Shown: positions 1-64,000 of the stretch, in pieces
Layout of the letters: every line of letters begins with the position of its first letter
Numbering within the stretch: position 1 is the first letter of the stretch
Sequence record: NC_028840.1
Reading direction: 5' to 3' (one strand)
DNA from: Escherichia phage slur09
DNA: 64,000 bases
The notes under the pieces: model-generated
What the model saw: the letters and a program-made list of their open reading frames with translations, nothing else
What the model was told of the DNA's origin: nothing
Database searches by the model: none
Position numbers and translations under genes: made by a program

Positions 1-127
1 CCTATATCTAGGATCCGCCGTTAAAAGAGCCAATGAACTTCGTTTACAATTGCACGGTGAAAATGCTGTTATAGAAACTTTTGATTCTACAAAATCTTTA
101 CCAACTTTAGAGGAACTTAATAAATGA
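1..127 (+). CDS. HNH/AP2-type homing endonuclease, 3' end only (5' end lies outside the window)
   Basis: Frame open from window edge to TGA at 125-127; translation ...RANELRLQLHGENAVIETFDSTKSLPTLEELNK closely matches the C-termini of the HNH genes at 7031-7567 and 63556-64000. Confidence 0.6.
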   Translation, partial: LYLGSAVKRANELRLQLHGENAVIETFDSTKSLPTLEELNK

Positions 128-876
128 GTGTACTAGTGGGTCTGCATGGCGAAGCAGGTGCAGGAAAAGATACCGTTGCAAAATTAATTATCGATTGGTG
201 TAATGACACGTATCCAACGTGTTTATCCCGTCGTTATAGTTTTGCTAAGCCCGTTTATGAACTTGCATCCGTAATCCTCGGTGTAACTCCAGAGTTTCTA
301 GGAGAGCGCAGGGGGAAAGAGGTTGACCAATGGTTTACGGTCACACAATCTCAATTGGAGCGAGCCAGAGATGTGTGGTTTAAGTACGGTATCGATAAGT
401 TTGAAGACTTCTCGTACGTTTGGCCTATTTTTGAGGAAAAATACCTTAATCCTCAACAACTTATCTCAGAGAATAAAGAAGACGGACTTTATAGTTTATT
501 TATTTCTCCGAGAAAAATGTTACAGCTCGTAGGGACAGAGCTAGGAAGGCAGCTGGTGCATGAACGCATTTGGCTCATAATTCTGGAGCAATCCATCGCT
601 AAAGACGACCCAGACGTCGCCGTAATAACAGATGTTAGATTCCCCAATGAAGGAGAGCTACTCAGAGAAACAAACCATTTAGATATGGATTCTTTGATAG
701 TAAATGTAGTACCCGCTGAGCAGAAGCTTACTATTAAATCAGATCATCCATCTGAAAGTGGTATTCCTGCAAAATATATTACTCACGAATTAGTCAATAA
801 ATTCGATGGTATCAATAACCTTAAACTAGAAGTTTATAACTTCTGTGACTTAGAGCTAGAACCACTAGTTGGATAA
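124..876 (+). CDS. dnk: deoxynucleoside monophosphate kinase
   Basis: 250 aa; N-terminal P-loop GLHGEAGAGKDT; ATG overlaps upstream stop; position in early module. Confidence 0.7.
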   Translation: MSVLVGLHGEAGAGKDTVAKLIIDWCNDTYPTCLSRRYSFAKPVYELASVILGVTPEFLGERRGKEVDQWFTVTQSQLERARDVWFKYGIDKFEDFSYVWPIFEEKYLNPQQLISENKEDGLYSLFISPRKMLQLVGTELGRQLVHERIWLIILEQSIAKDDPDVAVITDVRFPNEGELLRETNHLDMDSLIVNVVPAEQKLTIKSDHPSESGIPAKYITHELVNKFDGINNLKLEVYNFCDLELEPLVG

Positions 877-888
877 TCAAGGATCGCT

Positions 889-1488
889 ATGACTAATAAA
901 AAAGAAGAAAAGACTAACCTGTTTCACTCCATTCGCCAATCTAATGAGTATACCTTTTTCTTTGATGAAGAATTAGGTCCGCCAGATGAATACCGTGATT
1001 TATCAATGGTACTTATGCAAGCAAATGAGGACGACGAAATTAATCTGATGATTAATGGCCCTGGTGGTTATGTTGATACTGCTGCACAGTTATCTAACTT
1101 AATTGCTAATTGCCGTGGAACAGTTATAGGACATCTGGTTGGTCCTAGTGCTTCTGCTTACTGCACAATTTTCCTATCCTGCCATGGATGGGTAGTACAT
1201 CCACATGCTACGCTAATGGGACACACGTTCTCCGGCGGATTCTGTGAGAAGGGTCAAGAAATCAAGAAAGCCTATGAATCTTACAATAAGTTCGTAGAAG
1301 ATATGATGCTAGATGTCTACTATCCGTTCTTCTCAATAGACGAAATCGACGAGATGGTAAAAGACAACAAAAATATCTATCTAGATAGCAAAGAAATCCA
1401 TAAGCGTATTGAAATCTTGGCAAAATATCGATCTGAGCAATATAATAAAGCCCAGTTACCTCAATCCGAGGAGCATAACGAAGAGTAA
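889..1488 (+). CDS. ClpP-like serine protease (S14-like fold)
   Basis: 199 aa; LMINGPGGYV...GPSASAY...LMGHTFSGG resembles ClpP INSPGG / active-site Ser / His contexts. Confidence 0.55.
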   Translation: MTNKKEEKTNLFHSIRQSNEYTFFFDEELGPPDEYRDLSMVLMQANEDDEINLMINGPGGYVDTAAQLSNLIANCRGTVIGHLVGPSASAYCTIFLSCHGWVVHPHATLMGHTFSGGFCEKGQEIKKAYESYNKFVEDMMLDVYYPFFSIDEIDEMVKDNKNIYLDSKEIHKRIEILAKYRSEQYNKAQLPQSEEHNEE

Positions 1489-1496
1489 GTAATTTT

Positions 1497-1530
1497 AAGC
1501 CAGGGTTTAACGACCCTGGCTTTTCTTTTA
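1497..1530 (+). terminator. rho-independent terminator after ClpP-like gene
   Basis: Hairpin AGCCAGGGT/ACCCTGGCT followed by TTTTCTTTT. Confidence 0.65.
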
Positions 1531-1592
1531 TCTAAAATTCTTCTTGACAACGATAAAATTTTATGCTCCAGAAGTGATCTTTAAAAACACAT

Positions 1593-1620
1593 TGTAATTT
1601 TCCTCCAAAATTAGTATAAT
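1593..1620 (+). promoter_or_regulatory. sigma70-type promoter upstream of putative holin
   Basis: TTGTAA-N16-TATAAT. Confidence 0.5.
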
Positions 1621-1644
1621 GGTAATGGTTAGAGGAGGTTACAA

Positions 1645-2301
1645 TTGGAAAAGTTCTTACAATTATTAACAGTACTGCTCCAAGAAGCGAAAGATCCAGC
1701 ATCGCTTCTTAAACGTCTGCTAACTATCTTAGTTGCTGTCATTATTTTCTTATTTGTTAGTAATACTAGCGAGGTGATGTCGTTCTTAAAGACTTTCTCC
1801 ACGTCTGCGGTTCTACAGGATGTTCAAACTCAAAGGATAGATAACTTTCCTAATGTAGCTAGAGAAAAGAGCATGGTTCTCTTTTCTCAAACGGGTGCAG
1901 ATGCTGTTTTTGTCGTCAAGTATAAACCCGATGCCATTAATGATTATTCTAACATTATTGCATGGGAAAGCAATGCGCAATTAGATAGGGCTGACTTGGC
2001 CGATAAAGCGGTAAATAAAACGTCTGAGCTATATAGACGTCACTTAGAGGGCTTTAACTACGCATCGGATTTAAGTGTAAAAGTAAATAAATACATGGGG
2101 TTAAATATACCTGCGTTTAAGAACGTTACTTTTAATTACATATACACTTGTCCGTATTTCAATCTAAACAATATCTATGCTGGATATATTGGTATTGCTT
2201 GGAAAGATAATCCTGTAGATGCGGCCGATTCTGAGAAATTTAACGAGTATTTAACAAAGCTCTGTTCTCCACAACAGAGATCTTTAGGTAGATCAATATG
2301 A
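1645..2301 (+). CDS. putative holin (TTG start)
   Basis: 218 aa; N-terminal hydrophobic helix LLTILVAVIIFLFV; RBS AGAGGAGG 6 nt upstream; stop overlaps endolysin start (ATGA). Confidence 0.5.
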   Translation: MEKFLQLLTVLLQEAKDPASLLKRLLTILVAVIIFLFVSNTSEVMSFLKTFSTSAVLQDVQTQRIDNFPNVAREKSMVLFSQTGADAVFVVKYKPDAINDYSNIIAWESNAQLDRADLADKAVNKTSELYRRHLEGFNYASDLSVKVNKYMGLNIPAFKNVTFNYIYTCPYFNLNNIYAGYIGIAWKDNPVDAADSEKFNEYLTKLCSPQQRSLGRSI

Positions 2302-2711
2302 GTTTTAAATTTGGTAAAAATAGCGAAAAACAATTAGCTACCGTTAAGCCAGAGCTACAAAAAGTAGCTCGTAGAGCTTTAGAATTATCTCCATATGATT
2401 TCACGATCGTACAGGGTATTCGTACAGTAGCACAAAGTGCCCAGAATATTGCTAATGGTACTTCATTTTTAAAAGATCCTAGTAAAAGCAAGCATATTAC
2501 TGGGGATGCCCTTGATTTTGCTCCATACATTAATGGCAAAATTGATTGGAATGACTTAGAAGCATTTTGGGCAGTTAAAAAGGCTTTTGAACAAGCTGGT
2601 AAAGAACTAGGCATTAAACTTCGTTTTGGTGCTGATTGGAATGCTTCAGGAGATTATCACGACGAAATAAAACGTGGTACCTATGATGGCGGTCATGTCG
2701 AACTAGTTTAA
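2298..2711 (+). CDS. lys: endolysin, L-alanyl-D-glutamate peptidase (M15-like)
   Basis: 137 aa; HITGDALD ... DWN ... GGHVE zinc-binding pattern; same length as T5 endolysin. Confidence 0.85.
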   Translation: MSFKFGKNSEKQLATVKPELQKVARRALELSPYDFTIVQGIRTVAQSAQNIANGTSFLKDPSKSKHITGDALDFAPYINGKIDWNDLEAFWAVKKAFEQAGKELGIKLRFGADWNASGDYHDEIKRGTYDGGHVELV

Positions 2712-2720
2712 TTAATAACT

Positions 2721-2747
2721 GAGGCGGGAATATTCCCGCCTTTTTAG
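2721..2747 (+). terminator. rho-independent terminator after endolysin
   Basis: Perfect hairpin GGCGGGAATATTCCCGCC followed by TTTTT. Confidence 0.7.
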
Positions 2748-2788
2748 GCAAAGGGGGCTTTAATAATTTTTGAAGACAGGAGAAAGCC

Positions 2789-3205
2789 ATGTTTGCAGAA
2801 CTATTCACTATGATGCTGCTAGGTATCTGGAAAATAAGTCTAGTAGTATTCGTTTTAATGATAGTCTTTACTATCATTGCATTAACTACCCGAAATAGCT
2901 TATTAATAAAGGTTATTCACGGACTAGAGTATATAATTATGGGTTCATTCGGCGTTTGTAAATGCAATTGCCATAGAGATACGAAATATTGTTGGTTATG
3001 GATGGAACTAGAGAATCCTATATCCATAGCTTTGGCTGTTTCATTCGGCATGATTCTTATGGCCCTTACTCTAGCATTAATACCTTTGATGTTAGCTGGG
3101 GGAGTTACAGCGTATTTCACCCTTTTCTCCCCGATACTTATGTACTCAATTTACCCAATAACTATGTATCTAGTTAGGAAAAGATTTATACATGCAGTAG
3201 ATTAA
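2789..3205 (+). CDS. polytopic membrane protein, unknown function
   Basis: 138 aa with about four hydrophobic segments; RBS AGGAGAAAG upstream. Confidence 0.4.
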   Translation: MFAELFTMMLLGIWKISLVVFVLMIVFTIIALTTRNSLLIKVIHGLEYIIMGSFGVCKCNCHRDTKYCWLWMELENPISIALAVSFGMILMALTLALIPLMLAGGVTAYFTLFSPILMYSIYPITMYLVRKRFIHAVD

Positions 3206-3218
3206 GATAAAAAAGTAG

Positions 3219-3247
3219 TTGACTTTTAGCCCCAGTTATTATATAAT
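3219..3247 (+). promoter_or_regulatory. strong T5-type early promoter
   Basis: TTGACT-N17-TATAAT, A-rich upstream, ATAAATT motif downstream. Confidence 0.65.
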
Positions 3248-3280
3248 ATATACATAAATTAGTTAAGAGAGGTATATATT

Positions 3281-3712
3281 ATGTCTGATCGTTTCTATAC
3301 TCAAATGGCGGAACATTTTCGTATACCACATTACGAGCTAAACATTGCACTCCGTGATCATGACTCTCCTGAGTACAAAAAGCTCGAAAAGAAAGCGGAA
3401 AAATCTATTGATACAAAGGTAGGTGCATCTATGTCTAAGGGCAAAAAGTTAACTCGTCTTGATCTTAATAAAATTTTAACCGAACTTTTGGGTACTGATA
3501 TTGAAGGTGCTAAATTACCACTTCTTGTACTAGAGACTATGATTAAAAAGGTCAAAAATAAAGAATATAAGAAGGTAGAAGTCCCAGAAGGCAGATTGAA
3601 GGCTCCTTATCAGGAAGCATTAACCGAGTGTTTGGGTGTAAATCTTGATTTGAGCACCGCAACTGTAAAAACTATGAAAAACTTCTTAGAGGCCATTAAT
3701 AACTATGAGTAA
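3281..3712 (+). CDS. hypothetical protein
   Basis: 143 aa ORF downstream of promoter at 3219-3247 with RBS AAGAGAGG. Confidence 0.5.
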   Translation: MSDRFYTQMAEHFRIPHYELNIALRDHDSPEYKKLEKKAEKSIDTKVGASMSKGKKLTRLDLNKILTELLGTDIEGAKLPLLVLETMIKKVKNKEYKKVEVPEGRLKAPYQEALTECLGVNLDLSTATVKTMKNFLEAINNYE

Positions 3713-3995
3713 ATTAGTATATCTATTGAAAGGTTCCACTTGCAATCCTTGCAAAATGTTTGAGCCAGTATTTGATAAAGTAGTCAGTGACTATAATTTG
3801 GAAATCCATAAAGAGACTGATAATACAGAATTAATGCAGAAATTTGGTGTGCGCCAAGTTCCTGTAGTAGTTCTGGCGGATCGCTTACCTAATGGTCGAG
3901 TAGAAGCTAATCATATTCTGATTGGACGTCAGCTTCGTAAAGAAACTATGCACGAAGCTATTAAAAATTTCCTGGATGATAATCCAGAGGACTAA
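3705..3995 (+). CDS. thioredoxin/glutaredoxin-like protein
   Basis: 96 aa; C-x-x-C motif CNPC in thioredoxin-like N-terminal context; start overlaps upstream stop. Confidence 0.5.
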   Translation: MSKLVYLLKGSTCNPCKMFEPVFDKVVSDYNLEIHKETDNTELMQKFGVRQVPVVVLADRLPNGRVEANHILIGRQLRKETMHEAIKNFLDDNPED

Positions 3996-4000
3996 TAAAC

Positions 4001-4034
4001 AAAGCCTGATCTTAGCTGATCAGGCTTTTATTTT
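4001..4034 (+). terminator. rho-independent terminator
   Basis: Hairpin AGCCTGATC/GATCAGGCT followed by TTTATTTT. Confidence 0.65.
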
Positions 4035-4036
4035 AC

Positions 4037-4065
4037 TTGCTTTTTGCTAAAAATTTTGGTATAAT
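4037..4065 (+). promoter_or_regulatory. strong T5-type early promoter
   Basis: TTGCTT-N17-TATAAT. Confidence 0.6.
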
Positions 4066-4092
4066 ATTTATATAGATTGATAGGAGGATTAA

Positions 4093-4338
4093 ATGTTAGC
4101 AGAGCAAGCAAAACGTTTAGCTAGAGTTAATAGAGCTGCTCTTCTCAAGAGCCGAAAGAAAACGTATAGATGGGTTAAGCGGAGGATAGTATCTTCTGTC
4201 GAGATTGGAGGTTCTTTTGTACAGCTTAATCGTGACGAAATTAGTTATGAAGCTATAAAAGCCCTCAATAAAGAGGGTTATACTCTCAAACTATCAAATA
4301 ATTATGGTACAACTATTTTAAATGTTATTTGGGAATAA
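4093..4338 (+). CDS. hypothetical protein
   Basis: 81 aa basic ORF with RBS TAGGAGGA upstream. Confidence 0.45.
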   Translation: MLAEQAKRLARVNRAALLKSRKKTYRWVKRRIVSSVEIGGSFVQLNRDEISYEAIKALNKEGYTLKLSNNYGTTILNVIWE

Positions 4339-4340
4339 TT

Positions 4341-5204
4341 ATGAAAAAAGAATTTAATGTGCATAAAACACTAGTAGTACCTGATGATGTTAACTTATTC
4401 TTTGTTGGGGATATTCATGGATGCAACGATTTACTAGAAGATGCACTACAATTAGCTGGCTATAACGGCAAGAAAGACTGCGTTGTATGCGTAGGGGATT
4501 TAATTGATCGAGGCACGCAGAACCTACAAGTTTTAGCCAAATTCCTGTATAATCCACGCTTTATCAGTGTCCGTGGTAATCATGACCAATTTATGATTGT
4601 GGGAGATTGGGCTAACTGGATGTATAACGGTGGTATGTGGGCCATGAATGAACTAGATGCAGATACCATTAAAAATATTGCTGAAGACATGGCTGAAAAA
4701 ATGCCAGTATTTCTGACTGTATTGCATCGTGGTAAAAAGTATGGTGTTGTTCATGGTGGTGTACCTTTTACGTACAAAGAATGCGGTAACGAAGTAGAAA
4801 CCCCAGTATGGGATAGCCTTATTGCACAAGTAGAAACAGCTAAGGAAGACCCACATGACCATCCTGGATACCATGTTGAGCCATACTTATGGGATCGAGA
4901 TGTAATCCAAGAAATAGGTTTTCACTTAGCTAAAAATGGTGAAGAACACTCACATTTCCAGCGTTATGCAGGGTTTAAAGAGAAATACATGGTAGAAGTA
5001 CCTCCGGTTAATGGAGTAGACTTTGTATTTCATGGGCATACCGGAGTACCTTACCCGATTTTATACCAGAACCGTGTTTACCTAGATACTGGCGGTGTTT
5101 TCAACGGGCAGTTGACGGTTGCGCAGGTTAACGATGAAACTGGCAAAATCACCACATTTACCACAGACAAAAATGATAGCTGCGGTGTACAGAGGATCCT
5201 TTAA
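4341..5204 (+). CDS. Ser/Thr protein phosphatase (calcineurin-like metallophosphoesterase)
   Basis: GDIHGC, GDLIDRG, GNHD, HGG, GHTG phosphoesterase motifs; start taken at ATG 4341 (MKKEF) rather than track start 4329. Confidence 0.75.
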   Translation: MKKEFNVHKTLVVPDDVNLFFVGDIHGCNDLLEDALQLAGYNGKKDCVVCVGDLIDRGTQNLQVLAKFLYNPRFISVRGNHDQFMIVGDWANWMYNGGMWAMNELDADTIKNIAEDMAEKMPVFLTVLHRGKKYGVVHGGVPFTYKECGNEVETPVWDSLIAQVETAKEDPHDHPGYHVEPYLWDRDVIQEIGFHLAKNGEEHSHFQRYAGFKEKYMVEVPPVNGVDFVFHGHTGVPYPILYQNRVYLDTGGVFNGQLTVAQVNDETGKITTFTTDKNDSCGVQRIL

Positions 5205-5491
5205 TGAATGATAGAATGAAAGAAGTACAAGAAGAATTACGAGCAATGCGTATTGATGCCCTTCGTTGGAGGGCATTAGTTAATGCTTTCGTCAAAGGAG
5301 ATACCGGAGTAATATATTCTGGAATAGCAGTCAATTTTTGTTTTAATTCTCCTGCTGAAATAGAGATAGAAACAAGGCTTACTACCTACCTTAATGAGGT
5401 AGACCTTAAGGGAGGAGAGACTCCCGAGGAGTTTAAAACTAGAGTATTAACTACCTGGGTTGATAATTTAATACAAAAAAGGAGTAAGTGA
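5204..5491 (+). CDS. hypothetical protein
   Basis: 95 aa ORF, start overlaps upstream stop. Confidence 0.45.
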   Translation: MNDRMKEVQEELRAMRIDALRWRALVNAFVKGDTGVIYSGIAVNFCFNSPAEIEIETRLTTYLNEVDLKGGETPEEFKTRVLTTWVDNLIQKRSK

Positions 5492-6081
5492 TGAAGGTTA
5501 AATTCTGGTCGGACTTGCACTTAGACCACCCTGGAGCACTACGTTTCCGTCCGTGGTTTAAGAACATGAAAGAGCACGATGAGTATATTCTAGATACTTT
5601 GTCCAAGCATATTGGTAAACGAACAAAACTTATTTTGCTAGGAGATATTGCAGTAGGTCGTGAAGGCCTGGCCAAATTAAAGTCGGTTATCCACAATGTC
5701 CCTAATCAACTCATTATGGGTAATCATGATGCGGAGCGTCAAGGGCTGAGTATTAGGGACTTAGCGGAAGTTTATGACGATATTCAAGCTCTAGGCAAAC
5801 AGACTGGAGGTGGCAAAAAGTTTTGGCTATCTCACTGCCCTTTGCATCCCAATGAACTTCGTGGCAAACTAAATATTCACGGACATGTACATACTACTTC
5901 CCTACGTGATCCACGTTATATTAATGTCTCATTTGAAATGAGTAAAACTCCAATTCCGCTAGAGGATATTGTGTCTGGTAAGTTTACTAGTTATGATAGA
6001 GTAGTTAATTGTACTACCGGCGAAGTATTACAAATAGGGGAAGATGTAGCTGCTGTATTACGTGGCGATATAAATGTCTAA
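5491..6081 (+). CDS. metallophosphoesterase
   Basis: DLHLD, GD, GNHD, GHVH motifs; RBS AAAAGGAG 6 nt upstream of ATG 5491. Confidence 0.65.
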   Translation: MKVKFWSDLHLDHPGALRFRPWFKNMKEHDEYILDTLSKHIGKRTKLILLGDIAVGREGLAKLKSVIHNVPNQLIMGNHDAERQGLSIRDLAEVYDDIQALGKQTGGGKKFWLSHCPLHPNELRGKLNIHGHVHTTSLRDPRYINVSFEMSKTPIPLEDIVSGKFTSYDRVVNCTTGEVLQIGEDVAAVLRGDINV

Positions 6082-6188
6082 GTATATAGCCGAGGCTATT
6101 ATTAAACGAATCATACAAGCGATAGCAATACTTATAATCATTTGTATTACTATTGGCACAGGATTAGGCATTTTAACTAAAAGTTTTA

Positions 6189-6218
6189 TTTGCTAAAATG
6201 CTTAAGTTTCTGTATAAT
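6189..6218 (+). promoter_or_regulatory. strong T5-type early promoter
   Basis: TTGCTA-N18-TATAAT followed by ATAAATT and RBS. Confidence 0.65.
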
Positions 6219-6248
6219 TACTTTATAAATTGATGAGAAGGAATCAAA

Positions 6249-6680
6249 ATGAACAAAGTTGATAAAGCTCTAGTTTTCGCAGCAGCAGATAAGTTTGAAC
6301 AAGTTAAGGCAACTTTCCGAACCTTGTTCCAGTCTTACGTTCAGGATAAGTCTAATCCTATTTCTGAACGCTTGATGGTTTGGGAGTGTCATGCTTGCAA
6401 TGCCCTGCTAATTGCTGATTACCGTAGTGATATAGATAAAGATCTTTGTGAAATCCTTATCCCCAAGGAAGCAGAACGTTATCAGTTAATCTCTTTCCAA
6501 GATTTGGCGGAGCATATCATTCCTGATGATCTTTGGGATAAATACTATGGGGATCCTGAAGATGAAGGAATGACTCCAGAAGCCTGTATTGAGCTGATCT
6601 GCAAAGATCATCCTGAAATTGCGGAGAAATTTGAAAAAGTTTTTGCTTCTGAGTTCTCCGGCGTTGTTAACGATTGGTAA
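6249..6680 (+). CDS. hypothetical acidic protein
   Basis: 143 aa ORF behind promoter 6189-6218. Confidence 0.5.
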   Translation: MNKVDKALVFAAADKFEQVKATFRTLFQSYVQDKSNPISERLMVWECHACNALLIADYRSDIDKDLCEILIPKEAERYQLISFQDLAEHIIPDDLWDKYYGDPEDEGMTPEACIELICKDHPEIAEKFEKVFASEFSGVVNDW

Positions 6681-6697
6681 GTAATTAAAAAATTCAG

Positions 6698-6726
6698 TTG
6701 CTTTAAGCCTTAAAATTCTGTATAAT
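6698..6726 (+). promoter_or_regulatory. strong T5-type early promoter
   Basis: TTGCTT-N17-TATAAT followed by ATAAATT; near-identical architecture to 6189-6218. Confidence 0.65.
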
Positions 6727-6758
6727 AAGTTCATAAATTAATGAGAGAGGAAATTCTA

Positions 6759-7037
6759 ATGGAAAACATGACTAAAGATTTCGACGCCTCTAACCTTACT
6801 AAGACTGAAATGGCCAATGTATTAGCAATTCTCCTCGACATGCAAGGATTTGAGGGGCAACTGATGAAAATGTCTATTCCGGCGATGAAGAAGATGTATG
6901 ATTCTCTTAACAAGAACGCTATGGCCTTTAACTTAGCAAAACAAGAGGCACGCTTTGCTAAGGAGCATCAAGCAGTGGCAGAACGCCGAGCAGCTAGCTT
7001 TGAGCGTGAAGTCAAGCAATTAAAGAAAAAATGCTAA
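6759..7037 (+). CDS. hypothetical protein
   Basis: ORF behind promoter 6698-6726; start chosen at ATG 6759 behind GAGAGAGG (track start 6741). Confidence 0.45.
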   Translation: MENMTKDFDASNLTKTEMANVLAILLDMQGFEGQLMKMSIPAMKKMYDSLNKNAMAFNLAKQEARFAKEHQAVAERRAASFEREVKQLKKKC

Positions 7038-7567
7038 CACAAGAAAGATTAAAAGAGTTATTTGAATACCGCCCGGAAACGGGCGAGTTTATAAGGAAAG
7101 TCAGTAGAGGACGAGGTAAAGCAGGTAGTATTGCTGGTAGTCCTGATAAGGATGGTTATATATTTATTGGGATAAATAGAAAAAGATATGCAGCCCATAG
7201 ATTAGCCTTTTTGTACATGGAGGGGTATATTCCAAATCTAGTACACCACTTAAATAACATAAGAAAAGATAATAGATGGTGTAATTTAAAAGATTGTACG
7301 TCCCAAGAGAATAATCGTAGCAAAATCGCTCAATCTAATTAGGGGTACTTAGGAGTTACCTGGAAAAAAGATCGACAACAATGGAGAGTCCAGGCCAGAA
7401 GCGCCGAAAGCATTACAGTACACGGAGGCTACTTTAGGTACCTAGATTTAGAGTTGGCAGTTCAAAGAGCTAATGAACTACGTTTAGAACTACATGGGCC
7501 TAATGCTGTTATAGAAACTTTTGATCATACAAAACCCTTACCTACTTTAGAGGACTTAAATAAATGA
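7031..7567 (+). pseudogene. HNH/AP2 homing endonuclease interrupted by an in-frame TAG at 7340-7342
   Basis: HNH part (AHRLAFLY...HHLNNIRKDNRWCNL) ends at TAG; same frame continues GYLGVTWKKDRQQWRV...ELHGPNAVIETFDHT to TGA 7565-7567, colinear with the intact paralog at 63556-64000 where Ser occupies the TAG position. Confidence 0.55.
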
Positions 7568-7845
7568 TTACAGAAATTCTCATTGGATTGCTAGTGCTTA
7601 TGACACTAGTAGCGATTGGCGGAGTTATTGGGATTGTGAATGCACGAAAAAGCATGGAAAATATGCTTATTACTAATGATGGACTACACCACCGTTTGCT
7701 AGAGCAAGAGCAGGACATTGAATTAGCACAAAGACGCTCGGATATTCTTAAGGAAAAATTAAATAATATAGAAGCAATAGTTGGGAATAATAAATTACCT
7801 GCTAAAGTAATGCGTACACAGATAATCACGGAGATTAAAAAATGA
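7564..7845 (+). CDS. small membrane protein
   Basis: 93 aa, N-terminal TM helix then coiled-coil-like charged region. Confidence 0.45.
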   Translation: MITEILIGLLVLMTLVAIGGVIGIVNARKSMENMLITNDGLHHRLLEQEQDIELAQRRSDILKEKLNNIEAIVGNNKLPAKVMRTQIITEIKK

Positions 7846-8087
7846 TGATGTTTATTCTAGCGTTTTATTTGATTGTAGTTGGTGTACTGGTTACTAAGTA
7901 CCATACATGGGCACCAAAGAATATAGTTAAGGTAGCACTGTTTGTTATTCCAGTCCCGCTTATTATACTTTCTATGTTACTGGTGATGTTAATCGGTAAA
8001 ATAACAAAAACCGATATTAAACGTATTGCTGATGAATTGCAACAGTCTTGTGATATGGTAGAGGATATTCTTAAAGATGAAGCTTAA
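7842..8087 (+). CDS. small membrane protein
   Basis: 81 aa, two hydrophobic segments; ATGA overlap with upstream gene. Confidence 0.45.
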   Translation: MMMFILAFYLIVVGVLVTKYHTWAPKNIVKVALFVIPVPLIILSMLLVMLIGKITKTDIKRIADELQQSCDMVEDILKDEA

Positions 8088-8403
8088 TTTTAATGAATTA
8101 AATACCTTACATAAGATACTACAGTTTGTGAATAATAATATTAGCATTCCAGATGATACGCTAGAAGTTCTCATGTTAATCGAGAAAAAGGTAGGAATTG
8201 AAATTGAGGACTCCTGGAAACCGCTTTCTGTATTAACACCCCTTAATATGAAAGTGATAGTTAAAAATATCGATACTGGTGAAGAATGTAAGATGATTCG
8301 TAAAGAACTAGCTGATAGCTATTCACCAAAGTCTGTAGTAATGTACCATGATGATACCGCTAAGACTCTACAGACAGCTAATTACGTATGGCGTCTCCCA
8401 TGA
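8077..8403 (+). CDS. hypothetical protein
   Basis: 108 aa ORF. Confidence 0.45.
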   Translation: MKLNFNELNTLHKILQFVNNNISIPDDTLEVLMLIEKKVGIEIEDSWKPLSVLTPLNMKVIVKNIDTGEECKMIRKELADSYSPKSVVMYHDDTAKTLQTANYVWRLP

Positions 8404-8502
8404 TTGATTTAGTACCAATTACTGCGGGGCTAATAGCACTATTAGTGCTTGCAGTTTTTATTATTGTGGAGTAGGCCAAAGTAATAAGGAGACTTAAAAA
8501 CA

Positions 8503-8703
8503 ATGATAAAACGTCTTGTTTATCAGGCACCAAAGATTGTAACTGAGTATTTTGTATTACTGCCTCAGATTGTATTTCTAACAGCATTATTTAATACACT
8601 TTTTCGACATCTAGGAATAACGGAAAATATCTTCTACACTTCTGGGTTACTTCCTTTTATGTACGAAGGCATCATCGTGGCAATCAACGGAGTTCGTAAA
8701 TGA
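8503..8703 (+). CDS. hypothetical protein
   Basis: 66 aa ORF with RBS AAGGAGA upstream. Confidence 0.35.
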   Translation: MIKRLVYQAPKIVTEYFVLLPQIVFLTALFNTLFRHLGITENIFYTSGLLPFMYEGIIVAINGVRK

Positions 8704-9161
8704 CAGCACTACAACAACTACAGAATTACTGGTTTGATAACCAATTTAACGATCTTTTCATCCAGTTGTTTGTCGAAACGAACGGACGCTTCAACTACCG
8801 ATTCTTTAACAAGTTTCACGAAACAAAATTCTCGCATACAGAAATTAATGCAGCGATCCAAGACCTAACTGGTTCTAAAGTAGTTCAATATCGTGAAGTA
8901 GACTTTACACCAGATTGTTTCGGGTTTGAATTGTTTAAGAAAGCATATAAATTTGGTAAGTTTGAGGATGCTCGTCAATGGGTTCATGATTTCTGGTACA
9001 ACACTGATATTGTTCCTAGTCGTGTACTGATTCTTAACTGGATTGCCAAACAACATCCGCCTAAAGCTCAATCGTCCTTCTTACCAACTGATACAGGAAA
9101 CCTCTACCATGACAGAAAAGAAAAATCCATTATTGGAGCAGATGAAGGAGTGGGAGAGTAA
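8700..9161 (+). CDS. hypothetical protein
   Basis: 153 aa ORF, start overlaps upstream stop. Confidence 0.5.
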   Translation: MTALQQLQNYWFDNQFNDLFIQLFVETNGRFNYRFFNKFHETKFSHTEINAAIQDLTGSKVVQYREVDFTPDCFGFELFKKAYKFGKFEDARQWVHDFWYNTDIVPSRVLILNWIAKQHPPKAQSSFLPTDTGNLYHDRKEKSIIGADEGVGE

Positions 9162-9480
9162 TATTGAAACTGGTCTAATAGACGGTGAAGATATTGTCAA
9201 CTCCATGCTAGAAGTAACAGTAGATAACATTAATCCTATTTTGGCTGGAGAAACCTCAGATCTTATAGGACTCTCTAGCACATTTGATTCTTTGGCTAAA
9301 TTAGCTTTAGACGATGAAGAGATAACCAAAGAAGATCTCGCTACAGCTATGAATATGGCTATTAATGCTTACATCGGTAAACGTACTGATGAACTTGGTA
9401 AACAGATCAATAAGCGTGATGCTACGCTAGGTCTTATGGAAACGGCCACTATGTTAAGAAGTGGTAAACAACTTCATTAA
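9142..9480 (+). CDS. hypothetical acidic protein (start uncertain)
   Basis: Track ORF 9043-9480; ATG 9142 has GGAG 5 nt upstream; alternative ATG at 9109. Confidence 0.4.
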   Translation: MKEWESNIETGLIDGEDIVNSMLEVTVDNINPILAGETSDLIGLSSTFDSLAKLALDDEEITKEDLATAMNMAINAYIGKRTDELGKQINKRDATLGLMETATMLRSGKQLH

Positions 9481-9486
9481 TTTTAG

Positions 9487-9517
9487 GAGGCCAGGACTTA
9501 GTTGTTCTGGCCTTTTG
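9487..9517 (+). terminator. rho-independent terminator
   Basis: Hairpin GGCCAG/CTGGCC followed by TTTT. Confidence 0.5.
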
Positions 9518-9540
9518 AGTACATATAAAAGGAGACTATA

Positions 9541-9774
9541 GTGGAAATTGTATTAATTATTCTTGCAATAGCACTATTATTTGCAATCAGCATATCTATT
9601 AAAAAGACTCGTGATCTTAATAGGACTATAGATGATAACAGAAAACTACGTGGTGAAAAGGCTAGGCTTAACCTACAGCATGAAGCTCTGAAGTTATTTG
9701 TAGTTCAGGGCAATAGAAACCATACTCCTGAAGATTTTATTAAACAGCTTAAAAAGCACTTAGGGCTCAAATAA
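9541..9774 (+). CDS. small membrane protein (GTG start)
   Basis: 77 aa, N-terminal TM helix; RBS AAAAGGAG upstream. Confidence 0.4.
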   Translation: MEIVLIILAIALLFAISISIKKTRDLNRTIDDNRKLRGEKARLNLQHEALKLFVVQGNRNHTPEDFIKQLKKHLGLK

Positions 9775-9959
9775 TGGAAACTCTTTTTCTTTTAATGCTC
9801 GTAGGTTCTCTGTTACTAATACTAGCACTTCTACTAATCTGCAACATTCTTAACAACAAGAATCTAGAGTTAAAGTGCGAAAACCAAATCCTTAATCGTG
9901 AACTTAAACAATATAATCTAGCAGCACATAAACTGTTAGACAAACTGGAGAATAAATAA
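9774..9959 (+). CDS. small membrane protein
   Basis: 61 aa, N-terminal TM helix plus coiled coil. Confidence 0.4.
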   Translation: METLFLLMLVGSLLLILALLLICNILNNKNLELKCENQILNRELKQYNLAAHKLLDKLENK

Positions 9960-10570
9960 TGTTTACACAACAACCTATTCAAGTAGTACCAGACCATGAA
10001 CTGAACACATGGGATTATAGCTTTAAAGATTTAACTGCTACTATACAATTCAAATCTATGAAGCTAACATTTGCACACACTGACCTTAGAGCATGTAAAG
10101 ATCTTGAAGGTAAGCTCGAAGATGCTCGTAAGATTTTTGGCACGGCTCGCATCCCGGCTGATAACCTGATTAATGCACTGATCGATGCAGGATACAAACT
10201 AGTGAAGGCTGAGGTTAACCGTCCTAGTACTCCTGTAACTATTAGAGATCCGTGGCAGTCAGGGACAATCTCAATGCTGAGTAACTCCGATAAAAGGTTA
10301 ATGTCGGATATGCACAATGTTCCTTGTGGGGGTGTGGTAAGTAGTACGAAGTCATATAAGTTTGGGGAAGATTACGGCCCTTCTGTACAGTTGAAACATA
10401 CTCAAGAAGCTTTTGAATCTGATATGCGAAGCGTAGCACCTGCGGATGCTGAAGGTTTTAAAAGTCCCCTCTATGTTACTCACTTTAATAATCTTAGACC
10501 TGGGAGTATAAGTGATACTATCCTTGAAGCGTTGGGAGCTGCTATTAATGAAGATAAGAGGGGTAATTAA
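9959..10570 (+). CDS. hypothetical protein
   Basis: 203 aa ORF, RBS GGAGAA. Confidence 0.5.
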   Translation: MFTQQPIQVVPDHELNTWDYSFKDLTATIQFKSMKLTFAHTDLRACKDLEGKLEDARKIFGTARIPADNLINALIDAGYKLVKAEVNRPSTPVTIRDPWQSGTISMLSNSDKRLMSDMHNVPCGGVVSSTKSYKFGEDYGPSVQLKHTQEAFESDMRSVAPADAEGFKSPLYVTHFNNLRPGSISDTILEALGAAINEDKRGN

Positions 10571-11295
10571 TGAGTATAAAAAAGAATTTAGCAGAGATTA
10601 TTAAATTAGCTAGAGCTTGTAATGGGAAATGTGTTTCTCAGCTTAATGAGTTAGAGGCACATGCAGTGGCATTTTGTGCAGAGTTCTATCCTGCATACAT
10701 TAATGCTAGTGGACAACCTAAATATAATAAAGATGCAGAAGAAGTTACGTTAGCTCCTTCTTATATTAGTATACGTCGTCTGATTCAAACTGTTGATCCG
10801 ACTATTAAAGGATTTTCAGCAGATTCATTCCATGTCTTTGCTGATAAAGAACTCCCACATTTTAAAGAAGGAAGTGCAAAGACAGCCCTAGAATGTTATC
10901 CTAAGATTTTGATGATTCCACCTAAGCAATGTAAATACGATCATCTTCCTAGACTTACAAAGAAAGTAGAACCACCTTATTCTTCTCTATCTGAATTAAA
11001 GCTAGGAATTGTATCGACACTTGCGCAGGTTCATCTAAGTATAGTTGACGACTCAACAACATCTAATCCTATTCTAGATGCTGCACACTTTGAAATTTTA
11101 CGTGATCCTGAACAAGCTAGAAAAGTTGCAAAGTCTGTTAAGTTTGATATAGCAACAATTCTTGACACTAAACAAGAAACTAGACCTAGAGGAAGTGTAG
11201 ATTATTCTGCGCTAAACTCCGAGTCATCTTACTTAGCAACATTCCTTTTCATGGCGTCAAAAGGAGTTATTCTAAAGGTTAATAAAGATGGATGA
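10570..11295 (+). CDS. hypothetical protein
   Basis: 241 aa ORF. Confidence 0.5.
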   Translation: MSIKKNLAEIIKLARACNGKCVSQLNELEAHAVAFCAEFYPAYINASGQPKYNKDAEEVTLAPSYISIRRLIQTVDPTIKGFSADSFHVFADKELPHFKEGSAKTALECYPKILMIPPKQCKYDHLPRLTKKVEPPYSSLSELKLGIVSTLAQVHLSIVDDSTTSNPILDAAHFEILRDPEQARKVAKSVKFDIATILDTKQETRPRGSVDYSALNSESSYLATFLFMASKGVILKVNKDG

Positions 11296-12016
11296 TTTAC
11301 GTGCTGAAATTAATAAAAAGCTACGCGAGGAAGCCAGGAGGTTTCCTCTTAAAAACTTTTTGAAGTCAAATGGCTCTACTAATATAACGAAGATTAGGCA
11401 ACTTCACCCTGACTTCCAACAAGAGGCCTTAAACCTTATCTTTATTAGGAAAGCTTTAAAAGTCCAGAAAGAAGAGTATGGGTATGAAAGAGTTAATTAT
11501 AAGACAGCCAATCAGTTAGTAGAGATATGGTGCTATAAGCATAAAGGATACTTTATGCAAACTGCTAGATCTCACCTAGATGGGCACGGTTGTTTACAAT
11601 GTGCTAGAGAAAGCAACCTCAATACACCTATCGAGAAACCGGAAGTAGAAGAAGATGTTCAATTTCCCACATATCTCTATATCTTCTCTAATAAAGATCA
11701 GTCTAGGAAGAAATTAAAGACAAAGATTGGGGTTTCTAGAGAGCCACATCAAAGGTTTAAGAATCTAGAGTATGATAAATTGCGTGTGCCGGGTTTTGAA
11801 GATATGGAAGTATTTGGTATCTACCAGTACAAGAAAGGATCGAAAGAACTTGCTTACAAAATAGAACACCAAGCACATAAATTTTTCGAGAATAAATTTG
11901 CTAATCATTATAAATTCGATGGAGCAAAAGAGATATTCAATATTAAAGCTGTAGAGGCAGAAAAATATCTATTAAGTCAAGGTTGCATAAAAATTTACCC
12001 AACTCCAAACTCATGA
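11288..12016 (+). CDS. T5orf172-like / GIY-YIG-like domain protein with Cys/His cluster
   Basis: 242 aa; CYKHKG...HGCLQCARE cysteine cluster followed by YLYIF...KIGVSREPHQRFKN, which resembles GIY-YIG-like cores. Confidence 0.4.
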   Translation: MDDLRAEINKKLREEARRFPLKNFLKSNGSTNITKIRQLHPDFQQEALNLIFIRKALKVQKEEYGYERVNYKTANQLVEIWCYKHKGYFMQTARSHLDGHGCLQCARESNLNTPIEKPEVEEDVQFPTYLYIFSNKDQSRKKLKTKIGVSREPHQRFKNLEYDKLRVPGFEDMEVFGIYQYKKGSKELAYKIEHQAHKFFENKFANHYKFDGAKEIFNIKAVEAEKYLLSQGCIKIYPTPNS

Positions 12017-12043
12017 CGAAAATTTAAAAGTAACGAAATTTGC

Positions 12044-12073
12044 TTGACATTCGTGAGAATAATGTGTTATAAT
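12044..12073 (+). promoter_or_regulatory. near-consensus sigma70 promoter firing into coding-free repeat region
   Basis: TTGACA-N18-TATAAT immediately after stop of 11288-12016; no ORF with RBS downstream for about 1.7 kb. Confidence 0.55.
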
Positions 12074-12516
12074 AATCTCATAGATTAAAAACATCAACTT
12101 GTTTTTACCTCTAGGCCGTAGATTTACATCATTCCTCGTAGGAAAACACTTGATGACGGTTCTGCTCGCAGGTTCTCGTCAATTGTTCTTCCACACCGAG
12201 ACTTAGGAGGATGTATCAAATCGCACGCGCCTAGAGGGGCTAACTCTCATGAAATGGGGGTATATTTACTTTTAAATAACTAAAAATATTTAAAGGCAAT
12301 ATCTGTGTTCAAGATGATACACCTGTTGCCGCTCTTCTGCTAGGATGGCACAACACTTTTCTAGAAACTCCAGAGTTCTCACGAAATACTCACCCTTTCT
12401 AGGGCGGTTCTCCTAAGTTTCCAGGAACATATACTAGGCGGTTTAATACAGGGCGGTTATTGGGAGGGGGGTTATTTCTATAAGACATTTTTCCAAAACA
12501 CATTTCCAGAAATTAC

Positions 12517-13117
12517 TGTCGGATTTGCACACTGACATAAGTTTAAAAACTGGTCGGATTTGCACAATGACAGGAGTCTCCTAAGTTTTTAGGAACGCTG
12601 AAAATGGCAGCATTATTTCGGGCCGAAGGCCCATGATTGCCTGAGTTTTTAGAGCCACAGAAATTTTCACTTGTCAAGCTATTTTGCCCCATTTAGCTAA
12701 TAAAATTTTACTTTTTCTGCACTTATCTCAAATTAACCCAAATCTTCTCAACTCTTCTCCAAAATCCCCGCAAATCAGGTGCTCCGCACCAAACATGCGC
12801 CCCTCTCGCAGTTCCCCCAAGTTTCTCTCGATCTCTCATCCTCTCCTCAAACCCATACAATCACACACCCTCCAATCGAAGTCACAAAAATCTTGTCGGA
12901 TTCGCACATCTTAATCCTAGAAAAACCGTGTCGGATTTGCACATATCCCACAGGATTCGAACGCAGTTCGTGATTGCTGGAGTTTTTAGGAAAATTCATT
13001 GTCGGATTCGCACACTATAAAAATTTTTCGGGTCGGATTTGCACACTACCAAAAATTGTCGGATTTGCACATACACGCCCACGCGTAATCCAGGGGGGCA
13101 AATGTCGGTTTTGCACA
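12517..13117 (+). repeat. eight direct copies of 15-mer (T/G)GTCGGATT(T/C)GCACA
   Basis: Copies start at 12517, 12552, 12894, 12929, 13000, 13031, 13057, 13103, all same orientation, in loose pairs; region also holds TCCTAA-N4-TTAGGA palindromic motifs at about 12410 and 12580. Confidence 0.85.
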
Positions 13118-13120
13118 AAA

Positions 13121-13142
13121 GCGCAGGGCAATTGCCCTGCGC
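13121..13142. repeat. perfect 22-bp palindrome GCGCAGGGCAATTGCCCTGCGC
   Basis: Read directly; sits right after the last 15-mer copy. Confidence 0.9.
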
Positions 13143-13149
13143 TAAATAC

Positions 13150-13335
13150 GAATGATAATAAGAATCATTCTCATTTAAAAAGCGGAATGAGAATGATAAT
13201 AATTCGCATTTAGAAAGTGAAATGAGAATTATTCAGGAAGTGAAACGATTCTCATTTAAAAAGTGAAATGATTATTAGTTAGATAGTGAAATGCGAATGA
13301 TACTGATTTGCATTCAAGAATGGAAGTGAGAAACA
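13150..13335 (+). repeat. short degenerate tandem repeats of type AGTGAAATGAGAAT
   Basis: About six units (gcggaatgagaatga, agtgaaatgagaatt, agtgaaacgattctc, agtgaaatgattatt, agtgaaatgcgaatg, ggaagtgagaaacac) read by eye. Confidence 0.6.
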
Positions 13336-13347
13336 CTGTTATTTAAG

Positions 13348-13430
13348 TTATCCACAGACTTATTAACAGCACGATTTGACTTGACAGAATCCTAGCCATT
13401 TTGAGGCGTTATTAACAGACTTATCCACAG
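13348..13430 (+). promoter_or_regulatory. two exact DnaA-box 9-mers TTATCCACA
   Basis: 13348-13356 and 13422-13430. Confidence 0.5.
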
Positions 13431-13438
13431 CTTATCCT

Positions 13439-13458
13439 ACTGTATAAATATACAGTAT
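13439..13458. promoter_or_regulatory. LexA-box-like palindrome TACTGTATAAATATACAGTA
   Basis: CTGT-N8-ACAG with AT-only spacer and TA flanks; one spacer difference from my recalled SOS-box consensus TACTGTATATATATACAGTA. Confidence 0.45.
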
Positions 13459-13822
13459 TCCTACGCAGTGAATAATTCTAATATAGCGTTAAAACGTCCT
13501 AGATCGCATTCTAACGCGTTTAATTTTGGTGGGGATACTAAAACACGGGCAAAATTGGAGGAGGCTTGAAAATTAGTTAGCACGCTAACGATCACACAAG
13601 GCGACACGTAACACCCTAACCATTAGCAGGCTAACCATCGCGGGCGCGGTCAAATGAGAATGATTCTCATTTGAGAATTGGGGCACTTCCTGATAGTTGC
13701 GCCCCGTGATTATTATAGTAGTGGGCAACCGTTACGCTTTGCCCACTCCCGCCACTCATCTTGATGCCTAGACTTGCGACGGCGTACTAAAAACCGCTTG
13801 TACCAGTGATTAAACCATCGTT

Positions 13823-14026
13823 TCATAAATCCTCCTCCGGTAGTCGATGCGTGATCTTCTCCTCTTCCCCGTAGGAGTCTACCAAATGCTGATAATAACC
13901 ATCGTGATCATAAATCACTTTATCATACTCGCCACGCTCGACCGCTTGTCGGTTTTCCGGCGTATCAGGCACATAAAAAACGTCTACCGTTGTGGTAGTT
14001 TTGGTTACAACAATTTTATTGCTCAT
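13823..14026 (-). CDS. small acidic protein, unknown function
   Basis: 67 aa ORF, acidic C-terminus (GEEEKITHRLPEEDL). Confidence 0.45.
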   Translation of the reverse strand: MSNKIVVTKTTTTVDVFYVPDTPENRQAVERGEYDKVIYDHDGYYQHLVDSYGEEEKITHRLPEEDL

Positions 14027-14041
14027 ACTAACGCTCCGTTA

Positions 14042-14149
14042 TTAAAAATTACCGTATATTCCCGGCCAAATTTTACTAGTAACATAAGTTACTATTCCTG
14101 CCGTAATTATGCTGTAAACTACTAACAAGATAAACATTAAACCAGACAT
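14042..14149 (-). CDS. 35-aa hydrophobic membrane peptide
   Basis: Hand-translated MSGLMFILLVVYSIITAGIVTYVTSKIWPGIYGNF; RBS GGAGG upstream; below track length cutoff. Confidence 0.4.
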   Translation of the reverse strand: MSGLMFILLVVYSIITAGIVTYVTSKIWPGIYGNF

Positions 14150-14174
14150 AATACCTCCTCGTAAATATATAATC

Positions 14175-14519
14175 TCATTGCGCCACCTTTCGAAACGCTG
14201 TTTCAATACTATCCGCAGTGGATTGAATATACGCGCCTTTCATTATCAGGCGCTCAGTGCATACTTTGCGGAAAATATTAATAAAATCATCTTCATTTTC
14301 TGCAATTAATGCTTCACCCATAACTTGAACGTCACAAGATGCAAAAGTCAAAAATTGAAATGCTAGTTCACGGGCAACGACCGCATTAATTTTATAATGC
14401 GCCTTGCCCTCATAAATATTAATAACGCCCTTATAAGCTGGGGAAAGCTGATTTAAATAGTTTGCTAATAATGCCGGACGGCAATTAGCAACAAAGCGAT
14501 TGCCTTCATAAATAACCAT
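14175..14519 (-). CDS. hypothetical protein
   Basis: 114 aa from ATG 14519, translationally coupled to upstream gene (TAAaATG); track extends to 14558. Confidence 0.45.
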   Translation of the reverse strand: MVIYEGNRFVANCRPALLANYLNQLSPAYKGVINIYEGKAHYKINAVVARELAFQFLTFASCDVQVMGEALIAENEDDFINIFRKVCTERLIMKGAYIQSTADSIETAFRKVAQ

Positions 14520-14520
14520 T

Positions 14521-14733
14521 TTATAGCACCCCACGAAACGCAGCGTAAAAGGTGGCAAAGTGTTTAACCGTTTCAGCGATCACGTTGCCGCGCTTATCAA
14601 ATTTTTTCTCAGTAACACGAAAGGCATTTTTATTACGTGCTACATATTCGATTCTACAATCTTCCCGCTCGAACGTGTTAACATCCACCAGCTTAAAGCC
14701 TTTCGAACGTGCAAGAGAAACGTTGCGGATCAT
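14521..14733 (-). CDS. hypothetical basic protein
   Basis: 70 aa ORF; start immediately after stop of membrane peptide. Confidence 0.45.
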   Translation of the reverse strand: MIRNVSLARSKGFKLVDVNTFEREDCRIEYVARNKNAFRVTEKKFDKRGNVIAETVKHFATFYAAFRGVL

Positions 14734-14735
14734 TT

Positions 14736-14885
14736 TTATTCCCCTTTACTAGTCATGCAGCCCAGCAGATAAGAAAATACAGCGATACCCGCGCCGATAA
14801 TAACCGCGTGAACGCCGAAAGCTATTGCAAATAATGATAAAATAGCGCCCAAGATACCTGCTAGAATAGCTCGAAAAATAACCAT
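14736..14885 (-). CDS. 49-aa hydrophobic membrane peptide
   Basis: Hand-translated MVIFRAILAGILGAILSLFAIAFGVHAVIIGAGIAVFSYLLGCMTSKGE; RBS AGGAGG upstream. Confidence 0.45.
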   Translation of the reverse strand: MVIFRAILAGILGAILSLFAIAFGVHAVIIGAGIAVFSYLLGCMTSKGE

Positions 14886-14934
14886 TTGTGATAGCCTCCT
14901 AGTTATCGGGGGATATAATATCCCCCGCTATTAA

Positions 14935-15165
14935 TTACATTAAAACAATTTTTGCCGCTTGTTTTTTGGTACAGTGTTCCGCTTTCAGGGTATCCAGTAA
15001 AAAGCCAGCCGTTTGCTGATCGATTTTATCAGCGTTATATAGTTCCTGAATGGTATTATAAGTTTTAGCAATGCCGAACTCCTGCACCATTTCATATATG
15101 ACAGCGCGATTAGATACCCAACCTTGAGCGGTAAACAGATGACTAGCAGAAGAATAAGCAACCAT
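14935..15165 (-). CDS. hypothetical protein
   Basis: 76 aa from ATG 15165 behind GGAGGC; track ORF extends to 15243. Confidence 0.4.
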   Translation of the reverse strand: MVAYSSASHLFTAQGWVSNRAVIYEMVQEFGIAKTYNTIQELYNADKIDQQTAGFLLDTLKAEHCTKKQAAKIVLM

Positions 15166-15228
15166 TTTAAGCCTCCAAATTTTTGGGAAAATTTTCAATC
15201 CACCGTTTTGGTGTAAAGGCATTATAAC

Positions 15229-15256
15229 AAAAAAGGCCGCCATAAAAGGCGACCTT
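15229..15256 (-). terminator. rho-independent terminator (minus strand)
   Basis: Hairpin GGTCGCC/GGCGGCC followed by T-run on minus strand. Confidence 0.5.
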
Positions 15257-15270
15257 TACAAAACTTTACA

Positions 15271-15765
15271 TTAAACTACCTGTAAGGATTCAATATTGAA
15301 ACATCGTTTCAATTCGTCATGCAAAACAGCGTATTCATCCCATCGGGTACTATCAGGAATATAAACAAGCTGCTTTAACCGGTTTGCATATATTACCGCT
15401 TTGTTATCAATTATCTCGACGCCACCATGTTTAATAATTAATTTTATGACGGAATTAATAGGATCGCCGCCGTTTACATATGTGCCGGATTTACTTAACT
15501 GATAATGATAAAGGCTTGCATATACGTTTTCATTTTCATACCATTCGCCCGATTCCTCGTCCTCATAACCGTCACTACCAAAACGAGAAGCGTTATCAAT
15601 AGCCATTTCATGAGCGAAAGCGTCCAGATCACAACCAGCGGGAACAAAGTGTTCCTCCGTCCAACCTTCTCCGCAATAACCAGTATGACAATCGACCAAA
15701 ATGATCATATCATGTTTTGCCGTGCTCACTTCTCCCAGTGAGAAGCCATATTTTTCTTCTGGCAT
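15271..15765 (-). CDS. strongly acidic protein, unknown function (anti-restriction candidate, inferred)
   Basis: 164 aa from ATG 15765 behind AGGAGG; about 29 Asp/Glu versus 12 Lys/Arg by hand count. Confidence 0.5.
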   Translation of the reverse strand: MPEEKYGFSLGEVSTAKHDMIILVDCHTGYCGEGWTEEHFVPAGCDLDAFAHEMAIDNASRFGSDGYEDEESGEWYENENVYASLYHYQLSKSGTYVNGGDPINSVIKLIIKHGGVEIIDNKAVIYANRLKQLVYIPDSTRWDEYAVLHDELKRCFNIESLQVV

Positions 15766-15829
15766 AATTAGCCTCCTATTAATTAACAAGGGAATAGTAA
15801 AGCGGGGTAATAATCCCCGCTTAGTATTA

Positions 15830-16822
15830 TTACTCGCTTTCGGTGTTAGTTGTAAAAGTAGAAATATCGATACCTTTTACCATTTCATCAATCATCTCAG
15901 CGATGTTAAAACTTTGTACCATTTCCAGCATTGCCGCTTCCATAGCCGCTCCTGCTACCGCTTTCGCTTTCTGGTTATTTGGGGCGTACTGGTCAACCGC
16001 TACACTCAGCAGGTTAGCGATCACTACTCGACCGATAGGCGTATCAATATAACCTTTAATCATAAATGGCGCTTTTTTAGCCACTACTTTCGTGATTTGA
16101 GTTAGTGCAATTTTACCCGCTTCCAGTTTTGCAGCGTTTACAACAGCGGATTTATTAGCGGCAACGATGTTAGCAATCTTGGTCATGGTGTTTTTTCCTT
16201 TGTTTTCAGTAGTTTGAGTGTTAACGCTTTGAGTGTTAGAATTTACAGTATGTTTTTCTATACTGTCAATAGGCTGATTTTCATCTTTCCAGAACGTAAA
16301 GCCGGCTTCTTCTATCAGATCATTATAAACATACGGGCATAATTCCGACGGTAGCAAAAAATTACCGTTATCATCAAAAGCCATTACAGCCGCAAAACGA
16401 TACCCGTGATAATCTGACTTATTCCACCCAAGTGATAAATAACGCCAAAATGAATCGAGAAAATTTTCTACGTCATAAAGATCTTTATCATAAGCCTCAT
16501 AGTTTTCTATTGTGAAAACTTCTAAGCCCGCCCCAGCATCATAGGCTTTTACTGTATTGCCTTTTACTATGATAAAATCAGCATCCGGCCCCCGACTAGT
16601 AAGCAAGTGGGACTCCTGATTATATAAAACAAGCGTTGCCCCTTGTTTATATAACGGTAGAAAACTATTCATATTATAAGCATCATAATCATCAAAAAAA
16701 TTATGATGAATAGTTTCAATATTGAAAACAAAATGTTTAATGCTGGTTGTCCTGCTACCGTCCAGCAGGTTGCGCAATGCACCTTTTAAAACGGTAGCGT
16801 TATCAGGTTTATAAAGCCTCAT
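15830..16822 (-). CDS. hypothetical protein (largest gene of cassette)
   Basis: 330 aa; RBS GAGGGGGG; N-terminal Tyr/Asp-rich half and Ala/Val/Lys-rich C-terminal half; no recognisable motif. Confidence 0.5.
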   Translation of the reverse strand: MRLYKPDNATVLKGALRNLLDGSRTTSIKHFVFNIETIHHNFFDDYDAYNMNSFLPLYKQGATLVLYNQESHLLTSRGPDADFIIVKGNTVKAYDAGAGLEVFTIENYEAYDKDLYDVENFLDSFWRYLSLGWNKSDYHGYRFAAVMAFDDNGNFLLPSELCPYVYNDLIEEAGFTFWKDENQPIDSIEKHTVNSNTQSVNTQTTENKGKNTMTKIANIVAANKSAVVNAAKLEAGKIALTQITKVVAKKAPFMIKGYIDTPIGRVVIANLLSVAVDQYAPNNQKAKAVAGAAMEAAMLEMVQSFNIAEMIDEMVKGIDISTFTTNTESE

Positions 16823-17086
16823 TTGTTGGCCCCCCTCGTTAATCGGTGAGTGAATGATATAGATATTTGTTCACTAGGGGCAAGAAAAAAGAAAATGTTT
16901 TTTATTCCTTGCCTAGCGCCTATTTTTATGATAGCCGCGCAGCGGTGTAATAAAGAGCAAAACACGGCGAAGCCACCAGGCCGTCGCATTGAGGCTTTGC
17001 TTTAGTATTACCTAACAGCGTTTAGCTCGTTAGAATGCGATTTAGGCCGCTTAAAATTGATTGCAGTCGTTAACACTACCTTTTTA

Positions 17087-17106
17087 CCCTGTATATTTAT
17101 ACAGTA
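17087..17106. promoter_or_regulatory. LexA-box-like palindrome CCCTGTATATTTATACAGTA, upstream of minus-strand cassette
   Basis: Inverted copy of 13439-13458; about 265 bp upstream of the start of 15830-16822. Confidence 0.45.
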
Positions 17107-17114
17107 GGATAACC

Positions 17115-17196
17115 TGTGGATAAGTCTGTGCAAAAGTTCTTATATCGCCGCCTATCATGTCAAGCCAAAAAGTGCTGTGGATAACTTTGTGGATAA
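17115..17196 (-). promoter_or_regulatory. three exact DnaA-box 9-mers (TGTGGATAA on plus strand)
   Basis: 17115-17123, 17176-17184, 17188-17196; further near-matches at 17448-17456 and 17473-17480. Confidence 0.5.
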
Positions 17197-17937
17197 CTTA
17201 AATGATAGTGTTTCTCACTTAGGCTAATGATTTCTTATAGTTATTATTTCTCATTAATTTATATGTATATAATATATTATGTAATAGTTAGTTGGCTAAT
17301 GAGATTTTCCGTGATTAATAGTCTGCTATTAATTCAGGCCGTTACAATCCACCAGCATGACCATCATCCTAGCAATTATTAGTCTGCTATTCTTCCAATA
17401 CACACTAGCAAATAAAAGTCAATTAATTTATTTTATAAAATAAGTAGTTATCCACTGGAAAATAAAAGTCAAGTGGATAACTAGGAAAATTTCATTTTTG
17501 CTTTGGGGATAAGTTATCAACAAGGCTAGAATGCGCCTAAAACGCTCCAGAACGCGATAAAGTTTTAGGCCATCCCATCATAAGGGGATAGGCCGTTTAT
17601 CGCTACCACGAGCTTTTTAGATTTTGTCAAGTAGGGCAAAGCAAATATAAATGAAAAAATTACTTGCCTATCTGCTTTGTTTTGTGGTATTCGCGCGCCC
17701 GTTTCTTTTAATTTTAATGCGCCGTGCCCAGGTCGCCGCACGGTGTCCGGTGGCGTTTGTCTTTACGTTTCTTTACAAAAATAAGGTTGCGCCATTTTCG
17801 GGAATCCCCTATTATTTATCACGTAGGGCGGCAATGACGAACTACACGGCGGGAAGTTTACCGCCACGCTCTTTAAAAATTGGGTATATCTTAAAGCCTA
17901 TCGGCGGTAAACTTATTTATTATAAGGAATCGACGAT

Positions 17938-18141
17938 ATGAAACAAACTTTATTGATCACTGGCAAGCCTAGCAAGGCACTAGATAGCAAAACAAAAGAT
18001 TTGTTGACAGTAGCGCAAAGATCGGTAAAATATCGATTTAAGCAGTACAAGAAAGGTCGCCAGCAAGGTCTGGAAATGATCTGGCGAAATATTATGATTG
18101 ACCTGAAAGAAAATCATAAAAAATCTCAAAAAATTGTTTGA
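17938..18141 (+). CDS. small basic protein
   Basis: 67 aa ORF with RBS AAGGA. Confidence 0.45.
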   Translation: MKQTLLITGKPSKALDSKTKDLLTVAQRSVKYRFKQYKKGRQQGLEMIWRNIMIDLKENHKKSQKIV

Positions 18142-18372
18142 CAACCTAGCCGATAGGTTTTAAGATGTACCCAGTTCGATAAGAGCGATAACTTGATAAA
18201 ATTTGACGGTCGGCACTTACCATAATGTGTCCCGCCCCCTAACTGGGATATAGCGGCCCGTGTGGAGTTCTTTAAATTGATTAAACTGGCGAGCGGATTG
18301 TTACTTATTACCTGCTGTTACTTTCTAGCAGGTAATGCGGAACAATCCCCTAAATAACTCGGAGTTTATACT

Positions 18373-18624
18373 ATGCAAAACGTTATCACCGCGCCTAAAA
18401 TTGGTCAATCCGTCTTCATTCCTTTCGTTACTAAAACGGATGAATTAACCGGAAAGGCCGAACGCATTAAAGGTGCGGCGCTTATGCCGTTCGATACAAT
18501 CGACGCGGTATATGCTGAAACTGAACGCAGTAACAACGGCAAGCCTGTTTTTAGCGTTCGCGTTAAATCCGGTGACGTTGTAAAGGTTGTTCAACGTAAC
18601 GAAAAATGGGAAGCTGTATTATAA
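18373..18624 (+). CDS. hypothetical pre-early protein
   Basis: 83 aa; preceded by AATCCCCTAAAT...GGAG leader motif. Confidence 0.5.
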   Translation: MQNVITAPKIGQSVFIPFVTKTDELTGKAERIKGAALMPFDTIDAVYAETERSNNGKPVFSVRVKSGDVVKVVQRNEKWEAVL

Positions 18625-18722
18625 ATTAGTGTTAACTTTATATCCCCCTTATTTCAGGGGGATATAACGATTAACATTAAGTTAATCTAATCCCTTAAAT
18701 TAAACTAATAGGAGTTTATATC

Positions 18723-19130
18723 ATGACTAACGTTAAAACCGCAAAATTCGCATGGAATGAAGAAAACACTCAAAAAGCTGTTTCCATGTATCAACAGTTA
18801 ATCAATGAAAACGGTTTAGATTTCGCAAATAGCGACGGCCTGAAAGAGATTGCAAAAGCAGTAGGCGCGGCTTCCCCTGTATCCGTTCGCTCAAAATTGA
18901 CCAGTGCAAAAGCCTATCAAAAAAGTGATAAGCCTCGTAAAGTTGGCGGCGGTAGCTCTGTGCGTAAAGCTCACTATGTGCGCGTTATTGCTAAACATGC
19001 TATCGATTCCGGCATTATTAAAGACGCCGACGATCTGGCAAGTCTGGAAAGTGCAAAACTTGAAACGCTGGACGCAGTAGCGCAACTGTTAGGCGTTGCC
19101 GATGAAGTAAAACAAGCCGCAGGCGAATAA
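18723..19130 (+). CDS. hypothetical pre-early protein
   Basis: 135 aa; preceded by AATCCCTTAAAT...GGAG leader motif and hairpin 18638-18667. Confidence 0.5.
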   Translation: MTNVKTAKFAWNEENTQKAVSMYQQLINENGLDFANSDGLKEIAKAVGAASPVSVRSKLTSAKAYQKSDKPRKVGGGSSVRKAHYVRVIAKHAIDSGIIKDADDLASLESAKLETLDAVAQLLGVADEVKQAAGE

Positions 19131-19222
19131 TAGTTATATCTTGCCCCCTTTTAGTGAGGGGGCAATAATATAACTGTTTAGCGATAGTTATTTTCTTCCC
19201 TTAAATCAGGAGTTTTAAAAAA

Positions 19223-19420
19223 ATGATTTTCTTTCCTACTGAATCATTAATTCTAGGCTTGTTTATTATGGCGGCCTCATTATTATTTGCTTATTTTCAG
19301 AATGATTTAGATTCATATTATTTTAAACGTAAATCTAAATTAGCAAAGCGTTTAGGTCTGCTTTGTTTTATCGCTGCCGTTGCTTGTGGTGTTAGTTCTA
19401 GCCTAGTGCCTTTAAATTAA
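19223..19420 (+). CDS. small membrane protein
   Basis: 65 aa with two hydrophobic segments; CCCTTAAATCAGGAG leader. Confidence 0.45.
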   Translation: MIFFPTESLILGLFIMAASLLFAYFQNDLDSYYFKRKSKLAKRLGLLCFIAAVACGVSSSLVPLN

Positions 19421-19510
19421 TGTTGCAAATTATAACGCCTATTACTTGAGGCGTTATATTTGGCAATATTGCCGTTATTAATCTAATCCCTTTAATGGAG
19501 TTTTATTACT

Positions 19511-21175
19511 ATGATTATTTCCGCAGAAAAACAAACCGTTATCCTGAAAATGGCCGCTGACTTTAATTTCTATGGTAAACGTCTGCGCGCTACTAAACTG
19601 GAAGTCTGCGACGATATATCAAAAGCGGTCTACGATACCACTAAACACTCTACCGCCATTTGTGATTGGTTGGAAGCGAATAAACCAGCTAAACCGAAAG
19701 CGGCAAAAGTAGCAAAAGCCATTAAAAACGATGAGCGCCCAGAAGCGGCGGGAATTGTTTCTAGTACGGTTGAGCAATGGGAAGTAAAACAGGGTAAACG
19801 CTTTATTATTACGTCGATTCAAAATAATACTTTCCCGCATAAAAACTTTTTAGCAAGTCTGGAAAAATTCGCTGAATATATCGGTGCTGATTTGCTTGTT
19901 TCTAAGTATATTTATAATAAAAACGGCTTCCAGAATGGAGAAGGTGCAGACGGTATCAAATACGATCCCGCATTTGATAAATATATTTGCAGCAAAAACG
20001 TGTTTTTAAATAACCGCCGTTTTGCTTTCATGGCTGAAATTAATGTTTTGCCTACCGCAGACTATCCGCTTTCAGGATTTGCAGAAACTGCAACGGCTTT
20101 AAATATTGAAGGGCTGGCAATTGGTCACGCTAAAATTACCGCTGAAAGCGTGCCAGCTTTAAAAGGTGAAGTAGTGCGCCGTATGTATTCAACCGGAACG
20201 ACAACGCTCAAAAACTACATTCAGCAGAAAGCAGGACAAAAGGCCGAGGCGCTGCATAACTTCGGTGCGCTTATTGTTGAGTTCGACGACGACGGGGAAT
20301 TTTTTGTTCGCCAGCTTGAAACGATGGATGAAAGCGGGGTGTTTTATGATCTGAATGTTTGCGCTACTCCTGCTGGATGCTATGAAACGTCGGGGCATGT
20401 TTTAGGCTTGCAATATGGCGATATTCACGCCGAAAAATTAGATGATGATTGTGCCGTTGCGTCATGGGCTGGCGAAAATAGCTTGCTTGATATTCTTAAA
20501 CCTAAATATCAGTTTATTCATGACGTGCATGATTTTACATCGCGCAATCATCATAATCGTGCGTCCGGTGTATTCCTAGCAAAACAGTACGCCGCAGGAC
20601 GTGATAAAGTTCTGGATGATCTTATCGATACCGGTCGCGTGCTGGAATCAATGGAACGCGATTTTAGTCAAACGATTATCGTAGAATCTAACCATGATCT
20701 AGCGTTATCCCGTTGGCTAGATGATCGTAATGCTAACATCAAAGACGATCCAGCAAACGCCGAGTTATATCACCGCCTGAATGCTGCAATTTACGCGGCA
20801 ATCGGTGAACATGACGAGACGTTTAACGTGCTAGATTATGCTTTGCGCAAGGTTGCAGGTTGTGAGTTTAACGCCATTTTCCTGACCACTGACCAATCTT
20901 TCAAGATTGCAGGCATTGAATGCGGCGTACACGGTCACAACGGCATTAACGGTAGCCGTGGCAATCCTAAACAATTTAAGAAATTGGGCAAGTTAAACAC
21001 GGGGCATACGCATACCGCCAGCATTTACGGCGGCGTATACACCGCTGGCGTAGCTGGTAGTCTGGATATGGGCTACAACGTTGGCGCGTCAAGCTGGACG
21101 CAAACGCATTTAATTACCTATGCAAACGGTCAGCGTACTTTGATTGACTTTAAAAACGGTAAATTTTTCGCGTAA
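19511..21175 (+). CDS. A1: A1-like pre-early protein (metallophosphoesterase-type nuclease)
   Basis: 554 aa, matching recalled T5 A1 size; GDIHAE, GHNG and GHTH phosphoesterase-like motifs; followed by A2-like and Dmp-like genes. Confidence 0.6.
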   Translation: MIISAEKQTVILKMAADFNFYGKRLRATKLEVCDDISKAVYDTTKHSTAICDWLEANKPAKPKAAKVAKAIKNDERPEAAGIVSSTVEQWEVKQGKRFIITSIQNNTFPHKNFLASLEKFAEYIGADLLVSKYIYNKNGFQNGEGADGIKYDPAFDKYICSKNVFLNNRRFAFMAEINVLPTADYPLSGFAETATALNIEGLAIGHAKITAESVPALKGEVVRRMYSTGTTTLKNYIQQKAGQKAEALHNFGALIVEFDDDGEFFVRQLETMDESGVFYDLNVCATPAGCYETSGHVLGLQYGDIHAEKLDDDCAVASWAGENSLLDILKPKYQFIHDVHDFTSRNHHNRASGVFLAKQYAAGRDKVLDDLIDTGRVLESMERDFSQTIIVESNHDLALSRWLDDRNANIKDDPANAELYHRLNAAIYAAIGEHDETFNVLDYALRKVAGCEFNAIFLTTDQSFKIAGIECGVHGHNGINGSRGNPKQFKKLGKLNTGHTHTASIYGGVYTAGVAGSLDMGYNVGASSWTQTHLITYANGQRTLIDFKNGKFFA

Positions 21176-21196
21176 TTAAATTATTCCCCTAGCGGC

Positions 21197-21487
21197 TTGA
21201 AATATAGCCGCTATTACAGGAGTCAAAAAATGAAAGTTACATTGCCCAAAACATTGGACGAAAAAGTATTCATTTCACCGGATGAAATGGAATCCGATAA
21301 AGTTTACCGCTTCGGGCCTATCCTAGCCGCCAAAACTAATACTGATGGCATTATTTCCGTCGATTCCCGTGATAATGATATTGTTCCTTTTGATGACGAT
21401 AGCGCTTTTTATGAGTGGTTAAGCGATAATAATTTACCCGTAAACGGTGAAATAACGCCGTATCAAATGCAGATTATTATTAAATAA
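21197..21487 (+). CDS. hypothetical pre-early protein
   Basis: 96 aa ORF. Confidence 0.45.
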   Translation: MKYSRYYRSQKMKVTLPKTLDEKVFISPDEMESDKVYRFGPILAAKTNTDGIISVDSRDNDIVPFDDDSAFYEWLSDNNLPVNGEITPYQMQIIIK

Positions 21488-21523
21488 TTTAAATCCCTTA
21501 TTAAACTATTTGGAGTTATAAAC

Positions 21524-21925
21524 ATGACTAAATCTAACCGCATCCCATTTGACCGCGCTCAATCTTCCTTAATTCTGGTTTATTCTAATGGTCAGCGTTA
21601 TCACGTTGAATCAGGTCACGTTGTTGATGATTTGCTGGAATTTAACGAAGCCCTACAGGTTACAACGTTTGCTTATACCACTGGTAAATTATCCAGCCGT
21701 ATCAAAGCAAAAGGCGTTTATGTTGATACTATTAAGCAAGAAACAATTATTGTGGATGCTCTTAAATCCGGCCTTGCTTTCGTTGTTGTCACACCTTGCC
21801 CCGCTTGCCTTGATGATCAATTGATGAGTGCGAAAGTGTTTACATGCGCCGGGATTCGTTCTAGTGTACATGGTGAAGATATTAGCTTTATTGCCGATGC
21901 TCTCGCTTTTGGTCTGGCGTTCTAA
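21524..21925 (+). CDS. A2: A2-like pre-early protein
   Basis: 133 aa gene immediately after A1-like gene; assignment by size and position only. Confidence 0.45.
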   Translation: MTKSNRIPFDRAQSSLILVYSNGQRYHVESGHVVDDLLEFNEALQVTTFAYTTGKLSSRIKAKGVYVDTIKQETIIVDALKSGLAFVVVTPCPACLDDQLMSAKVFTCAGIRSSVHGEDISFIADALAFGLAF

Positions 21926-22013
21926 TAGTTAATTGAACATAGCCCGCTAATAAAATATAATTAGCGGGCTAGATTGAATTAACCTAAATCCCTTAAATGG
22001 AGAATGTAACAAA

Positions 22014-22748
22014 ATGAATAAAGCTATCATTAATTCTTTCCGTGCTTTCCCGCAAATATCCCGCGTCATGATTTGGGATTTAGACGGCACTATCATTAAT
22101 TCTTTCCATCGTGTAGCGCCTTGCTTTGATAGTGAGGGCAATTTAGATTTAAATAAGTATAAAAATGAAGCCTGTAAACATGATTTAATAATGCAAGATA
22201 CCTTGCTACCGCTTGTTGTTTATATGCGTGAGTGTATGAATGATGTAAATACACTAAACATTATTTGCACCGCTCGACTAATGAGCAAATCAGATTATTA
22301 CTTCCTACGCAAACAAGGCTTGCGCGGTCGTGGTAATAGCAATATCCGCGTATTTTCCCGCGATACACTGCATAAATACTTTGAAGCTGATAAGGTTAGC
22401 GAAATATATCACAGCAAAGACGCAGTATATAAAAGTTATTACTTTGAACTATTTAAACAGTTATATCCTAACGCTGATTTTACGATGATTGATGATCATA
22501 AAGGTGTATTAGCGGCGGCGGCATCATACGGATTTAAAACGCTGGACGCTCAAGCTATTAACGATATTCTATCAATCGGTGTTGCAATGATAGGTGAAAC
22601 CTTTATTGATGAATCCCTCGATGATGATAATGATTATCAATTCCTAGCTGACCGCTTAAAGCTATGCTGGGAAGGTATGACCGAGGAAGAACGCGCAGAA
22701 TATAGTTGCAGCCCGCAACAATATATTGAGAAATTAAAAGTTGCGTAA
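22014..22748 (+). CDS. dmp: 5'-deoxyribonucleotidase (HAD-like), Dmp-like
   Basis: 244 aa; HAD motif I VMIWDLDGTII near N-terminus; size matches recalled T5 Dmp. Confidence 0.6.
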   Translation: MNKAIINSFRAFPQISRVMIWDLDGTIINSFHRVAPCFDSEGNLDLNKYKNEACKHDLIMQDTLLPLVVYMRECMNDVNTLNIICTARLMSKSDYYFLRKQGLRGRGNSNIRVFSRDTLHKYFEADKVSEIYHSKDAVYKSYYFELFKQLYPNADFTMIDDHKGVLAAAASYGFKTLDAQAINDILSIGVAMIGETFIDESLDDDNDYQFLADRLKLCWEGMTEEERAEYSCSPQQYIEKLKVA

Positions 22749-22765
22749 TAATTAAAGTTGAAATA

Positions 22766-22802
22766 GTTTCATCCTGCGATTAAAATGGTTGCAGGATGAA
22801 AC
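22766..22802. terminator. bidirectional hairpin between dmp and minus-strand HNH gene
   Basis: 12-bp stem GTTTCATCCTGC/GCAGGATGAAAC. Confidence 0.5.
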
Positions 22803-22921
22803 AATTACCCTGCTAATAGTAACGGGGGTGGCGGTTAGCAGACTAAGTATTCTCCCCCAACCCACTGGACACACCCACGCGTACGTAATCCAAAGAATTT
22901 GGCAAAAGTCAATTAGCGCTA

Positions 22922-23419
22922 TTAAACGGTATTAGCGAACTCACCGTGGAGAATCTCACGAGCTGCACTGAGTTCTGAAATAGCTTCTTCAAGACTTCCG
23001 AAAGTTCCTATATTTACCATATTGCCATCGACTCTGATTCTTGCCCGATATTTTCCCGAGCTTGTAAGAGTTATTCCCTTGACCCCTGTAGACTCATTCT
23101 TCCACCCCGAGGAGTTTTTACCATTCTCTGCGTGTGAAGCTTTACGAAGATTCCCCCACTTATTATTGAAGGGATCTTGGTCTTTATGATCAATGAGAGA
23201 ATCTCCTGGATCTTCTCCCGTAATGTAGAGCCATGCTACACGATGTGCCTTAAATCTCCCGAGTTTGCCCATGTAAAGAGTTATACCATCTTTCTCTCTA
23301 CCGCCTGCTGGCTTACCTTTACGACTTCCTGAGTTCCAGGTAAACATACCGGTTTCAGGATCATAATCAAATTTCTTCTGGTATTCGGCTAAGGGAAGTA
23401 GAGGTTTATGATCTGCCAT
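22922..23419 (-). CDS. HNH homing endonuclease
   Basis: 165 aa; KAHRVAWLYITGEDPGDSLIDHKDQDPFNNKWGNLRKASHAENGKN. Confidence 0.7.
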   Translation of the reverse strand: MADHKPLLPLAEYQKKFDYDPETGMFTWNSGSRKGKPAGGREKDGITLYMGKLGRFKAHRVAWLYITGEDPGDSLIDHKDQDPFNNKWGNLRKASHAENGKNSSGWKNESTGVKGITLTSSGKYRARIRVDGNMVNIGTFGSLEEAISELSAAREILHGEFANTV

Positions 23420-23624
23420 CTATCTTGAATCTCTTCCGCGACGCCCGAGATCCATCCGACCACTTCCGCTCAAACTCCGCACGTTTCTCGTCAAACTTCC
23501 GCTCCCTTTCCGCAATCTCCCGCGTCACTCCCGCAATATATTCCCGATGCTTATTGATTGCCGCAGTCGTCCCGAAAACTCCCGCGAGTATCCCGATAAT
23601 AAAAGCAATTACAATACTAAACAT
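23406..23624 (-). CDS. small membrane-anchored protein
   Basis: 72 aa; N-terminal TM helix then highly charged tail. Confidence 0.45.
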   Translation of the reverse strand: MFSIVIAFIIGILAGVFGTTAAINKHREYIAGVTREIAERERKFDEKRAEFERKWSDGSRASRKRFKIDGRS

Positions 23625-23811
23625 CTAATTCCTTCTCAATTTGCAGAATACGGGTGCTATCACACCGTTGCAGTAGTACTAGCTTTTCTAGCGCAACTTG
23701 TTGTTGTTTTACCTGGGCTTCTAGAGTTTTTAGGCGAATATACACGATACGAGAGGCAATGAGGATTACCCAGACTAATATTACTATTAGTGTAACTGCC
23801 ACTTCCATCAT
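23617..23811 (-). CDS. small membrane-anchored protein
   Basis: 64 aa; TM helix then coiled-coil-like segment. Confidence 0.45.
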   Translation of the reverse strand: MMEVAVTLIVILVWVILIASRIVYIRLKTLEAQVKQQQVALEKLVLLQRCDSTRILQIEKELDV

Positions 23812-23915
23812 TTACGTTTCTCCGATAGTAAGGTTTCAATTCTAGCTAAGTGATTATCTAAAATACACTGCCCAATAATCACAATCCCCAGTAGTGCAAT
23901 AATTACCCATTCCAT
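23808..23915 (-). CDS. 35-aa membrane peptide
   Basis: Hand-translated MEWVIIALLGIVIIGQCILDNHLARIETLLSEKRK; stop overlaps next start; weak RBS. Confidence 0.3.
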   Translation of the reverse strand: MEWVIIALLGIVIIGQCILDNHLARIETLLSEKRK

Positions 23916-24206
23916 TAGATCCACCCCGCCATAGCTGCTAACCAAAAACCTACGAAAATAAAGAATAGGATAGTTCCGAACCCAAAACTATTTATCCAAC
24001 TCTCATACACTTCTCCACGTCTACTCTTTCTTTTGTTTGACATATCTTTCATGCTCCTATATGTGTGGTATTTAAAATATTCTAGCAATTGCAGTGATTA
24101 GTATAATTATTCCCCCTATACCTTCAATAGTGTATTGTGTGGCATCCTGAACTAATTCTGCACTAGGTGCATCTTAAGTAGTGGTGGTTACTAAGGTGGT
24201 TTTTAC

Positions 24207-24440
24207 TTAGAAAACTCCCTCGCATGTACTTCCTTCGGTAAAGTAGCTTACGGGGGCCCAGAAAGATCCATAGGCCATAATTGGTGACACCAAAAACATA
24301 TCCCCTTTCCTATCAAAAACATTAGCCTTATATTTCACATGATCCTGCATATAGTAGGCCTCACATTTAATATCCTCTGGTCCTAACATGGTGCAGCCTG
24401 AAAGAAGTACAACTGCCAGAGCTAAAAATAATTTTTTCAT
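24207..24440 (-). CDS. llp: lytic-conversion lipoprotein (receptor-blocking), Llp-like
   Basis: 77 aa; signal peptide with lipobox LLSGC; divergent from and adjacent to receptor-binding protein gene. Confidence 0.6.
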   Translation of the reverse strand: MKKLFLALAVVLLSGCTMLGPEDIKCEAYYMQDHVKYKANVFDRKGDMFLVSPIMAYGSFWAPVSYFTEGSTCEGVF

Positions 24441-24519
24441 TTACATTCTCCTCTATTTAATTTATAATACTATTATACAAGATTATAGCAATATAGGCAA
24501 ATAAATTTTTGGAGGATAA

Positions 24520-26439
24520 ATGGGCTTTTTTGCGGGAAGACTAAATAATACTCCTACCTTATCTTTAAAGAGGGGTAGTGGTGGGGATATTAATCAACAT
24601 ATTAATCCTGATAATAATACTATATTTCACTCTAATATGCCTCATGTTATTATTACAGAAACCCACTCAGCTAACTTAGCATTAGCTACTAATGAATATT
24701 ACTGGGCCGCCATGCCTAGTAGAATAGTTACTCTACATAATAACGACTCTAACCTAGTTATTCTTACAGAAATAGAATTCACGGATGGTACTAGGCATAT
24801 GATTAACGGTATGAGCATGGGGGTTGGAGTAAAAGCATATGGAACTACTAACCCACAAGTTAGTAGTGGTGGTGGTAATAAAATTCAGATAACCGCTAGT
24901 GCAGACTTATCTCTAGATGTGGGTTATTTTAATACAGGTACTTCTGGAAGCATTGTAGAAAAACTACGTGATGGTACTGGTTGCCAGCACATGTTTGGTT
25001 CCTATGCTATGCGCAGAGGATTTGCTACAGCAGCTATGTATATGGGTAGCGCAGCATTATATAAATCTGCGTGGGATGGTTCTAGTAATGTTGTTGCGGA
25101 TAGAAATACTCTTACAGTTAAAAGTTCTTCGATTAGACATCCTGGATCACGAAGTCTAGGATTCGATGCTATTTACGTAAGAGGCAGATCTTGTCCTAGA
25201 ATAGTATATGGCTATAATGGTCCTAACCATACCACCGCTGGTAGAGTACAAGGTGTGGCTAGTTCAGCTGCTGAAATGGTGAAGAACTATAACTCTACTG
25301 ACCCAAGTTCTATGGCCTGGGCGGTTGGGTTTGCTAGAGCTGCACCTCATGGGTACGCTTATTGGGAAGGTATGTCTGATCCTAATAACGGTCCTGGTGG
25401 TCCCATTGGTATATATAGTGAGAGCTTAGGAGTTACTCCTAAAAAAGTTACCTGGTATGTAACTAATCTAAGGTATACTGGAAGTGGTTTTACTGTTGGC
25501 ACAGATTTATTCAAAGGTTCTGATATAAAGATAAGTCCTAACGACTTTACTATCAGAGGAGTTAACTTATCTACGACTTCATGGAAGTTTATTAACTTTG
25601 TTCAGCCGGGATATAACCCAGGAAGTAGAGCTGATATTAGAAATATAGGTAATAATGTTAGTAGTAGTTCTAATTCTACTGGTGTGAATGGTATAGCTAC
25701 TTTTGCCGTACCTGTTACTAATGGTAGTAATGCTCCGCTGTTTAAGGGTGGTAACGTGGGTGGTCTTACTAACAGCACTGTTAGTATTTATAGTTTTATG
25801 CCTTCCAGTTCTTGGTACGCTCAGAGTACCCCCCCAAAAATAGGAAATAAATATGGGGATGTTTGGAGTGAAAGTAATATACCTCTACGTTTAATAGCCG
25901 GTAGTGCTTCTGCAACATTATCAGGAAATGTGGTATTTAGTAGTGGTAGTTCAGTTCATTTAACTACCATGGGATTAGGTATCCAAAGTGCGAGAGATGG
26001 AGCCATTGTATGCACAATGGAGTTCCTAGATGATACCTGGTTATCCGCAGGGGGTATAGGCTGCTTTAACCCTAATGAGATACTTAACAGAGGTGCTACT
26101 ACAGGTGATAGTCGTTTTAGGATTTCTAGTAACGCAGTTAGTAAAAAGTTACACCAAATATTATCCTTACCCTCAGGTAAATATGTTCCATTTTTAACTA
26201 TTAAAGGTACTGCTGTTAATGCTACCGGGGGTGGCGGAGCAATGTTTACTCCTACTGCTTTCTGGGTGTCCAGTCTATATGGTGGGAATGCTCAAACTGG
26301 ATATTATACTATAACCTACTATTTGAAAAATGACGGAAATGGTAATGTTAGTGTGTGGCTAAACGCTTCTGTAAGTAATGTGGTTGGACTAAAAGCTTGC
26401 CTACCTAATGTAAAAATAACAATTCAACGCCTTACCTAA
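24520..26439 (+). CDS. oad: receptor-binding tail protein pb5-like
   Basis: 639 aa (T5 pb5 about 640 aa); first gene of late operon next to llp; RBS GGAGG. Confidence 0.6.
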
Positions 26440-26449
26440 AGGAGGAAAT

Positions 26450-26932
26450 ATGGCAAATGATGTATTAGTACCAGATCTTATGTCCCCTGAAGGGATGGAT
26501 GTAATTGAAGCTTATTTACAGTGTGGTAGCGATGTGCCTTCTGCCGCACGTAGTCTTGGAATGTCCGAAATTGCTTTCCGAGATATTATGAATCGTAGTG
26601 AAGTTAAGAACTATTTAAACGATATTTTTATGGAAAGTGGTTTCCGTAACAGAGATCGTTTGTTCGGTGTTCTAGATGAAGTTATTAAACGTAAGCTGGA
26701 GGAACTGGAAGAAACTGGCATGGGTTCTGACCAGGATATTATGGATATTCTATGGAAGGCACATAAAATGAAGATGGAAGAGATGAAAATGATGGTGGAG
26801 CTAGAAAAAGCTAAAGCTGCCGTCCGAGCTCCTGCTAGTCAGACCAATATCCAGAATAATATTATTGCTGGAGCCGGGGATCAAAACTACATGGACTTAA
26901 TTACTTCCCTAGCTACTGGAGGTAAGAAGTAA
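26450..26932 (+). CDS. putative terminase small subunit / DNA-binding protein
   Basis: 160 aa directly upstream of terminase large subunit; assignment by position only. Confidence 0.35.
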
Positions 26933-28248
26933 TGGAAGTATCAAGACCCTACGTTAACACAGTAGATGTTATTGATTTCGGAATAGACAAACGTTTCTTT
27001 CGTCTGCCTGTTTCGGGAATACTAGCGCAAGAAGGTATTACACCTAATGGTCCTCAAATAGCAATTATCAATGCTCTAGAAGATCCTAGACATCGTTTTG
27101 TAACGGCGTGTGTGTCACGCCGTGTAGGTAAATCCTTTATAGCATATACTCTTGGGTTCCTAAAATTGCTGGAACCTAATGTGAAGGTGCTAGTAGTTGC
27201 CCCTAACTACTCACTGGCCAATATCGGATGGTCTCAGATTCGTGGTCTCATTAAGAAGTATGGCCTACAAACCGAACGTGAGAACGCTAAAGATAAAGAG
27301 ATTGAGTTAGCTAATGGTTCTCTATTTAAACTAGCTTCTGCGGCTCAGGCTGACTCCGCAGTTGGACGTTCATATGATTTTATCATTTTTGACGAGGCGG
27401 CAATTTCCGATGTGGGAGGTGATGCCTTCAGGGTTCAGCTGCGTCCTACTCTAGATAAACCTAATTCTAAGGCTCTATTTATTTCCACCCCTCGTGGAGG
27501 TAACTGGTTTAAAGAGTTTTACGCCTACGGATTTGATGATACGTTGCCTAACTGGGTATCTATTCATGGTACATATCGTGATAACCCGCGTGCTGACTTG
27601 AATGACATCGAAGAAGCACGTCGTACTGTTAGTAAAAACTACTTCCGTCAGGAATATGAGGCTGACTTCTCTGTATTCGAAGGTCAGATCTTTGATACCT
27701 TTAATGCTATCGATCATGTTAAAGACCTTAAAGGTATGCGTCACTTCTTTAAAGATGATGAAGCATTCGAAACATTGCTTGGCATTGACGTTGGTTATCG
27801 TGATCCTACAGCAGTTCTTACTATTAAGTACCACTATGATACAGATACTTACTATGTATTAGAAGAGTACCAGCAGGCAGAGAAAACTACAGCTCAGCAT
27901 GCTGCGTATATTCAGCACTGTATAGATCGTTATAACGTAGATCGTATCTTCGTTGACTCCGCGGCAGCTCAGTTCCGCCAGGACTTAGCTTATGAACATG
28001 AAATTGCATCAGCTCCAGCTAAAAAATCTGTCCTAGATGGCCTAGCATGTTTACAAGCACTATTCCAACAGGGTAAGATTATTGTAGATGCCTCATGTTC
28101 CTCATTAATCCATGCATTGCAGAACTATAAATGGGATTTCCAGGAAGGCGAAGAGAAATTATCACGTGAAAAACCACGTCATGATGCTAACTCTCACCTT
28201 TGTGATGCGCTGCGCTACGGAATTTACTCTATTTCCCGTGGTAAATAA
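26932..28248 (+). CDS. terminase large subunit
   Basis: 438 aa; ATPase-type Walker A-like RRVGKS, acidic FIIFDEAA; position upstream of portal. Confidence 0.7.
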   Translation: MEVSRPYVNTVDVIDFGIDKRFFRLPVSGILAQEGITPNGPQIAIINALEDPRHRFVTACVSRRVGKSFIAYTLGFLKLLEPNVKVLVVAPNYSLANIGWSQIRGLIKKYGLQTERENAKDKEIELANGSLFKLASAAQADSAVGRSYDFIIFDEAAISDVGGDAFRVQLRPTLDKPNSKALFISTPRGGNWFKEFYAYGFDDTLPNWVSIHGTYRDNPRADLNDIEEARRTVSKNYFRQEYEADFSVFEGQIFDTFNAIDHVKDLKGMRHFFKDDEAFETLLGIDVGYRDPTAVLTIKYHYDTDTYYVLEEYQQAEKTTAQHAAYIQHCIDRYNVDRIFVDSAAAQFRQDLAYEHEIASAPAKKSVLDGLACLQALFQQGKIIVDASCSSLIHALQNYKWDFQEGEEKLSREKPRHDANSHLCDALRYGIYSISRGK

Positions 28249-28362
28249 ATAAGTATAGGATGGGATACTACTCAGTTGGTATCCCATTCCTGCATTTTAA
28301 AATCCCCTTTACAAATTCGATACGATTATGTATACTATATTCATACAGTTGAGGAGAACACT

Positions 28363-28800
28363 ATGGCAAGCAATGTAAAATATAAACGCGATGCTATATC
28401 CCTTATGAGAGACGGAATAAAAAGTCAATATAAAAAAGACTCTCAATGTGCTATCTGCGGTTGTGCTGAAGAATTAGAGCTTCATCATTACCATACAGTG
28501 TCTCTACTAGTTAAAAAATTTGCTAAAGAACTCCAATTGGATTTCACTGACGAAGAAATAGTCCTTTCAAATAGGACGGCATTCTATGATCGATATAGGC
28601 ATGAGCTAGTAGAAGACACTGTTACCCTTTGTGTACACCATCACCAATTATTACATAAGGTTTACACAAAAGAACCTCCTTTATTTTCTGCTAATAAGCA
28701 AAAAGTGTGGGTTCAAAAGCAGAAAGACAAATTACAGAATCCTCAAGAAAAGACACAAGTCAAGACTGAAACAAAATCAGGATTCGCAAGGTTCTTATAA
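28363..28800 (+). CDS. small HNH-like zinc-finger nuclease (terminase-associated)
   Basis: CAICGC...HHYH...CVHHHQLLH Cys/His pattern; start chosen at ATG 28363 behind GAGGAGA (track 28276). Confidence 0.45.
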   Translation: MASNVKYKRDAISLMRDGIKSQYKKDSQCAICGCAEELELHHYHTVSLLVKKFAKELQLDFTDEEIVLSNRTAFYDRYRHELVEDTVTLCVHHHQLLHKVYTKEPPLFSANKQKVWVQKQKDKLQNPQEKTQVKTETKSGFARFL

Positions 28801-30017
28801 TGGGTTTTAAAAGCTGGATTACTGAAAAGCTAAATCCGGGTCAACGTATTATAAGAGACATGGAACCAGTTAGTCATCGCACTAACCGTAAGCCTTTTAC
28901 CACTGGACAAGCCTATAGTAAAATTGAGATTCTCAATAGAACTGCTAATATGGTTATAGATAGTGCGGCGGAGTGTTCTTATACTGTCGGAGATAAATAT
29001 AATATTGTCACGTATGCTAACGGCATCAAGACAAAGACTCTAGACACTCTCTTAAATGTACGACCTAATCCATTCATGGATATAAGCACATTCCGTAGAC
29101 TTGTAGTCACTGACCTACTTTTTGAAGGTTGTGCATACATCTATTGGGATGGCACAGCACTTTATCATGTCCCTGCTGCACTAATGCAAGTAGAGGCAGA
29201 TGCCAATAAGTTTATCAAAAAATTTATATTTAATAACCAGATAGACTATCGCGTAGATGAGATTATCTTTATAAAGGATAACAGTTACGTGTGTGGCACA
29301 AATTCTCAAATTTCTGGACAATCTCGTGTTGCTACTGTTATTGATTCTCTTGAGAAGCGTTCCAAGATGCTTAACTTTAAAGAGAAATTCCTCGATAACG
29401 GAACAGTGATTGGTCTTATTCTTGAGACGGATGAAATCCTGAACAAGAAATTGCGTGAGCGTAAACAAGAAGAATTACAACTAGATTATAATCCTAGTAC
29501 TGGTCAGTCCTCTGTCCTGATTCTAGATGGTGGTATGAAAGCTAAACCGTACTCCCAAATATCCTCTTTTAAAGATCTAGACTTTAAGGAAGACATTGAA
29601 GGATTTAATAAATCTATCTGTCTAGCCTTTGGTGTTCCGCAAGTACTGCTTGATGGTGGTAATAATGCGAACATTCGACCAAACATCGAATTGTTCTATT
29701 ATATGACTATCATCCCTATGCTGAACAAACTGACTAGTTCTCTTACTTTCTTTTTTGGTTATAAGATTACTCCTAATACTAAGGAAGTAGCTGCATTAAC
29801 ACCAGATAAAGAATCTGAGGCTAAACATTTAACCTCATTGGTTAATAATGGTATTATAACTGGTAACGAAGCTCGTTTAGAGCTGAACCTTGAACCTTTA
29901 GATGATGAGCAGATGAATAAGATTCGTATTCCTGCTAACGTTGCTGGTTCTGCAACAGGCGTATCTGGTCAAGAAGGTGGTAGACCTCAAGGTTCCACCG
30001 AGGGAGATAAAGAATGA
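28800..30017 (+). CDS. portal protein
   Basis: 405 aa, position between terminase and protease; T5 portal about 403 aa. Confidence 0.6.
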   Translation: MGFKSWITEKLNPGQRIIRDMEPVSHRTNRKPFTTGQAYSKIEILNRTANMVIDSAAECSYTVGDKYNIVTYANGIKTKTLDTLLNVRPNPFMDISTFRRLVVTDLLFEGCAYIYWDGTALYHVPAALMQVEADANKFIKKFIFNNQIDYRVDEIIFIKDNSYVCGTNSQISGQSRVATVIDSLEKRSKMLNFKEKFLDNGTVIGLILETDEILNKKLRERKQEELQLDYNPSTGQSSVLILDGGMKAKPYSQISSFKDLDFKEDIEGFNKSICLAFGVPQVLLDGGNNANIRPNIELFYYMTIIPMLNKLTSSLTFFFGYKITPNTKEVAALTPDKESEAKHLTSLVNNGIITGNEARLELNLEPLDDEQMNKIRIPANVAGSATGVSGQEGGRPQGSTEGDKE

Positions 30018-30499
30018 TTGATTATAGTGGTCTAAAGACCATTTTTGGTGAAAAACTGCCAGAATCTCATATCTTCTTTGCTACGGTTGCTGCGCATAAA
30101 TATGTTCCTAGCTACGCTTTTCTGCGTAGAGAACTAGGACTTTCATCTGCGCATACTAACCGTAAAGTATGGAAGAAATTTGTAGAGGCTTATGGTAAAG
30201 CAGTTCCTCCTGCTCCACCATTAACTCTTTCTAAGGATTTAACTGCTAGCATGTCCGTTGAAGAGGGAGCAGCTTTAACCCTTTCTGTTACTGCAACCGG
30301 TGGTACTGATCCATATACTTATGCATGGACTAAAGATGGTTCTCCTATTCCAGATGCTTCAGGAGCTACCTATACTAAGCCTACAGCAGCTACTGAGGAT
30401 TCTGGAGCCTATAAAGTAACTGTAACAGATAGTAAGCAAGTAAGCAAGGACTCTACCACATGTGCTGTGACAGTTAATCCTACTGTTCCTGGAGGCTAA
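30014..30499 (+). CDS. capsid decoration protein with Ig-like domain (pb10-like)
   Basis: 161 aa; C-terminal Ig-like segment LTLSVTATGGTDPYTYAWTKDGSPI...GAYKVTVTD. Confidence 0.55.
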   Translation: MIDYSGLKTIFGEKLPESHIFFATVAAHKYVPSYAFLRRELGLSSAHTNRKVWKKFVEAYGKAVPPAPPLTLSKDLTASMSVEEGAALTLSVTATGGTDPYTYAWTKDGSPIPDASGATYTKPTAATEDSGAYKVTVTDSKQVSKDSTTCAVTVNPTVPGG

Positions 30500-30502
30500 T
30501 AA

Positions 30503-31135
30503 ATGACACAAGCTGCTATTGACTATAACAAGTTAAAATCAGCACCGGTTCATTTAGATGCTTATATTAAATCTATTGATAGCGAATCCAAAGAGGGTGT
30601 TGTAAAAATCCGTGGATTCGCTAATACAATTAGTAAAGATCGCGCTGGTGATGTAATTCCTGCCTCCGCATGGAAAACATCTAATGCACTTGCTAACTAT
30701 ATGAAAAACCCGATTATTCTTTTCGGACACGACCATCGTCGTCCAATCGGCAAGTGTATTGATCTTAATCCTACTGAAATGGGTCTCGAAATCGAATGCG
30801 AGATCTATGAAAGTTCTGATCCAGCTATCTTTTCACTAATTAAAAACGGTGTACTGAAAACTTTTAGTATCGGATTCCGCTGCCTAGATGCAGAGTGGGA
30901 TGAAGCTACTGATATATTTATTATTAAAGATTTAGAACTATACGAAGTTTCGGTAGTTTCTGTACCTTGTAATCAGGACTCGACATTCAATCTCGCTAAG
31001 AGCATGAATGGTCATGATTATACTGAATGGCGTAAATCTTTTACTGCAATAAGTTCTAAAGCTGTCCCAGCTCAAGAACGTAATCTTTCTGAACTAGAAA
31101 AACTTGCGATAGCTTTAGGCTACGTTAAAGAATAA
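30503..31135 (+). CDS. prohead protease (pb11-like)
   Basis: 210 aa immediately upstream of major capsid gene. Confidence 0.55.
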   Translation: MTQAAIDYNKLKSAPVHLDAYIKSIDSESKEGVVKIRGFANTISKDRAGDVIPASAWKTSNALANYMKNPIILFGHDHRRPIGKCIDLNPTEMGLEIECEIYESSDPAIFSLIKNGVLKTFSIGFRCLDAEWDEATDIFIIKDLELYEVSVVSVPCNQDSTFNLAKSMNGHDYTEWRKSFTAISSKAVPAQERNLSELEKLAIALGYVKE

Positions 31136-31152
31136 CGGAGAATTATTTAAAA

Positions 31153-32529
31153 ATGACTATTGATATTAATAAGCTGAAAGAAGAACTTGGTCTGGGTGAT
31201 CTGGCTAAATCTCTGGAAGGTCTGACCGCTGCTCAGAAAGCTGCTGAAGCTGAACGTATGCGTAAAGAGCAGGAAGAAAAAGAACTGGCTCGTATGAATG
31301 ATCTGGTTTCTAAAGCAGTTGGCGAAGATCGTCAGAAACTGGAACAAGCTCTGGAACTGGTTAAGTCTCTGGATGAAAAATCTAAGAAGAGCGCAGAGCT
31401 GTTTGCACAAACTGTAGAAAAACAACAGGAAACTATTGTTGGTCTTCAGGATGAAATCAAATCTCTACTGGCAGCTCGTGAAGGGCGTTCCTTCGTCGGT
31501 GATAGCGTAGCTAAAGCACTGTATGGTACTCAGGAAGCTTTTGAAGACGAAGTTGAAAAACTAGTTCTCCTGTCCTATATGATGGAGAAGGATGTATTTG
31601 AAACGGAGCATGGTAAGGCCCATATTAAAGCTGTTAATACCTCTTCCTCTGTACAGGTTTCCAGTGAAAACTATGAAACTATTTTCTCTACCCGTATTCT
31701 TCGAGACCTGCAGAAAGAGTTAGTAGTTGGCGCACTGTTCGATGAACTGCCAATGTCCAGCAAAATCCTTACTATGCTGGTTGAGCCTGAAGCTGGAAAA
31801 GCTACTTGGGTAGATGCTGGTTCATATGGTACTGATGCTACTGTTGGTGAAGAAGTTAAAGGTACCTTAACTGAAATTAGTTTTAAAACCTACAAGCTGG
31901 CTGCTAAGTCCTTCATTACTGATGAAACTGAAGAAGATGCAATCTTCTCCCTGCTACCGCTGCTGCGTAAGCGTCTGATTGAAGCACACGCTGTTTCTAT
32001 CGAAGAAGCGTTTATGACTGGTGATGGTACTGGTAAGCCTAAAGGTCTGTTGAAATTGGCTGAAGGCGATAGTGCTAAAGTTATTACTGAAGCTAAAGCC
32101 GATGGTTCTGTTCTGGTAACTGCTAAAACTATCTCTAAACTGCGTCGTAAACTGGGACGTCATGGTCTGAAACTGAGCAAACTGGTACTGATCGTATCTA
32201 TGGATGCTTACTACGATTTGCTGGAAGATGAAGAATGGCAGGATGTTGCACAGGTTGGTAATGATGCTGTTAAATTGCAAGGTCAGGTTGGTCGCATTTA
32301 TGGCCTGCCGGTTGTAGTTTCCGAATACTTCCCAGCTAAAGCTACCTCTGCAGAGTTCGCAGTTATTGTTTATAAAGATAACTTCGTAATGCCGCGCCAG
32401 CGTGCTGTTACTGTTGAACGTGAGCGCCAAGCTGGTAAACAGCGTGATGCGTACTACGTTACTCAGCGTGTTAACCTGCAACGTTACTTTGAAAATGGCG
32501 TTGTATCTGGTGCTTACGCTGCATCTTAA
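31153..32529 (+). CDS. major capsid protein (pb8-like, HK97 fold)
   Basis: 458 aa; N-terminal coiled-coil scaffold-like domain then capsid body; followed by strong terminator. Confidence 0.7.
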   Translation: MTIDINKLKEELGLGDLAKSLEGLTAAQKAAEAERMRKEQEEKELARMNDLVSKAVGEDRQKLEQALELVKSLDEKSKKSAELFAQTVEKQQETIVGLQDEIKSLLAAREGRSFVGDSVAKALYGTQEAFEDEVEKLVLLSYMMEKDVFETEHGKAHIKAVNTSSSVQVSSENYETIFSTRILRDLQKELVVGALFDELPMSSKILTMLVEPEAGKATWVDAGSYGTDATVGEEVKGTLTEISFKTYKLAAKSFITDETEEDAIFSLLPLLRKRLIEAHAVSIEEAFMTGDGTGKPKGLLKLAEGDSAKVITEAKADGSVLVTAKTISKLRRKLGRHGLKLSKLVLIVSMDAYYDLLEDEEWQDVAQVGNDAVKLQGQVGRIYGLPVVVSEYFPAKATSAEFAVIVYKDNFVMPRQRAVTVERERQAGKQRDAYYVTQRVNLQRYFENGVVSGAYAAS

Positions 32530-32548
32530 TACAGGCTTTTCAGCCGAT

Positions 32549-32576
32549 AAGGAGAGCTTCGGCTCTCCTTTTTTAT
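32549..32576 (+). terminator. rho-independent terminator after capsid gene
   Basis: GGAGAGC-TTCG-GCTCTCC hairpin followed by TTTTTT. Confidence 0.8.
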
Positions 32577-32588
32577 TGGGAAAAATAA

Positions 32589-33101
32589 ATGCAAATCATC
32601 ACAGCCGAAGATTATAGACTATATGGTGGTTTAAAACGACCTGAATTAGAATCTGGTGTAGAAATGATGATTACTGCTGCCAATGCGCTGATTACTAGCC
32701 TTCTAGGCATGGATGATGCTGATGCGGTAGACCAGCTAATCAATACAAAACCTACACGTAGAAAATATTTTCTGAGTTCGCCATCTGCTACTTCAGTAAT
32801 CAAAATGACTATTAATGATAAGGAGATAGATCCCGAACAGTATAAGTTGTACTCTGATGGGGTTATACTCCTTAAATTTAATCCTCCAGAAGGTTATATG
32901 GACGTAGAATATACACAAAGTGGATTTAATCCAATGCCTGAAGACCTCAAACTTGCAGCATGTATGTTAGTAGATCATTGGCATAAACAAGATTATCGCC
33001 AAGCTAAAACAATTGGTGGTGAAACAGTAACCTTCAATAATACTAAATCTGGTATTCCAGAGCATATTCGTACTATTATTGAAGTATATAGGAGAGTATA
33101 A
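32589..33101 (+). CDS. head-tail connector / head completion protein (putative)
   Basis: 170 aa, position between capsid and tail genes. Confidence 0.4.
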   Translation: MQIITAEDYRLYGGLKRPELESGVEMMITAANALITSLLGMDDADAVDQLINTKPTRRKYFLSSPSATSVIKMTINDKEIDPEQYKLYSDGVILLKFNPPEGYMDVEYTQSGFNPMPEDLKLAACMLVDHWHKQDYRQAKTIGGETVTFNNTKSGIPEHIRTIIEVYRRV

Positions 33102-33868
33102 TGTCTCTTTCCGATCTAGCTAGACAAATTATTAAAGAGCAGCTAGATACTGCAAGTCGATCTGAAAACAATAAGAATACTGTTGTATACTCTGTTGAAA
33201 CAGGATTAAAAGATCCTACCAGAGATGGTACTGTTGCTCAAGTATCTTTTAAGTTTTCAAAACCTGTATCACAAGATCTCCTTAATATTAGAACAGCTTC
33301 TATATTAAAAGCTGTATCCTCTAGTTTAGATCTTTCTGGAGACTTAGGTGCTCTAGAGAACTTAATACAAGCAACTGCGGGTAAAAAATCCTCAGTAGGT
33401 AAAAAACGTTCTACTGGTAGAGTGCAGGTAAATTTTGGTGATCCTAGTGATGTTGAAGATGGGTATTCTGGTGCAGTAACAGGTGCTTCTGGACGTTTCG
33501 TGTCTAACAGCAATATGAAGATTATACTAGAGATAGTTGCTAAAGAATACTTAATAAAGGATATGAAAAAAGCGGGAGCACCACTAAAATTTAGGACCGG
33601 TCGCTTTGCAAACTCTTTAAAAATTAAAGATGTTATGCTTCGTGATTCTGAAACTAGTAAAGGCTCTCCTGAATTGAACGTAACATATAATTATATGACT
33701 CGTCCATATTCTGTGTTCAACCCGGCAGTATCTACATACAGAAGATTATCTCTACGACCTTATCCTGGCGCTAGAAACCCACAAAAACTTATTGGTGAGG
33801 CTATAGCAAAAGCTGCAAGAGACCTGATTCACTCCAGATATAAAATTAAGGTTAATCAAGGAACCTAA
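33101..33868 (+). CDS. head-tail joining protein (putative)
   Basis: 255 aa, position. Confidence 0.4.
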   Translation: MSLSDLARQIIKEQLDTASRSENNKNTVVYSVETGLKDPTRDGTVAQVSFKFSKPVSQDLLNIRTASILKAVSSSLDLSGDLGALENLIQATAGKKSSVGKKRSTGRVQVNFGDPSDVEDGYSGAVTGASGRFVSNSNMKIILEIVAKEYLIKDMKKAGAPLKFRTGRFANSLKIKDVMLRDSETSKGSPELNVTYNYMTRPYSVFNPAVSTYRRLSLRPYPGARNPQKLIGEAIAKAARDLIHSRYKIKVNQGT

Positions 33869-33871
33869 TAA

Positions 33872-34357
33872 ATGGATCATAGAACAAGTATTGCACAAGC
33901 TATGGTTGACCGAATCTCTAAACAAATGGATGGTTCTCAACCTGACGAATATTTTAATAACCTATATGGAAACGTTTCTCGTCAAACTTATAAATTTGAG
34001 GAAATACGAGAGTTTCCTTATGTGGCAGTTCATATCGGAACTGAAACTGGGCAGTATCTTCCTTCAGGCCAACAGTGGATGTTTTTAGAACTTCCAATCC
34101 TGGTGTACGATAAAGAGAAAACAGACATTCAAGAGCAACTTGAAAAACTCGTAGCGGATATAAAAACCGTTATTGACACAGGTGGAAATTTAGAATATAC
34201 TGTTAGTAAACCTAATGGATCGACCTTCCCATGTGAGGCAACTGATATGATCATTACATCAGTTAGTACAGATGAGGGTCTACTGGCCCCATATGGTTTA
34301 GCAGAAATAAATGTAACAGTGAGGTATCAGCCTCCGCGTAGGTCACTTCGCAGATAA
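33872..34357 (+). CDS. tail terminator/completion protein (putative)
   Basis: 161 aa immediately upstream of tail tube gene. Confidence 0.4.
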   Translation: MDHRTSIAQAMVDRISKQMDGSQPDEYFNNLYGNVSRQTYKFEEIREFPYVAVHIGTETGQYLPSGQQWMFLELPILVYDKEKTDIQEQLEKLVADIKTVIDTGGNLEYTVSKPNGSTFPCEATDMIITSVSTDEGLLAPYGLAEINVTVRYQPPRRSLRR

Positions 34358-34383
34358 GTTACAGATTAGGAGAAAATAATTAA

Positions 34384-35775
34384 ATGTCTTTACAACTATT
34401 ACGTAATACTCGAATCTTCGTGTCTACGGTTAAGACCGGTCATAATAAGACCAACACGCAAGAGATTCTAGTTCAGGATGATATTTCTTGGGGTCAGGAC
34501 AGTAACTCAACAGATATTACTGTTAATGAAGCTGGTCCGCGTCCAACTCGTGGTTCTAAACGTTTTAACGACTCTTTAAACGCAGCTGAGTGGAGTTTTT
34601 CTACTTATATCCTGCCGTATAATGACAAAACCACTAGCAAACAAATTGTTCCTGACTATATGTTATGGCATGCACTTTCTAGCGGTAAAGCTCTTAACCT
34701 AGAAGGTGATACAGGGGCACACAATAACGAAGCTAACTTTATGGTTAACTTCAAAGATAACTCTTATCACGAGTTAGCAATGCTGCATATTTATATTCTG
34801 ACTGATAAAGCATGGAGTTATATCGATTCCTGTCAGATTAATCAGGCAGAAGTTAACGTTGATATCGAAGATATTGGCCGTGTAACTTGGTCTGGTAATG
34901 GTAATCAGCTTATTCCTCTGGATGAGCAACCATTTGATCCGGATGAGATAGGTATTGATGATGAAACTTATATGACTATCCAGGGTTCTTATATTAAGAA
35001 CAAACTAACGATCTTGAAGATCAAGGACATGGATACCAATAAGTCTTATGACATACCGATTACCGGTGGTACTTTTACTATTAACAACAACATTACTTAT
35101 TTAACACCTAATGTAATGTCCCGTGTTACTATTCCAATTGGTTCCTTTACTGGTGCTTTTGAATTAACTGGTTCATTAACTGCTTATCTGAATGATAAAT
35201 CTCTTGGTTCTATGGAACTGTATAAAGATCTTATCAAAACTCTGAAGGTAGTTAACCGCTTCGAAATCGCTCTAGTACTTGGTGGCGAGTATGAGGATGA
35301 ACGTCCTGCAGCTATTCTGGTAGCTAAACAAGCGCACGTTAACATCCCTACGATTGAGACTGATGATGTACTTGGTACATCAGTAGAATTTAAGGCTATT
35401 CCGTCAGACCTGGATGCTGGTGATGAAGGTTACTTAGGTTTCTCTAGTAAATATACTAAAACAACTATTAATAACTTGATTGTTAATGGTGATGGTGCTA
35501 CTGATGCTGTAACTGCAATTACTGTTAAATCTGCCGGTGAGGCTACTACAGTAAACAACTCGGCTACTCTTCAGATGAGTGTTGAAGTTACTCCTTCTTC
35601 CGCAAATAATAAGGAAGTTACTTGGGCTATCACTGCTGGTGACGCAGCTACTATCAATGCAACAGGGTTACTAAGAGCAGATGCTAGTAAAACTGGTGCA
35701 GTAACTGTAGAAGCTACTGCTAAAGATGGTTCTGGAGTTAAAGGTACTAAACAGATTACTGTAACAGGTGGTTAA
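34384..35775 (+). CDS. tail tube protein (pb6-like) with C-terminal Ig-like domain
   Basis: 463 aa (T5 pb6 about 464); C-terminal Big_2-like segment ...EVTWAITAGDAATINATGLL...VTVEATAKDGSG. Confidence 0.65.
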   Translation: MSLQLLRNTRIFVSTVKTGHNKTNTQEILVQDDISWGQDSNSTDITVNEAGPRPTRGSKRFNDSLNAAEWSFSTYILPYNDKTTSKQIVPDYMLWHALSSGKALNLEGDTGAHNNEANFMVNFKDNSYHELAMLHIYILTDKAWSYIDSCQINQAEVNVDIEDIGRVTWSGNGNQLIPLDEQPFDPDEIGIDDETYMTIQGSYIKNKLTILKIKDMDTNKSYDIPITGGTFTINNNITYLTPNVMSRVTIPIGSFTGAFELTGSLTAYLNDKSLGSMELYKDLIKTLKVVNRFEIALVLGGEYEDERPAAILVAKQAHVNIPTIETDDVLGTSVEFKAIPSDLDAGDEGYLGFSSKYTKTTINNLIVNGDGATDAVTAITVKSAGEATTVNNSATLQMSVEVTPSSANNKEVTWAITAGDAATINATGLLRADASKTGAVTVEATAKDGSGVKGTKQITVTGG

Positions 35776-35779
35776 TTAA

Positions 35780-36676
35780 ATGTTTTATTCTCTCATGCGA
35801 GAGTCTAAAATAGTTGTTGAGTATGATGGTAGAGGGTATCATTTCGATGCCCTCTCTAACTATGACGCTAGTACGTCTTTTCAAGAGTTTAAAACTCTTA
35901 GACGTACTATCCATAATCGTACAAACTATGCAGACTCTATTATTAATGCTCAAGATCCTTCATCTATTTCATTGGCAATAAATTTCAGTACTACGCTTAT
36001 TGAGTCTAATTTCTTTGATTGGATGGGATTCACGCGTGAGGGAAATTCTTTATTTTTGCCAAGAAATACTCCCAATATTGAACCTATTATGTTCAATATG
36101 TATATTATTAATCATAATAATAGCTGCATTTATTTCGAAAACTGTTACGTATCAACAGTTGATTTTTCTCTAGATAAGAGTATACCAATTCTAAATGTTG
36201 GTATTGAGTCTGGAAAATTCTCTGAAGTATCTACTTTCCGTGATGGATATACAATTACACAAGGTGAAGTACTTCCATATAGTCCTCCAGCTGTGTATAC
36301 TAATAGCGCACCATTGCCTGCATTAGTTTCAGCATCTATGTCCTTCCAGCAACAATGTTCTTGGAGAGAAGATAGAAGTATATTTGATATAAATAAAGTT
36401 TATACTAATAAACGAGCTTATGTCAATGAAATGAATGCTTCCGCAACGCTAGCTTTCTATTACGTTAAGAGATTGGTAGGAGATAAGTTCTTGAATCTAG
36501 ACCCTGAAACAAGAACTCCACTAATTATTAAGAATAAATATGTTTCTATAACATTCCCTTTAGCACGTATTTCAAAACGCCTAAACTTCTCAGATTTGTA
36601 TCAGGTAGAGTATGATGTAATACCTACTGCTGATTCAGATCCTGTAGAAATAAACTTCTTTGGAGAAAGAAAATAA
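35780..36676 (+). CDS. tail protein (p140-like)
   Basis: 298 aa between tail tube and chaperone genes. Confidence 0.4.
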   Translation: MFYSLMRESKIVVEYDGRGYHFDALSNYDASTSFQEFKTLRRTIHNRTNYADSIINAQDPSSISLAINFSTTLIESNFFDWMGFTREGNSLFLPRNTPNIEPIMFNMYIINHNNSCIYFENCYVSTVDFSLDKSIPILNVGIESGKFSEVSTFRDGYTITQGEVLPYSPPAVYTNSAPLPALVSASMSFQQQCSWREDRSIFDINKVYTNKRAYVNEMNASATLAFYYVKRLVGDKFLNLDPETRTPLIIKNKYVSITFPLARISKRLNFSDLYQVEYDVIPTADSDPVEINFFGERK

Positions 36677-37080
36677 TGATTAACTTAAAAGATATTACTC
36701 TAGAAACTCGTACTGTCACTCTTTCATACCCAGGTATGCCGAACTTTAAGCTAGAACTTAATTATATGTCTCGTGCTACTTCTAAACGGGTTATCACTTC
36801 TGCTAAGCGTGACGAATGGGTTAATGGTACTTTGATCCAGGTACAGGATGACGATAAGTTCATTGAAGCCTTCGTTGATGCTGCGATTAAAGGTTGGACT
36901 GGTTTGACTGTAGGTGACGTTGAAAAACTGATGCTGATTGAAACAGATGCTGATCCTGCTACTGAGGTTCCTTTCAGTCGTGATAATGCTGTAATGCTTA
37001 TGCAGAACTCTGCTGCGTTTGATTCTTGGATCAACCAGACAGTGTTCCACTTAGACACTTTTCGTAGCTCAAAAGCGTAA
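36676..37080 (+). CDS. tail assembly chaperone
   Basis: 134 aa upstream of tape measure; acidic. Confidence 0.5.
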   Translation: MINLKDITLETRTVTLSYPGMPNFKLELNYMSRATSKRVITSAKRDEWVNGTLIQVQDDDKFIEAFVDAAIKGWTGLTVGDVEKLMLIETDADPATEVPFSRDNAVMLMQNSAAFDSWINQTVFHLDTFRSSKA

Positions 37081-37141
37081 AGAGTTACTAGATGCTGTTG
37101 CTGACTTTGCTGATAAGTGTATTAAAAGCTCAGCATCTAAA

Positions 37142-37510
37142 ATGACTAAACAACAATATTTAATACTTTGCGAGTCAATGGGTATAGAACCTGATCCTAA
37201 GGCTATGCCTGTTGAACTTGAAGATTTTCCACCTATTGTAGCTATTAGTATGAATATTTATAATAGTCTAGTTGACTGTTTCATACCCGGTGACTTTCCT
37301 ATCTTTATAGGTAAAGACAAAGCTGCTCTAGGTGTTTTATTTGATATTTATGGGATTACTGATCCTATAGAAAAAGAATTTGTTCTACACATTATCAATA
37401 TATTTGATGCTAAAGCTGTAGATGCTGCACGTAAACGTGCTGAGAAGCATAAACCGCAAAACGGAAGGATTCCTAACGTTAAGCCACATGCTAAATCTCG
37501 TGCACGATAA
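37142..37510 (+). CDS. second tail assembly chaperone ORF, possibly expressed as +1 frameshift extension
   Basis: Its frame is open upstream to 37055, overlapping the end of 36676-37080; no Shine-Dalgarno before ATG 37142. Confidence 0.45.
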   Translation: MTKQQYLILCESMGIEPDPKAMPVELEDFPPIVAISMNIYNSLVDCFIPGDFPIFIGKDKAALGVLFDIYGITDPIEKEFVLHIINIFDAKAVDAARKRAEKHKPQNGRIPNVKPHAKSRAR

Positions 37511-37545
37511 AAGTTTCCTCCAATGGGCGTTCCACGATGAGGCTT

Positions 37546-37577
37546 GGCTCTGGGTGATTTGCCCAGAGCCTTTTTTA
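37546..37577 (+). terminator. rho-independent terminator before tape measure gene
   Basis: GGCTCTGGG/CCCAGAGCC hairpin followed by TTTTTT. Confidence 0.7.
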
Positions 37578-37593
37578 TTGGGAAAAATAAAAC

Positions 37594-40500
37594 ATGACTG
37601 ATAAGCTAATACGAGAACTACTAATAGACGTTAAACAGAAGGGGGCAACTCGTACTGCAAAGTCTATTGAAAACGTATCTGATGCGTTGGAAAACGCTGC
37701 TGCTGCTTCCGAACTGACAAATGAGCAGTTAGGTAAAATGCCCAAAACCCTTTACTCCATTGAGAGGGCAGCGGATAGAGCAGCGAAAAGTCTTACTAAA
37801 ATGCAAGCAAGCCGAGGTATGCTTAGTGTTACTAAATCTATAAATAATATAGGGGCTAAGTTAGATGACCTTGCTATACAACTTATTGAAGTAACAGATA
37901 AACTAGAAATTGGATTCGATGGAGTTTCTAGATCTGTTAAAGCAATGGGTAATGATGTTGCAGCTGCAACAGAGAAAGTTCAAGATAGATTGTATGACAC
38001 CAATAGAGTTTTAGGTGGTACAGCTAGAGGTTTTAATGATACTGCTGGTGCCGCTGGTAGAGCTTCTAGAGCTATTGGTAATACTTCCGGTTCAGCACGC
38101 GGTGCAACTCGTGATTTTGCGGCAATGGCTAAGATCGGTGGTAGTTTACCTATTATGTATGCAGCTCTTGCTTCCAACATCTTCGTTTTGCAATCTGCAT
38201 TCGAACAACTTAAACTAGGTGATCAGTTAAATCGTCTAGAAAAATTTGGTGTTATAGTGGGTACTCAGACAGGTACTCCTGTTCAGTCTCTTGCTAGATC
38301 ACTACAAGAGTCAGCTGGCTATGCAATCTCTTTTGAAGAAGCTATGAGGCAAGCATCCTCAGCGTCCGCTTATGGATTTGATGCTGAACAACTTAATAAA
38401 TTTGGTTTAGTAGCTCGTCGTGCTGCTGCTGTTCTTGGCGTTGATATGACTGATGCACTTAATCGTGTAATTAAGGGTGTATCTAAACAAGAAATCGAAC
38501 TTCTGGATGAGCTTGGTGTTACTATTCGTCTTAACGATGCTTATGCTGATTACGTTAAACAGTTAAATGCTGCTAACACAGGTATAACATATAATATTAA
38601 TAGCCTTACTACCTTCCAGAAACAGCAAGCGTACGCTAATGCTGTTATAGCAGAGTCTACTAAACGTTTTGGTTACTTAGATGAAGTACTACGTGCAACT
38701 CCATGGGAGCAATTTGCTGCTAATGCAGATGCTGCACTAAGAAAAATACAACAAGCTGCTGCTAAGTATTTAGGGCCAGTAATTGATGCTATTAATACTG
38801 TATTCTATACATCTCAGGCTTCTGTATCTGCTGAAGCAGCTAGAGCTCAAGAAAAAACTAATAGACAGATAGATCCTACTAACGTTGGTGCTGTTGCTTT
38901 AAGTTTGGCCGCTTCTGAAGAAGGATATAATAAAGCTCTAGATATGTATAAGGAATCTCTTAATAAGCGTAATAAGCTAAAATCTGAGTTCGATAAACGA
39001 ATGGAACAAGCAGATTTCTATACAAAATTAGCTATACGTCAAGTTGGTGAAGGTATTCCTGTTGGTCTTGCAGCAGCAGGTGCTTCGGAAGCCAATAAAC
39101 AATTTGTAGCAGAAACTGCCGCTATGGGACTACAAGTAGCTAGATTAGGTAAGGAAGTTGATGACTCTACGGAAAACCTTAATGCTTGGAAATCCGCGTA
39201 CCAAGCTGCTGGGGCTGCTGCTGCAAAGGCTAGTCCAGAGTTTCAGAAGCAAATTAACCTACAGAGAGATACTACTGATCCTGATGCTGTATACGATTTT
39301 AACTCTACTGTATTAAAAGGTCTAACTGAGCAACAGAAAGCGTACAATCAGACTAAGAAAACTGCTAGTGACTTAGCAAATGACTTTCAAAATATAGCTA
39401 GTAGCACAGATACTGCTGCTAAAACCAGTGCAACTTTTGAAGAGGTAATTAAAAACATATCATCTCTATCCGCAGGAACTGGTAAGAGTGCTGATGAGTA
39501 CGTTAAAAGTCTCAACTTAGGGTTTAACACTCTGTCTGAAATGAAAACTGCATCCCAGGCTCTATCTGAGTACGTTAAACTAACTGGTAATGAAACTAAA
39601 AATCAGTTAGCAGTTCAACAGAAAATAGCTGATGTGTATAATCAAACTAAGGATAAGGAAAAGGCACAGGAAGCCGGTAGGCGTTTAGAACTCCAACAGT
39701 TAGAAGAGCAAGAAGCTGCTTTACGCCGTGTTCTTCAAACAAACCAGGGGAATAAGGCTGTTGAGAAAGAAATTGAAAAAATTCAGCTGGAGAAACTTAA
39801 ACTTACCAATCAGGGTATGGAAGCTCAGAAGAAGGTCAAGGATTACACAGATAAAATTCTTGGTGTAGATCGTGAGATAGCTCTCTTAAATAACCGTACT
39901 ATGACAGATACTCAGTATCGTCTAGCACAGTTAAATCTTGAATTGACCATTGAAAAAGAGAAGTACGAATGGTATACAAAACAAGCTGATAAACAGAAAG
40001 AGGCTGAACAGTCTAGACGTTCTCAAGCCCAAATTGAACGTGAAATATGGAAATTCCGTCAGGATCAGCAAGCTGAAATGACCAGTAAAAGGCAAGAAGC
40101 CTTTGAAAATACTCTAACTTCCATGTTCCCTCTGGCAGGGGAAATGCAAAAAATGGAAATGCAGTTAGATTTTTATACTCAGATGAAAGAACTTACCAAA
40201 GGTAATGCTAACGAGCAAATGCGCTGGAATGCTGAAATAGCTAAGACAAGGGCTCAGATGTCAGCTTTAAAAGCACAACGTAATGCTCAGATGCAGCAAC
40301 AGGTAGGTTCTTCTGTGGGAGCTACATATACTCCTACAACCGGGCTATCTGGAGAGGATAAAGATTTTGCTGATATGCAGAATAGGATGTCTTCATATGA
40401 CCAAGCAATTTCTAAACTATCTGAGTTAAATTCCGAAGCAACTGCTGTAGCTCAAAGTATGGGTAATTTAACTAATTCTATGATTCAGTTCTCTCAAGGA

Positions 40501-41277
40501 TCTCTAGATACTACATCTATGATTGCTTCTGGTATGCAGACTGTGGCCTCTATGATTCAATATAGTACTAGTCAACAGGTTAGTGCAATTGATCAGGCTA
40601 TTGCAGCAGAACAGAAACGAGATGGTAAATCTGAAGCATCTAAAGCTAAACTGAAAAAGTTAGAGGCTGAAAAGTTAAAAATCCAGCAAGATGCAGCTAA
40701 GAAGCAAATTATTATCCAGACAGCAGTAGCAGTAATGCAGGCAGCAACAGCTGTACCATACCCGTTCTCTATTCCTTTGATGGTGGCGGCAGGTTTAGCA
40801 GGTGCCTTAGCTCTTGCTCAAGCATCTTCTGCATCTGGTATGTCTTCTATTGCAGATTCTGGAGCAGATACTACTCAGTACTTAACTCTAGGTGAGAGAC
40901 AGAAGAACGTTGATGTATCTATGCAAGCTAGCTCAGGAGAATTATCCTACCTACGTGGTGATAAAGGTATTGGTAATGCCAACTCATTTGTTCCGCGTGC
41001 TGAAGGTGGTATGATGTACCCTGGGGTTAGTTATCAAATGGGTGAGCATGGTACCGAAGTAGTAACTCCTATGGTTCCTATGAAAGCCACACCTAATGAT
41101 CAGCTTTCTGATGGATCAAAGACTACCTCTGGAAGACCAATCATTCTGAATATTAGCACAATGGATGCTGCTAGCTTTAGAGATTTTGCATCGAATAACA
41201 GCACTGCTTTAAGAGATGCCGTGGAACTGGCTCTTAATGAGAATGGATCCACCCTTAAATCTCTTGGTAATATGTAA
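37594..41277 (+). CDS. tape measure protein (pb2-like)
   Basis: 1227 aa; long Ala/Gln-rich coiled coils; C-terminal hydrophobic stretch and metallopeptidase-like region; position. Confidence 0.85.
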   Translation: MTDKLIRELLIDVKQKGATRTAKSIENVSDALENAAAASELTNEQLGKMPKTLYSIERAADRAAKSLTKMQASRGMLSVTKSINNIGAKLDDLAIQLIEVTDKLEIGFDGVSRSVKAMGNDVAAATEKVQDRLYDTNRVLGGTARGFNDTAGAAGRASRAIGNTSGSARGATRDFAAMAKIGGSLPIMYAALASNIFVLQSAFEQLKLGDQLNRLEKFGVIVGTQTGTPVQSLARSLQESAGYAISFEEAMRQASSASAYGFDAEQLNKFGLVARRAAAVLGVDMTDALNRVIKGVSKQEIELLDELGVTIRLNDAYADYVKQLNAANTGITYNINSLTTFQKQQAYANAVIAESTKRFGYLDEVLRATPWEQFAANADAALRKIQQAAAKYLGPVIDAINTVFYTSQASVSAEAARAQEKTNRQIDPTNVGAVALSLAASEEGYNKALDMYKESLNKRNKLKSEFDKRMEQADFYTKLAIRQVGEGIPVGLAAAGASEANKQFVAETAAMGLQVARLGKEVDDSTENLNAWKSAYQAAGAAAAKASPEFQKQINLQRDTTDPDAVYDFNSTVLKGLTEQQKAYNQTKKTASDLANDFQNIASSTDTAAKTSATFEEVIKNISSLSAGTGKSADEYVKSLNLGFNTLSEMKTASQALSEYVKLTGNETKNQLAVQQKIADVYNQTKDKEKAQEAGRRLELQQLEEQEAALRRVLQTNQGNKAVEKEIEKIQLEKLKLTNQGMEAQKKVKDYTDKILGVDREIALLNNRTMTDTQYRLAQLNLELTIEKEKYEWYTKQADKQKEAEQSRRSQAQIEREIWKFRQDQQAEMTSKRQEAFENTLTSMFPLAGEMQKMEMQLDFYTQMKELTKGNANEQMRWNAEIAKTRAQMSALKAQRNAQMQQQVGSSVGATYTPTTGLSGEDKDFADMQNRMSSYDQAISKLSELNSEATAVAQSMGNLTNSMIQFSQGSLDTTSMIASGMQTVASMIQYSTSQQVSAIDQAIAAEQKRDGKSEASKAKLKKLEAEKLKIQQDAAKKQIIIQTAVAVMQAATAVPYPFSIPLMVAAGLAGALALAQASSASGMSSIADSGADTTQYLTLGERQKNVDVSMQASSGELSYLRGDKGIGNANSFVPRAEGGMMYPGVSYQMGEHGTEVVTPMVPMKATPNDQLSDGSKTTSGRPIILNISTMDAASFRDFASNNSTALRDAVELALNENGSTLKSLGNM

Positions 41278-41283
41278 TATTGG

Positions 41284-41310
41284 AGGAGGACTTTATGTCC
41301 TCCTTTTCTT
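41284..41310 (+). terminator. terminator-like hairpin after tape measure gene
   Basis: AGGAGGAC/GTCCTCCT hairpin followed by TTTTCTTT. Confidence 0.6.
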
Positions 41311-41330
41311 TATGGAAAAATAAAAATTTC

Positions 41331-41359
41331 TTGATAAAATTTTCCAATACTATTATAAT
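41331..41359 (+). promoter_or_regulatory. sigma70-like promoter upstream of distal tail protein gene
   Basis: TTGATA-N17-TATAAT. Confidence 0.5.
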
Positions 41360-41386
41360 ATTGTTATTAAAGAGGAGAAATTAACT

Positions 41387-42001
41387 ATGAGACTACCAGA
41401 TCCATACACGAACCCAGAGTACCCAGGGTTAGGTTTTGAAAGCGTCAACGTAGTAGATAATGACCCTATGATTCGTGATGAATTACCTAATGGTAAAGTC
41501 AAAGAGGTTAAAATATCTGCTCAATACTGGGGAATTAATATCTCATACCCGGAACTTTTCCCAGATGAATATGCGTTCCTAGATTCTAAAATTTTAGAAT
41601 ATAAAAGAACTGGAGATTATCTAGAAGTACTTCTACCTCAGTATGAAGCATTTAGAGTACGTGGTGATACTAAAAGTGTTACTATACCAGCGGGACAGAA
41701 AGGTTCTCAGATTATACTAAATACTAATGGAACTTTGACAGGACTACCAAAAGCTGGAGATCTATTTAAATTATCCAGTCACCCAAAAGTCTATAAAATA
41801 ACAAATTTTACTAGCTCAGGAAATGTATGGAACTTATCTCTATACCCTGATCTATTTATTACTACTACGGGTAGTGAAAAACCAGTTTTTAATGGTATCC
41901 TATTTAGAACTAAGCTAATGAATGCTGATTCTTTTGGTTCTACATTAAATAATAATGGTACTTACTCTGGTATTTCACTTTCCTTGAGGGAAAGTCTATG
42001 A
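41387..42001 (+). CDS. distal tail protein (pb9-like)
   Basis: 204 aa directly after tape measure. Confidence 0.6.
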   Translation: MRLPDPYTNPEYPGLGFESVNVVDNDPMIRDELPNGKVKEVKISAQYWGINISYPELFPDEYAFLDSKILEYKRTGDYLEVLLPQYEAFRVRGDTKSVTIPAGQKGSQIILNTNGTLTGLPKAGDLFKLSSHPKVYKITNFTSSGNVWNLSLYPDLFITTTGSEKPVFNGILFRTKLMNADSFGSTLNNNGTYSGISLSLRESL

Positions 42002-44847
42002 AGCAGATACTCGATAGTGCTAAAACATATCTTAATACTCATGACAAGCTAAAAACAGCTTGTCTTATAGCTTTAGAGCTTCCTAGTTCATCAGGCTCTG
42101 CTGCTACTTATATTTATTTAACCGACTATTTTAGAGATGTTACTTATAATGGAATCTTATATAGATCGGGTAAAGTAAAAAGTATCGGATCTCATAAACA
42201 AAATCGTGAACTATCTATTGGTAGCCTATCTTTTACCATAACTGGTACAGCAGAAGATGAAGTATTAAAACTAGTTCAAAATGGAGTATCTTTCTTAGAT
42301 AGAACTATCTCTATACACCAAGCTATAATTGATGAAGAAGGTAATATTCTTCCTGTAGATCCTGATACTAATGGGCCTTTACTATTCTTTCGTGGTAGAA
42401 TTACTGGAGGTGGAATAAAGGATAATGTTAATACTTCCGGTATAGGAACTTCTGTTATAACATGGAACTGTTCCAACCAGTTCTATGACTTTGATAGAGT
42501 GAATGGTCGCTATACTGATGATGCTTCTCACCGAGGACTTGAAGTTGTTAATGGAACTCTTCAGCCATCAAATGGTGCTAAACGTCCTGAGTACCAAGAA
42601 GACTATGGATTCTTCCACTCTAATAAGAGTACAACTATTCTAGCTAAATACCAAGTTAAAGAAGAACGATATAAATTACAATCTAAGAAAAAGTTATTTG
42701 GTTTGTCTAGAAGCTATAGCCTTAAAAAGTACTATGAGACTGTAACTAAAGAAGTTGACATAGACTTTAATTTAGCAGCTAAATTTATACCTGTAGTATA
42801 TGGTGTTCAGAAAATTCCTGGTATACCTATTTTTGCAGATACTGAGCTAAATAATCCTAATATAGTGTATGTAGTCTACGCTTTCTCGGAGGGAGAAATT
42901 GATGGATTTCTAGATTTCTATATTGGTGACAGCCCAATGATCTGTTTCGATGAAACGGATTCCAATGCTAGAACCTGCTTTGGTCGTAAGAAACTAGTGG
43001 GTGATACAATGCATAGACTAGCTGCGGGCACAAGTACTTCTCAACCCTCTGTTCATGGTCAGGAGTACAAGTATAATGACGGTAATGGTGATATAAGAAT
43101 ATGGACTTTTCATGGCAAACCAGACCAGACAGCAGCTCAAGTATTAGTAGATATTGCTAAAAGAAAAGGTTTCTATTTACAGGACCAAAATGGCAATGGT
43201 CCAGAATACTGGGATTCTCGTTATAAGCTCTTGGACACAGCCTATGCTGTAGTTAGATTTACTATTAACGAGAATAGGACTGAAATTCCAGAAATTAGTG
43301 CTGAAATACAGGGTAAGAAGGTCAAAGTATATAACTCTGACGGGTCCATTAAAGCTGATAAAACTAGCCTTAACGGTATCTGGCAGCTCATGGACTATCT
43401 AACCTCTGAACGTTATGGAGCTAATATAACTCTAGATCAGTTCCCATTACAAAAGATTATATCAGAAGCAAAAATTCTAGATATAATTGATGAATCTTAT
43501 CAGGTTAGCTGGCAACCTTATTGGAGATACGTTGGGTGGAGTGATTCTATTTCTGAACACCGCCAAGTAGTTCAGTTAAACACTATATTAGATACCTCCG
43601 AATCAGTATTTAAAAACGTTCAGGGAGTTCTGGATTCATTTGGTGGTGCTATAAATAACTTATCTGGTGAGTATAGAATAACTGTAGAGAAGCATTCTAC
43701 AACCCCCTTGAAGATAAGTTTTCTAGATACTTACGGGGACTTAGACTTATCTGATACTACTGGTAGAAATAAGTTTAACTCAGTACAAGCATCCATAGTA
43801 GATCCTGCGCTAAGCTGGAAAACAAACTCTATTACGTTTTATAACTCTAAGTTTAAAGAACAAGATAAGGGTTTGGATAAAAAACTTCAGCTATCTTTTG
43901 CAAATATTACTAACTACTACACTGCTCGTAGCTATGCAGATAGAGAGCTTAAAAAATCTAGGTATTCACGTACACTTAGCTTCTCAGTACCATATAAATT
44001 CATTGGTATAGAGCCAAACGATCCTATTGCTTTTACTTATGATCGTTATGGATGGAAAGACAAGTTCTTCCTAGTAGATGAAGTAGAAAATACTCGTGAT
44101 GGTAAGATTAACTTAACACTACAAGAGTATGGTGAAGATGTATTTATCAACTCTGATCAAGTGGATAACAGTGGTAATGATATTCCAGATATTAGTAATA
44201 ATGTACTTCCTCCTAGGGACTTTAAATATACACCAACTCCTGGTGGTATGATAGGTGCTATAGGTAAAAACGGGGAACTATCTTGGCTACCTAGTCTTAC
44301 TAATAACGTAGTATATTATTCTATAGCTCATTCAGGTCATGTAGATCCTTACATAATTCAGCAACTAGAGAATAATCCTAATGAGAGGATGATTCAGGAG
44401 ATTATAGGTGAGCCTGCTGGTTTAGCTATTTTTGAATTACGTGCCGTTGATATTAATGGTAGACGTAGCTCTCCTGTTACTCTTTCCGTGGATCTTAACT
44501 CTGCTAGAAACTTGAGCGTAGTTAGTAACTTTAGAGTAACTAATACAGCTTCTGGAGACGTAACTGAATTTGTTGGTCCAGATGTGAAACTTGCTTGGGA
44601 TAAGATACCAGAGGAAGAAATAATTCCAGAAATCTATTATACTCTAGAAATACATGATTCTCAGGATAGAATGCTTCGTAGTATTAGGATAGAGGATGCC
44701 TATACTTATGACTATCTATTAACATATAATAAGGCGGATTTTGCTTTGCTGAACTCAGGTGCTCTAGGTATCAATCGTAAATTACGATTTAGAATACGGG
44801 CTGAGGGAGAGAGTGGAGAACAATCTGTTAGTTGGGCTACTATTTAA
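41998..44847 (+). CDS. baseplate hub protein (pb3-like)
   Basis: 949 aa, position. Confidence 0.6.
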   Translation: MKQILDSAKTYLNTHDKLKTACLIALELPSSSGSAATYIYLTDYFRDVTYNGILYRSGKVKSIGSHKQNRELSIGSLSFTITGTAEDEVLKLVQNGVSFLDRTISIHQAIIDEEGNILPVDPDTNGPLLFFRGRITGGGIKDNVNTSGIGTSVITWNCSNQFYDFDRVNGRYTDDASHRGLEVVNGTLQPSNGAKRPEYQEDYGFFHSNKSTTILAKYQVKEERYKLQSKKKLFGLSRSYSLKKYYETVTKEVDIDFNLAAKFIPVVYGVQKIPGIPIFADTELNNPNIVYVVYAFSEGEIDGFLDFYIGDSPMICFDETDSNARTCFGRKKLVGDTMHRLAAGTSTSQPSVHGQEYKYNDGNGDIRIWTFHGKPDQTAAQVLVDIAKRKGFYLQDQNGNGPEYWDSRYKLLDTAYAVVRFTINENRTEIPEISAEIQGKKVKVYNSDGSIKADKTSLNGIWQLMDYLTSERYGANITLDQFPLQKIISEAKILDIIDESYQVSWQPYWRYVGWSDSISEHRQVVQLNTILDTSESVFKNVQGVLDSFGGAINNLSGEYRITVEKHSTTPLKISFLDTYGDLDLSDTTGRNKFNSVQASIVDPALSWKTNSITFYNSKFKEQDKGLDKKLQLSFANITNYYTARSYADRELKKSRYSRTLSFSVPYKFIGIEPNDPIAFTYDRYGWKDKFFLVDEVENTRDGKINLTLQEYGEDVFINSDQVDNSGNDIPDISNNVLPPRDFKYTPTPGGMIGAIGKNGELSWLPSLTNNVVYYSIAHSGHVDPYIIQQLENNPNERMIQEIIGEPAGLAIFELRAVDINGRRSSPVTLSVDLNSARNLSVVSNFRVTNTASGDVTEFVGPDVKLAWDKIPEEEIIPEIYYTLEIHDSQDRMLRSIRIEDAYTYDYLLTYNKADFALLNSGALGINRKLRFRIRAEGESGEQSVSWATI

Positions 44848-46932
44848 ATGATTTCAAATAATGCACCAGCTAAAATGGTCCTAAATAGCGTCTTAACTGG
44901 ATATACATTGGCGTATATCCAGCATTCTATCTACTCTGATTACGACGTTATAGGCAGATCTTTTTGGCTTAAAGAAGGTAGCAATGTTACTCGTAGAGAT
45001 TTTACTGGAGTTGATACCTTCTCTGTAACTATTAATAACCTAAAACCTACAACAACTTATGAAGTTCAGGGTGCATTTTATGATTCTATAATAGACTCTG
45101 AACTACTTAATGCTCAGATAGGTATTAATCTATCTGACAAACAAACTTTTAAAATGAAGTCAGCACCTAGAATTACAGGTGCTAGATGTGAATCAGAGCC
45201 TGTAGACGTAGGTGTTGGGGCGCCAATAGTTTATATAGATACTACAGGAGAAGCTGATTATTGTACTATAGAATTAAAAAATAATTCTAATGCTAATAAT
45301 CCGTGGGTTAAATATTATGTTGGTGCGTTAATGCCAACTATTATGTTTGGTGGTGTGCCAATCGGGTCCTATAAGGTAAGAATTTCTGGACAAATATCCC
45401 TACCAGATGGAGTAACTATTGATTCATCTGGATACTATGAGTATCCTACTGTCTTTGAAGTTAGATATAACTTTGTACCACCTACAGCTCCTGTTAATAT
45501 TGTGTTTAAAGCTGCGCGTATAGCGGACGGTAAAGAACGCTACGACTTACGTGTGCAATGGGATTGGAATAGGGGTGCAGGTGCCAACGTTCGTGAATTC
45601 GTTCTATCTTATATAGATTCAGCAGAATTTGCTAGAACTGGATGGACTAAGGCACAAAAAATCAACGTGGGGGCTGCTCAGTCGGCGACAATTATATCAT
45701 TCCCATGGAAAGTAGAGCATAAATTTAAAGTGTCATCTATTGCCTGGGGGCCGGATGCTCAAGATGTTACTGATTCCGCAGTACAGACATTTATATTAAA
45801 TGAGAGCACACCGTTAGATAATAGTTTTGTTAATGAAACTGGTATCGAAGTAAATTATGCGTACATTAAGGGAAAGATCAAAGATGGATCTACCTGGAAA
45901 CAAACCTTCCTAATAGATGCTGCCACCGGTGCTATTAATATAGGTCTTCTAGATGCAGAAGGAAAAGCACCAATATCTTTTGATCCCATTAAAAAGATAG
46001 TTAACGTTGATGGAAGTGTAATAACTAAAACCATTAATGCTGCGAACTTTGTAATGACTAACTTAACTGGTCAAGACAATCCAGCAATCTATACTCAAGG
46101 TAAAACTTGGGGAGATACAAAATCTGGTATTTGGATGGGCATGGATAATGCTACTGCGAAGCCAAAACTGGACATTGGTAATGCTACACAGTATATTCGT
46201 TATGATGGCGATACATTAAGAATCTCTAGTGGGGTTGTAATTGGTACACCTAATGGTGATATTGATATACAGACAGGTATACAAGGTAAGCAAACAGTAT
46301 TTATTTATATTCTAGGTACTTCACTACCTGCTAAACCAACAAGTCCTGCATATCCGCCTTCTGGTTGGTCTAAAACTCCACCTAATAGAACATCTAATAC
46401 TCAGAATATTTACTGCTCTACGGGTACTCTGGATCCTGTTACTAATCAATTAGTATCCGGAACTAGTTGGTCAGACGTAGTTCAATGGAGTGGTACAGAA
46501 GGTGTTGATGGTAGGCCCGGAGCGGATGGTAGGCCAGGAGATACAGGACAACGTGGTCCTGGAATGTATTCTCTTGCTATAGCTAATTTAACAGCATGGA
46601 ATGATTCACAAGCTAATTCATTCTTTACATCTAACTTTGGTACTGGCCCTGTTAAATATGATGTACTAACTGAGTATAAAAGTGGAGCACCTGGAACAGC
46701 GTTTACTAGACAGTGGAATGGTTCAGCATGGGTTAGCCCTGCAATGGTTTTACACGGAGATATGATAGTTAATGGTACGGTAACTGCTAGTAAAATTGTT
46801 GCTAATAATGCTTTCTTATCACAAATTGGTGTAAATATTATATACGATCGTGCGGCAGCACTATCCTCTAACCCAGAGGGATCCTACAAAATGAAGATAG
46901 ACCTGCAAAACGGGTATATCCATATAAGGTAA
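44848..46932 (+). CDS. central/straight tail fibre protein (pb4-like)
   Basis: 694 aa; collagen-like [21 protein letters not shown] segment. Confidence 0.55.
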
Positions 46933-46936
46933 AATA

Positions 46937-47359
46937 ATGAGTACAGAAAATAGAGTTATTGATTTAGTAGTAGATGAGAACGTACCTTATGGTTTACTTA
47001 TGCAATTTATGGATGTAGATGATAGTGTTTACCCATCTACATCCAAACCAGTAGATCTTACTGGTTTCTCTCTTAGAGGGAATATTAAAAGTAGCTTAGA
47101 GGATGGGGCTGAAACTTTAGCATCTTTTACTACGTCTATTGTTGATGCTGCACAAGGAGTAGCATCTATAAGTCTACCTGTTAGTGCTGTAACTACTATT
47201 GCTTCCAAAGCATCCAAAGAAAGAGATAGATATAATCCTAGGCAGAGATTAGCTGGATACTATGATATTATAATTACTAGAACAGCTGTTGGTAGCGCTA
47301 CTAGCTCCTTCCGTATTATGGAAGGCAAAATTTATATTAGCGATGGAGTAACTCAATAA
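46937..47359 (+). CDS. tail collar protein (p132-like)
   Basis: 140 aa between pb4-like and fibre genes. Confidence 0.45.
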
Positions 47360-50300
47360 TGGCTATAACTAAAATAATCCTACAACAAATGGTCACTATG
47401 GACCAGAATAGTATAACTGCAAGTAAATACCCTAAATATACTATAGTTCTTGGGAATTCAATTAGTTCTATTACAGCAGGAGAATTAACTTCTGCTATAG
47501 AATCCTCTAAAGCTTCTGCTGCAGCAGCTAAACAATCCGAAATTAATGCTAAACAATCGGAGCTAAATGCTAAAGATTCTGAAAATGAAGCAGAAATTTC
47601 TGCAGCATCTTCTCAGCAATCTGCAACTCAGTCTGCTTCTTCTGCTACTGCTTCTGCTAATAGTGCTAAAGCTGCTAAAACTTCAGAAACTAATGCAAAA
47701 GCTAGTGAAACTGCTGCTAAAACTTCAGAAACTAATGCAAAAGCTAGTGAAACCGCAGCTAAAACTTCAGAAACTAATGCTAATAGTAGCAAAACTGCTG
47801 CGGCTGCTTCTGCTTCAGCAGCTAAAACATCAGAAACTAATGCCAGTGCTTCGGCTGCTGCGGCTAAAACATCAGAAACTAATGCTAATAATAGTAAAAA
47901 TGCTGCTGCTAATAGTGCTAATGCTGCTAAAGCATCAGAAACCAATGCTAAAACATCAGAAACTAATGCGGCGGCATCTGCTACTAAAGCTGAAAATGTA
48001 GCTTCTGGTATGCGAGATTCTATAGGTCTTGGTTCATCACAACGTGAGTGTACTGATATTTCCGGCGATCCATCAGGATATATCGGATTTATGCGTATTA
48101 GGAGTAGCGCAAAAGGCTTCCCGTCGATCGCATCCGGTGAAAACAGTATTACAGGGTTTATTAGTCAGGTAGATGGAACTCCAGCGTATGCAGGTGTATT
48201 TCAGGGATGGGATACGTTCTCGCTTTATACTTATCGCTGGAATCCGACAATAGGTCCGCAATGGCAGCGCCATGCTCGCAAAAATGAAGTTGACAAACTT
48301 GTACAGCTTAATTCTGAGACCCAGCTGTTAAACCCAGGTGATAATGCTAAAATTATTATTACTAGTAATAAACTTTGGGGAGCTTATGATATAGAAAATA
48401 GATCATATATACCACTTGCAGTAGGACAAGGAGGTACTGGCGGTAGGTCAGCTGCTGAAGCTAGAAATAATCTACAGCTAAACCGTTTTCAGCGTTCTAG
48501 TGATACAAGAACTATCATTTTATCTACAGACGTCCAGAAGGATGGTTGTTACTTACAGGTTGATGCTGATGGTCAATGGGGTGCGTTTAACCCTAAAATC
48601 GGTAAATGGCAAGCGCTTGCCATTCCGCAGGGTGGTACTGGGGCTAATGATACCAGCACGGCACGCACAAATTTGCAGGTTATGTATGAGGCAAAAACTG
48701 GCCTTGATGAGAATACGAACTTAAACGATATAAAAGGTACTACAGCTGGTTTTTATTACCAACCAATGTCTGCCAATGCAAAGCCAGAACTAAATTACCC
48801 TATACAGCTTGCGGGTGCACTGAGGGTTTTAAAGGACGGGGCTAATGTTGGGTACTCATGTATTCAGACTTATTATGTATACAATAACCCAAAAATCTCA
48901 TATAGCCGTGTATACAATGGTGGTTCTGACACATGGTCAGACTGGGTGAGAAACGTATCAACAGGAAGAATTGAAGAAGGAGAATCGACCACTTATGTTT
49001 ATTCTGATTATTCTCCATTAGCACCTAGACTTCAAGTGGGAACATCTGGATTGTGGGGCTGTCATAATGGATCATCATGGGTTCCATTATCTATTGGTCA
49101 AGGTGGCACAGGTGCAACTACACTTCAAGATGCAAAAACCAACTTACAGATCCCTGAAGGTGGTTTAACTAAAGCCATGCTCTTGCAAGCTCCCAAAGGT
49201 GCAGAGGATGGTAAATACTACCCTGTCATAATCGACGCCTCAGGAATTGAAGGTAACGGAAACCTTACGTGCCCTATTGATATAAAAACAGCAGGACGCG
49301 CATCATCCGATCCGATGAATAGCAATACATTTAGTGGGTATTTTAGATGTGGTGGCTGGTCTGATACCAAAGATATAGCTTACGGCTCATTTATTACCTA
49401 TGACAAAAATGAGCTTGGTATACTTTGTCTCAAGGTATCGCAGAAAGACTATCCGCAATATGTAGCGTTTTATATTCACAAATCAGCTTTCCCGATATTA
49501 TTGCAAACAGGCTATAAAGCGCGAGTTATTGTACCAACAGAAGATTATGTGATCGGCACAAACGGCGTCAAATATAAATTTGGTGTATCAACGTCAACAG
49601 AGGGTAACGCCGAGAACTCTGTTAAAAATGCTCTCGATTTCACCGGTGGTGAAAGCGGGTTTTATAGCAACCTGCCGTTCCGGCAAGGCTACGCCTATAA
49701 TGTGGCATTAACAAATGACCTGAATTTTGACAAAAATTTTACCTTCACTACTCCTATATTTTTAAACAATGGCCAGATTAAAGCAACACAATCTTTCACC
49801 GCGTACGGTACGGATGTTTCAAATAGATCGTTTGTCTCTCAAAGATTACAATCCGAAGGAGGTCAGGTTGTCGATCAAACCGAACTAAGGGCCGCTAACG
49901 GGTCAGGTGAGATCGTTGTTAGAGACGTAAACAATTCAGGTAATTCTAAATGGTTTACTTTTAGTCTCGATGGAACTATGTCATCATACAATGGTATTGC
50001 TGTAACCGCGAGCCAAAACTGGGCAATACAACATAATGACAATGTAAATAAGTTTAAGCCAATAGCAGGGAGCGCAGGCAGTCCTGACGGAACAATGGTT
50101 GTTGGCGGATTCCATGCTCAATTTAGTGGTAATTACGCCACACAATTCGCCGGTCGCAACTCCAGTTTTTGGGCAAGAAGTTTTGAGGCTGGGGTTGATA
50201 AGGGATGGAAACGACTATTAACAGTAGACGATCTCAATTCATCTACTAATCTTACTGTTAACTCATTAACTACCATAAGTTCTGTAAAATCAGGAAGTGG

Positions 50301-51177
50301 CAATCTGACCATATTAGGTAGCACATCTGATAGCAGTTTAATGAATTGCACTCTCCATGGGTATAACAGCGCCGGTTCAAGTCTTGCATGGACAATTGGA
50401 ACGTCTGCATCTGAAAACAAGATGCTTACAATTAGGAACCTTCATAGCGAAGCAAAAGTATTACTAAACGGTGTAGATGGAGCAATTCAACTCAAAACAG
50501 GTACTGTTGGAGGAGCCGCTGCGCAAGCGATCACTATTAATAAGGATGAGGTCTACTCAACTGTTGATTTTGCCATTACAAAAGGAGGTAAGAGATTCTC
50601 TATACAAAACAGCGCCAACTCCGAACTACCATTCGCTATCAGGGTATGGGGCTCCAGCACTCGTCAAAACGTTTTTGAGGTTGGCACGTCTGCTGCGTAT
50701 TTGTTCTATGCTCAAAAAACATCGCAGGGGCAACTGTTTGATGTAAATGGTAATATTAACTGTGTAACACTTAACCAGTCCTCGGACCGAAGACTTAAAG
50801 AGAATATCAATGTTATTTCTGACGCAACAGGAGCTATCAGAAAGATCAATGGATATACATACACCCTTAAAGATGGAGGTTCCAATAAGGCTGGTGTTAT
50901 CGCCCAGGAAGTGATGGAAGCATTACCTGAAGCAGTAGGTTCATTTATCCGGTACGGTGAAGAACTTCCAGGCCCAACCGAAGATGGGAATACTTTGCGT
51001 GAAGAAGCATCATATCTTAACGTCGACTATTCCGCGCTTACTGGTCTTCTTGTTCAGGTGGCACGCGAAACAGATAACCGAGTCACCGAACTAGAATCAG
51101 AAGTATCTGATCTTAAAAAGCAACTTGCAGACCTAACTCTAGTAGTTAACTCTTTGTTAGCAAATAGGGCACAGTAA
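47359..51177 (+). CDS. ltf: L-shaped tail fibre (pb1-like) with C-terminal intramolecular chaperone domain
   Basis: 1272 aa; N-terminal KTSETNAKASETAA repeats; C-terminal S74-type chaperone signature SSDRRLKENI...GYTYTLKDGG...VIAQEV. Confidence 0.8.
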   Translation: MAITKIILQQMVTMDQNSITASKYPKYTIVLGNSISSITAGELTSAIESSKASAAAAKQSEINAKQSELNAKDSENEAEISAASSQQSATQSASSATASANSAKAAKTSETNAKASETAAKTSETNAKASETAAKTSETNANSSKTAAAASASAAKTSETNASASAAAAKTSETNANNSKNAAANSANAAKASETNAKTSETNAAASATKAENVASGMRDSIGLGSSQRECTDISGDPSGYIGFMRIRSSAKGFPSIASGENSITGFISQVDGTPAYAGVFQGWDTFSLYTYRWNPTIGPQWQRHARKNEVDKLVQLNSETQLLNPGDNAKIIITSNKLWGAYDIENRSYIPLAVGQGGTGGRSAAEARNNLQLNRFQRSSDTRTIILSTDVQKDGCYLQVDADGQWGAFNPKIGKWQALAIPQGGTGANDTSTARTNLQVMYEAKTGLDENTNLNDIKGTTAGFYYQPMSANAKPELNYPIQLAGALRVLKDGANVGYSCIQTYYVYNNPKISYSRVYNGGSDTWSDWVRNVSTGRIEEGESTTYVYSDYSPLAPRLQVGTSGLWGCHNGSSWVPLSIGQGGTGATTLQDAKTNLQIPEGGLTKAMLLQAPKGAEDGKYYPVIIDASGIEGNGNLTCPIDIKTAGRASSDPMNSNTFSGYFRCGGWSDTKDIAYGSFITYDKNELGILCLKVSQKDYPQYVAFYIHKSAFPILLQTGYKARVIVPTEDYVIGTNGVKYKFGVSTSTEGNAENSVKNALDFTGGESGFYSNLPFRQGYAYNVALTNDLNFDKNFTFTTPIFLNNGQIKATQSFTAYGTDVSNRSFVSQRLQSEGGQVVDQTELRAANGSGEIVVRDVNNSGNSKWFTFSLDGTMSSYNGIAVTASQNWAIQHNDNVNKFKPIAGSAGSPDGTMVVGGFHAQFSGNYATQFAGRNSSFWARSFEAGVDKGWKRLLTVDDLNSSTNLTVNSLTTISSVKSGSGNLTILGSTSDSSLMNCTLHGYNSAGSSLAWTIGTSASENKMLTIRNLHSEAKVLLNGVDGAIQLKTGTVGGAAAQAITINKDEVYSTVDFAITKGGKRFSIQNSANSELPFAIRVWGSSTRQNVFEVGTSAAYLFYAQKTSQGQLFDVNGNINCVTLNQSSDRRLKENINVISDATGAIRKINGYTYTLKDGGSNKAGVIAQEVMEALPEAVGSFIRYGEELPGPTEDGNTLREEASYLNVDYSALTGLLVQVARETDNRVTELESEVSDLKKQLADLTLVVNSLLANRAQ
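47677..47965 (+). repeat. 42-bp tandem repeats inside tail-fibre gene
   Basis: 47677-47718 and 47719-47760 near-identical, followed by degenerate copies. Confidence 0.8.
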
Positions 51178-51180
51178 AAA

Positions 51181-51217
51181 GAAACCCCAGTGGACAAAAT
51201 CCACTGGGGTTTTTCTA
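51181..51217. terminator. bidirectional rho-independent terminator between late operon and replication genes
   Basis: AAACCCCAGTGGA-caaaa-TCCACTGGGGTTT with A-run upstream and T-run downstream. Confidence 0.85.
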
Positions 51218-51427
51218 TTATTCGCTTCTACAACCTTCTATAATACCAAGATTATAAATAGTTAGTAGTATTTTTAAATGTTCATTATCAGTATTAGTAC
51301 AAAGCTCTACAAAACCTTCAGGATCCCAGAAAGTAACATTACCTTCTTTATCTGTTCTTAGCACAAATGTTTCTGATTCAGTAGTTTTAATCTGATAAGT
51401 TGACGTATTAGTATCAATACCTACCAT
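51218..51427 (-). CDS. hypothetical protein (start uncertain)
   Basis: Track ORF 51218-51481 would overlap dUTPase 3' end; ATG 51427 avoids overlap. Confidence 0.3.
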   Translation of the reverse strand: MVGIDTNTSTYQIKTTESETFVLRTDKEGNVTFWDPEGFVELCTNTDNEHLKILLTIYNLGIIEGCRSE

Positions 51428-51443
51428 ATTAGGATCAGTAAAA

Positions 51444-51890
51444 TTATTTGCTTCCTGAACTTCCAAATCCGCCTTCCCCACGATTAGTCTCCCCTAGTTT
51501 GTCGACGATTTCAAAATTATGAGTTGAGTAGTGTGGTACTACTACTAGCTGACAAAGTCTTTCAAAATTCTCCAGAGTTTGAATTTCAGAACCGTAGTTG
51601 AACAAGTTCATCTTAATAGTTCCACGATAGTCTGAGTCAATCACCCCTGCGGTGTTTGCAATCATCAGATGACGCTTACCTAAAGAACTACGAGGAACTA
51701 CCAAACCGAACCAACCTCGCGGAATTTCTACCGCGACACCGGTGTCAATCATAAGAGATTTGCCTGGTGCAATAGCACGTAAATCTGCAGCAGGGTTAGT
51801 ACCAAAGAACGCTCTCAGATCCATACCTGCGGCATCTTCTGAACCAATCTTAGGCATACAATCTGGATGAGTTAACTTAATTTTAATCAT
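51444..51890 (-). CDS. dUTPase
   Basis: 148 aa; AAGMDLRA, RSSLGKRH, GVIDSDYRG, GEGGFGSSG motifs. Confidence 0.85.
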   Translation of the reverse strand: MIKIKLTHPDCMPKIGSEDAAGMDLRAFFGTNPAADLRAIAPGKSLMIDTGVAVEIPRGWFGLVVPRSSLGKRHLMIANTAGVIDSDYRGTIKMNLFNYGSEIQTLENFERLCQLVVVPHYSTHNFEIVDKLGETNRGEGGFGSSGSK

Positions 51891-52762
51891 TGTTCTGCAA
51901 TCTCCAAAATATCTTTTGTAAACTTATCTAATACATCTTGACCTACAGCAGCAATAGCATCCACACAGTAGGTAGGTAAATCAACCAGAATTAAATTTCG
52001 GTAAAGCAATTCTTCCGAAGCATTTAAATTCTGTATATATTTCTGTTTTCCAGGTAGTGGAAGCTGATCAATAATATCCAGAACGTTACCAAATTCACGA
52101 ATAATGTTATACCCGCGTTTTGCCCCAATACCCTCAACACCACGGATATTATCTCCTAAATCACCCATAATTGCTTTCAGAGAGATAAACTGCTCTACAT
52201 CGTCAACATTATGATGCTCATACATATCACGAAGATGGTATTCACGACGTGTTGTGAAAGAGAAGCGAGATATTTTATCTGTTAATAAAGTATCCCAGTC
52301 ACCGTCAGTAGAAATCAGCCAAACGTGATCATATAGATGCCCGATCAGCTTAACAATATAAGCTGCCATATCATCTGCTTCTACGCCACGAATAGTGAAG
52401 GTTGGGAATGTAGTTTCACATAGTTCGAAAGCATCTTTCAAATACTCGAAGAACTGCTCATCTAACGCTTTCTCCTCTTCCGTACGCTGTGAGTATTTCT
52501 CATCTCGGTTCCCTTTATACTCGGGGAGATGCTCTAGGCGGAATGCAGACTTCCCTTTATCTCCTAAAACTATTGTAGTTCTAGCAGAATAAGATTTTGC
52601 AAGAGACTGGATAGTGGAAACATAACTTGAGGCAAATGGTTTTTTACTATTGTTATGCTTGAAGCGAAAGCCTAAGTTAGTTCCATCGACAATCATTAGG
52701 TTACTACGGGAAGCCATTTCAGCTTCCTCTTCTTCAATAAATTTTCCCCAGGATTTACTCAT
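51887..52762 (-). CDS. D15: flap endonuclease / 5'-3' exonuclease
   Basis: 291 aa (T5 D15 is 291 aa); N-terminal LMIVDGTNLGFRF 5'-nuclease motif. Confidence 0.8.
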   Translation of the reverse strand: MSKSWGKFIEEEEAEMASRSNLMIVDGTNLGFRFKHNNSKKPFASSYVSTIQSLAKSYSARTTIVLGDKGKSAFRLEHLPEYKGNRDEKYSQRTEEEKALDEQFFEYLKDAFELCETTFPTFTIRGVEADDMAAYIVKLIGHLYDHVWLISTDGDWDTLLTDKISRFSFTTRREYHLRDMYEHHNVDDVEQFISLKAIMGDLGDNIRGVEGIGAKRGYNIIREFGNVLDIIDQLPLPGKQKYIQNLNASEELLYRNLILVDLPTYCVDAIAAVGQDVLDKFTKDILEIAEQ

Positions 52763-53244
52763 TATTTAATTAAGTCCTCAACAGATGCATGATGTAGCCA
52801 CGGCTCAAATAAACCAATTACGATTTCCATGTCTTTCTTATTTAACACCATATGGGTACGACTCATTAAGTTGTCAACCATCGGGTCTGAGCTATCCAAA
52901 GCTATTAACCACTGTCCTCTGTCTTTCTTGAATATTAATGCAGGTTTGGAGTTCATCTGCTCACCTTCACGTGAGCATTGCTGCCACCACTTCTCTAGAG
53001 TGGATTCACCAACATTAAATAAATTACTTGATAATGCGTCATCTTTATACCACTTAACTTCGAAGCAGTATTTACTAATGTGTCCGCTTTGTGGTGGAAG
53101 GTAGATGTCACCTTTCAGTCCGTGGCTCTGGCCAAAAGCACCAGAGCCAGGAACACGTTCCCACTCAAGACCTGTACGCTCACGTAGAATATCTCTTACC
53201 TGATACTCACCTCGTTTACCTTTCTCTCTACTATCTACAGCCAT
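52762..53244 (-). CDS. hypothetical protein, possible nuclease (D14-position)
   Basis: 160 aa; GxGDIY...EVKW suggestive of PD-(D/E)xK-like core. Confidence 0.35.
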   Translation of the reverse strand: MAVDSREKGKRGEYQVRDILRERTGLEWERVPGSGAFGQSHGLKGDIYLPPQSGHISKYCFEVKWYKDDALSSNLFNVGESTLEKWWQQCSREGEQMNSKPALIFKKDRGQWLIALDSSDPMVDNLMSRTHMVLNKKDMEIVIGLFEPWLHHASVEDLIK

Positions 53245-53247
53245 GTT

Positions 53248-55086
53248 TTATTCTAAGTAGGAAAATCCTTCTGCATCTTTTTTAACAGTAATCTTATGAG
53301 CTAATGGATGCGTATGCCCATGAGAAACAATGATAGAATTTAGACTTTCTTCCTCATTTAATAGTTCAACAAGAGTGTCAAGTCCTTTAGTATCAATAAA
53401 GCTAATTACTTCATCAAGGAATAGAAGATTAATATTAACTTTACTAATAGATGTTAGTAGCATTCGAATAGCTAACAGAGTTGCTAGGTTGATTCGACTT
53501 TGCTGACCAGTAGAGCAATTCTCCATACTAGTACGATTTCCATCATTGAAGATTACTACTTGTAATTTTGTTTCATCAAGTTCAAATCCAAGTGCGAACT
53601 TACCGCCAGTCATAATGGAAAGGTATTTATTGATAAGCTCTTCAAATACTTTCACACTATGCTCTAGTTTATATCCTACTAGATTCTTTAATGCAGCGAT
53701 CAGAATATCGAGATCAGCAACAGCCTCTGATACCTCATCCAGTTTGGAAGTAATCTCAGACATTTCTGCCTCAGCTTTCTCAATCTGTTCTAGTTTCGCT
53801 TTATATTTTGCATTGGCTAATTCGACATTTGCATTATGCTCTTTGGCAATTGCAACCTTAGAACGGCCATCAGCGATTTCCTGTTCTAATTGTCGGATTT
53901 GCACCTGTAGGTTTTGCACATTGAGTTCTTCAAAAGAAGCATCACTCATTGAACTTTTGAACTCGTCTCTAGCTGCTAATGCTTTATCCAAAGCATCCTT
54001 TGCTCTAATATATGCAGTGTATTCAAGTTGTTCTTTCTTCAACTGTTCTAGCTTAGCTTCAAGAGATTGCTTCTCTTTGAACAGAGGATCATATTCTGTT
54101 CTAGCCATATCCATTGCTTTTTGAGCAGCCGTTGTATCCAGATGAGTACCGCAAGTAGGGCATTCAGTATTTGAAGCCTCTTGCTTGAACTTCTGATAAC
54201 GTTTCTTAACTTCGCCTGCACGTGAGGTTACAATCGTTAGATCACGCGTAACACTTGAGATCTCTTCGTTTTGGTCAATGGGCGCGGGCAAATTTTTGAA
54301 AGGCTCGAAAGATTGTTCGGCAACTTGTACAGCTTTGTCCAAATTACGCAATTTAGTAATATTAGCCTCTTGAGACTTGGCTAATGCCGCCTTAATTTTC
54401 GATTCAGTAAGTTCTTGTGCTAATGGCTCTTCATCAAACTCTGGTACTTCTACAGGTTCCTGCAAAGTTCCCAGATTATTCTTTCCATTAAGGATTTTCG
54501 TAATTACAGCCATTTGGCCCTGCAAATTATTTAAGGTATTTGCTATTTCTTTACGGTCAGCCTTAATAGTTTCTGACATTTCTTTGTACTGTTCTTGATT
54601 GAACAAGTTAACAAGAAAAGCCTTACGTGTTGCATCTGTTGCTTTTAGAAAGTCTAGATTGGAACCCACCGATTGATAAATCAGTTTGGTGAATGTTTGG
54701 AAGTCACCACCCATAATTTCTTCAATCATCTTGTATGTTTGGGTTGCCGTGTGTCCACTAATATCTTCCCCATTCTTAATAAGAGTTACTTTAGCAGTTG
54801 ATTTAACTACTTTATGCAGTTCGTACTCATCTTCATCTTTCGAGAAGTAAGCGTGCATATCGTATTCTTTTTTCGGAGAAGACCAGGAGAACAGAGCATC
54901 CTTCTTAATACCACGTGAGTTCTTGTTATAAAACAATTCCTCGATAACCGTAGCGATGGTGGATTTTCCTAATCCATTGCCACCAATTAGTTGAGTAACT
55001 GGATTCTTATCGAAATGAATTACGATGTCCTTACCGTAAGACATAACGTTACTAAATTTTAGTGTCTTAATTGTAATCTTTGACAT
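53248..55086 (-). CDS. SbcC/Rad50-like ATPase
   Basis: Walker A GGNGLGKST near N-terminus, long coiled coil, C-terminal LFLDEVISFID D-loop-like segment; start at ATG 55086 (track 55167). Confidence 0.7.
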   Translation of the reverse strand: MSKITIKTLKFSNVMSYGKDIVIHFDKNPVTQLIGGNGLGKSTIATVIEELFYNKNSRGIKKDALFSWSSPKKEYDMHAYFSKDEDEYELHKVVKSTAKVTLIKNGEDISGHTATQTYKMIEEIMGGDFQTFTKLIYQSVGSNLDFLKATDATRKAFLVNLFNQEQYKEMSETIKADRKEIANTLNNLQGQMAVITKILNGKNNLGTLQEPVEVPEFDEEPLAQELTESKIKAALAKSQEANITKLRNLDKAVQVAEQSFEPFKNLPAPIDQNEEISSVTRDLTIVTSRAGEVKKRYQKFKQEASNTECPTCGTHLDTTAAQKAMDMARTEYDPLFKEKQSLEAKLEQLKKEQLEYTAYIRAKDALDKALAARDEFKSSMSDASFEELNVQNLQVQIRQLEQEIADGRSKVAIAKEHNANVELANAKYKAKLEQIEKAEAEMSEITSKLDEVSEAVADLDILIAALKNLVGYKLEHSVKVFEELINKYLSIMTGGKFALGFELDETKLQVVIFNDGNRTSMENCSTGQQSRINLATLLAIRMLLTSISKVNINLLFLDEVISFIDTKGLDTLVELLNEEESLNSIIVSHGHTHPLAHKITVKKDAEGFSYLE

Positions 55087-56044
55087 ATTTTGCAGCTCTA
55101 GCCAAGATTCTATCAATGTCGCCTTGAGATAGCTTCTCGACTTCACGGAAGTAAAGTTCAAGTTCACCTAACATATCAAGATCAACAAGATTTAACTTAG
55201 CGTCTTTAGTAACTCGATGGTTAATCTTCTTATCTAATAAATCAGAGTCTTTGATAGACTTTAATTGAACAACGTCACCAGTAACTTCATAGACTACACG
55301 ATCATAATCACTAGGTTCCATCTCTTCACCAGCCCCGATTGTTTTACGAATCAGTTGTGGTAAATCACCGAGTTCAATCCATTCTACTTTTAATGTGTCG
55401 GTATCAACGATAAAGCAACCATTTGTACCTTTTGTGCGTTCTCTATGAAACGATGTAGTTAATGGAGACCCTGGGTAGAGAAGTCTAGTAGATCCGATAG
55501 TCTGGCTATTAGTATAAGAATGTAAATCGCCAGCAATTACAGTATCATAACAGTTGTACTTAGTTAGATCAATTTCTGGTTTTACATGTGGAGGGATTTC
55601 ACCACGAACATGCGTGAAACATAGTTTTGATTCAGATGGTTTCCACTTAGATTTATGGATTTCATCATACGGAACAATATCAAATTCAGGGGAACGATAT
55701 GGTTTGGTAATTACTTCCCACTTACCACTCGTTACCTTATTAATAACTCCTGCATAATGATATAGACATGAAATGGTTTTAGTTAACATTTCATGATTAC
55801 CAGTAAAGATTTTGCCTGGATGGTCAAGTCTTGACATGAACTGTTCAAGCAGTTCTATTTCTTCTGACGACGGGTCGGCAACATCAAGTATATCACCACC
55901 AGCAATATGAAGATCACAGTTATGATTATGGAATATATCATTTAACCGTTCTCCTAGCATCAGGAAGCGACGCTTCTGCCATTCTTTGGGTATCTTATCT
56001 TGGCCCAGCTTAATATGATGATCAGCACTAAATAGTATTTTCAC
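55067..56044 (-). CDS. SbcD/Mre11-like nuclease
   Basis: 325 aa; ADHH, GDILD, GNHE, GDLH phosphoesterase motifs. Confidence 0.7.
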   Translation of the reverse strand: MKILFSADHHIKLGQDKIPKEWQKRRFLMLGERLNDIFHNHNCDLHIAGGDILDVADPSSEEIELLEQFMSRLDHPGKIFTGNHEMLTKTISCLYHYAGVINKVTSGKWEVITKPYRSPEFDIVPYDEIHKSKWKPSESKLCFTHVRGEIPPHVKPEIDLTKYNCYDTVIAGDLHSYTNSQTIGSTRLLYPGSPLTTSFHRERTKGTNGCFIVDTDTLKVEWIELGDLPQLIRKTIGAGEEMEPSDYDRVVYEVTGDVVQLKSIKDSDLLDKKINHRVTKDAKLNLVDLDMLGELELYFREVEKLSQGDIDRILARAAKYVKDYN

Positions 56045-56504
56045 TTAATAGACTATCATATACTGCATTTGCTACAGTCTCTGCTTCATGTATGGAATCT
56101 GTATATCCATAATGCTTACCTTTAATTTGAACAAAATATCTACCAGTTGAATGTTTTAAGAAGACACCTTTTGGTAATTCTTTATTACTATTCTTGTTTC
56201 TATTCAACTGATTGCGTGACTTAGAAGAGTCTAGTAAATTATCTATGGCATTATTTAATGGATTCCTATCCTTATGGTCAATTTCTTCTGGAATGTACCC
56301 ATACACATATAAGAAAGCTAACTGATGTGCTTTATACCTTTTACTATCAATTCGGATTTCCAATCTGATATAGTTATCAGATACCCGTACTTCCGTCCCT
56401 GCTATGGAGCCTTTCGATACTCTTCCTCTTGAGACTTTCCATCTAAATATACCAGTTAGAGGATCATAGTCTAATAGCTCTTTAAGTCTATCTTGTGTAA
56501 TCAT
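56028..56504 (-). CDS. HNH homing endonuclease
   Basis: 158 aa; YKAHQLAFLYVYGYIPEEIDHKDRNPLNN; same N-terminal LKELxxYxPxTG as other copies. Confidence 0.7.
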   Translation of the reverse strand: MITQDRLKELLDYDPLTGIFRWKVSRGRVSKGSIAGTEVRVSDNYIRLEIRIDSKRYKAHQLAFLYVYGYIPEEIDHKDRNPLNNAIDNLLDSSKSRNQLNRNKNSNKELPKGVFLKHSTGRYFVQIKGKHYGYTDSIHEAETVANAVYDSLLSENTI

Positions 56505-56541
56505 AAAGATATAAGAAAAGGGGCCGAAGCCCCTCTATTTA

Positions 56542-57315
56542 TTAGTCGTCCAGATCGCTTGCAGCTTCTGTGTCAATACCTTTCTGGGAGCCTGCATTGC
56601 TATTACCAGATTTGGCATCGTCATCTTTATTCTCACGACCCTCCATGAAGGCTAGAATTGCTTCTTTCTGCTCTTCATAGGTAGGAACCGGATAGGTTTG
56701 TTCCAGAGAAGGAACTTTTTCGAACTTAATGATGTCGCCATCTTCATCACACATAGCTTCACCGATCAGATCTACATCCGCAGCATATTGCTTAGATTCC
56801 GCGCTGTTAGGATCTTGCAGCTTAATCTGGAACTGCATAGCAGCAATCTGCTGTACATCATACTCAGTATCGAAACCTTTACCTTTTTTCTCGATAGAAA
56901 TATCAATATCAAACGGAGTTGCCAAACTCAACTGCTTCATGATAGACTGGATGCCTTTCAGAATAGTAGCCTTGACTTCCATTACTTTCAGTTTGTTATC
57001 AGAACGGTCGATAACAAAAGCGATATAGTTTTTCTTCGGTTTCAGCGGAACACGATTACCATCTTTATCCAGTTCTTTCTCGAAGAAGCCCATCTCATGA
57101 ACCGGATCAGCTTTACCACGAACAAAGCTCTCTTTGTCACGGTTAAAACGGAGACATTCGAAAGGAGCTACGTTACCCTCTTTATTAGTCAGCCAATAGA
57201 CATAACGTGGAAGAACACCAGAAACGATACGAACACGAGTGATACCGTTGTTGAACTTCAGGAATTCGATTTTATCGTTAGAACCGCCAGTAGTTTCGCC
57301 CCAAGACTTAGCCAT
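56542..57315 (-). CDS. hypothetical replication-module protein (D11-position)
   Basis: 257 aa acidic C-terminus. Confidence 0.5.
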   Translation of the reverse strand: MAKSWGETTGGSNDKIEFLKFNNGITRVRIVSGVLPRYVYWLTNKEGNVAPFECLRFNRDKESFVRGKADPVHEMGFFEKELDKDGNRVPLKPKKNYIAFVIDRSDNKLKVMEVKATILKGIQSIMKQLSLATPFDIDISIEKKGKGFDTEYDVQQIAAMQFQIKLQDPNSAESKQYAADVDLIGEAMCDEDGDIIKFEKVPSLEQTYPVPTYEEQKEAILAFMEGRENKDDDAKSGNSNAGSQKGIDTEAASDLDD

Positions 57316-57592
57316 ATTTTATTTCCTCTTTAAAGATTAATTTTGATTTGTTAATTGCGATTAGTGGGTTAGTGTCGATTACTAAACGTGGTATCCATAC
57401 TGGAACATATTGCATGTCCAAACTAGGATCGTTTGTAAACTTGTATTCGGCATAATTTCGTAGACTTAAAATTCCTAGATATTCTGCCAGTTGTCTATTA
57501 GACAATTTATTTGGATTATCAACTATTGTTGATTCATTCAAAATGAATGAGGAACCGACCAATAATTGGTGAGCATCAGGCTCTGTAAGCAT
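57308..57592 (-). CDS. hypothetical protein (weakly supported)
   Basis: 94 aa ORF, no clear RBS. Confidence 0.25.
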   Translation of the reverse strand: MLTEPDAHQLLVGSSFILNESTIVDNPNKLSNRQLAEYLGILSLRNYAEYKFTNDPSLDMQYVPVWIPRLVIDTNPLIAINKSKLIFKEEIKYG

Positions 57593-57699
57593 TCTTTTGA
57601 ATAACTTAATAATTAGGTCGGAATTTCCTCTAGCTAGTAAGTATAGCTTTTCATAATCGAAGAATTTAATTTTTGTTTTCTCCTCGAATTTATGTATAT

Positions 57700-57729
57700 A
57701 TTATACTAGATTTCGAGAGAATTTAGCAA
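57700..57729 (-). promoter_or_regulatory. T5-type early promoter (minus strand)
   Basis: TTGCTA-N18-TATAAT on minus strand followed by ATATACATAAATT and GAGGAG. Confidence 0.55.
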
Positions 57730-57800
57730 CTAAAATTTTTATTTTTCTGCTTCGGACTTTCTTATCAATCCGAAACTTTCTCTCTCAAATTTATGTATAT

Positions 57801-57829
57801 ATTATACATCATTTATGAGCTGTTGCCAA
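57801..57829 (-). promoter_or_regulatory. T5-type early promoter (minus strand), tandem with 57700-57729
   Basis: TTGGCA-N17-TATAAT on minus strand; lies in 23-bp direct repeat 57784-57807 / 57684-57707. Confidence 0.5.
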
Positions 57830-59165
57830 ATGCAATTTTAGCTAATTGAACTGCTTTCTCCGGAGTCATGGTAATAGTTTTCCACCCGTTGTTACGATAT
57901 ACTGCCATACGTCCAGAAGCCTGTCTTAGTCCAGTGCCCCCTTTCATAATTAGATCTACAACAATAGGGTCGAGTTTACCTTCAACAATACGTTGAACAC
58001 GACCTGCAAGCTGTTCAATGAGAGACTCATTATTAATAAGACTTCCCATTATTAAACAAGATAGCTCATTAAGGGAAATACCTTCAGAGAAGATACTCTG
58101 AGCTGCTGCAAGTACACAAGGTCCACCTTTTGCTATATCTTCCTGGATTTTTAATCGGTCATCTAAGGGGGTTGCCCCTATAATTTCATATGTTGTAACA
58201 CCACGCTGTGCAAGAGCTTCTAGTACTGTTTGGATTAACTCTGTTCTATCGCTTACAATGAGTACTTTATGCCCCATATTCACGTATAAATGTGCTAGAT
58301 TTATAATAGTCTCTCGATATTCAGGATGATTATATACATCGTTAGCACGTAATGCCCATGGTACGTTTTGGTTCCCTGATAACTCAACAGGTACGGAGTA
58401 CCTATGGATTGTAGGTGCAACAGTATTATTAACCGGTGGGCTAAAGATCTTATATCCAAAGAAATCTTTGAACATAACTTGTAGACCATCTTTTCTTTTT
58501 AATGTTCCAGATAGTCCAATCTTATAGCGAGCACATGATATTTCTAGGAAGTTAGTGAAAGTTGTAGCCACACAATGGTGAACTTCATCAACTATAACAG
58601 TACCGAATACTTTAGAAAGATTATTCGCATGCTTATTCACTGTTTGAATATTACTGACCACAATTGGTGGATCAATATTGTATTTCCCAGAACCTATGAT
58701 ACCAGGTTCAAACCCAAACCATTTACGAACTTCTGCTGCCCACATTTCACGAATGGATGTATTCGTACAGATTACCAAAGTTTTCTGGCCAAATTTATAC
58801 GCAAGTGCAAGGGCTAGGATAGTTTTACCAAACCCAGGCTTACCATTAATAATACAGGTATCATCGCACTCTTCATATATTGGGAGCTGGTCTTCTTCAC
58901 GCAGCTTGAACTTAGGTTTTGGTATATCTACCGGAGCTAATGTACGTTTATCTACTAATTCGTATTTTACTCCTTTAGCATCTAATAAATCCAGACGCGT
59001 GATAGGAATCCACTTAATCTCTTTAGCAACAACACCACTATTCTTATACATAATAGGGTATTTACTAGTCATTGTCTCTATGTGATAGGTGGTTTGCTTA
59101 CTACAATAATCCCAAAGTTCATCATCGGGCTTGAAATAGGCTTTATTAGATATAACAACCTTCAT
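57813..59165 (-). CDS. D10: SF2 DNA helicase
   Basis: 450 aa; Walker A GKPGFGKT, Walker B VIVDEVHH. Confidence 0.75.
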   Translation of the reverse strand: MKVVISNKAYFKPDDELWDYCSKQTTYHIETMTSKYPIMYKNSGVVAKEIKWIPITRLDLLDAKGVKYELVDKRTLAPVDIPKPKFKLREEDQLPIYEECDDTCIINGKPGFGKTILALALAYKFGQKTLVICTNTSIREMWAAEVRKWFGFEPGIIGSGKYNIDPPIVVSNIQTVNKHANNLSKVFGTVIVDEVHHCVATTFTNFLEISCARYKIGLSGTLKRKDGLQVMFKDFFGYKIFSPPVNNTVAPTIHRYSVPVELSGNQNVPWALRANDVYNHPEYRETIINLAHLYVNMGHKVLIVSDRTELIQTVLEALAQRGVTTYEIIGATPLDDRLKIQEDIAKGGPCVLAAAQSIFSEGISLNELSCLIMGSLINNESLIEQLAGRVQRIVEGKLDPIVVDLIMKGGTGLRQASGRMAVYRNNGWKTITMTPEKAVQLAKIAFGNSS

Positions 59166-59659
59166 AATTTTATTCTAAGTCTAGGAATTTCAGGCTCCTC
59201 TTGATGGACTTGATAAATAACAGGGCTATTATTTACCAGAATATAGCTTATATAAGCTGGAACATAGGATAATACAAATGGATATGGAACTTTAGCTACA
59301 TAGCACTGGTATTTTCCGTTATAAATTCTAGCTGAATGCAAAACTTTAGAGGTAACAACATCATAGAACGTAGTTTTCTTCCAATTAATAAGATTTCCAT
59401 CAGAATCTATAAATTGGCTACGCTTTGACCCAACTAATTGGGACAACATTGATATTCTACCTCTAATAGGATAGAGCTTGTACGGTAATTCTTTCCGTTT
59501 CTCAAATAGAATAAGCCTACGTTGAGAAAACGTGCCAGGCAACTTCCTGTTATCTAGCACATATTTATTATATCTTGTTGTAATTACGGAATAATCACCT
59601 TCTTGCTCAATTGATACAAACGCCCGTAACGCATAGACGGGCAATTTGAAATCAAGCAC
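59162..59659 (-). CDS. hypothetical protein
   Basis: 165 aa between helicase and polymerase. Confidence 0.45.
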   Translation of the reverse strand: MLDFKLPVYALRAFVSIEQEGDYSVITTRYNKYVLDNRKLPGTFSQRRLILFEKRKELPYKLYPIRGRISMLSQLVGSKRSQFIDSDGNLINWKKTTFYDVVTSKVLHSARIYNGKYQCYVAKVPYPFVLSYVPAYISYILVNNSPVIYQVHQEEPEIPRLRIKL

Positions 59660-62219
59660 CGAGAATCCTTCTTACGTTATCCAAATCTTTACATACAGCA
59701 ATAAACTTATCATCCTTGTATTTGCTATGATCTGGATGCTCTTTATCCATTGCAGCTAGTTTCTTATACTCGAAATCTGCATCAAGTAACACACCTTTGA
59801 CATAACGAGTATATTCATCATCATCAATACAAGCGATTGATGGATGCTGCTTCTTCATCTTACCACAGGAATAGTCACGAGAACCTCCAGCCTCAGAATC
59901 AGAATCAATACCAATCGGACAGCCAGGAATACTGATACCACGGTCTTTCTGAATATTACGAATCAGGATTTCATTGTATTGGTCGATCAAATCCTCACGA
60001 ACAATAGCAACTACGGAGTCATGAACCAGCATAACAATCTTCATCTCTTGTTCTAGGCCAAGAGAAATGATCTCATTATCTGCATCTACAGCACCTAAAA
60101 GTAGGCTATCAGAAGAAGCAGACTGAATGATTGCGTTAAATCCAGAACGAATTTCTTCACCCTGAACACCACGGTCTTCGGAGTGGATATTATGCAGACG
60201 ACGTTTACGACCAAAGTGACTGTAGATAAATCCATGATTCTTGATCTGATCATGGCACTTATCAATCCAACGCTTAAGCTGCGGAAACTGACTGAAGTAA
60301 GTTTCAATGTACTCTTTAGCATCTGCAACAGTACACTCTACAAACGGTTCGCCTGTCTTAGCAGCCTGTTCCAGAAGAGCTTCGTTAACAGAATGAGCTA
60401 CTTTAGCCGGGCCAGAACCGTACAAAATACCGAAGGTAATTGCCTTAGCAGCCTGACGCAGAGCTGGGAATAACTTTTTAACATCACGAGGCTCGCATTG
60501 GAGCTTAAATACCATGTGCGCGATGTTAGAATGGAAGTCCGGGTACTTATCAGGTTCATTTCTCATGTTGATAAATACCTGTTGCATATTTCTATCACCA
60601 GATAGAACAGCAGCATAATAAACTTCCGCAGTTGTTAAGTCCCACGCGATTACACGATACCCTGGAGGAGCTACTACACAACCCTTGATAATAGATTCAT
60701 CACGAGGTAACTGCTGCAGGTTCAGTTTACCAGAAGAACTCAGACGACCAGAAGTAGTCATGTGTTCGTGGAAACCAGTACGAATGCAACCATCAGCATC
60801 AATGCTCAGAAGAATCTTCTCAACATAAGTAGAGATCAGCTTAGTCAGCTTACGAATCTCTAGCAGAGTCTTAGCAATTGGATGCTGCGTAGACAATTCG
60901 TTCAGAGCTTCTGCATCTGTAGAGTCTGCTCCAGTATCCGTCAATTTACCTGTTGGAGTTAAGCCAACATAATCAAACAGAAGAACACGGAGTTGTTTAA
61001 CAGAGTTTGGGTTAAACGCTTCATTCTGATCTTTCTCTAGCTGAACTACTTCTGGATAAGTATACAGCTTCTCACGAGCTTTATTCAGATTATGGGTTAA
61101 CTGGTACTGAGCTTCTTTTAAACGATCAATAGAAATTGGTACACCACGATCCTCAACACGCTGGAGAAATACACAACCAGGCATCAAAACATCATAATAC
61201 AGACTGCAAAGTTTTTCGTTCTTCTCAATTTTTGGTAAGAAGAAGTTGTGCAAACGTATGGTGGCATCGGTATCTTTTGCAGCGTAAGGCCACATAATAT
61301 CAAACGGAATTAAATCATAGGTGAAATCTTCTTTCTTGATTTTATGTGCTTTGCAGTAATCCTCTTTGAACTTATCTAGTTCGAAGTCATAGTCACCCAT
61401 ATCGGTGTACTTCATCGCTAGAGATTTCAAGCCATGAGTACCACGACGTTCATCTAGAACATAGTGTTGCAACATGGTATCATGGAGCCTGCGTTCTTTA
61501 TGCGCTTTATCAAAAGTAAGTCCCAGATGGTACTTATAAAAGTGCATATCAAACTTCAAGTTGTGAAAAACAATAGTGTGGTTTTCACTATCCAGAATTT
61601 TCTGGAGATAATATACCGCAACCTCTGTGAGGCAATCAGAATCTATATATACACCCTGATACTCTTGGTGAGACATAGAAACACCGAGCAGATAACCATC
61701 TCGACAGTATAGTGCTGAGGTTTCGGAGTCGAATGCGACAGGTCCGATAACCATATTATACACCATCTTGATATATTCTTCTGCCTCATCAGGGTCAGTA
61801 ATAGGACGGTAATCACCAGCTTTTGCAATCTTCTCACGACCATTGATAATATCGTGGATATTCTCTACTGTTGCATCAAAAACTGGTTTCATTTCAGGTT
61901 TAAAGTGTAACTGGGCTGGGCTGATACTCGCAATCCAGTTAGCATATCCATTATATTCTACACGTTTACCGGTATAATCACCAATACCTTTCTTACCTGC
62001 AAAGTACAGGAAAGGTTCAGCACCTACTAGTATAACAAAATCATAATCATTCGGATCAAATGGGTTTTCTGGTGTTCCAATAGTAATGTGCTTTTTAAGC
62101 AAACGACCAGATAACTTCTCGTTACACATATGGAATACATCAACTTCCTCGCCGTATAGCTGGAAATGTTTATCATAACGAGTGTTGTTTAGAGCTTTAT
62201 CAACTACTGCGATTTTCAA
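59652..62219 (-). CDS. DNA polymerase, family A, with 3'-5' exonuclease domain
   Basis: 855 aa; motif B RQAAKAITFGILYGSG, motif C LVHDS, exo motif FHNLKFDMHF. Confidence 0.9.
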   Translation of the reverse strand: MKIAVVDKALNNTRYDKHFQLYGEEVDVFHMCNEKLSGRLLKKHITIGTPENPFDPNDYDFVILVGAEPFLYFAGKKGIGDYTGKRVEYNGYANWIASISPAQLHFKPEMKPVFDATVENIHDIINGREKIAKAGDYRPITDPDEAEEYIKMVYNMVIGPVAFDSETSALYCRDGYLLGVSMSHQEYQGVYIDSDCLTEVAVYYLQKILDSENHTIVFHNLKFDMHFYKYHLGLTFDKAHKERRLHDTMLQHYVLDERRGTHGLKSLAMKYTDMGDYDFELDKFKEDYCKAHKIKKEDFTYDLIPFDIMWPYAAKDTDATIRLHNFFLPKIEKNEKLCSLYYDVLMPGCVFLQRVEDRGVPISIDRLKEAQYQLTHNLNKAREKLYTYPEVVQLEKDQNEAFNPNSVKQLRVLLFDYVGLTPTGKLTDTGADSTDAEALNELSTQHPIAKTLLEIRKLTKLISTYVEKILLSIDADGCIRTGFHEHMTTSGRLSSSGKLNLQQLPRDESIIKGCVVAPPGYRVIAWDLTTAEVYYAAVLSGDRNMQQVFINMRNEPDKYPDFHSNIAHMVFKLQCEPRDVKKLFPALRQAAKAITFGILYGSGPAKVAHSVNEALLEQAAKTGEPFVECTVADAKEYIETYFSQFPQLKRWIDKCHDQIKNHGFIYSHFGRKRRLHNIHSEDRGVQGEEIRSGFNAIIQSASSDSLLLGAVDADNEIISLGLEQEMKIVMLVHDSVVAIVREDLIDQYNEILIRNIQKDRGISIPGCPIGIDSDSEAGGSRDYSCGKMKKQHPSIACIDDDEYTRYVKGVLLDADFEYKKLAAMDKEHPDHSKYKDDKFIAVCKDLDNVRRILGA

Positions 62220-62312
62220 ATTTAATCTCCTCTTGGTAAGTAAGTATAACTTCAGTGTTTCTTCTCTAACTTACCAATATATTATATCAAAATATTGGGA
62301 TAATAGCAAATA

Positions 62313-62642
62313 CTATTTATAGGTGTGAAGTAATTTACGCATTTCATTGCGCTGCTTTTCTAGTACCCGAAATTCTTCATCTATACGCAGAAAAGCATCT
62401 AGCGCTTTCATAGATTGCTCAGTATTTTCTACAACAGCCCAATCATATGTTAGGTATACCTCTTGACCTGTATCTTTTACTTTAAAGTAAATATAAGATG
62501 CAGGTAATTTAGGATCACCAAATAAATGGAAATTCTTTCGTTTATTAAGGGACTCCAGTGTTGTAAACCGCTCTAGTTTAACCTCTTTGTGTGTTATACT
62601 ATCATACACTGGAACATCCGCATAAATATATACATATTCCAT
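62313..62642 (-). CDS. hypothetical protein
   Basis: 109 aa ORF. Confidence 0.45.
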   Translation of the reverse strand: MEYVYIYADVPVYDSITHKEVKLERFTTLESLNKRKNFHLFGDPKLPASYIYFKVKDTGQEVYLTYDWAVVENTEQSMKALDAFLRIDEEFRVLEKQRNEMRKLLHTYK

Positions 62643-62668
62643 AGTAGCTCCTCAGTTATTTAGGACTA

Positions 62669-63559
62669 TTATACCAAATCTTTAAGCGATTCAGCAACTA
62701 AAATTTCAATACGTTTTGCTAACATATCAATTTCTTCTTTATTTAAGTCACCTGGGTCTTTACCTTCAGGCAGAAGAAAGTTAGCAACTACAGGTGTTAA
62801 ACGCGTTTTTGTACGAATTAGCTTAGCCAGTGCTTGTGCAGCTTTATTACCAGAAGCATCATTATCTAGTAAGATAACAACAACTTTAACACCAGCAATA
62901 ATATACGGACTGAACTTATCTGCAATGTTGTCTGAAGTAAACTGATGTGTACCAAAGCAACAAGAAGCATAGTCTATACCATTATCCTCTAGATTCAGCA
63001 TATCAAAGATACCTTCAACTAGAATAAGAACTGGAGTATTATATCGTACAGGAAAAATTGGCGGTGAAACTTGTTTTGGTTTTACTAGGTATTTAGGAGG
63101 GGCAGAACTGTTTATAGAACGACCCAAAAATAGGATATTGCGTCCAACAGCATCTGTGATTGGGAATACAATTCTGCCTTCCCAGTCTGCTTGGTGTTGG
63201 AAAGCAAAATATTTCTTCAAGGTCTTAGAACTTATACCTCGGAAATCACCTTCGAAAAGGTAAGCAGATTCAGGAATTGCAAGATTCGTAGATCCATTCC
63301 TAATCTCTGAAATCTTTTTACGTACCTGTGCTAGTCTTGGGGACTGTCGGTACTGAGTCTCATTAAAATAATGGTAAATGCTCGGTATACCTTTACCGAA
63401 GCCACAACTCAAGCAGTGCATAATACCTGTTTCAGGATCAATACGCAAACTTGGGTGTTTATCGTCATGATCTGGATTGAGACAACAGATTAAAATATCT
63501 CCACCAGTATCTTTATACTCAATTCCCTTAAGATCAAGTAATTCTGTTATTCGACTCAT
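62669..63559 (-). CDS. DNA primase (zinc-binding, DnaG-like)
   Basis: 296 aa; CLNPDHDDKHPSLRIDPETGIMHCLSCGFGKG zinc ribbon then TOPRIM-like region. Confidence 0.7.
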   Translation of the reverse strand: MSRITELLDLKGIEYKDTGGDILICCLNPDHDDKHPSLRIDPETGIMHCLSCGFGKGIPSIYHYFNETQYRQSPRLAQVRKKISEIRNGSTNLAIPESAYLFEGDFRGISSKTLKKYFAFQHQADWEGRIVFPITDAVGRNILFLGRSINSSAPPKYLVKPKQVSPPIFPVRYNTPVLILVEGIFDMLNLEDNGIDYASCCFGTHQFTSDNIADKFSPYIIAGVKVVVILLDNDASGNKAAQALAKLIRTKTRLTPVVANFLLPEGKDPGDLNKEEIDMLAKRIEILVAESLKDLV

Positions 63560-64000
63560 GAATTTAACTCCTCCAGTGAAGGATAATTAGATGTATCAAA
63601 AATTTCTATAACAGCACGTTCTCCATGTAACTTAGTCCTTAATATATTTGCTGAATTTACAGCTAGCTCTAGCTCTTCATGCTTAAATCTGCCACCATTT
63701 TTAAGAGTGCTATTAGAGTCTCTTACTTGAACTCTCCATCTTTGTTTTTCGGTATCCCAAGCAACTCCCAAATATCCAGACTTACTACATGCGGTTTTAT
63801 TTCTACTATTTTCCTGAGCTGTGGCGTCTCTTAGATTACACCACCTATTATCAAAAGGTATTCTGTTTACATGGTCTACTTTTTTCGGCAATGTATTTTC
63901 CATAAATAGAAAAGCCATCCGATGGGCTTTGTAATCCTTGCCATCTATACCAATAATTATATAACCGTTAGAGTCTTTTCTGGTTATTATACTACCAGCT
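63556..64000 (-). CDS. HNH/AP2 homing endonuclease (5' end outside window)
   Basis: Frame open to window edge; ...DGYIIIGIDGKDYKAHRMAFLFMEN...NRWCNLRDATAQEN...SGYLGVAWDTEKQRWRV; intact paralog of 7031-7567. Confidence 0.7.
   Translation of the reverse strand, partial: AGSIITRKDSNGYIIIGIDGKDYKAHRMAFLFMENTLPKKVDHVNRIPFDNRWCNLRDATAQENSRNKTACSKSGYLGVAWDTEKQRWRVQVRDSNSTLKNGGRFKHEELELAVNSANILRTKLHGERAVIEIFDTSNYPSLEELNS

What the first reader, a model, noticed from the sequence alone, without database searches (positions are those of the whole stretch)
13316..17225. Minus-strand pre-early cassette bounded by ~200-bp inverted repeats carrying LexA-box-like and DnaA-box motifs
Eight minus-strand genes (13823-16822) sit between two imperfect inverted repeats (13316-13530 and 17010-17225). 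Each arm holds a CTGT-N8-ACAG palindrome with AT-only spacer (13439-13458, 17087-17106) one spacer base from my recalled SOS-box consensus, plus exact DnaA-box 9-mers. The right-hand palindrome lies about 265 bp upstream of the first cassette gene, so host LexA or DnaA could gate expression of this block, or the repeats could mark an acquired or invertible segment. None of the eight proteins has a recognisable function. I recall DnaA boxes being noted in T5 terminal repeats but cannot confirm that LexA-like sites or this repeat architecture have been described.
Basis: partly seen in the sequence, partly recalled or inferred. Interest (0 to 1): 0.65.

Follow-up and report, generated by a model that had tools for sequence, protein, structure and literature searches.

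The report
T5 injection-stop repeats carry LexA sites
The two inverted repeats are the already-described DnaA-box repeats of the T5-phage terminal repeat (one lies in the "injection stop signal"). Each also carries a near-perfect binding site for the host SOS repressor LexA that is conserved across the whole phage family and that I could not find described anywhere.

Summary
Window 12.4-17.6 kb is the reverse complement of kb 5.2-10.6 of a T5-like terminal repeat. The arms (13324-13523 and 17021-17220; 193 nt, 72.5% identical) are the published IRD'-spacer-IRC' (injection-stop region) and IRC-spacer-IRD repeats. Their eight DnaA boxes are also published (Davison 2020, citing 1987 and 2005 work), so the architecture is already known.

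The CTGT-N8-ACAG palindromes are not ordinary AT-rich palindromes. Scored against 18 verified E. coli SOS boxes, they have heterology index 0.74 and 3.97. recA scores 5.2, and the next best site in the 64 kb scores 8.1. About 1e-5 and 2e-3 such sites are expected by chance.

The box next to a DnaA-box pair recurs in T5, in 539 GenBank records, and in Klebsiella, Pectobacterium, Proteus and Vibrio relatives. It is the longest invariant block in a 10-lineage alignment.

It is not placed as an operator for the cassette. It lies about 205 bp upstream of the gene-011 promoter's -35, and the other copy lies beyond the operon's 3' end. No inversion is seen among close relatives.

Most likely the arms are host-factor (DnaA plus LexA) landing pads on first-step-transfer DNA. 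I found no paper describing the LexA site, but two key papers were unavailable.

The parts
13324..13523 (.). Left arm: ortholog of T5 IRD'-spacer-IRC', the repeat inside the injection-stop-signal (iss) region
   Evidence: It is 92.7% identical to T5 NC_005859 about 9338-9550, which lies inside the annotated iss 9140-10149.
17021..17220 (.). Right arm: ortholog of T5 IRC-spacer-IRD (Repeat Region 2), lying between the divergent pre-early operons
   Evidence: It is 73% identical to T5 6098-6300 and 72.5% identical to the left arm.
13438..13457 (.). LexA-operator-like palindrome TACTGTATAAATATACAGTA at the cassette-proximal end of the left arm
   Evidence: HI 0.74, the best site in the window. 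1.3e-5 such sites are expected. It is conserved family-wide.
17087..17106 (.). LexA-operator-like palindrome CCCTGTATATTTATACAGTA at the cassette-proximal end of the right arm
   Evidence: HI 3.97, the second-best site in the window. It is present but more degenerate in relatives, HI 3.5-6.6.
13348..13368 (+). DnaA box pair: TTATCCACA, gac, TTATTAACA
   Evidence: The 3-bp-spaced pairs are as described by Davison.
13409..13429 (+). DnaA box pair: TTATTAACA, gac, TTATCCACA, 8 nt from the LexA-like box
17115..17135 (-). DnaA box pair: TGTGGATAA, gtc, TGTGCAAAA, 8 nt from the LexA-like box
17176..17196 (-). DnaA box pair: TGTGGATAA, ctt, TGTGGATAA
13326..13337 (+). Conserved outer-end motif GTGAGAAACACT; the inverted copy is at 17207-17218
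   Evidence: It is invariant in all four arms of the window and T5, and present in the Klebsiella and Proteus relatives, with a one-base variant in Eos.
13498..13518 (+). Conserved inner motif CCTAGATCGCATTCTAACGCG; the inverted copy is at 17027-17047
   Evidence: (pair I2). Related CTAGA..CG motifs flank the box in distant relatives.
16854..16883 (-). Sigma-70 promoter of the cassette (TTGCCC-18-TATCAT), orthologous to the T5 promoter upstream of gene 011
   Evidence: One search finds the site. T5 annotates a promoter at 6411-6489, which describes as experimentally characterised. The 81% alignment of window 16831-17009 to T5 6308-6484 places it here.
15830..16822 (-). Cassette gene 1, a 330-aa DUF7566 protein (T5.011 homolog)
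   Evidence: Pfam PF24450, E 6e-113.
13823..15765 (-). Cassette genes 2-8: 15271-15765, 14935-15165, 14736-14885, 14521-14733 (T5.014-like abasic-site nicking endonuclease), 14175-14519, 14042-14149, 13823-14026
12518..13314 (.). Remainder of the non-coding iss region: eight GTCGGATTTGCACA direct repeats (DRD) and AATGAGAAT..ATTCTCATT palindromes
   Evidence: It corresponds to Davison's Repeat Region 3.
18723..19130 (+). A2 gene (pre-early DNA-binding protein), used as the anchor for fetching related loci

Best explanation
The two repeats are the known IRC-spacer-IRD and IRD'-spacer-IRC' elements of the T5-family terminal repeat. The second lies in the injection-stop-signal region, within the last ~300 bp of DNA to enter the cell in the first transfer step. 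They are not a recent duplication. Each arm is a conserved array of short motifs: GTGAGAAACACT, two 3-bp-spaced pairs of DnaA boxes, a consensus-strength LexA operator 8 nt from the inner DnaA pair, and a CTAGA..CTAACG motif.

Proposed mechanism: when first-step-transfer DNA enters an uninduced cell, resident host DnaA and LexA dimers occupy these arrays. This builds two nucleoprotein complexes that bracket the variable pre-early cassette. One sits at the pause point of DNA transfer. The other sits near the place where an older experiment saw a second, shorter transferred fragment. The arms therefore act as cis-acting architectural elements of the two-step transfer and pre-early programme. They are not an SOS operator switching the eight genes, and not a flip-flop switch.

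Shown: identity with the published repeats, motif content, statistical significance, family-wide conservation, and position relative to promoters. Inferred: LexA and DnaA occupancy (I put LexA binding at about 0.7) and the architectural or pausing role (about 0.35).
For: Identity:
- 92-93% nucleotide identity to T5-like terminal repeats at kb 5.2-10.6, on the minus strand.
- The arms map onto T5 6098-6300 and 9338-9550, the latter inside the annotated iss.
- The literature describes the 131-bp IR pair, the eight DnaA boxes in 3-bp-spaced pairs, the variable distance of 1.85-4.26 kb, and a shear point at about 9618.

LexA site:
- HI 0.74 and 3.97 on a matrix built from 18 E. coli SOS boxes (PMC3009722). 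The training sites themselves range from 0.27 to 9.3.
- Chance expectation is 1.3e-5 and 2.3e-3.

Conservation:
- Both boxes are present in nearly all of 40 IMG/VR T5-like loci and in T5 itself.
- The 63-nt module of DnaA pair plus box occurs in 539 GenBank phage records (1212 places); in 11 of the 12 records listed no feature is annotated under the match.
- It is also present in Klebsiella Sugarland-like phages, Eos, Pectobacterium My1, Proteus Novosibvirus, and Vibrio D386, Achelous and KIT04, whose A2 proteins are only 38-66% identical.
- In a 10-lineage alignment, 15 of the 29 invariant columns fall in the 19-column block CTACTGnATAnnnnTACAG.
- The variants seen (CTGG, CCAG, CTGTAC, central 4 nt free) are those tolerated in real SOS boxes. 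Per-position information content correlates with the E. coli profile, r = 0.82.
- Proteus phages, which lack the second DnaA array, still keep the second box.

Other:
- Rhoades's two FST bands at about 9.6 and about 5.8 kb coincide roughly with the two arms.
- Orthologous arms are more alike than paralogous arms (92.7% versus 72.5%), so motif-level selection rather than gene conversion maintains the repeat.
Against: - No binding data exist. LexA and DnaA occupancy are inferred from sequence only.
- Proteins bound to DNA that is already inside the cell do not obviously stop further entry, so the link to pausing is conjecture.
- From my own knowledge, not checked here: T5 plates on recA strains, in which LexA cannot be cleaved. 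LexA removal by the SOS pathway therefore cannot be required for second-step transfer.
- The A2-side box is degenerate in some relatives. One half-site is mutated to CTTG in L003, L011, L014 and L028, and HI is 6.6 in L004. That copy at least is under weaker constraint.
- All known hosts of the family share the same LexA motif, so covariation with host LexA specificity could not be tested.
- A phage protein recognising the same palindrome is not excluded.
Confidence: 0.6

Rival explanations
1. Classical SOS operator. LexA bound at the palindromes represses the eight-gene cassette, or another promoter inside the arms, and expression rises when LexA is cleaved.
For: - The site quality equals the strongest chromosomal operators.
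- A promoter-like site, TTAACA-16-TATATT at 17070-17097 (+), overlaps the right box, and a weaker one, TATACA-16-AATAAT at 13449-13476 (+), overlaps the left box.
- In Vibrio relatives a sigma-54-like element sits just upstream of the module, which would put the boxes at about +5 to +35 of a transcript.
- One cassette gene is a DNA-nicking enzyme.
Against: - The known cassette promoter (T5 gene 011) maps about 205 bp from the right box, and the left box lies beyond the operon's 3' end.
- The overlapping promoter-like hexamers are not conserved in T5, read directly from the alignment. The scan finds no more promoter-like sites in the region than shuffles do (23 versus 17.6 +/- 4.5).
- Pre-early genes are known to be expressed immediately in uninduced cells.
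Confidence: 0.1
2. The palindrome is the target of a phage pre-early protein. This could be A2 binding, or A1 cleavage as in Davison's 'restriction-site' model. On this reading its likeness to the SOS box is incidental, or reflects competition with LexA.
For: - A1 and A2 are the only factors known to be needed to restart transfer, and A2 binds DNA.
- Davison proposes cleavage at one of the palindromes of this region.
- The invariant block extends one base beyond the LexA 20-mer: a C precedes TACTG.
Against: - The palindrome stays at the host LexA consensus while A2 diverges to 38-43% identity. A site co-evolving with a phage protein would be expected to drift.
- Its variation pattern mirrors LexA tolerance.
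- A2 has no Pfam or PDB sequence match. Its AlphaFold model (pLDDT 84.6) is all-helical with no significant fold hit and no LexA-type winged helix.
Confidence: 0.2
3. The repeats are recombination substrates. The cassette would be an invertible or exchangeable module, and the motifs are conserved because they serve recombination.
For: - The arms are inverted repeats flanking the most variable coding region of the terminal repeat.
- The DUF7566 gene lies in the opposite orientation in Sugarland-like phages (37% identity) and in My1.
- Davison notes oppositely read ORFs in Types 2 and 3.
Against: - The orientation is the same in all Tequintavirus and Epseptimavirus loci examined and in 135 collinear GenBank matches.
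- No recombinase is found among the eight products.
- Paralogous arms are only 72.5% identical and show no concerted evolution.
- In the inverted lineages the neighbouring genes are unrelated, so this is replacement rather than a clean flip.
Confidence: 0.08
4. The palindromes are chance AT-rich palindromes inside ordinary conserved non-coding DNA.
For: The region is AT-rich and full of repeats and palindromes.
Against: - The expected numbers are 1e-5 and 2e-3.
- They are the two best matrix hits in 64 kb, with a gap to the third at HI 8.1.
- They persist in lineages whose flanks no longer align.
Confidence: 0.02

Closest known systems
IRC-spacer-IRD / IRD'-spacer-IRC' inverted repeats and injection stop signal of phage T5 (Heusterspreute 1987; Wang 2005; Davison 2015; Davison 2020, bioRxiv 10.1101/866236)
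   Same: Same element: position in the terminal repeat, about 131-nt core, inverted orientation, DnaA and DnaA* boxes in 3-bp-spaced pairs, a variable cassette between the arms, and 92.7% identity of the iss-side arm to T5.
   Different: The published descriptions I could read name palindromes (palC, palD and others) and DnaA boxes, but contain no mention of LexA or SOS. In the window the A2-side arm has all four DnaA boxes, whereas T5 lacks one.
LexA (SOS) operators of Gammaproteobacteria, including those used by mobile elements (colicin operons, CTX-phi, coliphage 186 tum, GIL01). The mobile-element examples are from my own knowledge.
   Same: A 20-nt TACTGTAT-N4-ATACAGTA palindrome, with HI within or better than the range of verified operators.
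   Different: It sits in a strictly virulent phage and does not overlap a mapped promoter. It is paired at a fixed 7-9 nt with DnaA boxes, is present as two inverted copies kilobases apart, and one copy lies in a DNA-transfer pause region.
DnaA-box clusters such as oriC and datA
   Same: Closely spaced multiple consensus 9-mers, the resemblance noted by Davison.
   Different: No replication role is expected. The T5 origins are mid-genome and replication genes are not yet inside the cell at this stage. No AT-rich unwinding element was looked for.

Membership tests
T5-family IRC-spacer-IRD / IRD'-spacer-IRC' repeats (iss element) | Lies in the terminal repeat of a T5-like genome, with one arm between the A2-side operon and gene 011 and the other in the long non-coding region at the FST/SST border | tested here: met
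   collinear with T5 6098-6300 and 9338-9550, and the A2 gene lies 1.5 kb beyond the right arm.
T5-family IRC-spacer-IRD / IRD'-spacer-IRC' repeats (iss element) | An inverted pair with a core of about 131 nt, separated by 1.8-4.3 kb of variable coding DNA | tested here: met
   132-nt arms with 3633 nt between them. One search gives the published range.
T5-family IRC-spacer-IRD / IRD'-spacer-IRC' repeats (iss element) | Two pairs of DnaA or DnaA* boxes per arm, with the boxes of a pair 3 bp apart | tested here: met
   pairs at 13348/13360, 13409/13421, 17115/17127 and 17176/17188.
T5-family IRC-spacer-IRD / IRD'-spacer-IRC' repeats (iss element) | Acts in cis to stop DNA transfer after about 8% of the genome | not testable with these tools
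   This needs blender-shear or qPCR transfer assays. It has not been shown experimentally even for T5.
LexA (SOS) operator | CTGT-N8-ACAG palindrome with an AT-rich spacer, scoring within the range of verified operators | tested here: met
   HI 0.74 and 3.97, against 0.27-9.3 for the 18 E. coli sites.
LexA (SOS) operator | Occurs more often or scores better than chance, and is conserved | tested here: met
LexA (SOS) operator | Overlaps the -35 to +1 region of the promoter it represses | tested here: not met
   the right box is about 205 bp upstream of the cassette promoter's -35, and the left box is downstream of the operon. The overlapping promoter-like hexamers are weak and are not conserved in T5 (read).
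LexA (SOS) operator | Bound by LexA, with the target de-repressed on RecA-mediated cleavage | not testable with these tools
   This needs gel-shift, footprinting, ChIP and lexA mutant hosts.
Invertible DNA segment (Hin/Gin/Cin-type switch) | A site-specific recombinase encoded in or next to the segment | tested here: not met
   no recombinase family among the eight cassette proteins or the six neighbouring small proteins.
Invertible DNA segment (Hin/Gin/Cin-type switch) | Both orientations found among close relatives or within a population | tested here: not met
   a single orientation in all close relatives. The opposite orientation of one gene appears only in distant subfamilies.

The most novel reading that the evidence does not exclude
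A consensus-strength LexA operator, hard-wired 7-9 nt from a DnaA-box pair, is a defining and functionally required part of the injection-stop and pre-early control element of all T5-like phages (Demerecviridae), from Escherichia to Vibrio phages. Host LexA occupancy, not only DnaA, would then help set up the paused first-step-transfer complex or couple it to the cell's SOS state. That would be a use of LexA by a strictly virulent phage in a non-promoter, DNA-transfer context.
Probability: 0.3. Interest if true: 0.8.

Novelty: new member of a known kind. Interest (0 to 1): 0.5.

Why it matters
How T5 stops DNA entry after 8% of the genome and later restarts it has been open for more than 50 years. 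Recent papers still call the mechanism poorly understood and the role of the repeats untested. The only current molecular proposal rests on the DnaA boxes.

A second host-factor site in the same element gives a concrete handle that is cheap to test, using lexA(Def) and lexA(Ind-) hosts, box mutants and LexA ChIP on arrested first-step DNA. That site has the strongest LexA score in the window, and it forms the longest invariant block of the element across phage lineages whose A2 proteins are only about 40% identical. If LexA does bind, it would also add a virulent phage to the list of mobile elements that co-opt LexA, in an unusual non-promoter setting.

If LexA does not bind, the finding reduces to a re-observation of repeats described in 1987-2020.

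Tried and rejected
1. JSS1_004 lead. An mBio 2025 paper mentions a phage protein binding the recA and lexA promoters. The protein has a kinase plus shutoff architecture, and I judged it unrelated to T5 A1/A2, so I dropped it.

2. A2 as a LexA-like winged-helix protein. It has no Pfam or PDB sequence hit. The AlphaFold model is all-helical, and the best Foldseek E-value is 0.8. Not supported.

3. A host origin for the arm. blastn at word size 11 against 5,426 complete E. coli genomes found no match.

4. Concerted evolution or gene conversion between the arms. Rejected, because orthologous arms are more similar than paralogous ones. The central AA/TT flip of the palindrome between phages remains a curiosity.

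5. A clean inversion of the whole cassette in the Sugarland-like lineage. Only the DUF7566 gene is shared. The equally long 164-aa neighbours are unrelated.

6. Fur boxes in the iss palindromes. Matches of at least 14/19 number 7 in the window against 4.3 expected, which is not significant overall.

7. T7-like transcription-driven DNA pulling, gated by a LexA/DnaA roadblock. Not adopted, because from memory T5 transfer was reported not to need metabolic energy. No minus-strand promoter-like site lies just inside the left box either.

8. Literature access. The Davison 2015 review (PMC4743489) is not held, and I could locate neither Heusterspreute 1987 nor Wang 2005 through the paper tools, so an earlier mention of a LexA-like site there cannot be excluded. 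MG030347 turned out to be Proteus phage PM135 in a different permutation and was not used.

Full report
**What the window is.** Megablast of window 12400-17600 finds 535 phage records, all T5-like. The best is 92.7% identical, and records that start at the left end match at about 5.2-10.6 kb on the minus strand, under features annotated 'left terminal repeat'. The region is therefore the reverse complement of the inner half of a T5-type terminal repeat, that is, first-step-transfer (pre-early) DNA. Against T5 itself (NC_005859), blastn places the pieces as follows:
- the window's left flank at T5 9534-10436;
- the left arm at 9338-9550, inside the annotated 'injection stop signal' 9140-10149;
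- the cassette at 6487-9279 (genes T5.011-T5.017);
- the right arm at 6098-6300;
- A2 at 3727-4134.

**Check of the observation.**
- The inverted repeat is real: 132-nt arms at 13324-13455 / 17089-17220 (80% complementary) plus 35-nt arms at 13489-13523 / 17021-17055. Together these form 193 collinear, ungapped positions at 72.5% identity.
- The palindromes are TACTGTATAAATATACAGTA (13438-13457) and CCCTGTATATTTATACAGTA (17087-17106).
- Exact TTATCCACA 9-mers occur six times in the 64 kb where 0.73 are expected, and five of the six are in the arms.
- Eight minus-strand ORFs lie between the arms. Seven have PHROG families, all of unknown function except one. The 70-aa protein from 14521-14733 is the homolog of the T5 'endonuclease nicking abasic sites generated by host Ung'. 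The 330-aa first gene is DUF7566.

**What is already known.** Davison's 2020 preprint, citing Heusterspreute 1987, Wang 2005 and his 2015 review, describes exactly this architecture:
- a 131-bp IRC-spacer-IRD at 6022-6152 and its inverted copy IRD'-spacer-IRC' at 9332-9462;
- eight DnaA or DnaA* boxes 'always in pairs separated by 3 bp';
- a cassette of variable length (1851-4258 bp) and poor conservation between the arms;
- a calculated shear point at about 9618;
- an older report of a second transferred fragment of about 5.8 kb, close to the other arm.

The repeats, the DnaA boxes and their presumed link to the injection stop are therefore not new. That text contains no occurrence of 'LexA' or 'SOS'. 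Five full-text searches combining T5, T5-like, Tequintavirus or Demerecviridae with LexA or SOS box found nothing relevant (and the failed). Recent papers still call the repeats functionally untested. I could not obtain the 1987 or 2005 papers or the 2015 review.

**Are the palindromes LexA sites?** I built a heterology-index (HI) matrix from the 18 E. coli SOS boxes listed in Table 4 of PMC3009722.
- The left palindrome scores 0.74 and the right 3.97.
- The training sites range from 0.27 (umuD, sbmC) to 9.3; recA scores 5.2 and lexA 4.9.
- The next best site anywhere in the window scores 8.1.
- Exact convolution under the window's base composition gives 1.3e-5 expected sites at HI <= 0.75 and 2.3e-3 at HI <= 4.0 in 64 kb on both strands. 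The best site in 60 Markov-simulated windows had HI 5.28 at best, median 9.9.

**Conservation.** I used A2 as an anchor, so that sampling did not depend on the box, and fetched 40 IMG/VR loci.
- Nearly all have both boxes. T5 itself has TACTGTATAAATATACAGTA at 9409 and CACTGTATAAATATACAGGG at 6211.
- The 63-nt module of DnaA pair plus box occurs in 539 GenBank records (1212 places); in 11 of the 12 records listed no feature is annotated under the match.
- Distant Demerecviridae whose A2 is only 38-66% identical carry a CTGTAT-N4-ATACAG box 7-9 nt from a DnaA-box pair (or, in D386, 16 nt from a single box), usually at two places. These include Klebsiella Sugarland-like phages, Eos, Pectobacterium My1, Proteus phage 2 and its relatives, Vibrio phages D386, Achelous and KIT04, and further 85-128-kb IMG/VR contigs.
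- In a 10-lineage alignment of the iss-side arm, 15 of the 29 invariant columns form the block CTACTGnATAnnnnTACAG. This is the longest invariant run, longer than any in the DnaA boxes.
- The substitutions seen (CTGG, CCAG, CTGTAC, a free central tetranucleotide) are those found in genuine SOS boxes. Per-position information content correlates with the E. coli profile at r = 0.82. This figure is descriptive only, because the lineages are not independent.
- Proteus phages, which Davison classes as lacking IRC/IRD, still keep a second box without DnaA boxes.
- The A2-side copy is less constrained. One half-site is CTTG in several genomes, and that arm is only 73% identical to T5's, against 92.7% for the iss-side arm.

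**Does it gate the cassette?** T5 annotates a promoter at 6411-6489 just upstream of gene 011, which a 2026 preprint describes as experimentally characterised. Its ortholog in the window is TTGCCC-18-TATCAT at 16883-16854 on the minus strand, preceded by an A/T-rich stretch. The right box lies about 205 bp upstream of that -35, with the DnaA boxes further out. The left box lies 365 bp beyond the last stop codon. Neither position fits repression by promoter occlusion. Promoter-like hexamers that overlap the boxes exist (17070-17097 +, 13449-13476 +). They are weak, the right-arm one is not conserved in T5 (read from the alignment), and the region has no more such sites than shuffles do. I therefore rate the classical operator reading at about 0.1.

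**Is it an invertible or acquired segment?**
- In every Tequintavirus and Epseptimavirus locus examined, the cassette pieces keep the window's order and strand relative to A2, although genes come and go. For example, the 164-aa gene 15271-15765 is present only in some.
- No recombinase is encoded.
- Paralogous arms are less alike than orthologous arms, so there is no sign of ongoing exchange between them.
- Over deeper time the region has been rearranged. The DUF7566 gene is on the opposite strand in Sugarland-like phages (37% identity, E 1e-42) and in My1. Its neighbours there are unrelated, so this is replacement rather than a flip. This agrees with Davison's remark on Types 2 and 3.

**Could a phage protein be the ligand?** A1 and A2 are needed to restart transfer, and A2 binds DNA. 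However, A2 has no Pfam or PDB sequence relative. Its AlphaFold model (25-sequence alignment, pLDDT 84.6) is all-helical, with no significant structural match and no LexA-type winged helix. A site that stays at the host consensus while the candidate phage protein drops to about 40% identity argues for a host ligand whose specificity is itself conserved across Gammaproteobacteria (that last point is established knowledge). I keep this rival at about 0.2.

**Most likely mechanism.** The arms are composite landing pads for host proteins that are already present when the DNA arrives: DnaA at the paired boxes and a LexA dimer at the inner end. They bracket the variable pre-early cassette, and the iss-side copy occupies roughly the last 160-290 bp to have entered at the pause.

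Shown: identity, motifs, statistics, conservation and geometry. Inferred: occupancy (LexA about 0.7) and an architectural, pausing or insulating role in two-step transfer (about 0.35).

Points against:
- Proteins bound on the inside do not by themselves explain a stop.
- From my own knowledge, T5 grows on recA hosts, so LexA cleavage cannot be needed for restart.
- The A2-side box is dispensable in some genomes.

**Verdict.** The structural part of the finding re-observes a published element. The LexA-like site is real, highly non-random, family-wide and, as far as I could search, undescribed. It adds a cheap, testable handle on an old open problem. Interest 0.5.

Noticed in passing
Related loci L042, L094, L116, L117, L130, L173, L100, L046, L090 (positions listed); none in the window: Sigma-54-type elements (TGGCA[CT]-N5-TTGC) are strongly over-represented around the DnaA/LexA modules and pre-early ORFs of Vibrio-type and Pectobacterium-type T5-like phages. 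There are up to 6 per 11-18 kb, against about 0.05 expected. None occurs in the window, T5, or the Klebsiella, Eos or Proteus loci. In Achelous, KIT04 and L117 one sits about 11 nt upstream of the first DnaA box of the iss-side module.
   Followed up: partly
window 22620-22639: TGATAATGATTATCA is a perfect Fur-type 7-1-7 palindrome and matches 17/19 of the Fur 19-mer consensus. It lies near the dmp end of the terminal repeat. The iss palindromes (13154, 13189, 13655) resemble Fur boxes at 14-16/19, but the window-wide count of such matches is not above chance.
   Followed up: partly
window 12518-13118: Eight direct repeats of GTCGGATTTGCACA (the published DRD repeats) straddle the end of the terminal repeat. 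Each contains ATTTGCACA, an 8/9 match to the DnaA-box consensus, and the copy at 13109 is an exact TTTTGCACA.
   Followed up: no
window 13326-13337 / 17207-17218 and 13498-13518 / 17027-17047: Two further motifs are shared by both arms and by T5's arms: GTGAGAAACACT at the outer ends and CCTAGAnCGCnTTCTAACG at the inner ends. CTAGA..CG-type motifs also accompany the LexA-like box in Proteus, Pectobacterium and Vibrio relatives. No ligand is known.
   Followed up: partly
window 13438-13457 versus relatives: The central dinucleotide of the palindrome switches between AA and TT among phages, and independently in the two arms. This converts the core into its own reverse complement. It is neutral for a symmetric dimer such as LexA.
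   Followed up: no
window 15271-15765: A 164-aa pre-early gene (phrog_6741, function unknown) is present in only a subset of close relatives and absent from T5.
   Followed up: no
L039 5322-6287; L046 about 9525-10487: The DUF7566 (T5.011-like) gene is the only cassette gene for which I found a homolog in the Sugarland-like and My1 lineages (nucleotide blastn of cassette pieces), where it lies in the opposite orientation relative to A2.
   Followed up: yes
window 61050-61069: TTCTGGATAAGTATACAGCT is the third-best LexA-matrix hit (HI 8.1). About 0.2 such sites are expected by chance, so it is probably fortuitous. Its conservation was not checked.
   Followed up: no

Follow-up and report, generated by a model that had tools for sequence, protein, structure and literature searches.

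Background

The closest described counterpart of the locus analysed here is the rightward pre-early operon of bacteriophage T5, comprising genes 011-017 (NC_005859 6495-9157). In T5-like phages, the pre-early region is known to be bracketed by inverted repeats containing DnaA boxes (bioRxiv 10.1101/866236). The orthologous region of the relative Bas33 is transcribed and, when this phage is blocked after first-step transfer, both transcription and protein production are confined to the pre-early region. The T5 segment from hegG to 017 can be deleted: the mutant DLDR, which also lacks left-hand genes, is viable and shows no additional defect beyond smaller plaques, so that no role for the cassette is evident in the laboratory host. 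A T5 mutant in which only A1, A2, hdi and 009 are retained completes infection; second-step transfer needs only A1 and A2, DNA degradation needs A1 alone, and A1 and A2 are the only genes named as top fitness genes by CRISPRi-ART.

A number of the T5 genes have been assayed individually. When expressed alone, 008, 011 and 015 were found to be toxic in one study (PMC8201957), and 011, 013 and 015 in another (bioRxiv 10.64898/2026.04.02.716235), with 012 being non-toxic in both; expression of 011 also disturbs the nucleoid. The product of T5.015 nicks abasic sites in an Ung-dependent manner (Mahata et al. 2021, PMC8201957). Ectopic expression of 013 was toxic and lysed part of the population in the more recent study, whereas toxicity was absent in the earlier one, these conflicting results both having been obtained with the 59-aa T5 form of the protein.

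Peptides of comparable size are found in the inner membrane in several contexts, including the type I toxins Hok, TisB and Ldr, the regulators AcrZ, MgrB and SgrT, and the exclusion proteins T4 Imm and Sp and HK97 gp15. Holins and pinholins are small proteins with two transmembrane (TM) helices that are able to lyse cells on expression.

A T5-type pre-early operon

A megablast search found 524 T5-like phage records. Within the window, a 64,000 nt stretch of DNA from Escherichia phage slur09 (NC_028840.1), eight open reading frames (ORFs), two of them micro-ORFs encoding hydrophobic peptides, had been proposed to form a coherent cassette with an undescribed early-acting function. All eight were found on the minus strand at the coordinates and lengths originally given (Table 1), the micro-ORFs having been missing from the ORF track only because of a length cut-off. 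Comparison with the T5 left terminal repeat (T5 1-10608) by blastn produced a map that is collinear from dmp through the injection-stop region, including blocks pairing T5 6098-7509 with window 17219-15826 and T5 8936-9279 with window 14044-13702, and which places the cassette within the terminal repeat, flanked by the divergent promoter region on one side and the injection-stop repeats on the other. The core orthologues 011, 012, 013, 014, 015 and 017 retain the order and strand of T5, with full-length PHROG matches and protein identities of 68% for 013 and 77-99% for the remainder (Table 1). Judged from its sequence, the cassette is the rightward pre-early operon of a T5-like terminal repeat, part of the first-step-transfer DNA and equivalent to T5 011-017. 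Pre-early timing of the operon is suggested by its position and the Bas33 data; the expectation that the peptides are made right after DNA entry agrees with both, as synteny with T5 puts them inside the first-step-transfer DNA.

The upstream arm of the bracketing inverted repeat contains three perfect DnaA boxes (TTATCCACA), at 17115, 17176 and 17188, and the two arms together hold 5/6 of the perfect boxes in the window (chance expectation 0.71). With T5 011-017, the locus shares its gene order, strand and terminators, and, as in T5, it is bounded by the divergent promoter/IRC-IRD repeat at one end and the injection-stop repeats at the other. It differs in having a 164-aa gene that T5 lacks, located after 011 and before the terminator, in having no hegG upstream, in carrying a 35-aa membrane peptide in place of 016, and in encoding a 49-aa form of 013. 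Gene content is mosaic among the relatives, with slots showing presence or absence of particular genes.

Table 1. Features of the cassette and its surroundings, in the direction of transcription
Feature	Coordinates	Strand	Evidence or remark
Upstream arm of 132-nt inverted repeat (Davison's IRC-spacer-IRD)	17089..17220		80% complementary to 13324-13455
Putative promoter region of gene 011	16828..16906	-	T5 annotated promoter 6411-6489, mapped via blastn
Gene 011 orthologue, 330 aa	15830..16822	-	Pfam DUF7566 (PF24450) E=6e-113; phrog_4263; 77% identity to T5.011
GC-rich palindromic hairpin, GCGGGG-loop-CCCCGC	15800..15822		Directly after 011 stop; terminator-like scan and sequence
Accessory 164-aa acidic protein (pI 4.57)	15271..15765	-	phrog_6741
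Rho-independent terminator closing 011(+164) unit	15232..15257	-	Counterpart of T5 terminator 7534-7559
Extended -10 element TGTTATAAT, putative promoter for 012 onward	15221..15229	-	Sequence; invariant in four phages
Gene 012 orthologue, 76 aa	14935..15165	-	phrog_5145 E=3e-49; 83% identity to T5.012
Second GC-rich palindromic hairpin, between 012 and 013	14907..14927		Terminator-like scan and sequence
Micro-ORF 1, 49-aa predicted two-TM hairpin peptide, T5 gp013 orthologue	14736..14885	-	phrog_5607
Gene 014 orthologue, 70 aa, basic (pI 10.1)	14521..14733	-	phrog_4227; 99% identity to T5.014
Gene 015 orthologue, 114 aa	14175..14519	-	phrog_4379; 94% identity to T5.015 over 114 aa
Micro-ORF 2, 35-aa predicted single-pass membrane peptide	14042..14149	-	015-017 slot, position of T5 016
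Gene 017 orthologue, 67 aa, acidic	13823..14026	-	phrog_6973 E=3e-42; 91% identity to T5.017
Micro-ORF 3, 37-aa basic Trp-rich peptide (pI 11.6)	13713..13826	-	Last operon gene; start overlaps 017 stop (ATGA)
Operon-end hairpin	13680..13706	-	Counterpart of T5 terminator 9275-9296, mapped via blastn
Downstream arm of 132-nt inverted repeat (IRD'-spacer-IRC')	13324..13455		Two perfect DnaA boxes; injection-stop region begins

Transcription and translation signals

A consensus scan identified a putative 011 promoter, TTGCCC-18-TATCAT at 16883-16854, with an A/T-rich tract upstream. The terminator that follows the 164-aa gene consists of a 10-bp stem plus a T-run and is invariant in T5, MM-1 and Bas33, and the extended -10 element just beyond it is a candidate internal promoter for 012 onward. 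Two transcription units would be expected on this basis, one comprising 011 and the 164-aa gene up to the conserved terminator, and the other running from the conserved extended -10 element through 012 to the 37-aa ORF.

Both micro-ORFs have the GGAGG-type ribosome-binding sites that were predicted for them, with AGGAGG 9 nt ahead of the 49-aa ATG and GAGGAGG 4 nt ahead of the 35-aa ATG; GGAGG also precedes the 164-aa and 76-aa genes. The stop-start coupling predicted alongside these sites is evident at some junctions, with gaps of 2 nt between 013 and 014 and 1 nt between 014 and 015, and the 017 stop overlapping the next start as ATGA. It does not extend to the starts of the two micro-ORFs, as the 49-aa gene begins 49 nt beyond the 012 stop, behind a hairpin, and the 35-aa gene is separated by 25 nt from the 015 stop and by 15 nt from the 017 start. 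Translation may be coupled within 013-014-015 and within 017 and the 37-aa ORF.

Core and accessory genes

The DUF7566 match to the 011 orthologue scored 378 bits, against a gathering cut-off of 27, and spanned profile positions 5-336 of 336. Domain-wise selection analysis and an AF2 model describe an N-terminal alpha/beta domain (residues 1-~185) that is divergent, a helical C-terminal domain (~213-325) that is highly conserved, and a low-complexity linker joining the two. The N-terminal domain was considered as an Alt-like ADP-ribosyltransferase, and this was rejected as the ADP-ribosyltransferase fold was not found; it was likewise rejected as a HIRAN domain, there being no Pfam HIRAN match and an hhalign probability of 0.2% against HIRAN-type relatives. 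HIRAN is found fused to an 011-type C-terminal domain in other proteins. The accessory 164-aa gene is not in T5 itself and occurs in roughly a third of the sampled relatives; a search for a solved analogue of the protein's fold found none.

The annotation of 014 and 015 is inconsistent between sources. Using T5 locus numbering, in which T5.015 occupies 8300-8644 of AY543070, the 114-aa protein of the window may correspond to the Ung-dependent AP nickase, although this assignment is uncertain given that the databases put the label on 014. RefSeq and PHROG place the description 'Ung-dependent AP endonuclease' on the 70-aa T5.014 family, where it is probably misplaced. A solved structure of 015 was looked for and not found. 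By homology to T5, the 011 product would be expected to be toxic and disturb the nucleoid, and that of 015 to nick host DNA at Ung-made abasic sites.

Small membrane and basic peptides

The 49-aa peptide aligned to its PHROG family over its full length (E=4.2e-32, residues 1-49 on profile positions 1-49), and tblastn with this peptide found the gp013 family in 362 phage records, the exact sequence being annotated in slur09, AKFV33 and others. Its maximum Kyte-Doolittle 19-residue mean is 2.54, and means exceed 1.6 over residues 1-46 with a dip at G24-H26, giving two hydrophobic segments; the helices are rich in small-xxx-small motifs, and the T5 record annotates 013 as having 'two transmembrane domains'. 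T5 gp013 is 59 aa long, with a loop 10 residues longer than that of the window's form, which is of about four residues. The 49-aa peptide can be identified as gp013, with translation and a membrane location as a two-helix hairpin being predicted, and membrane damage being likely by homology to the tested T5 protein. For this family, the toxic and lytic effects of T5 gp013 on ectopic expression lend weight to an action directed at the membrane, the original prediction having suggested envelope or channel functions as possible targets. In its small size, two TM helices and lysis on expression gp013 resembles holins and pinholins, but the 49-aa peptide was rejected as a member of this class, as its gene is part of a pre-early operon and not of a late lysis cassette that also encodes an endolysin, and T5 without 013 is viable and still lyses its host.

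The 35-aa peptide has one hydrophobic segment, at about residues 3-23, with a maximum Kyte-Doolittle 19-residue mean of 2.33. It was found in 11 of more than 500 phage records and 0/36 IMG/VR loci, belongs to a cluster with 17 members on public contigs, is annotated in slur09 and ECOP18, and matched no Pfam, PHROG or NCBIfam family. Conservation of the micro-ORFs in relatives had originally been suggested as a check; the 49-aa peptide is found in the 362 records mentioned above, and the 35-aa ORF is rare and always intact. Neither frameshifts nor stops occur in any of the seven distinct DNA versions of the 35-aa ORF; 15 sites vary, eight of them synonymously, and the other seven, in five codons, produce only I/V/T or N/D replacements, in a selection test comprising just seven closely related sequences, with all known copies at least 91% identical. 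Every copy keeps the Shine-Dalgarno (SD) sequence at optimal spacing, the sequence itself occurring in three variants, and the ORF exactly occupies the spacer and persists in two different flanking arrangements. When the 148-nt 015-017 spacer was shuffled 20,000 times, an ATG-initiated ORF of at least 35 aa that also had an SD motif and encoded a TM-like segment arose in 0.08% of cases (probability 0.0008). These features point to a genuine but rare single-pass inner-membrane micro-protein.

As a small hydrophobic peptide with a single TM segment, the 35-aa product resembles a type I toxin; it was rejected as such, there being neither an antisense-RNA antitoxin nor an Rfam family at the locus, no match to a Pfam or NCBIfam toxin family, and a sense-strand position in the operon between 015 and 017. 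More generally, the peptides of the window and slot are like known small inner-membrane peptides in being 35-53 aa long with one or two TM helices and a short polar tail, and gp013 shares toxicity on over-expression. Unlike the toxins, regulators and exclusion proteins mentioned above, to which they have no sequence similarity in Pfam, PHROG or NCBIfam, they belong to a phage operon expressed for a few minutes.

Across the relatives, the 015-017 slot is either empty or contains a 35-, 45-, 52- or 53-aa TM peptide, 016, or soluble ORFs. Records containing the 52-aa peptide number 43 and those containing the 53-aa peptide 40, and in FGS009 and NG_A1 the 52-aa and 35-aa peptides are stacked; no sequence similarity was found on comparing the TM peptides of the slot with one another. 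In the window, the first codons of a 31-aa ORF are fused to the SD of the 35-aa ORF, and many relatives retain 22-32-aa stumps of 016. The slot is hypervariable and appears prone to recombination, with unrelated small TM peptides interchanging there.

A ninth ORF, missed in the original prediction, encodes the 37-aa basic peptide and has an SD (GGAGGAGG) ahead of its start. The peptide is present in 61 phage records, with 33-aa orthologues of 59-60% identity in phage Eos and Epseptimavirus TrudiGerster, and the family has the conserved pattern MK[RQ]WF...EWRE.AKR..CPLL. Variation is biased to third positions (11/21 variable sites). The ORF is coupled directly to 015 in L009 and is absent from many relatives, which have a 64-aa form of 017. 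Exact matches of the 35-, 37- and 49-aa sequences are annotated CDSs of Escherichia phage slur09. That the small membrane peptide genes are real, as was proposed, is supported by their strong SD sites, CDS annotation and hydrophobic segments.

Interpretation of the small peptides

The explanation considered fairly probable is that the locus is a T5-type pre-early operon of mosaic takeover genes in which the 35-aa product is a real membrane micro-protein akin to gp013. This peptide, most likely of the same functional class as gp013, would become inserted in the inner membrane in the few minutes for which the pre-early genes are expressed, and there bind a membrane protein or disturb the energetics or permeability of the membrane, so giving a host-dependent, non-essential advantage. 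Its rarity would also fit a dispensable passenger. It is very unlikely that the 35-aa ORF is non-functional, a hydrophobic frame that recombination between 015 and 017 left behind as part of a scar and that linkage has kept: the scarcity of copies, the clear deletion and fusion junctions and the 016 stumps would all be accounted for in this way, and the similarity of the copies gives low power to detect selection, but such a remnant would not be expected always to keep its SD, to fill the spacer exactly in two flanking arrangements, to stay intact in all seven versions with non-synonymous changes that are conservative within the TM helix, or to resemble so few of the shuffled sequences.

Other readings concern what the membrane peptides do. 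The original prediction included a possible action on membrane-bound defences. In a reading of this kind, the 49-aa core peptide and the 35-, 45-, 52- and 53-aa peptides would be counter-defence or exclusion factors that neutralise membrane-anchored defence effectors or block superinfecting DNA entry, the slot diversifying because hosts differ in their targets. The alternation and occasional stacking of unrelated TM peptides in one slot is a pattern typical of arms-race accessory genes, these genes are dispensable in the laboratory host, and it is known that, to overcome host immunity, Tequintaviruses require functions from the first-step-transfer DNA. This is nevertheless unlikely, since the peptides have no similarity to known anti-defence or exclusion proteins in Pfam, PHROG or NCBIfam, and the Tequintavirus anti-restriction trait concerns cytoplasmic nucleases and is possessed by T5 without the 35-aa peptide. 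It would be most improbable that the membrane peptides instead serve T5 physiology, by exporting the nucleosides and bases released from host DNA or controlling the pause and resumption of DNA transfer at the entry channel, with the 37-aa basic peptide beside the injection-stop region joining in transfer control. T5 does excrete host DNA breakdown products early in infection, the operon ends at the injection-stop repeats, the DnaA-box inverted repeats bracketing the cassette have been implicated in the stop, and the 37-aa peptide is conserved in Tequintavirus, Epseptimavirus and phage Eos; yet A1 and A2 suffice for second-step transfer and A1 for DNA degradation, the mutant with A1, A2, hdi and 009 completes infection, and many relatives have no 37-aa ORF or no 35-aa peptide. 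A broader proposal, quite unlikely as a whole, is that the 015-017 slot here and the 014-015 slot in relatives are diversity hot-spots that swap and stack unrelated 35-53-aa TM micro-proteins as host-specific determinants, each neutralising a membrane-anchored defence or exclusion factor or tuning membrane energetics, and that the 37-aa peptide is an overlooked player in two-step DNA transfer.

Conclusions

The novelty of the cassette is low, as the operon has already been annotated and studied in T5-like phages; rather than being undescribed, it corresponds to T5 011-017, which have been tested for toxicity gene by gene and deleted in DLDR. A single coherent function is at odds with the different targets of its products, with AP sites nicked by 015, the nucleoid disturbed by 011 and the membrane affected by 013, and with the mosaic content. 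The locus is best explained as a mosaic array of independent accessory genes for host takeover.

Identity of the cassette

The minus-strand cassette at 13823-16822 is the 011-017 pre-early operon of phage T5, and its 49-aa membrane peptide is gp013; both have already been annotated and partly characterised. A megablast search with 13400-17200 matched 524 phage records, all of them T5-like (Tequintavirus and Epseptimavirus) and typically at 5.6-9.5 kb of the left terminal repeat, and blastn against T5 (NC_005859) found the two sequences collinear in reverse orientation. According to the T5 record, the matching stretch is the right-hand part of the terminal repeat, a repeat that 'comprises first-step-transfer DNA', the first segment to enter the cell; genes T5.011-T5.017 lie there, with the injection stop signal after them. 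Protein identity to T5 is 77% for 011, 83% for 012, 68% for 013 (loop indel of 10 residues), 99% for 014, 94% for 015 and 91% for 017.

The T5 homing-endonuclease gene hegG (5411-5929) is not present in the window (17219-17418). The window sequence runs on beyond the equivalent of T5 base 1 (window ~22871), which makes its source record an assembly that is permuted or has the repeat collapsed; about 1 kb past the repeat end lies a 42-aa ORF, preceded by an SD site and with a hydrophobic C-terminal segment (MSNKRKSRRGEVYESWINSFGFGTILFFIFVGFWLAAMAGWI).

Features of the cassette and its surroundings, and blocks aligned to T5
Feature	Window	Strand	T5	Basis
330-aa ORF (011)	15830-16822	-		ORF and translation
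164-aa ORF	15271-15765	-		ORF and translation
76-aa ORF (012)	14935-15165	-		ORF and translation
49-aa ORF (013)	14736-14885	-		ORF and translation
70-aa ORF (014)	14521-14733	-		ORF and translation
114-aa ORF (015)	14175-14519	-		ORF and translation
35-aa ORF	14042-14149	-		ORF and translation
67-aa ORF (017)	13823-14026	-		ORF and translation
37-aa ORF	13713-13826	-	9154-9264	
015-017 slot	14027-14174			
132-nt inverted repeat	13324-13455 / 17089-17220			
Terminator	15232-15257	-		
Extended -10 element	15221-15229			
GC-rich palindromes	15800-15822; 14907-14927			
42-aa ORF	23915-24043	-		
Aligned block	22871-21482	reverse	1-1376	blastn
Aligned block	21232-17418	reverse	1647-5419	blastn
Aligned block	17219-15826	reverse	6098-7509	blastn
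Aligned block	15273-14160	reverse	7515-8659	blastn
Aligned block	14044-13702	reverse	8936-9279	blastn
Aligned block	13545-12308	reverse	9321-10608	blastn

The eight ORFs of the original prediction were all present exactly as given, as were the SD sites claimed for the two micro-ORFs (for the 49-aa gene AGGAGG, 9 nt 5' of the start; for the 35-aa gene GAGGAGG, 4 nt 5' of it), and their hydrophobic character was confirmed, the 49-aa peptide having two strongly hydrophobic segments and the 35-aa peptide a single one. Stop-start coupling, claimed for both, holds only in part: gaps of 2 nt separate 013 from 014 and of 1 nt 014 from 015, and there is an ATGA overlap at the 017 stop, but the 49-aa gene starts 49 nt past the preceding stop, behind a hairpin, and the 35-aa gene is flanked by gaps of 25 and 15 nt. 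That both had been missing from the ORF track was an effect of the first stage's length threshold alone. In Escherichia phage slur09 the annotated CDSs SLUR09_00028, SLUR09_00026 and SLUR09_00031 are identical in sequence to the 35-, 37- and 49-aa peptides, respectively, and the window is accordingly that phage or one nearly identical to it.

Prior work on these genes

The genes of this operon have been studied individually in T5. Mahata et al. (PMC8201957) cloned 13 T5 genes, 011-017 among them, and found 008, 011 and 015 to be toxic, with 015 binding Ung and nicking Ung-made abasic sites. Annor et al. (bioRxiv 10.64898/2026.04.02.716235) extended cloning to the full set of 17 pre-early genes, of which 011, 013 and 015 were toxic and 011 produced uneven nucleoids; the reports on 013 thus conflict, as it is not among the toxic genes of Mahata et al. 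Annor et al. also found 003, 009, 016 and hegG each in <15% of Demerecviridae genomes, and T5 lacking both hegG-017 and the dispensable left-hand genes to be viable with smaller plaques. In T5 CRISPRi-ART, only A1 and A2 were highlighted among the first-step-transfer genes. When infection by the Tequintavirus Bas33 was blocked after first-step transfer, transcription and detectable proteins were limited to the pre-early region, and the Bas33 RNA-seq table records expression of the orthologous genes bas33_0170-0175. Given this earlier work, the cassette is not undescribed, as had been proposed, and the deletion suggested as a check has essentially been made already in T5 on a laboratory host.

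Comparative evidence for the very small genes

The 49-aa peptide matches the family phrog_5607 end to end (E=4e-32), which identifies it by sequence as the orthologue of T5 gp013. The family occurs in 362 phage records and is annotated as routine. The window's gp013 is a short-loop version, and small-xxx-small motifs are abundant in both helices.

The 35-aa peptide has no family in Pfam, PHROG or NCBIfam, was found by tblastn in 11 phage records only, and is carried by none of the 36 IMG/VR loci with 015; its cluster in a large protein collection comprises 17 members from several dozen contigs. The ORF and its SD site are intact in all seven distinct DNA versions, from nine genomes, and the frame occurs in two distinct upstream contexts. 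Eight of the 15 variable sites are synonymous, the other seven fall in five codons and cause I/V/T or N/D replacements only, and the C-terminal half, IVTYVTSKIWPGIYG, is invariant across the compared versions. When the 148-nt 015-017 spacer was shuffled 20,000 times, only 0.08% of the shuffles contained an ATG ORF of at least 35 aa with an SD site and a TM-like segment. From these comparisons we conclude that the 35-aa ORF is probably a real gene, though the evidence for selection comes from a small sample of closely related sequences; that it is instead a non-functional scar ORF appears improbable.

A further micro-gene encodes a basic, Trp-rich peptide of 37 aa (MKRWFNHWYKRFLVRRRKSRHQDEWREWAKRNGCPLL, pI 11.6); it is preceded by GGAGGAGG, and its start overlaps the stop of 017 as ATGA. 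The gene was found in 61 phage records, T5 among them, although NC_005859 does not annotate it, and belongs to no PHROG or Pfam family. Orthologues of 33 aa in phage Eos and Epseptimavirus TrudiGerster share 59-60% identity and are conserved at both termini, third codon positions account for a disproportionate share of the variation (11/21 variable sites), and in one relative the ORF is coupled straight to 015. Next comes the operon's terminal hairpin, which corresponds to the T5 terminator at 9275-9296, so that this is the last gene before the injection-stop repeats. Annotations already exist for the 35- and 37-aa micro-genes, which are uncharacterised and of the same kind as the known ones.

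Hypervariable slots filled by unrelated membrane peptides

Comparison of the region 3' of 015 between the window and 36 other loci showed the 015-017 spacer to be a hypervariable slot. In some relatives it is empty, with 015 ATGA-coupled to 017. Elsewhere it is filled by two-TM peptides of 52 aa (43 phage records) or 53 aa (40 records), by a 45-aa peptide whose TM helix is C-terminal, by T5.016 or stumps (22-32 aa) of the hydrophobic T5.016 N-terminus, or by soluble ORFs of 66-87 aa. The 35-aa peptide occupies the slot in the window and a few relatives, and is stacked together with the 52-aa peptide in FGS009, FGS029 and NG_A1. The 53-aa peptide corresponds to bas33_0171, the RNA level of which is on a par with its neighbours in Bas33 RNA-seq. 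No sequence similarity was found when the slot membrane peptides, gp013 and 016 were compared, and homology among them was rejected on this basis.

Between 014 and 015 lies a second slot, occupied in many relatives by a hydrophobic ORF of 40-45 aa but empty in the window. The 41-aa ORF bas33_0173 in this slot of the Bas33 locus (L049, 1329-1454) has a mean count of ~1.6, against ~430-600 for its neighbours, in the published RNA-seq; this may be an artefact of counting overlapping features, or the annotated ORF may have been treated differently. That TM micro-proteins with no relation to one another recur in the same slots is the most striking pattern here, and no description of it was found in the literature searched.

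Operon signals and bracketing repeats

An inverted repeat of 132 nt, its arms 80% complementary, brackets the whole cassette. Of the six perfect DnaA boxes (TTATCCACA) in the 64-kb window, five lie within the arms, where chance would predict 0.71. These arms are the IRC-spacer-IRD and IRD'-spacer-IRC' elements described in 25 T5-like phages by Davison (bioRxiv 10.1101/866236), who proposed them as part of the injection stop signal.

The 011 promoter region is the counterpart of an annotated T5 promoter. A strong terminator 3' of the 164-aa gene is followed directly by TGTTATAAT, an extended -10 element that may act as an internal promoter for 012 onward. Since the stretch containing both (15221-15257) is invariant across T5, MM-1 and Bas33, there are likely to be two transcription units, 011 with the 164-aa gene and then 012 through to the 37-aa ORF. 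Two similar GC-rich palindromes (GCGGGG-AT loop-CCCCGC) lie just 3' of the 011 and 012 stops and lack an evident T-run on the coding strand; as hairpins they could serve in RNA processing or stabilisation. Neither a known RNA family nor an antisense antitoxin was detected at the locus.

The larger proteins

The 011 protein corresponds to Pfam DUF7566. Its N-domain shares ~30% identity with distant orthologues, against 88-97% for the C-terminal domain (residues ~200-325), which, to judge from 23-32 synonymous versus 4-15 non-synonymous codon differences, is under strong purifying selection. Most of the 694 cluster representatives recovered by exhaustive search match residues ~200-325 alone, the domain forming the very C-terminal end of proteins 110-544 aa long and joined to N-regions from at least 53 unrelated clusters, the largest of which is a HIRAN domain (18/100 members; 7/10). 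Because 18/100 of these relatives carry HIRAN, the 011 N-domain was tested as a divergent form of it and the assignment rejected (hhalign probability 0.2%). No solved analogue was found for a confident AF2 model of the N-domain, and a weak Alt-like match is thus likewise unsupported. Many Epseptimavirus 011 homologues (P0184-P0262) are named 'DNA N-6-adenine methyltransferase' in UniRef; as Pfam finds no methyltransferase domain, this looks like a propagated mis-annotation.

The 164-aa accessory protein is acidic, with a confidently predicted fold that has no solved analogue and invariant TGxCG, GGDP and RLKQLVY motifs; some homologues have a CPEC...C..C zinc-ribbon-like insertion within an acidic loop. 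RefSeq NC_005859, phrog_4227 and many phage records place the Ung abasic-site endonuclease label on the 70-aa T5.014 family. In the papers the Ung-dependent nickase is T5.015, which GenBank AY543070 gives as the 114-aa protein (8086-8644 of the T5 record L001 covers 014/015), and the label on 014 is probably a propagated off-by-one error; no solved structures of 014 or 015 able to tell which is the nickase were found.

Proposed function and significance

The original prediction of a coherent, early-acting function was partly borne out, in its timing and its membrane peptides, but not in its novelty or coherence. Most likely, the region is a set of mutually independent accessory genes for host takeover, expressed from the first-entering DNA. 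Carrying T5 results over by orthology, 015 would nick host DNA at Ung-generated abasic sites, 011 would disturb the nucleoid and 013 would damage the membrane. The 35-aa peptide would insert into the inner membrane and share a functional class with gp013 and the remaining slot peptides, and may act by disturbing membrane energetics or permeability or else by binding a membrane protein; its advantage would be host-dependent and the gene dispensable. A specific counter-defence or exclusion role, as originally suggested, is unlikely, and a role in nucleoside export or the control of DNA transfer is very improbable. An accessory membrane-acting peptide is the preferred reading.

As found, the cassette is of low significance, being an already-known operon with gp013 already annotated. 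What is gained, of modest value, is comparative support that its very small ORFs, including those of 35 and 37 aa, are real genes, and the pattern of T5-like phages repeatedly putting unrelated membrane micro-proteins into identical slots. The architecture of 011, a fast-evolving N-domain with a conserved C-terminal module that is fused elsewhere to HIRAN DNA-binding domains, is a lead on a toxic protein that has resisted functional prediction. The unusual resistance of Tequintavirus to restriction and other nuclease defences is owed to first-step-transfer functions, and a catalogue of first-step-transfer coding content, micro-proteins included, is needed to identify them.

Follow-up and report, generated by a model that had tools for sequence, protein, structure and literature searches.

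Positions 18340-22013 of a 64,000-nucleotide stretch of Escherichia phage slur09 DNA (NC_028840.1; the whole stretch is referred to as the window) contain a nearly identical short element in front of one gene after another, and hairpins separate many of these genes. The locus raises the questions whether element and hairpin form a single signal, at what level they act, and what they could do for the genes that follow them.

Pre-early operons of the phage

The stretch belongs to a T5-like phage (Tequintavirus), and the region is its leftward pre-early (first-step-transfer) operon, comprising T5.007, A2, T5.005, A1, T5.003, T5.002 and dmp. A second pre-early operon is divergent, on the (-) strand, with starts at 15765, 15165 and 14885. 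Two promoters lie upstream of the leftward genes, of which P-D/E20 is the final one ahead of T5.007:

18004-18031, + strand: promoter P-H22, TTGACA-16-TAAAAT (11/12), from the promoter scan; homologous position in the T5 annotation
18138-18166, + strand: promoter P-D/E20, TTGACA-17-TAAGAT (10/12), from the promoter scan and the T5 annotation

A conserved box in the pre-early leaders

A preliminary description held that six genes are preceded by a common element leading into a GGAG ribosome-binding site. Inspection of the leaders bore this out, as all six copies run into GGAG and then ATG. The motif, W-W-T-CCC-T-T-W-A-A-T, is located 6-17 nt 5' of GGAG at these starts. The CCC box as a whole (consensus WAAYYWWAT-CCC-TTWAAT) is ~15 nt long and nearly G-free; its final C is 19-29 nt 5' of the start codon, the CCC-to-ATG distances grouping at 19-22 and 26-29 nt. 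Searching with AWTCCCTTWAAT and allowing at most one mismatch yielded 8 matches in the 64 kb, where 2.95 were expected, with five of them on the + strand (18344, 18689, 19195, 19485 and 21987). The sixth copy, at 21492, is the variant AATCCCTTATTA, which was read directly off the sequence. A seventh, ATTCCCCTA, precedes the T5.003 hairpin, and three others are in the divergent operon. The leaders, and a similar layout past dmp, are the following:

18344-18364, + strand: T5.007 leader, CCC box AATCCCCTAAAT, GGAG 18361-18364, ATG 18373
18689-18714, + strand: A2 leader, CCC box AATCCCTTAAAT, GGAG 18711-18714, ATG 18723
19195-19212, + strand: T5.005 leader, CCC box CTTCCCTTAAAT, GGAG 19209-19212, ATG 19223
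19485-19500, + strand: A1 leader, CCC box AATCCCTTTAAT, GGAG 19497-19500, ATG 19511
21180-21222, + strand: T5.003 leader, CCC box ATTATTCCCCTA (21180-21191), 8-bp hairpin (21190-21213), GGAG 21219-21222, ATG 21230
21492-21515, + strand: T5.002 leader, CCC box AATCCCTTATTA, GGAG 21512-21515, ATG 21524
21987-22002, + strand: dmp leader, CCC box AATCCCTTAAAT, GGAG 21999-22002, ATG 22014
15766-15822, - strand: divergent operon, hairpin AAGCGGGGattattaCCCCGCTT (15800-15822), CCC box ACTATTCCCTTGTTAA (CCC 15790-15792), AGGAGG, ATG 15765
15166-15192, - strand: divergent operon, CCC box AATTTTCCCAAAAAT (CCC 15185-15187), GGAGG, start 15165
14886-14927, - strand: divergent operon, hairpin CGGGGGatattatatCCCCCG with a C-run 3' arm 9 nt before AGGAGG, start 14885
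22762-22818, + strand: hairpin past the dmp stop codon (16-nt arms, 94%; local-fold rank 3), then ATTACCCTGCTAAT

In the T5.003 leader the hairpin stands between motif and Shine-Dalgarno sequence (SD), an arrangement that is the same in T5. The T5.002 leader has no upstream hairpin and is unstructured (z = -0.9). The 15165(-) leader, also without a hairpin, is preceded by a true terminator and a TATAAT promoter.

The CCC box is specific to the pre-early class. It was found at 7/10 pre-early starts and at 1/53 other confident starts in the window (p=1.7e-6), and thus the proposed pre-early specificity held, whereas the statement that early and late leaders lack the motif was correct except for one start (7564). 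In T5, motif copies were counted at 8/17 pre-early and 4/91 other RefSeq CDS (p=2.4e-5); these four early matches are tRNA T-arms or coding sequence and lack GGAG, and the T5 coding strand from 10 to 60 kb contained no properly placed copy.

The box lies in a G-poor environment (G ≤9% at -7 to +8 in 143 non-identical leaders), and isolated leaders are nearly unstructured (MFE -0.4 to -2.8 kcal/mol). The three Cs could nevertheless act as a weak local anti-Shine-Dalgarno, pairing with the Gs of GGAG (A bulged) in a small hairpin that lowers or times initiation. In the dmp and A1 leaders RNAalifold pairs UCCC with GGAG, three Cs face exactly three Gs, and the box is the commonest partner of the SD Gs (mean 36% of ensemble states). 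However, such helices would be marginal compared with SD:anti-SD pairing, which is much stronger, CUCC as the perfect complement never occurs, the loop size would vary between 6 and 17 nt, and in leaders so poor in G any folding program picks the sole nearby Cs. As the CCC-GGAG pairs never vary in the dmp and A1 alignments, they provide no covariation evidence, and we consider this explanation quite unlikely.

Intercistronic stem-loops

Five perfect hairpins of 8-12 bp had been listed between the genes. All five are present, but four are only the upper stems of bipartite hairpins with arms of 20-25 nt, and the first gene is preceded by such a structure, too. Their placement between genes applies to most junctions; the hairpin at 21190-21213, however, belongs to T5.003, a gene missing from the earlier list, and the gene starting at 21524 has none. 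In most alleles the stem-loops comprise 20-27 bp, and they begin within 5 nt of the preceding stop codon. The long ones (z-scores -3.6 to -6.1) are:

18292-18351, + strand: H1, 12-bp upper and 7-bp lower stem, z = -5.0, local-fold rank 6
18626-18680, + strand: H2, ~23 bp, begins at the T5.007 stop codon, z = -4.7
19129-19178, + strand: H3, 21 bp, begins at the A2 stop codon, z = -4.5, local-fold rank 2
19418-19471, + strand: H4, ~21 bp, begins at the T5.005 stop codon, followed by the palindrome GGCAATATTGCC, z = -3.6
21928-21983, + strand: H7, ~23 bp, begins at the T5.002 stop codon, z = -6.1

These stem-loops are selected structures with covariation, and they are not terminators. Pair 29-48 of H2 occurs as CG9/AU6/GC6/UA3; compensatory changes were seen in 7/18 pairs of H4, in 5/9 of H7 and in 5/18 in a third alignment. 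In the alignments 98% of the cells were paired, versus 31-64% when the partners were slid. Many G-U pairs occur on the sense strand, where the other strand would have C-A mismatches, which indicates that the structure is formed by RNA. In the terminator scan 0/5 long stem-loops passed; they lack T-runs.

The single shared signal assumed originally has to be revised: motif and hairpins are separable elements. The gap between them varies from 0 to 25 nt, the 3' arm of H1 even taking in AACAATCC of the first motif (that of T5.007), and at 21524 and 15165(-) there is a motif but no hairpin.

The motif is on the coding strand in every case, in both divergent operons, and is tied to an SD and a start codon, which suggests an RNA-level signal. 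Action at the DNA level, as a weak internal promoter with a -10-like TTAAAT/TTTAAT or as the site of a DNA-binding protein such as A2, appears highly improbable, although TTTAAT equals TATAAT at 5/6 positions, A2 is annotated as DNA-binding, and H7 contains a TTGAAC-17-TATAAT match in the allele of this window. Apart from the strand bias, there is no -35 partner, promoter-like matches in the region number 31 against 28.2 expected from shuffling, the bases past CCC vary in relatives (ATAACT, TACTAACT, GAATATC), and a transcript starting at the box would have almost no leader.

Conservation in related phages

A motif search across the genome and relatives, proposed in the preliminary description as a check, showed class specificity in the window and in T5 and retention of the CCC core across genera. 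Orthologous leaders of Klebsiella, Erwinia and Proteus relatives retain the core between divergent flanks, and Vibrio relatives have it in weaker form; it is present in Sugarlandvirus, Erwinia KEY and Novosibvirus leaders, with AACCC/TAACC in Vibrio JSF12. Tequintavirus leaders are near-invariant from TAATCCC to ATG, and the upstream spacer and hairpin occur as different alleles. The comparison of these leaders supports the view that the layout is conserved across Demerecviridae genera. Rfam gave no match, and in the searchable literature we found neither a description of the layout nor cleavage or expression data for motif or hairpins.

The allelic pattern bears on the idea that the repeat is functionless in itself, being a copied ribosome-binding cassette and/or a short linker for gene-module exchange comparable to T4 PeSL or lambdoid linkers. 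Similarity continues to the end of GGAGTTTWAT, as if entire initiation regions had been duplicated; spacer and hairpin allele boundaries fall right at the box; and the hairpin and CCC string past dmp has no gene behind it here, whereas the same string precedes GGAG-ATG in Klebsiella phage GZ8. Neutral copies would decay, however, and the CCC core outlives the divergence of everything around it, surviving where the A1 protein is only 34-45% identical. Moreover, CCC has been re-created in different hairpin and spacer alleles, its distance to the start codon is constrained, and 12-18 nt are short for homologous exchange. We regard a functionless repeat as decidedly unlikely.

That CCC is invariant suggests that its sequence is specifically recognized, and not just that structure is absent. 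A trans-acting factor (a phage pre-early/early protein or a host RNA-binding protein) might recognize the box and so mark first-step-transfer mRNAs for coordinated repression or decay at the early switch, or exempt them from phage-induced shut-off of host translation. The models for this are T4 RegA and the T4 endoribonuclease RegB, whose cleavage site is GGAG in early leaders; RegB targets have GGAG rather than GAGG SDs, and GGAG without GAGG was found at 7/7 leftward-operon starts versus 18/53 elsewhere in the window. An invariant trinucleotide in a G-free context resembles a specific binding site, the motif is strictly class-specific and is conserved together with the FST module in different genera, and pre-early shut-off is A1-dependent by a mechanism called unknown (PMC10644984). 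Nevertheless, none of the eight operon products showed an RNA-binding domain in a Pfam search, the motif is missing where A1 homologs occur outside Demerecviridae, and a search of T5 10-60 kb, stable-RNA genes included, turned up no complementary small RNA. According to a preprint (10.64898/2026.04.02.716235), A1 brings about the shut-off through RNA polymerase at the pre-early promoters, so that a translational mechanism is not needed. A trans-acting factor seems unlikely to us.

Proposed role of the two elements

We propose that the repeated unit represents the intercistronic layout of T5-family pre-early mRNAs and holds two separable RNA elements: the CCC box would be a ribosome-docking or enhancer site, and the stem-loops would be processing or insulating elements. 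We assign this reading a probability of roughly 0.4. The footprint of an initiating 30S subunit extends from about -35 to +19, which places the box, 19-29 nt before the start, at its 5' edge. The box could thus form the 5' half of a ribosome-binding region that is extended and unstructured, and serve as a single-stranded docking (standby/enhancer) site, with ribosomal protein S1 as its most plausible contact; Draper and von Hippel are said to have found in 1978 that S1 prefers pyrimidine- and C-containing single strands. In the first minutes of infection just 8% of the genome is inside the cell, and docking may let cistrons with only a 4-nt SD catch host ribosomes fast. The stem-loops probably cut or insulate the polycistronic transcript, which would give each cistron its own defined, open leader and leave little naked RNA for Rho or RNase E. 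RNase III processing would not be obligatory everywhere, as the T5-type allele at the H3 site (A2/T5.005) is a hairpin of just 9-10 bp, too short for this enzyme, and one gene has no hairpin.

Several points argue against an enhancer. Classical S1-dependent enhancers are A/U-rich and not C-containing, and the CCC-to-SD spacing ranges from 6 to 17 nt. In vitro, E. coli ribosomes can initiate efficiently with the help of C-rich elements 5' of start codons, but the same paper reports these elements as not efficient in E. coli in vivo (PMC3310771).

The box might alternatively base-pair with 16S rRNA, at a segment rich in G. Complementarity exists between CTAATCCC and 16S 240-247 and between TCCCTT and 451-456, which adjoins 458-466, the segment proposed for the epsilon enhancer. 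The candidate sites, however, are presumably helical or far from the mRNA exit, chance 6-mer matches are expected in ~30% of cases by our estimate, and orthologous leaders match different sites (240, 451, 1086, 1512), indicating no common target. Pairing of this kind, for which the C-rich RBSs of Barendt et al. with their 16S complementarity in vitro (PMC3310771) would be a second precedent, is very unlikely in our opinion.

Comparison with known systems

T7 and T5-type intergenic hairpins were folded side by side, using what we take to be the positions of the T7 early RNase III sites (R0.3, R0.5, R1, R1.1, R1.3). In both phages tandem strong sigma-70 promoters feed a polycistronic first-expressed operon, and the intercistronic stem-loops are bipartite, an internal loop separating the lower stem from an upper stem of 9-12 bp; they begin near the upstream stop, and 10-45 nt lie between their end and the next SD. 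The T7 sites have a conserved sequence (CAAGGUC...GGCCUUUAUGAU) in common, as well as a large asymmetric internal loop, whereas T5-type stems differ from each other in sequence, are closer to perfect duplexes (1x1/1x2 loops) and are short in some alleles. In near-perfect stems of 22 bp both arms would be cut, whereas the T7 sites receive a single nick. Cleavage by RNase III is demonstrated for the T7 early sites; for the T5-type stems it is proposed from shape and position. T7 has no CCC box.

Upstream enhancers (T7 gene 10 epsilon UUAACUUUA, A/U-rich S1 sites, the C/A-rich gltI element and the C-rich RBSs selected in vitro, reported in PMC3310771 as inefficient in vivo) are likewise short, G-poor and single-stranded, lie just 5' of the SD within the 30S footprint, and are common to highly expressed phage genes. 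The CCC box differs by an invariant CCC in A/T context without an epsilon match and by its limitation to one temporal class, and its enhancer role is putative.

Like the targets of T4 RegB/RegA, the pre-early mRNAs are a first-expressed class with common leader features (here CCC and GGAG), which could allow coordinated inactivation; in contrast to T4, no protein resembling RegA or RegB was detected among the operon products.

Upstream of both promoters there is a single boxA-like copy, and transcripts from P-H22 and P-D/E20 would therefore lack it:

17867-17879, + strand: rrn/lambda-type boxA-like CGCTCTTTAAAAA, after hairpin GGCGGgaagtttaCCGCC (17849-17866)

Elements of rrn type were seen in all pre-early leaders checked and were conserved in all Demerecviridae loci checked. 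The phage sequence CGCTCTTTAA(A/C)AAT matches TGCTCTTTAACAAT of the rrnH boxA (the rrnH leader carries TGCTCTTTAACAA) and, as in rrn and lambda nut, sits shortly 3' of promoters after a small hairpin; it may bind NusB/NusE and mediate antitermination.

T4-type PeSLs (promoter-early stem-loops) are also repeated stem-loop regulatory units between small early genes, with allele boundaries at the unit. PeSLs, however, carry an early promoter, whereas in the T5 units promoter signals do not exceed chance and a ribosome-binding leader takes the promoter's place.

The pre-early operon

From 17938 to 22748, strand + of the window corresponds, in reverse complement, to the left terminal repeat in the T5 reference annotation. 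This repeat is the first-step-transfer (FST) DNA with the pre-early genes. More than 440 T5-like phage genomes matched the 4 kb around the region that carries the CCC boxes (short G-free motifs upstream of the GGAG Shine-Dalgarno sequence and start codon of pre-early genes), the best match being Salmonella phage PS3-1 (95.5%). The open reading frames were identified by tblastn, the promoters by a promoter scan and the T5 annotation.

Pre-early genes and promoters
18004-18031, +, P-H22, strong sigma-70 promoter
18138-18166, +, P-D/E20, strong sigma-70 promoter
18373, +, T5.007
18723, +, A2
19223, +, T5.005
19511, +, A1
21230, +, T5.003
21524, +, T5.002
22014, +, dmp
~16820 to 14000, -, divergent pre-early operon

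The two promoters sit immediately 5' of the T5.007-dmp series. These identities and the two strong upstream promoters show that the seven genes form one leftward pre-early operon. A third candidate, TTGACG...CATAAT at 18203-18226, was discarded as a promoter, its spacer being only 12 nt. P-H22 is the top promoter match of the region (11/12) and lies within the 'T5.008' ORF (17938-18141, +; Pfam DUF7416), in a stretch counted by Davison as untranslated repeat region, so that it is questionable whether T5.008 and T5.009 are coding. Between the divergent operons, DnaA-box-like pairs TGTGGATAA / TTATCCAC were seen at 17100-17200 and 17440-17480. Such DnaA boxes were described for T5-like phages by Davison.

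Occurrence and conservation of the CCC box

With one mismatch allowed, AWTCCCTTWAAT had 8 matches in the 64 kb against 2.95 expected, and 5 of them were on the + strand within 3.7 kb. The six motif-bearing starts named in the preliminary description correspond to five pattern matches and one variant (AATCCCTTATTA at 21492, the sixth site), each running into GGAG and then ATG. Four additional copies were found.

Further copies of the CCC box
5' of the small hairpin preceding T5.003, ATTCCCCTA
before start 15765, -, ATTCCCTTG
before start 15165, -, TTTTCCCAAAAA
before start 14885, -, copy that is the C-run arm of a hairpin

When the box was defined more loosely, as a 9-mer without G, with central CCC and ending 15-33 nt upstream of a start codon, it was present at 7 of the 10 confidently called pre-early starts and at 1 of 53 other starts of the window (Fisher p = 1.7e-6). 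The corresponding figures for T5 (RefSeq coordinates) were 8/17 pre-early and 4/91 early CDS (p = 2.4e-5). The claim that the motif is specific to the pre-early class therefore stands on the start counts in both genomes. All four early matches of T5 are tRNA T-arms or coding sequence and have no GGAG downstream; false matches of this kind arise because the 3' halves of T5 tRNAs contain AATCCC. T-arm mimicry by the box was rejected since the leaders lack the TTCRA part. Several small ORFs annotated in the T5 tRNA region (28-41 kb) have 'leaders' that are tRNA 3' halves with the T-arm AATCCC, and look like dubious genes. The sole non-pre-early start with a CCC box among the 53 in the window, 7564 (+), shares the leader TGCTGTTATAGAAA(C/T)TTTTGAT...TTTAGAGGA with the starts 124 (+) and 63559 (-). 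The three probably belong to a repeated family, possibly of homing endonucleases. Another leader, ATTAAAGAGGAGAAATTAACTATG at 41363-41389 (+), precedes a late-region gene (204 aa) and appears to be identical to the 'synthetic' RBSII of the pQE/pDS expression vectors.

Conservation was followed in T5, Klebsiella phage GZ8 (Sugarlandvirus), Erwinia phage KEY, Proteus phage 1 (Novosibvirus), Vibrio phage JSF12 and 44 Demerecviridae loci from IMG/VR. In orthologous leaders the CCC core recurs across genera, 6-17 nt 5' of GGAG, and in Vibrio phage JSF12 it takes the form AACCCTAACC/TAACC. The search in the genome and its relatives that had been proposed thus found a class-specific motif whose core is kept at orthologous Demerecviridae leaders.

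Leaders of A1 in three genomes
GZ8, TGTATCCCATAACTGGAG
KEY, TATATCCCTTAAATGGAG
Proteus, AATTCCCCTAATAATAGGAG

A frequency table of 143 non-identical leaders gave the consensus WAAYYWWAT-CCC-TTWAAT, with G nearly absent at positions -7 to +8 of the box; the last C precedes the ATG by either 19-22 or 26-29 nt. In Tequintavirus the leaders hardly vary from TAATCCC through to ATG, and the adjoining upstream spacer and hairpin occur as very different alleles. A link of the box to A1 itself was rejected: the motif is missing from the A1 homologs of unrelated viruses, and it therefore belongs to the Demerecviridae first-step-transfer module, not to A1.

Intercistronic stem-loops

The five hairpins described previously all occur as perfect stems, but in four cases the stem is just the upper part of a larger structure. 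Each gap folded into a bipartite stem-loop, in which an upper stem of 10-12 bp is separated by a 1x1 or 1x2 interruption from a lower stem of 7-11 bp.

Long stem-loops and the hairpin after dmp
18292-18351, +, H1, before the first gene
18626-18680, +, H2
19129-19178, +, H3
19418-19471, +, H4
21928-21983, +, H7
22762-22806, +, 16-bp hairpin after the dmp stop, followed by ATTACCCTGCTAAT (whole 22762-22818)

H1, H2, H3, H4 and H7 have 21-24 predicted pairs, the z-scores of the gap stem-loops range from -3.6 to -6.1, and among the 12 local folds of 64 nt with the highest stability in the whole window, 4 or 5 are within the 4.5 kb operon. The stems begin at most 5 nt from the stop codon of the preceding gene, and 0-25 nt separate their 3' end from the CCC box downstream; because this distance varies, a hairpin-dependent pause was rejected. 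After dmp, the hairpin and CCC layout has no gene behind it (22762-22818); ATTACCCTGCTAAT also occurs in Klebsiella phage GZ8, there in front of the GGAG-ATG of an extra gene (L002:356).

Most alleles at three junctions have a main hairpin of 20-27 pairs; the T5-type A2/T5.005 allele, with only 9-10, is the exception. One pair of the T5.007/A2 stem was seen as C-G, A-U, G-C and U-A; compensatory changes were found in 5 of 9 pairs of the T5.002/dmp stem and in 7 of 18 pairs of the consensus structure at the T5.005/A1 junction. Stem pairing was 98%, compared to 31-64% in slid-partner controls. The compensatory changes and the pairing show that the stem-loop structure is under selection. G-U pairs are frequent on the sense strand, one lower-stem pair being of this type in 23 of 25 sequences; since they would turn into C-A mismatches on the opposite strand, the folded species is mRNA.

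The stem-loops are not intrinsic terminators of the type with G+C-rich hairpin and T run: the terminator scan reported none of H1, H2, H3, H4 and H7 (0/5, all on the + strand), and the pre-early region has a single true terminator-like site, 15257-15232(-). Neither do they appear to be accompanied by internal promoters. Promoter-like matches equalled the shuffled expectation, and a conserved -35/-10 pair was not found in the hairpin-box units. In the H7 allele of this window, 5' arm and loop contain TTGAAC-17-TATAAT (10/12; 21933-21961, +), which could be an internal promoter for dmp and is missing in the T5-type allele. Directly 3' of H4 there is a perfect palindrome, GGCAATATTGCC (19462-19473, +), kept in Tequintavirus and, in part, Sugarlandvirus; either a second small hairpin or a protein-binding site is conceivable.

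E. coli RNase III requires two turns of duplex, which in its T7 early sites is often interrupted by an internal loop. H1, H2, H3, H4 and H7 are predicted to have at least 20 bp of mostly duplex and are placed between cistrons of a polycistronic transcript. The early intercistronic gaps of T7, in which its early RNase III sites lie, have stem-loops with the same position and the same build of lower stem, internal loop and upper stem when folded side by side. By this analogy the stem-loops may process or insulate the cistrons, and would in addition leave little naked intercistronic RNA to Rho or RNase E. A role of RNase III at every junction is, however, opposed by the short allele (9-10 pairs) at one junction and by the lack of a hairpin before T5.002. 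Moreover, T7 sites are nicked, whereas near-perfect duplexes of the T5 type would be cut on both arms. A search of the literature for T5 together with RNase III returned no data.

Possible function of the CCC box

In both divergent operons the box is always found on the coding strand, its distance to the start codon is constrained, and it is separable from the hairpins. These properties point to an mRNA element of the translation-initiation region. Between box and ATG the leaders have practically no structure (MFE -0.4 to -2.8 kcal/mol), a short GGAG core is used by all seven leftward cistrons, and CCC, ending 19-29 nt before the ATG, is located as an enhancer or standby site would be: single-stranded, upstream of the Shine-Dalgarno sequence and inside the 30S footprint. 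On the grounds of strand, distance, independence of the hairpins, unstructured leaders and GGAG cores, we favour an extended ribosome-binding region with the G-free CCC box as a single-stranded site for docking or enhancement. Ribosomal protein S1 would be the likely contact of the box at -19 to -29; it is reported to prefer C-containing single strands, and its contact would fit this geometry. In vitro, C-rich upstream elements can support efficient initiation on E. coli ribosomes; their performance in vivo was reported to be poor (PMC3310771). The sequence of a known enhancer (epsilon UUAACUUUA or U-rich tracts) was not found, epsilon being absent from the consensus WAT-CCC-TTWAAT. As to the earlier suggestion of a translation or processing signal of the pre-early regulon, class specificity and action at the RNA level were borne out; the role in translation or processing is what we infer.

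Other ways in which the box could affect initiation fitted less well. Pairing with 16S rRNA amounted to 6-8-mers at inconsistent E. coli sites (240, 451, 1086 or 1512, depending on the leader). Translational coupling, in which the 3' arm of a hairpin opened by the ribosome pairs with the box, would work with the two stems that contain G runs, H2 and H3, but fails for H4 and H7. Upstream mini-ORFs or Pro-stop contexts at CCC-TAA were dismissed, no start codons being in frame. The A1 leader (19496-19513, +) has an in-frame ATG within TTTAATGGAG, 5 codons 5' of the annotated A1 start and without Shine-Dalgarno sequence, and in the dmp leader ATGGAG starts a mini-ORF of 6 codons, its TGA overlapping the ATG of dmp. 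The CCC might also mask the Shine-Dalgarno sequence by pairing with the three Gs of GGAG. Such pairing occupies about one third of the predicted ensemble; its energy is marginal, however, and covariation is absent.

The main rival of the extended ribosome-binding region is a trans-acting factor recognizing the pre-early leaders as a class, because the invariant CCC resembles a specific recognition site more than a mere lack of structure. A1 has been reported to lower transcription from pre-early promoters (bioRxiv 10.64898/2026.04.02.716235), which weakens this explanation; Pfam revealed no RNA-binding domain in the eight operon proteins. An antisense or stable-RNA partner was rejected for T5: between 10 and 60 kb, tRNA/stable-RNA region included, no complement to the box is encoded, and the lone RNA2H match (AAACCCAATA) does not fit. 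Rfam 15 covariance models gave only sub-threshold chance matches on 13000-24500.

A boxA-like sequence in the pre-early leader

In the leader 5' of P-H22, CGCTCTTTAAAAAT at 17867 (+; element 17849-17881), preceded by a small hairpin, matches the rrn and lambda boxA. It agrees with GCUCUUUAACAA and is on the transcribed strand downstream of a promoter. Pre-early leaders of the Enterobacterales-infecting Demerecviridae loci examined (L001-L004, L006-L049) carry 1-4 sense-strand copies of such an element, often in the form CGCTCTTTAACAAT, which matches the rrnH boxA core GCTCTTTAACA over 11 nt; in Proteus phages it is directly downstream of TTGACA/TATAAT promoters. No copy of the pattern was found in Vibrio phage JSF12 (L005). 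The sequence match suggests that pre-early transcription may be subject to Nus-factor antitermination. If the element is functional, part of this transcription would be Nus-modified and Rho-resistant, which would suit an operon with long structured untranslated gaps. No paper linking boxA, bacteriophage T5 and antitermination was found in the searchable library. TTTACCGCC (17858-17866) and GGCGGTAAA (17905-17913), both on the + strand, form a long-range inverted repeat around boxA, which is predicted to compete with the GGCGG/CCGCC hairpin immediately upstream to give alternative structures. GGCGGTAA is similar to the start of the ops element.

It is conceivable, though we consider it unlikely, that the CCC box acts as a family-wide 'pre-early tag' on FST mRNAs, read by a dedicated host or phage factor that gives them a translational fate of their own, jointly with RNase III-type stems and rrn-like boxA antitermination. 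The FST operon would then be a self-contained, rRNA-operon-like expression module, and its mRNAs would have privileged initiation during host translation shut-off, or undergo selective silencing or decay after second-step transfer.

Significance and comparison with known systems

T5 is a classical model phage. The mechanisms by which it expresses its pre-early genes so rapidly, with no more than 8% of the genome to draw on, and later turns the whole class off are described as unclear (PMC10644984). A conserved class-specific cis-element, covarying stems and an upstream rrn-like boxA offer direct experimental handles on this expression and shut-off, and the leaders may be of use as parts for translation initiation that are compact, strong and insulated. 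If the box is a mere ribosome-binding variant, the result is still a tidy annotation of the operon layout. In the accessible T5 pre-early literature no description of the CCC box or of the intercistronic stems was found, and an earlier mention in Wang et al. 2005 or Davison 2015 is possible; Davison's FST analysis treated repeats and DnaA boxes, not leaders, and only promoters were mapped by Klimuk et al.

The T4-type PeSL cassette does not provide a model for the units of the T5 family: in T4 an early sigma-70 promoter is next to the stem-loop, whereas here no such promoter was found beside it and promoter-like matches were at chance level. T7 likewise has a polycistronic early operon behind tandem strong host promoters. 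Upstream elements of the initiation region and processing stems of phage early operons are known kinds, and we rate the box and stems described here as a variant of these.
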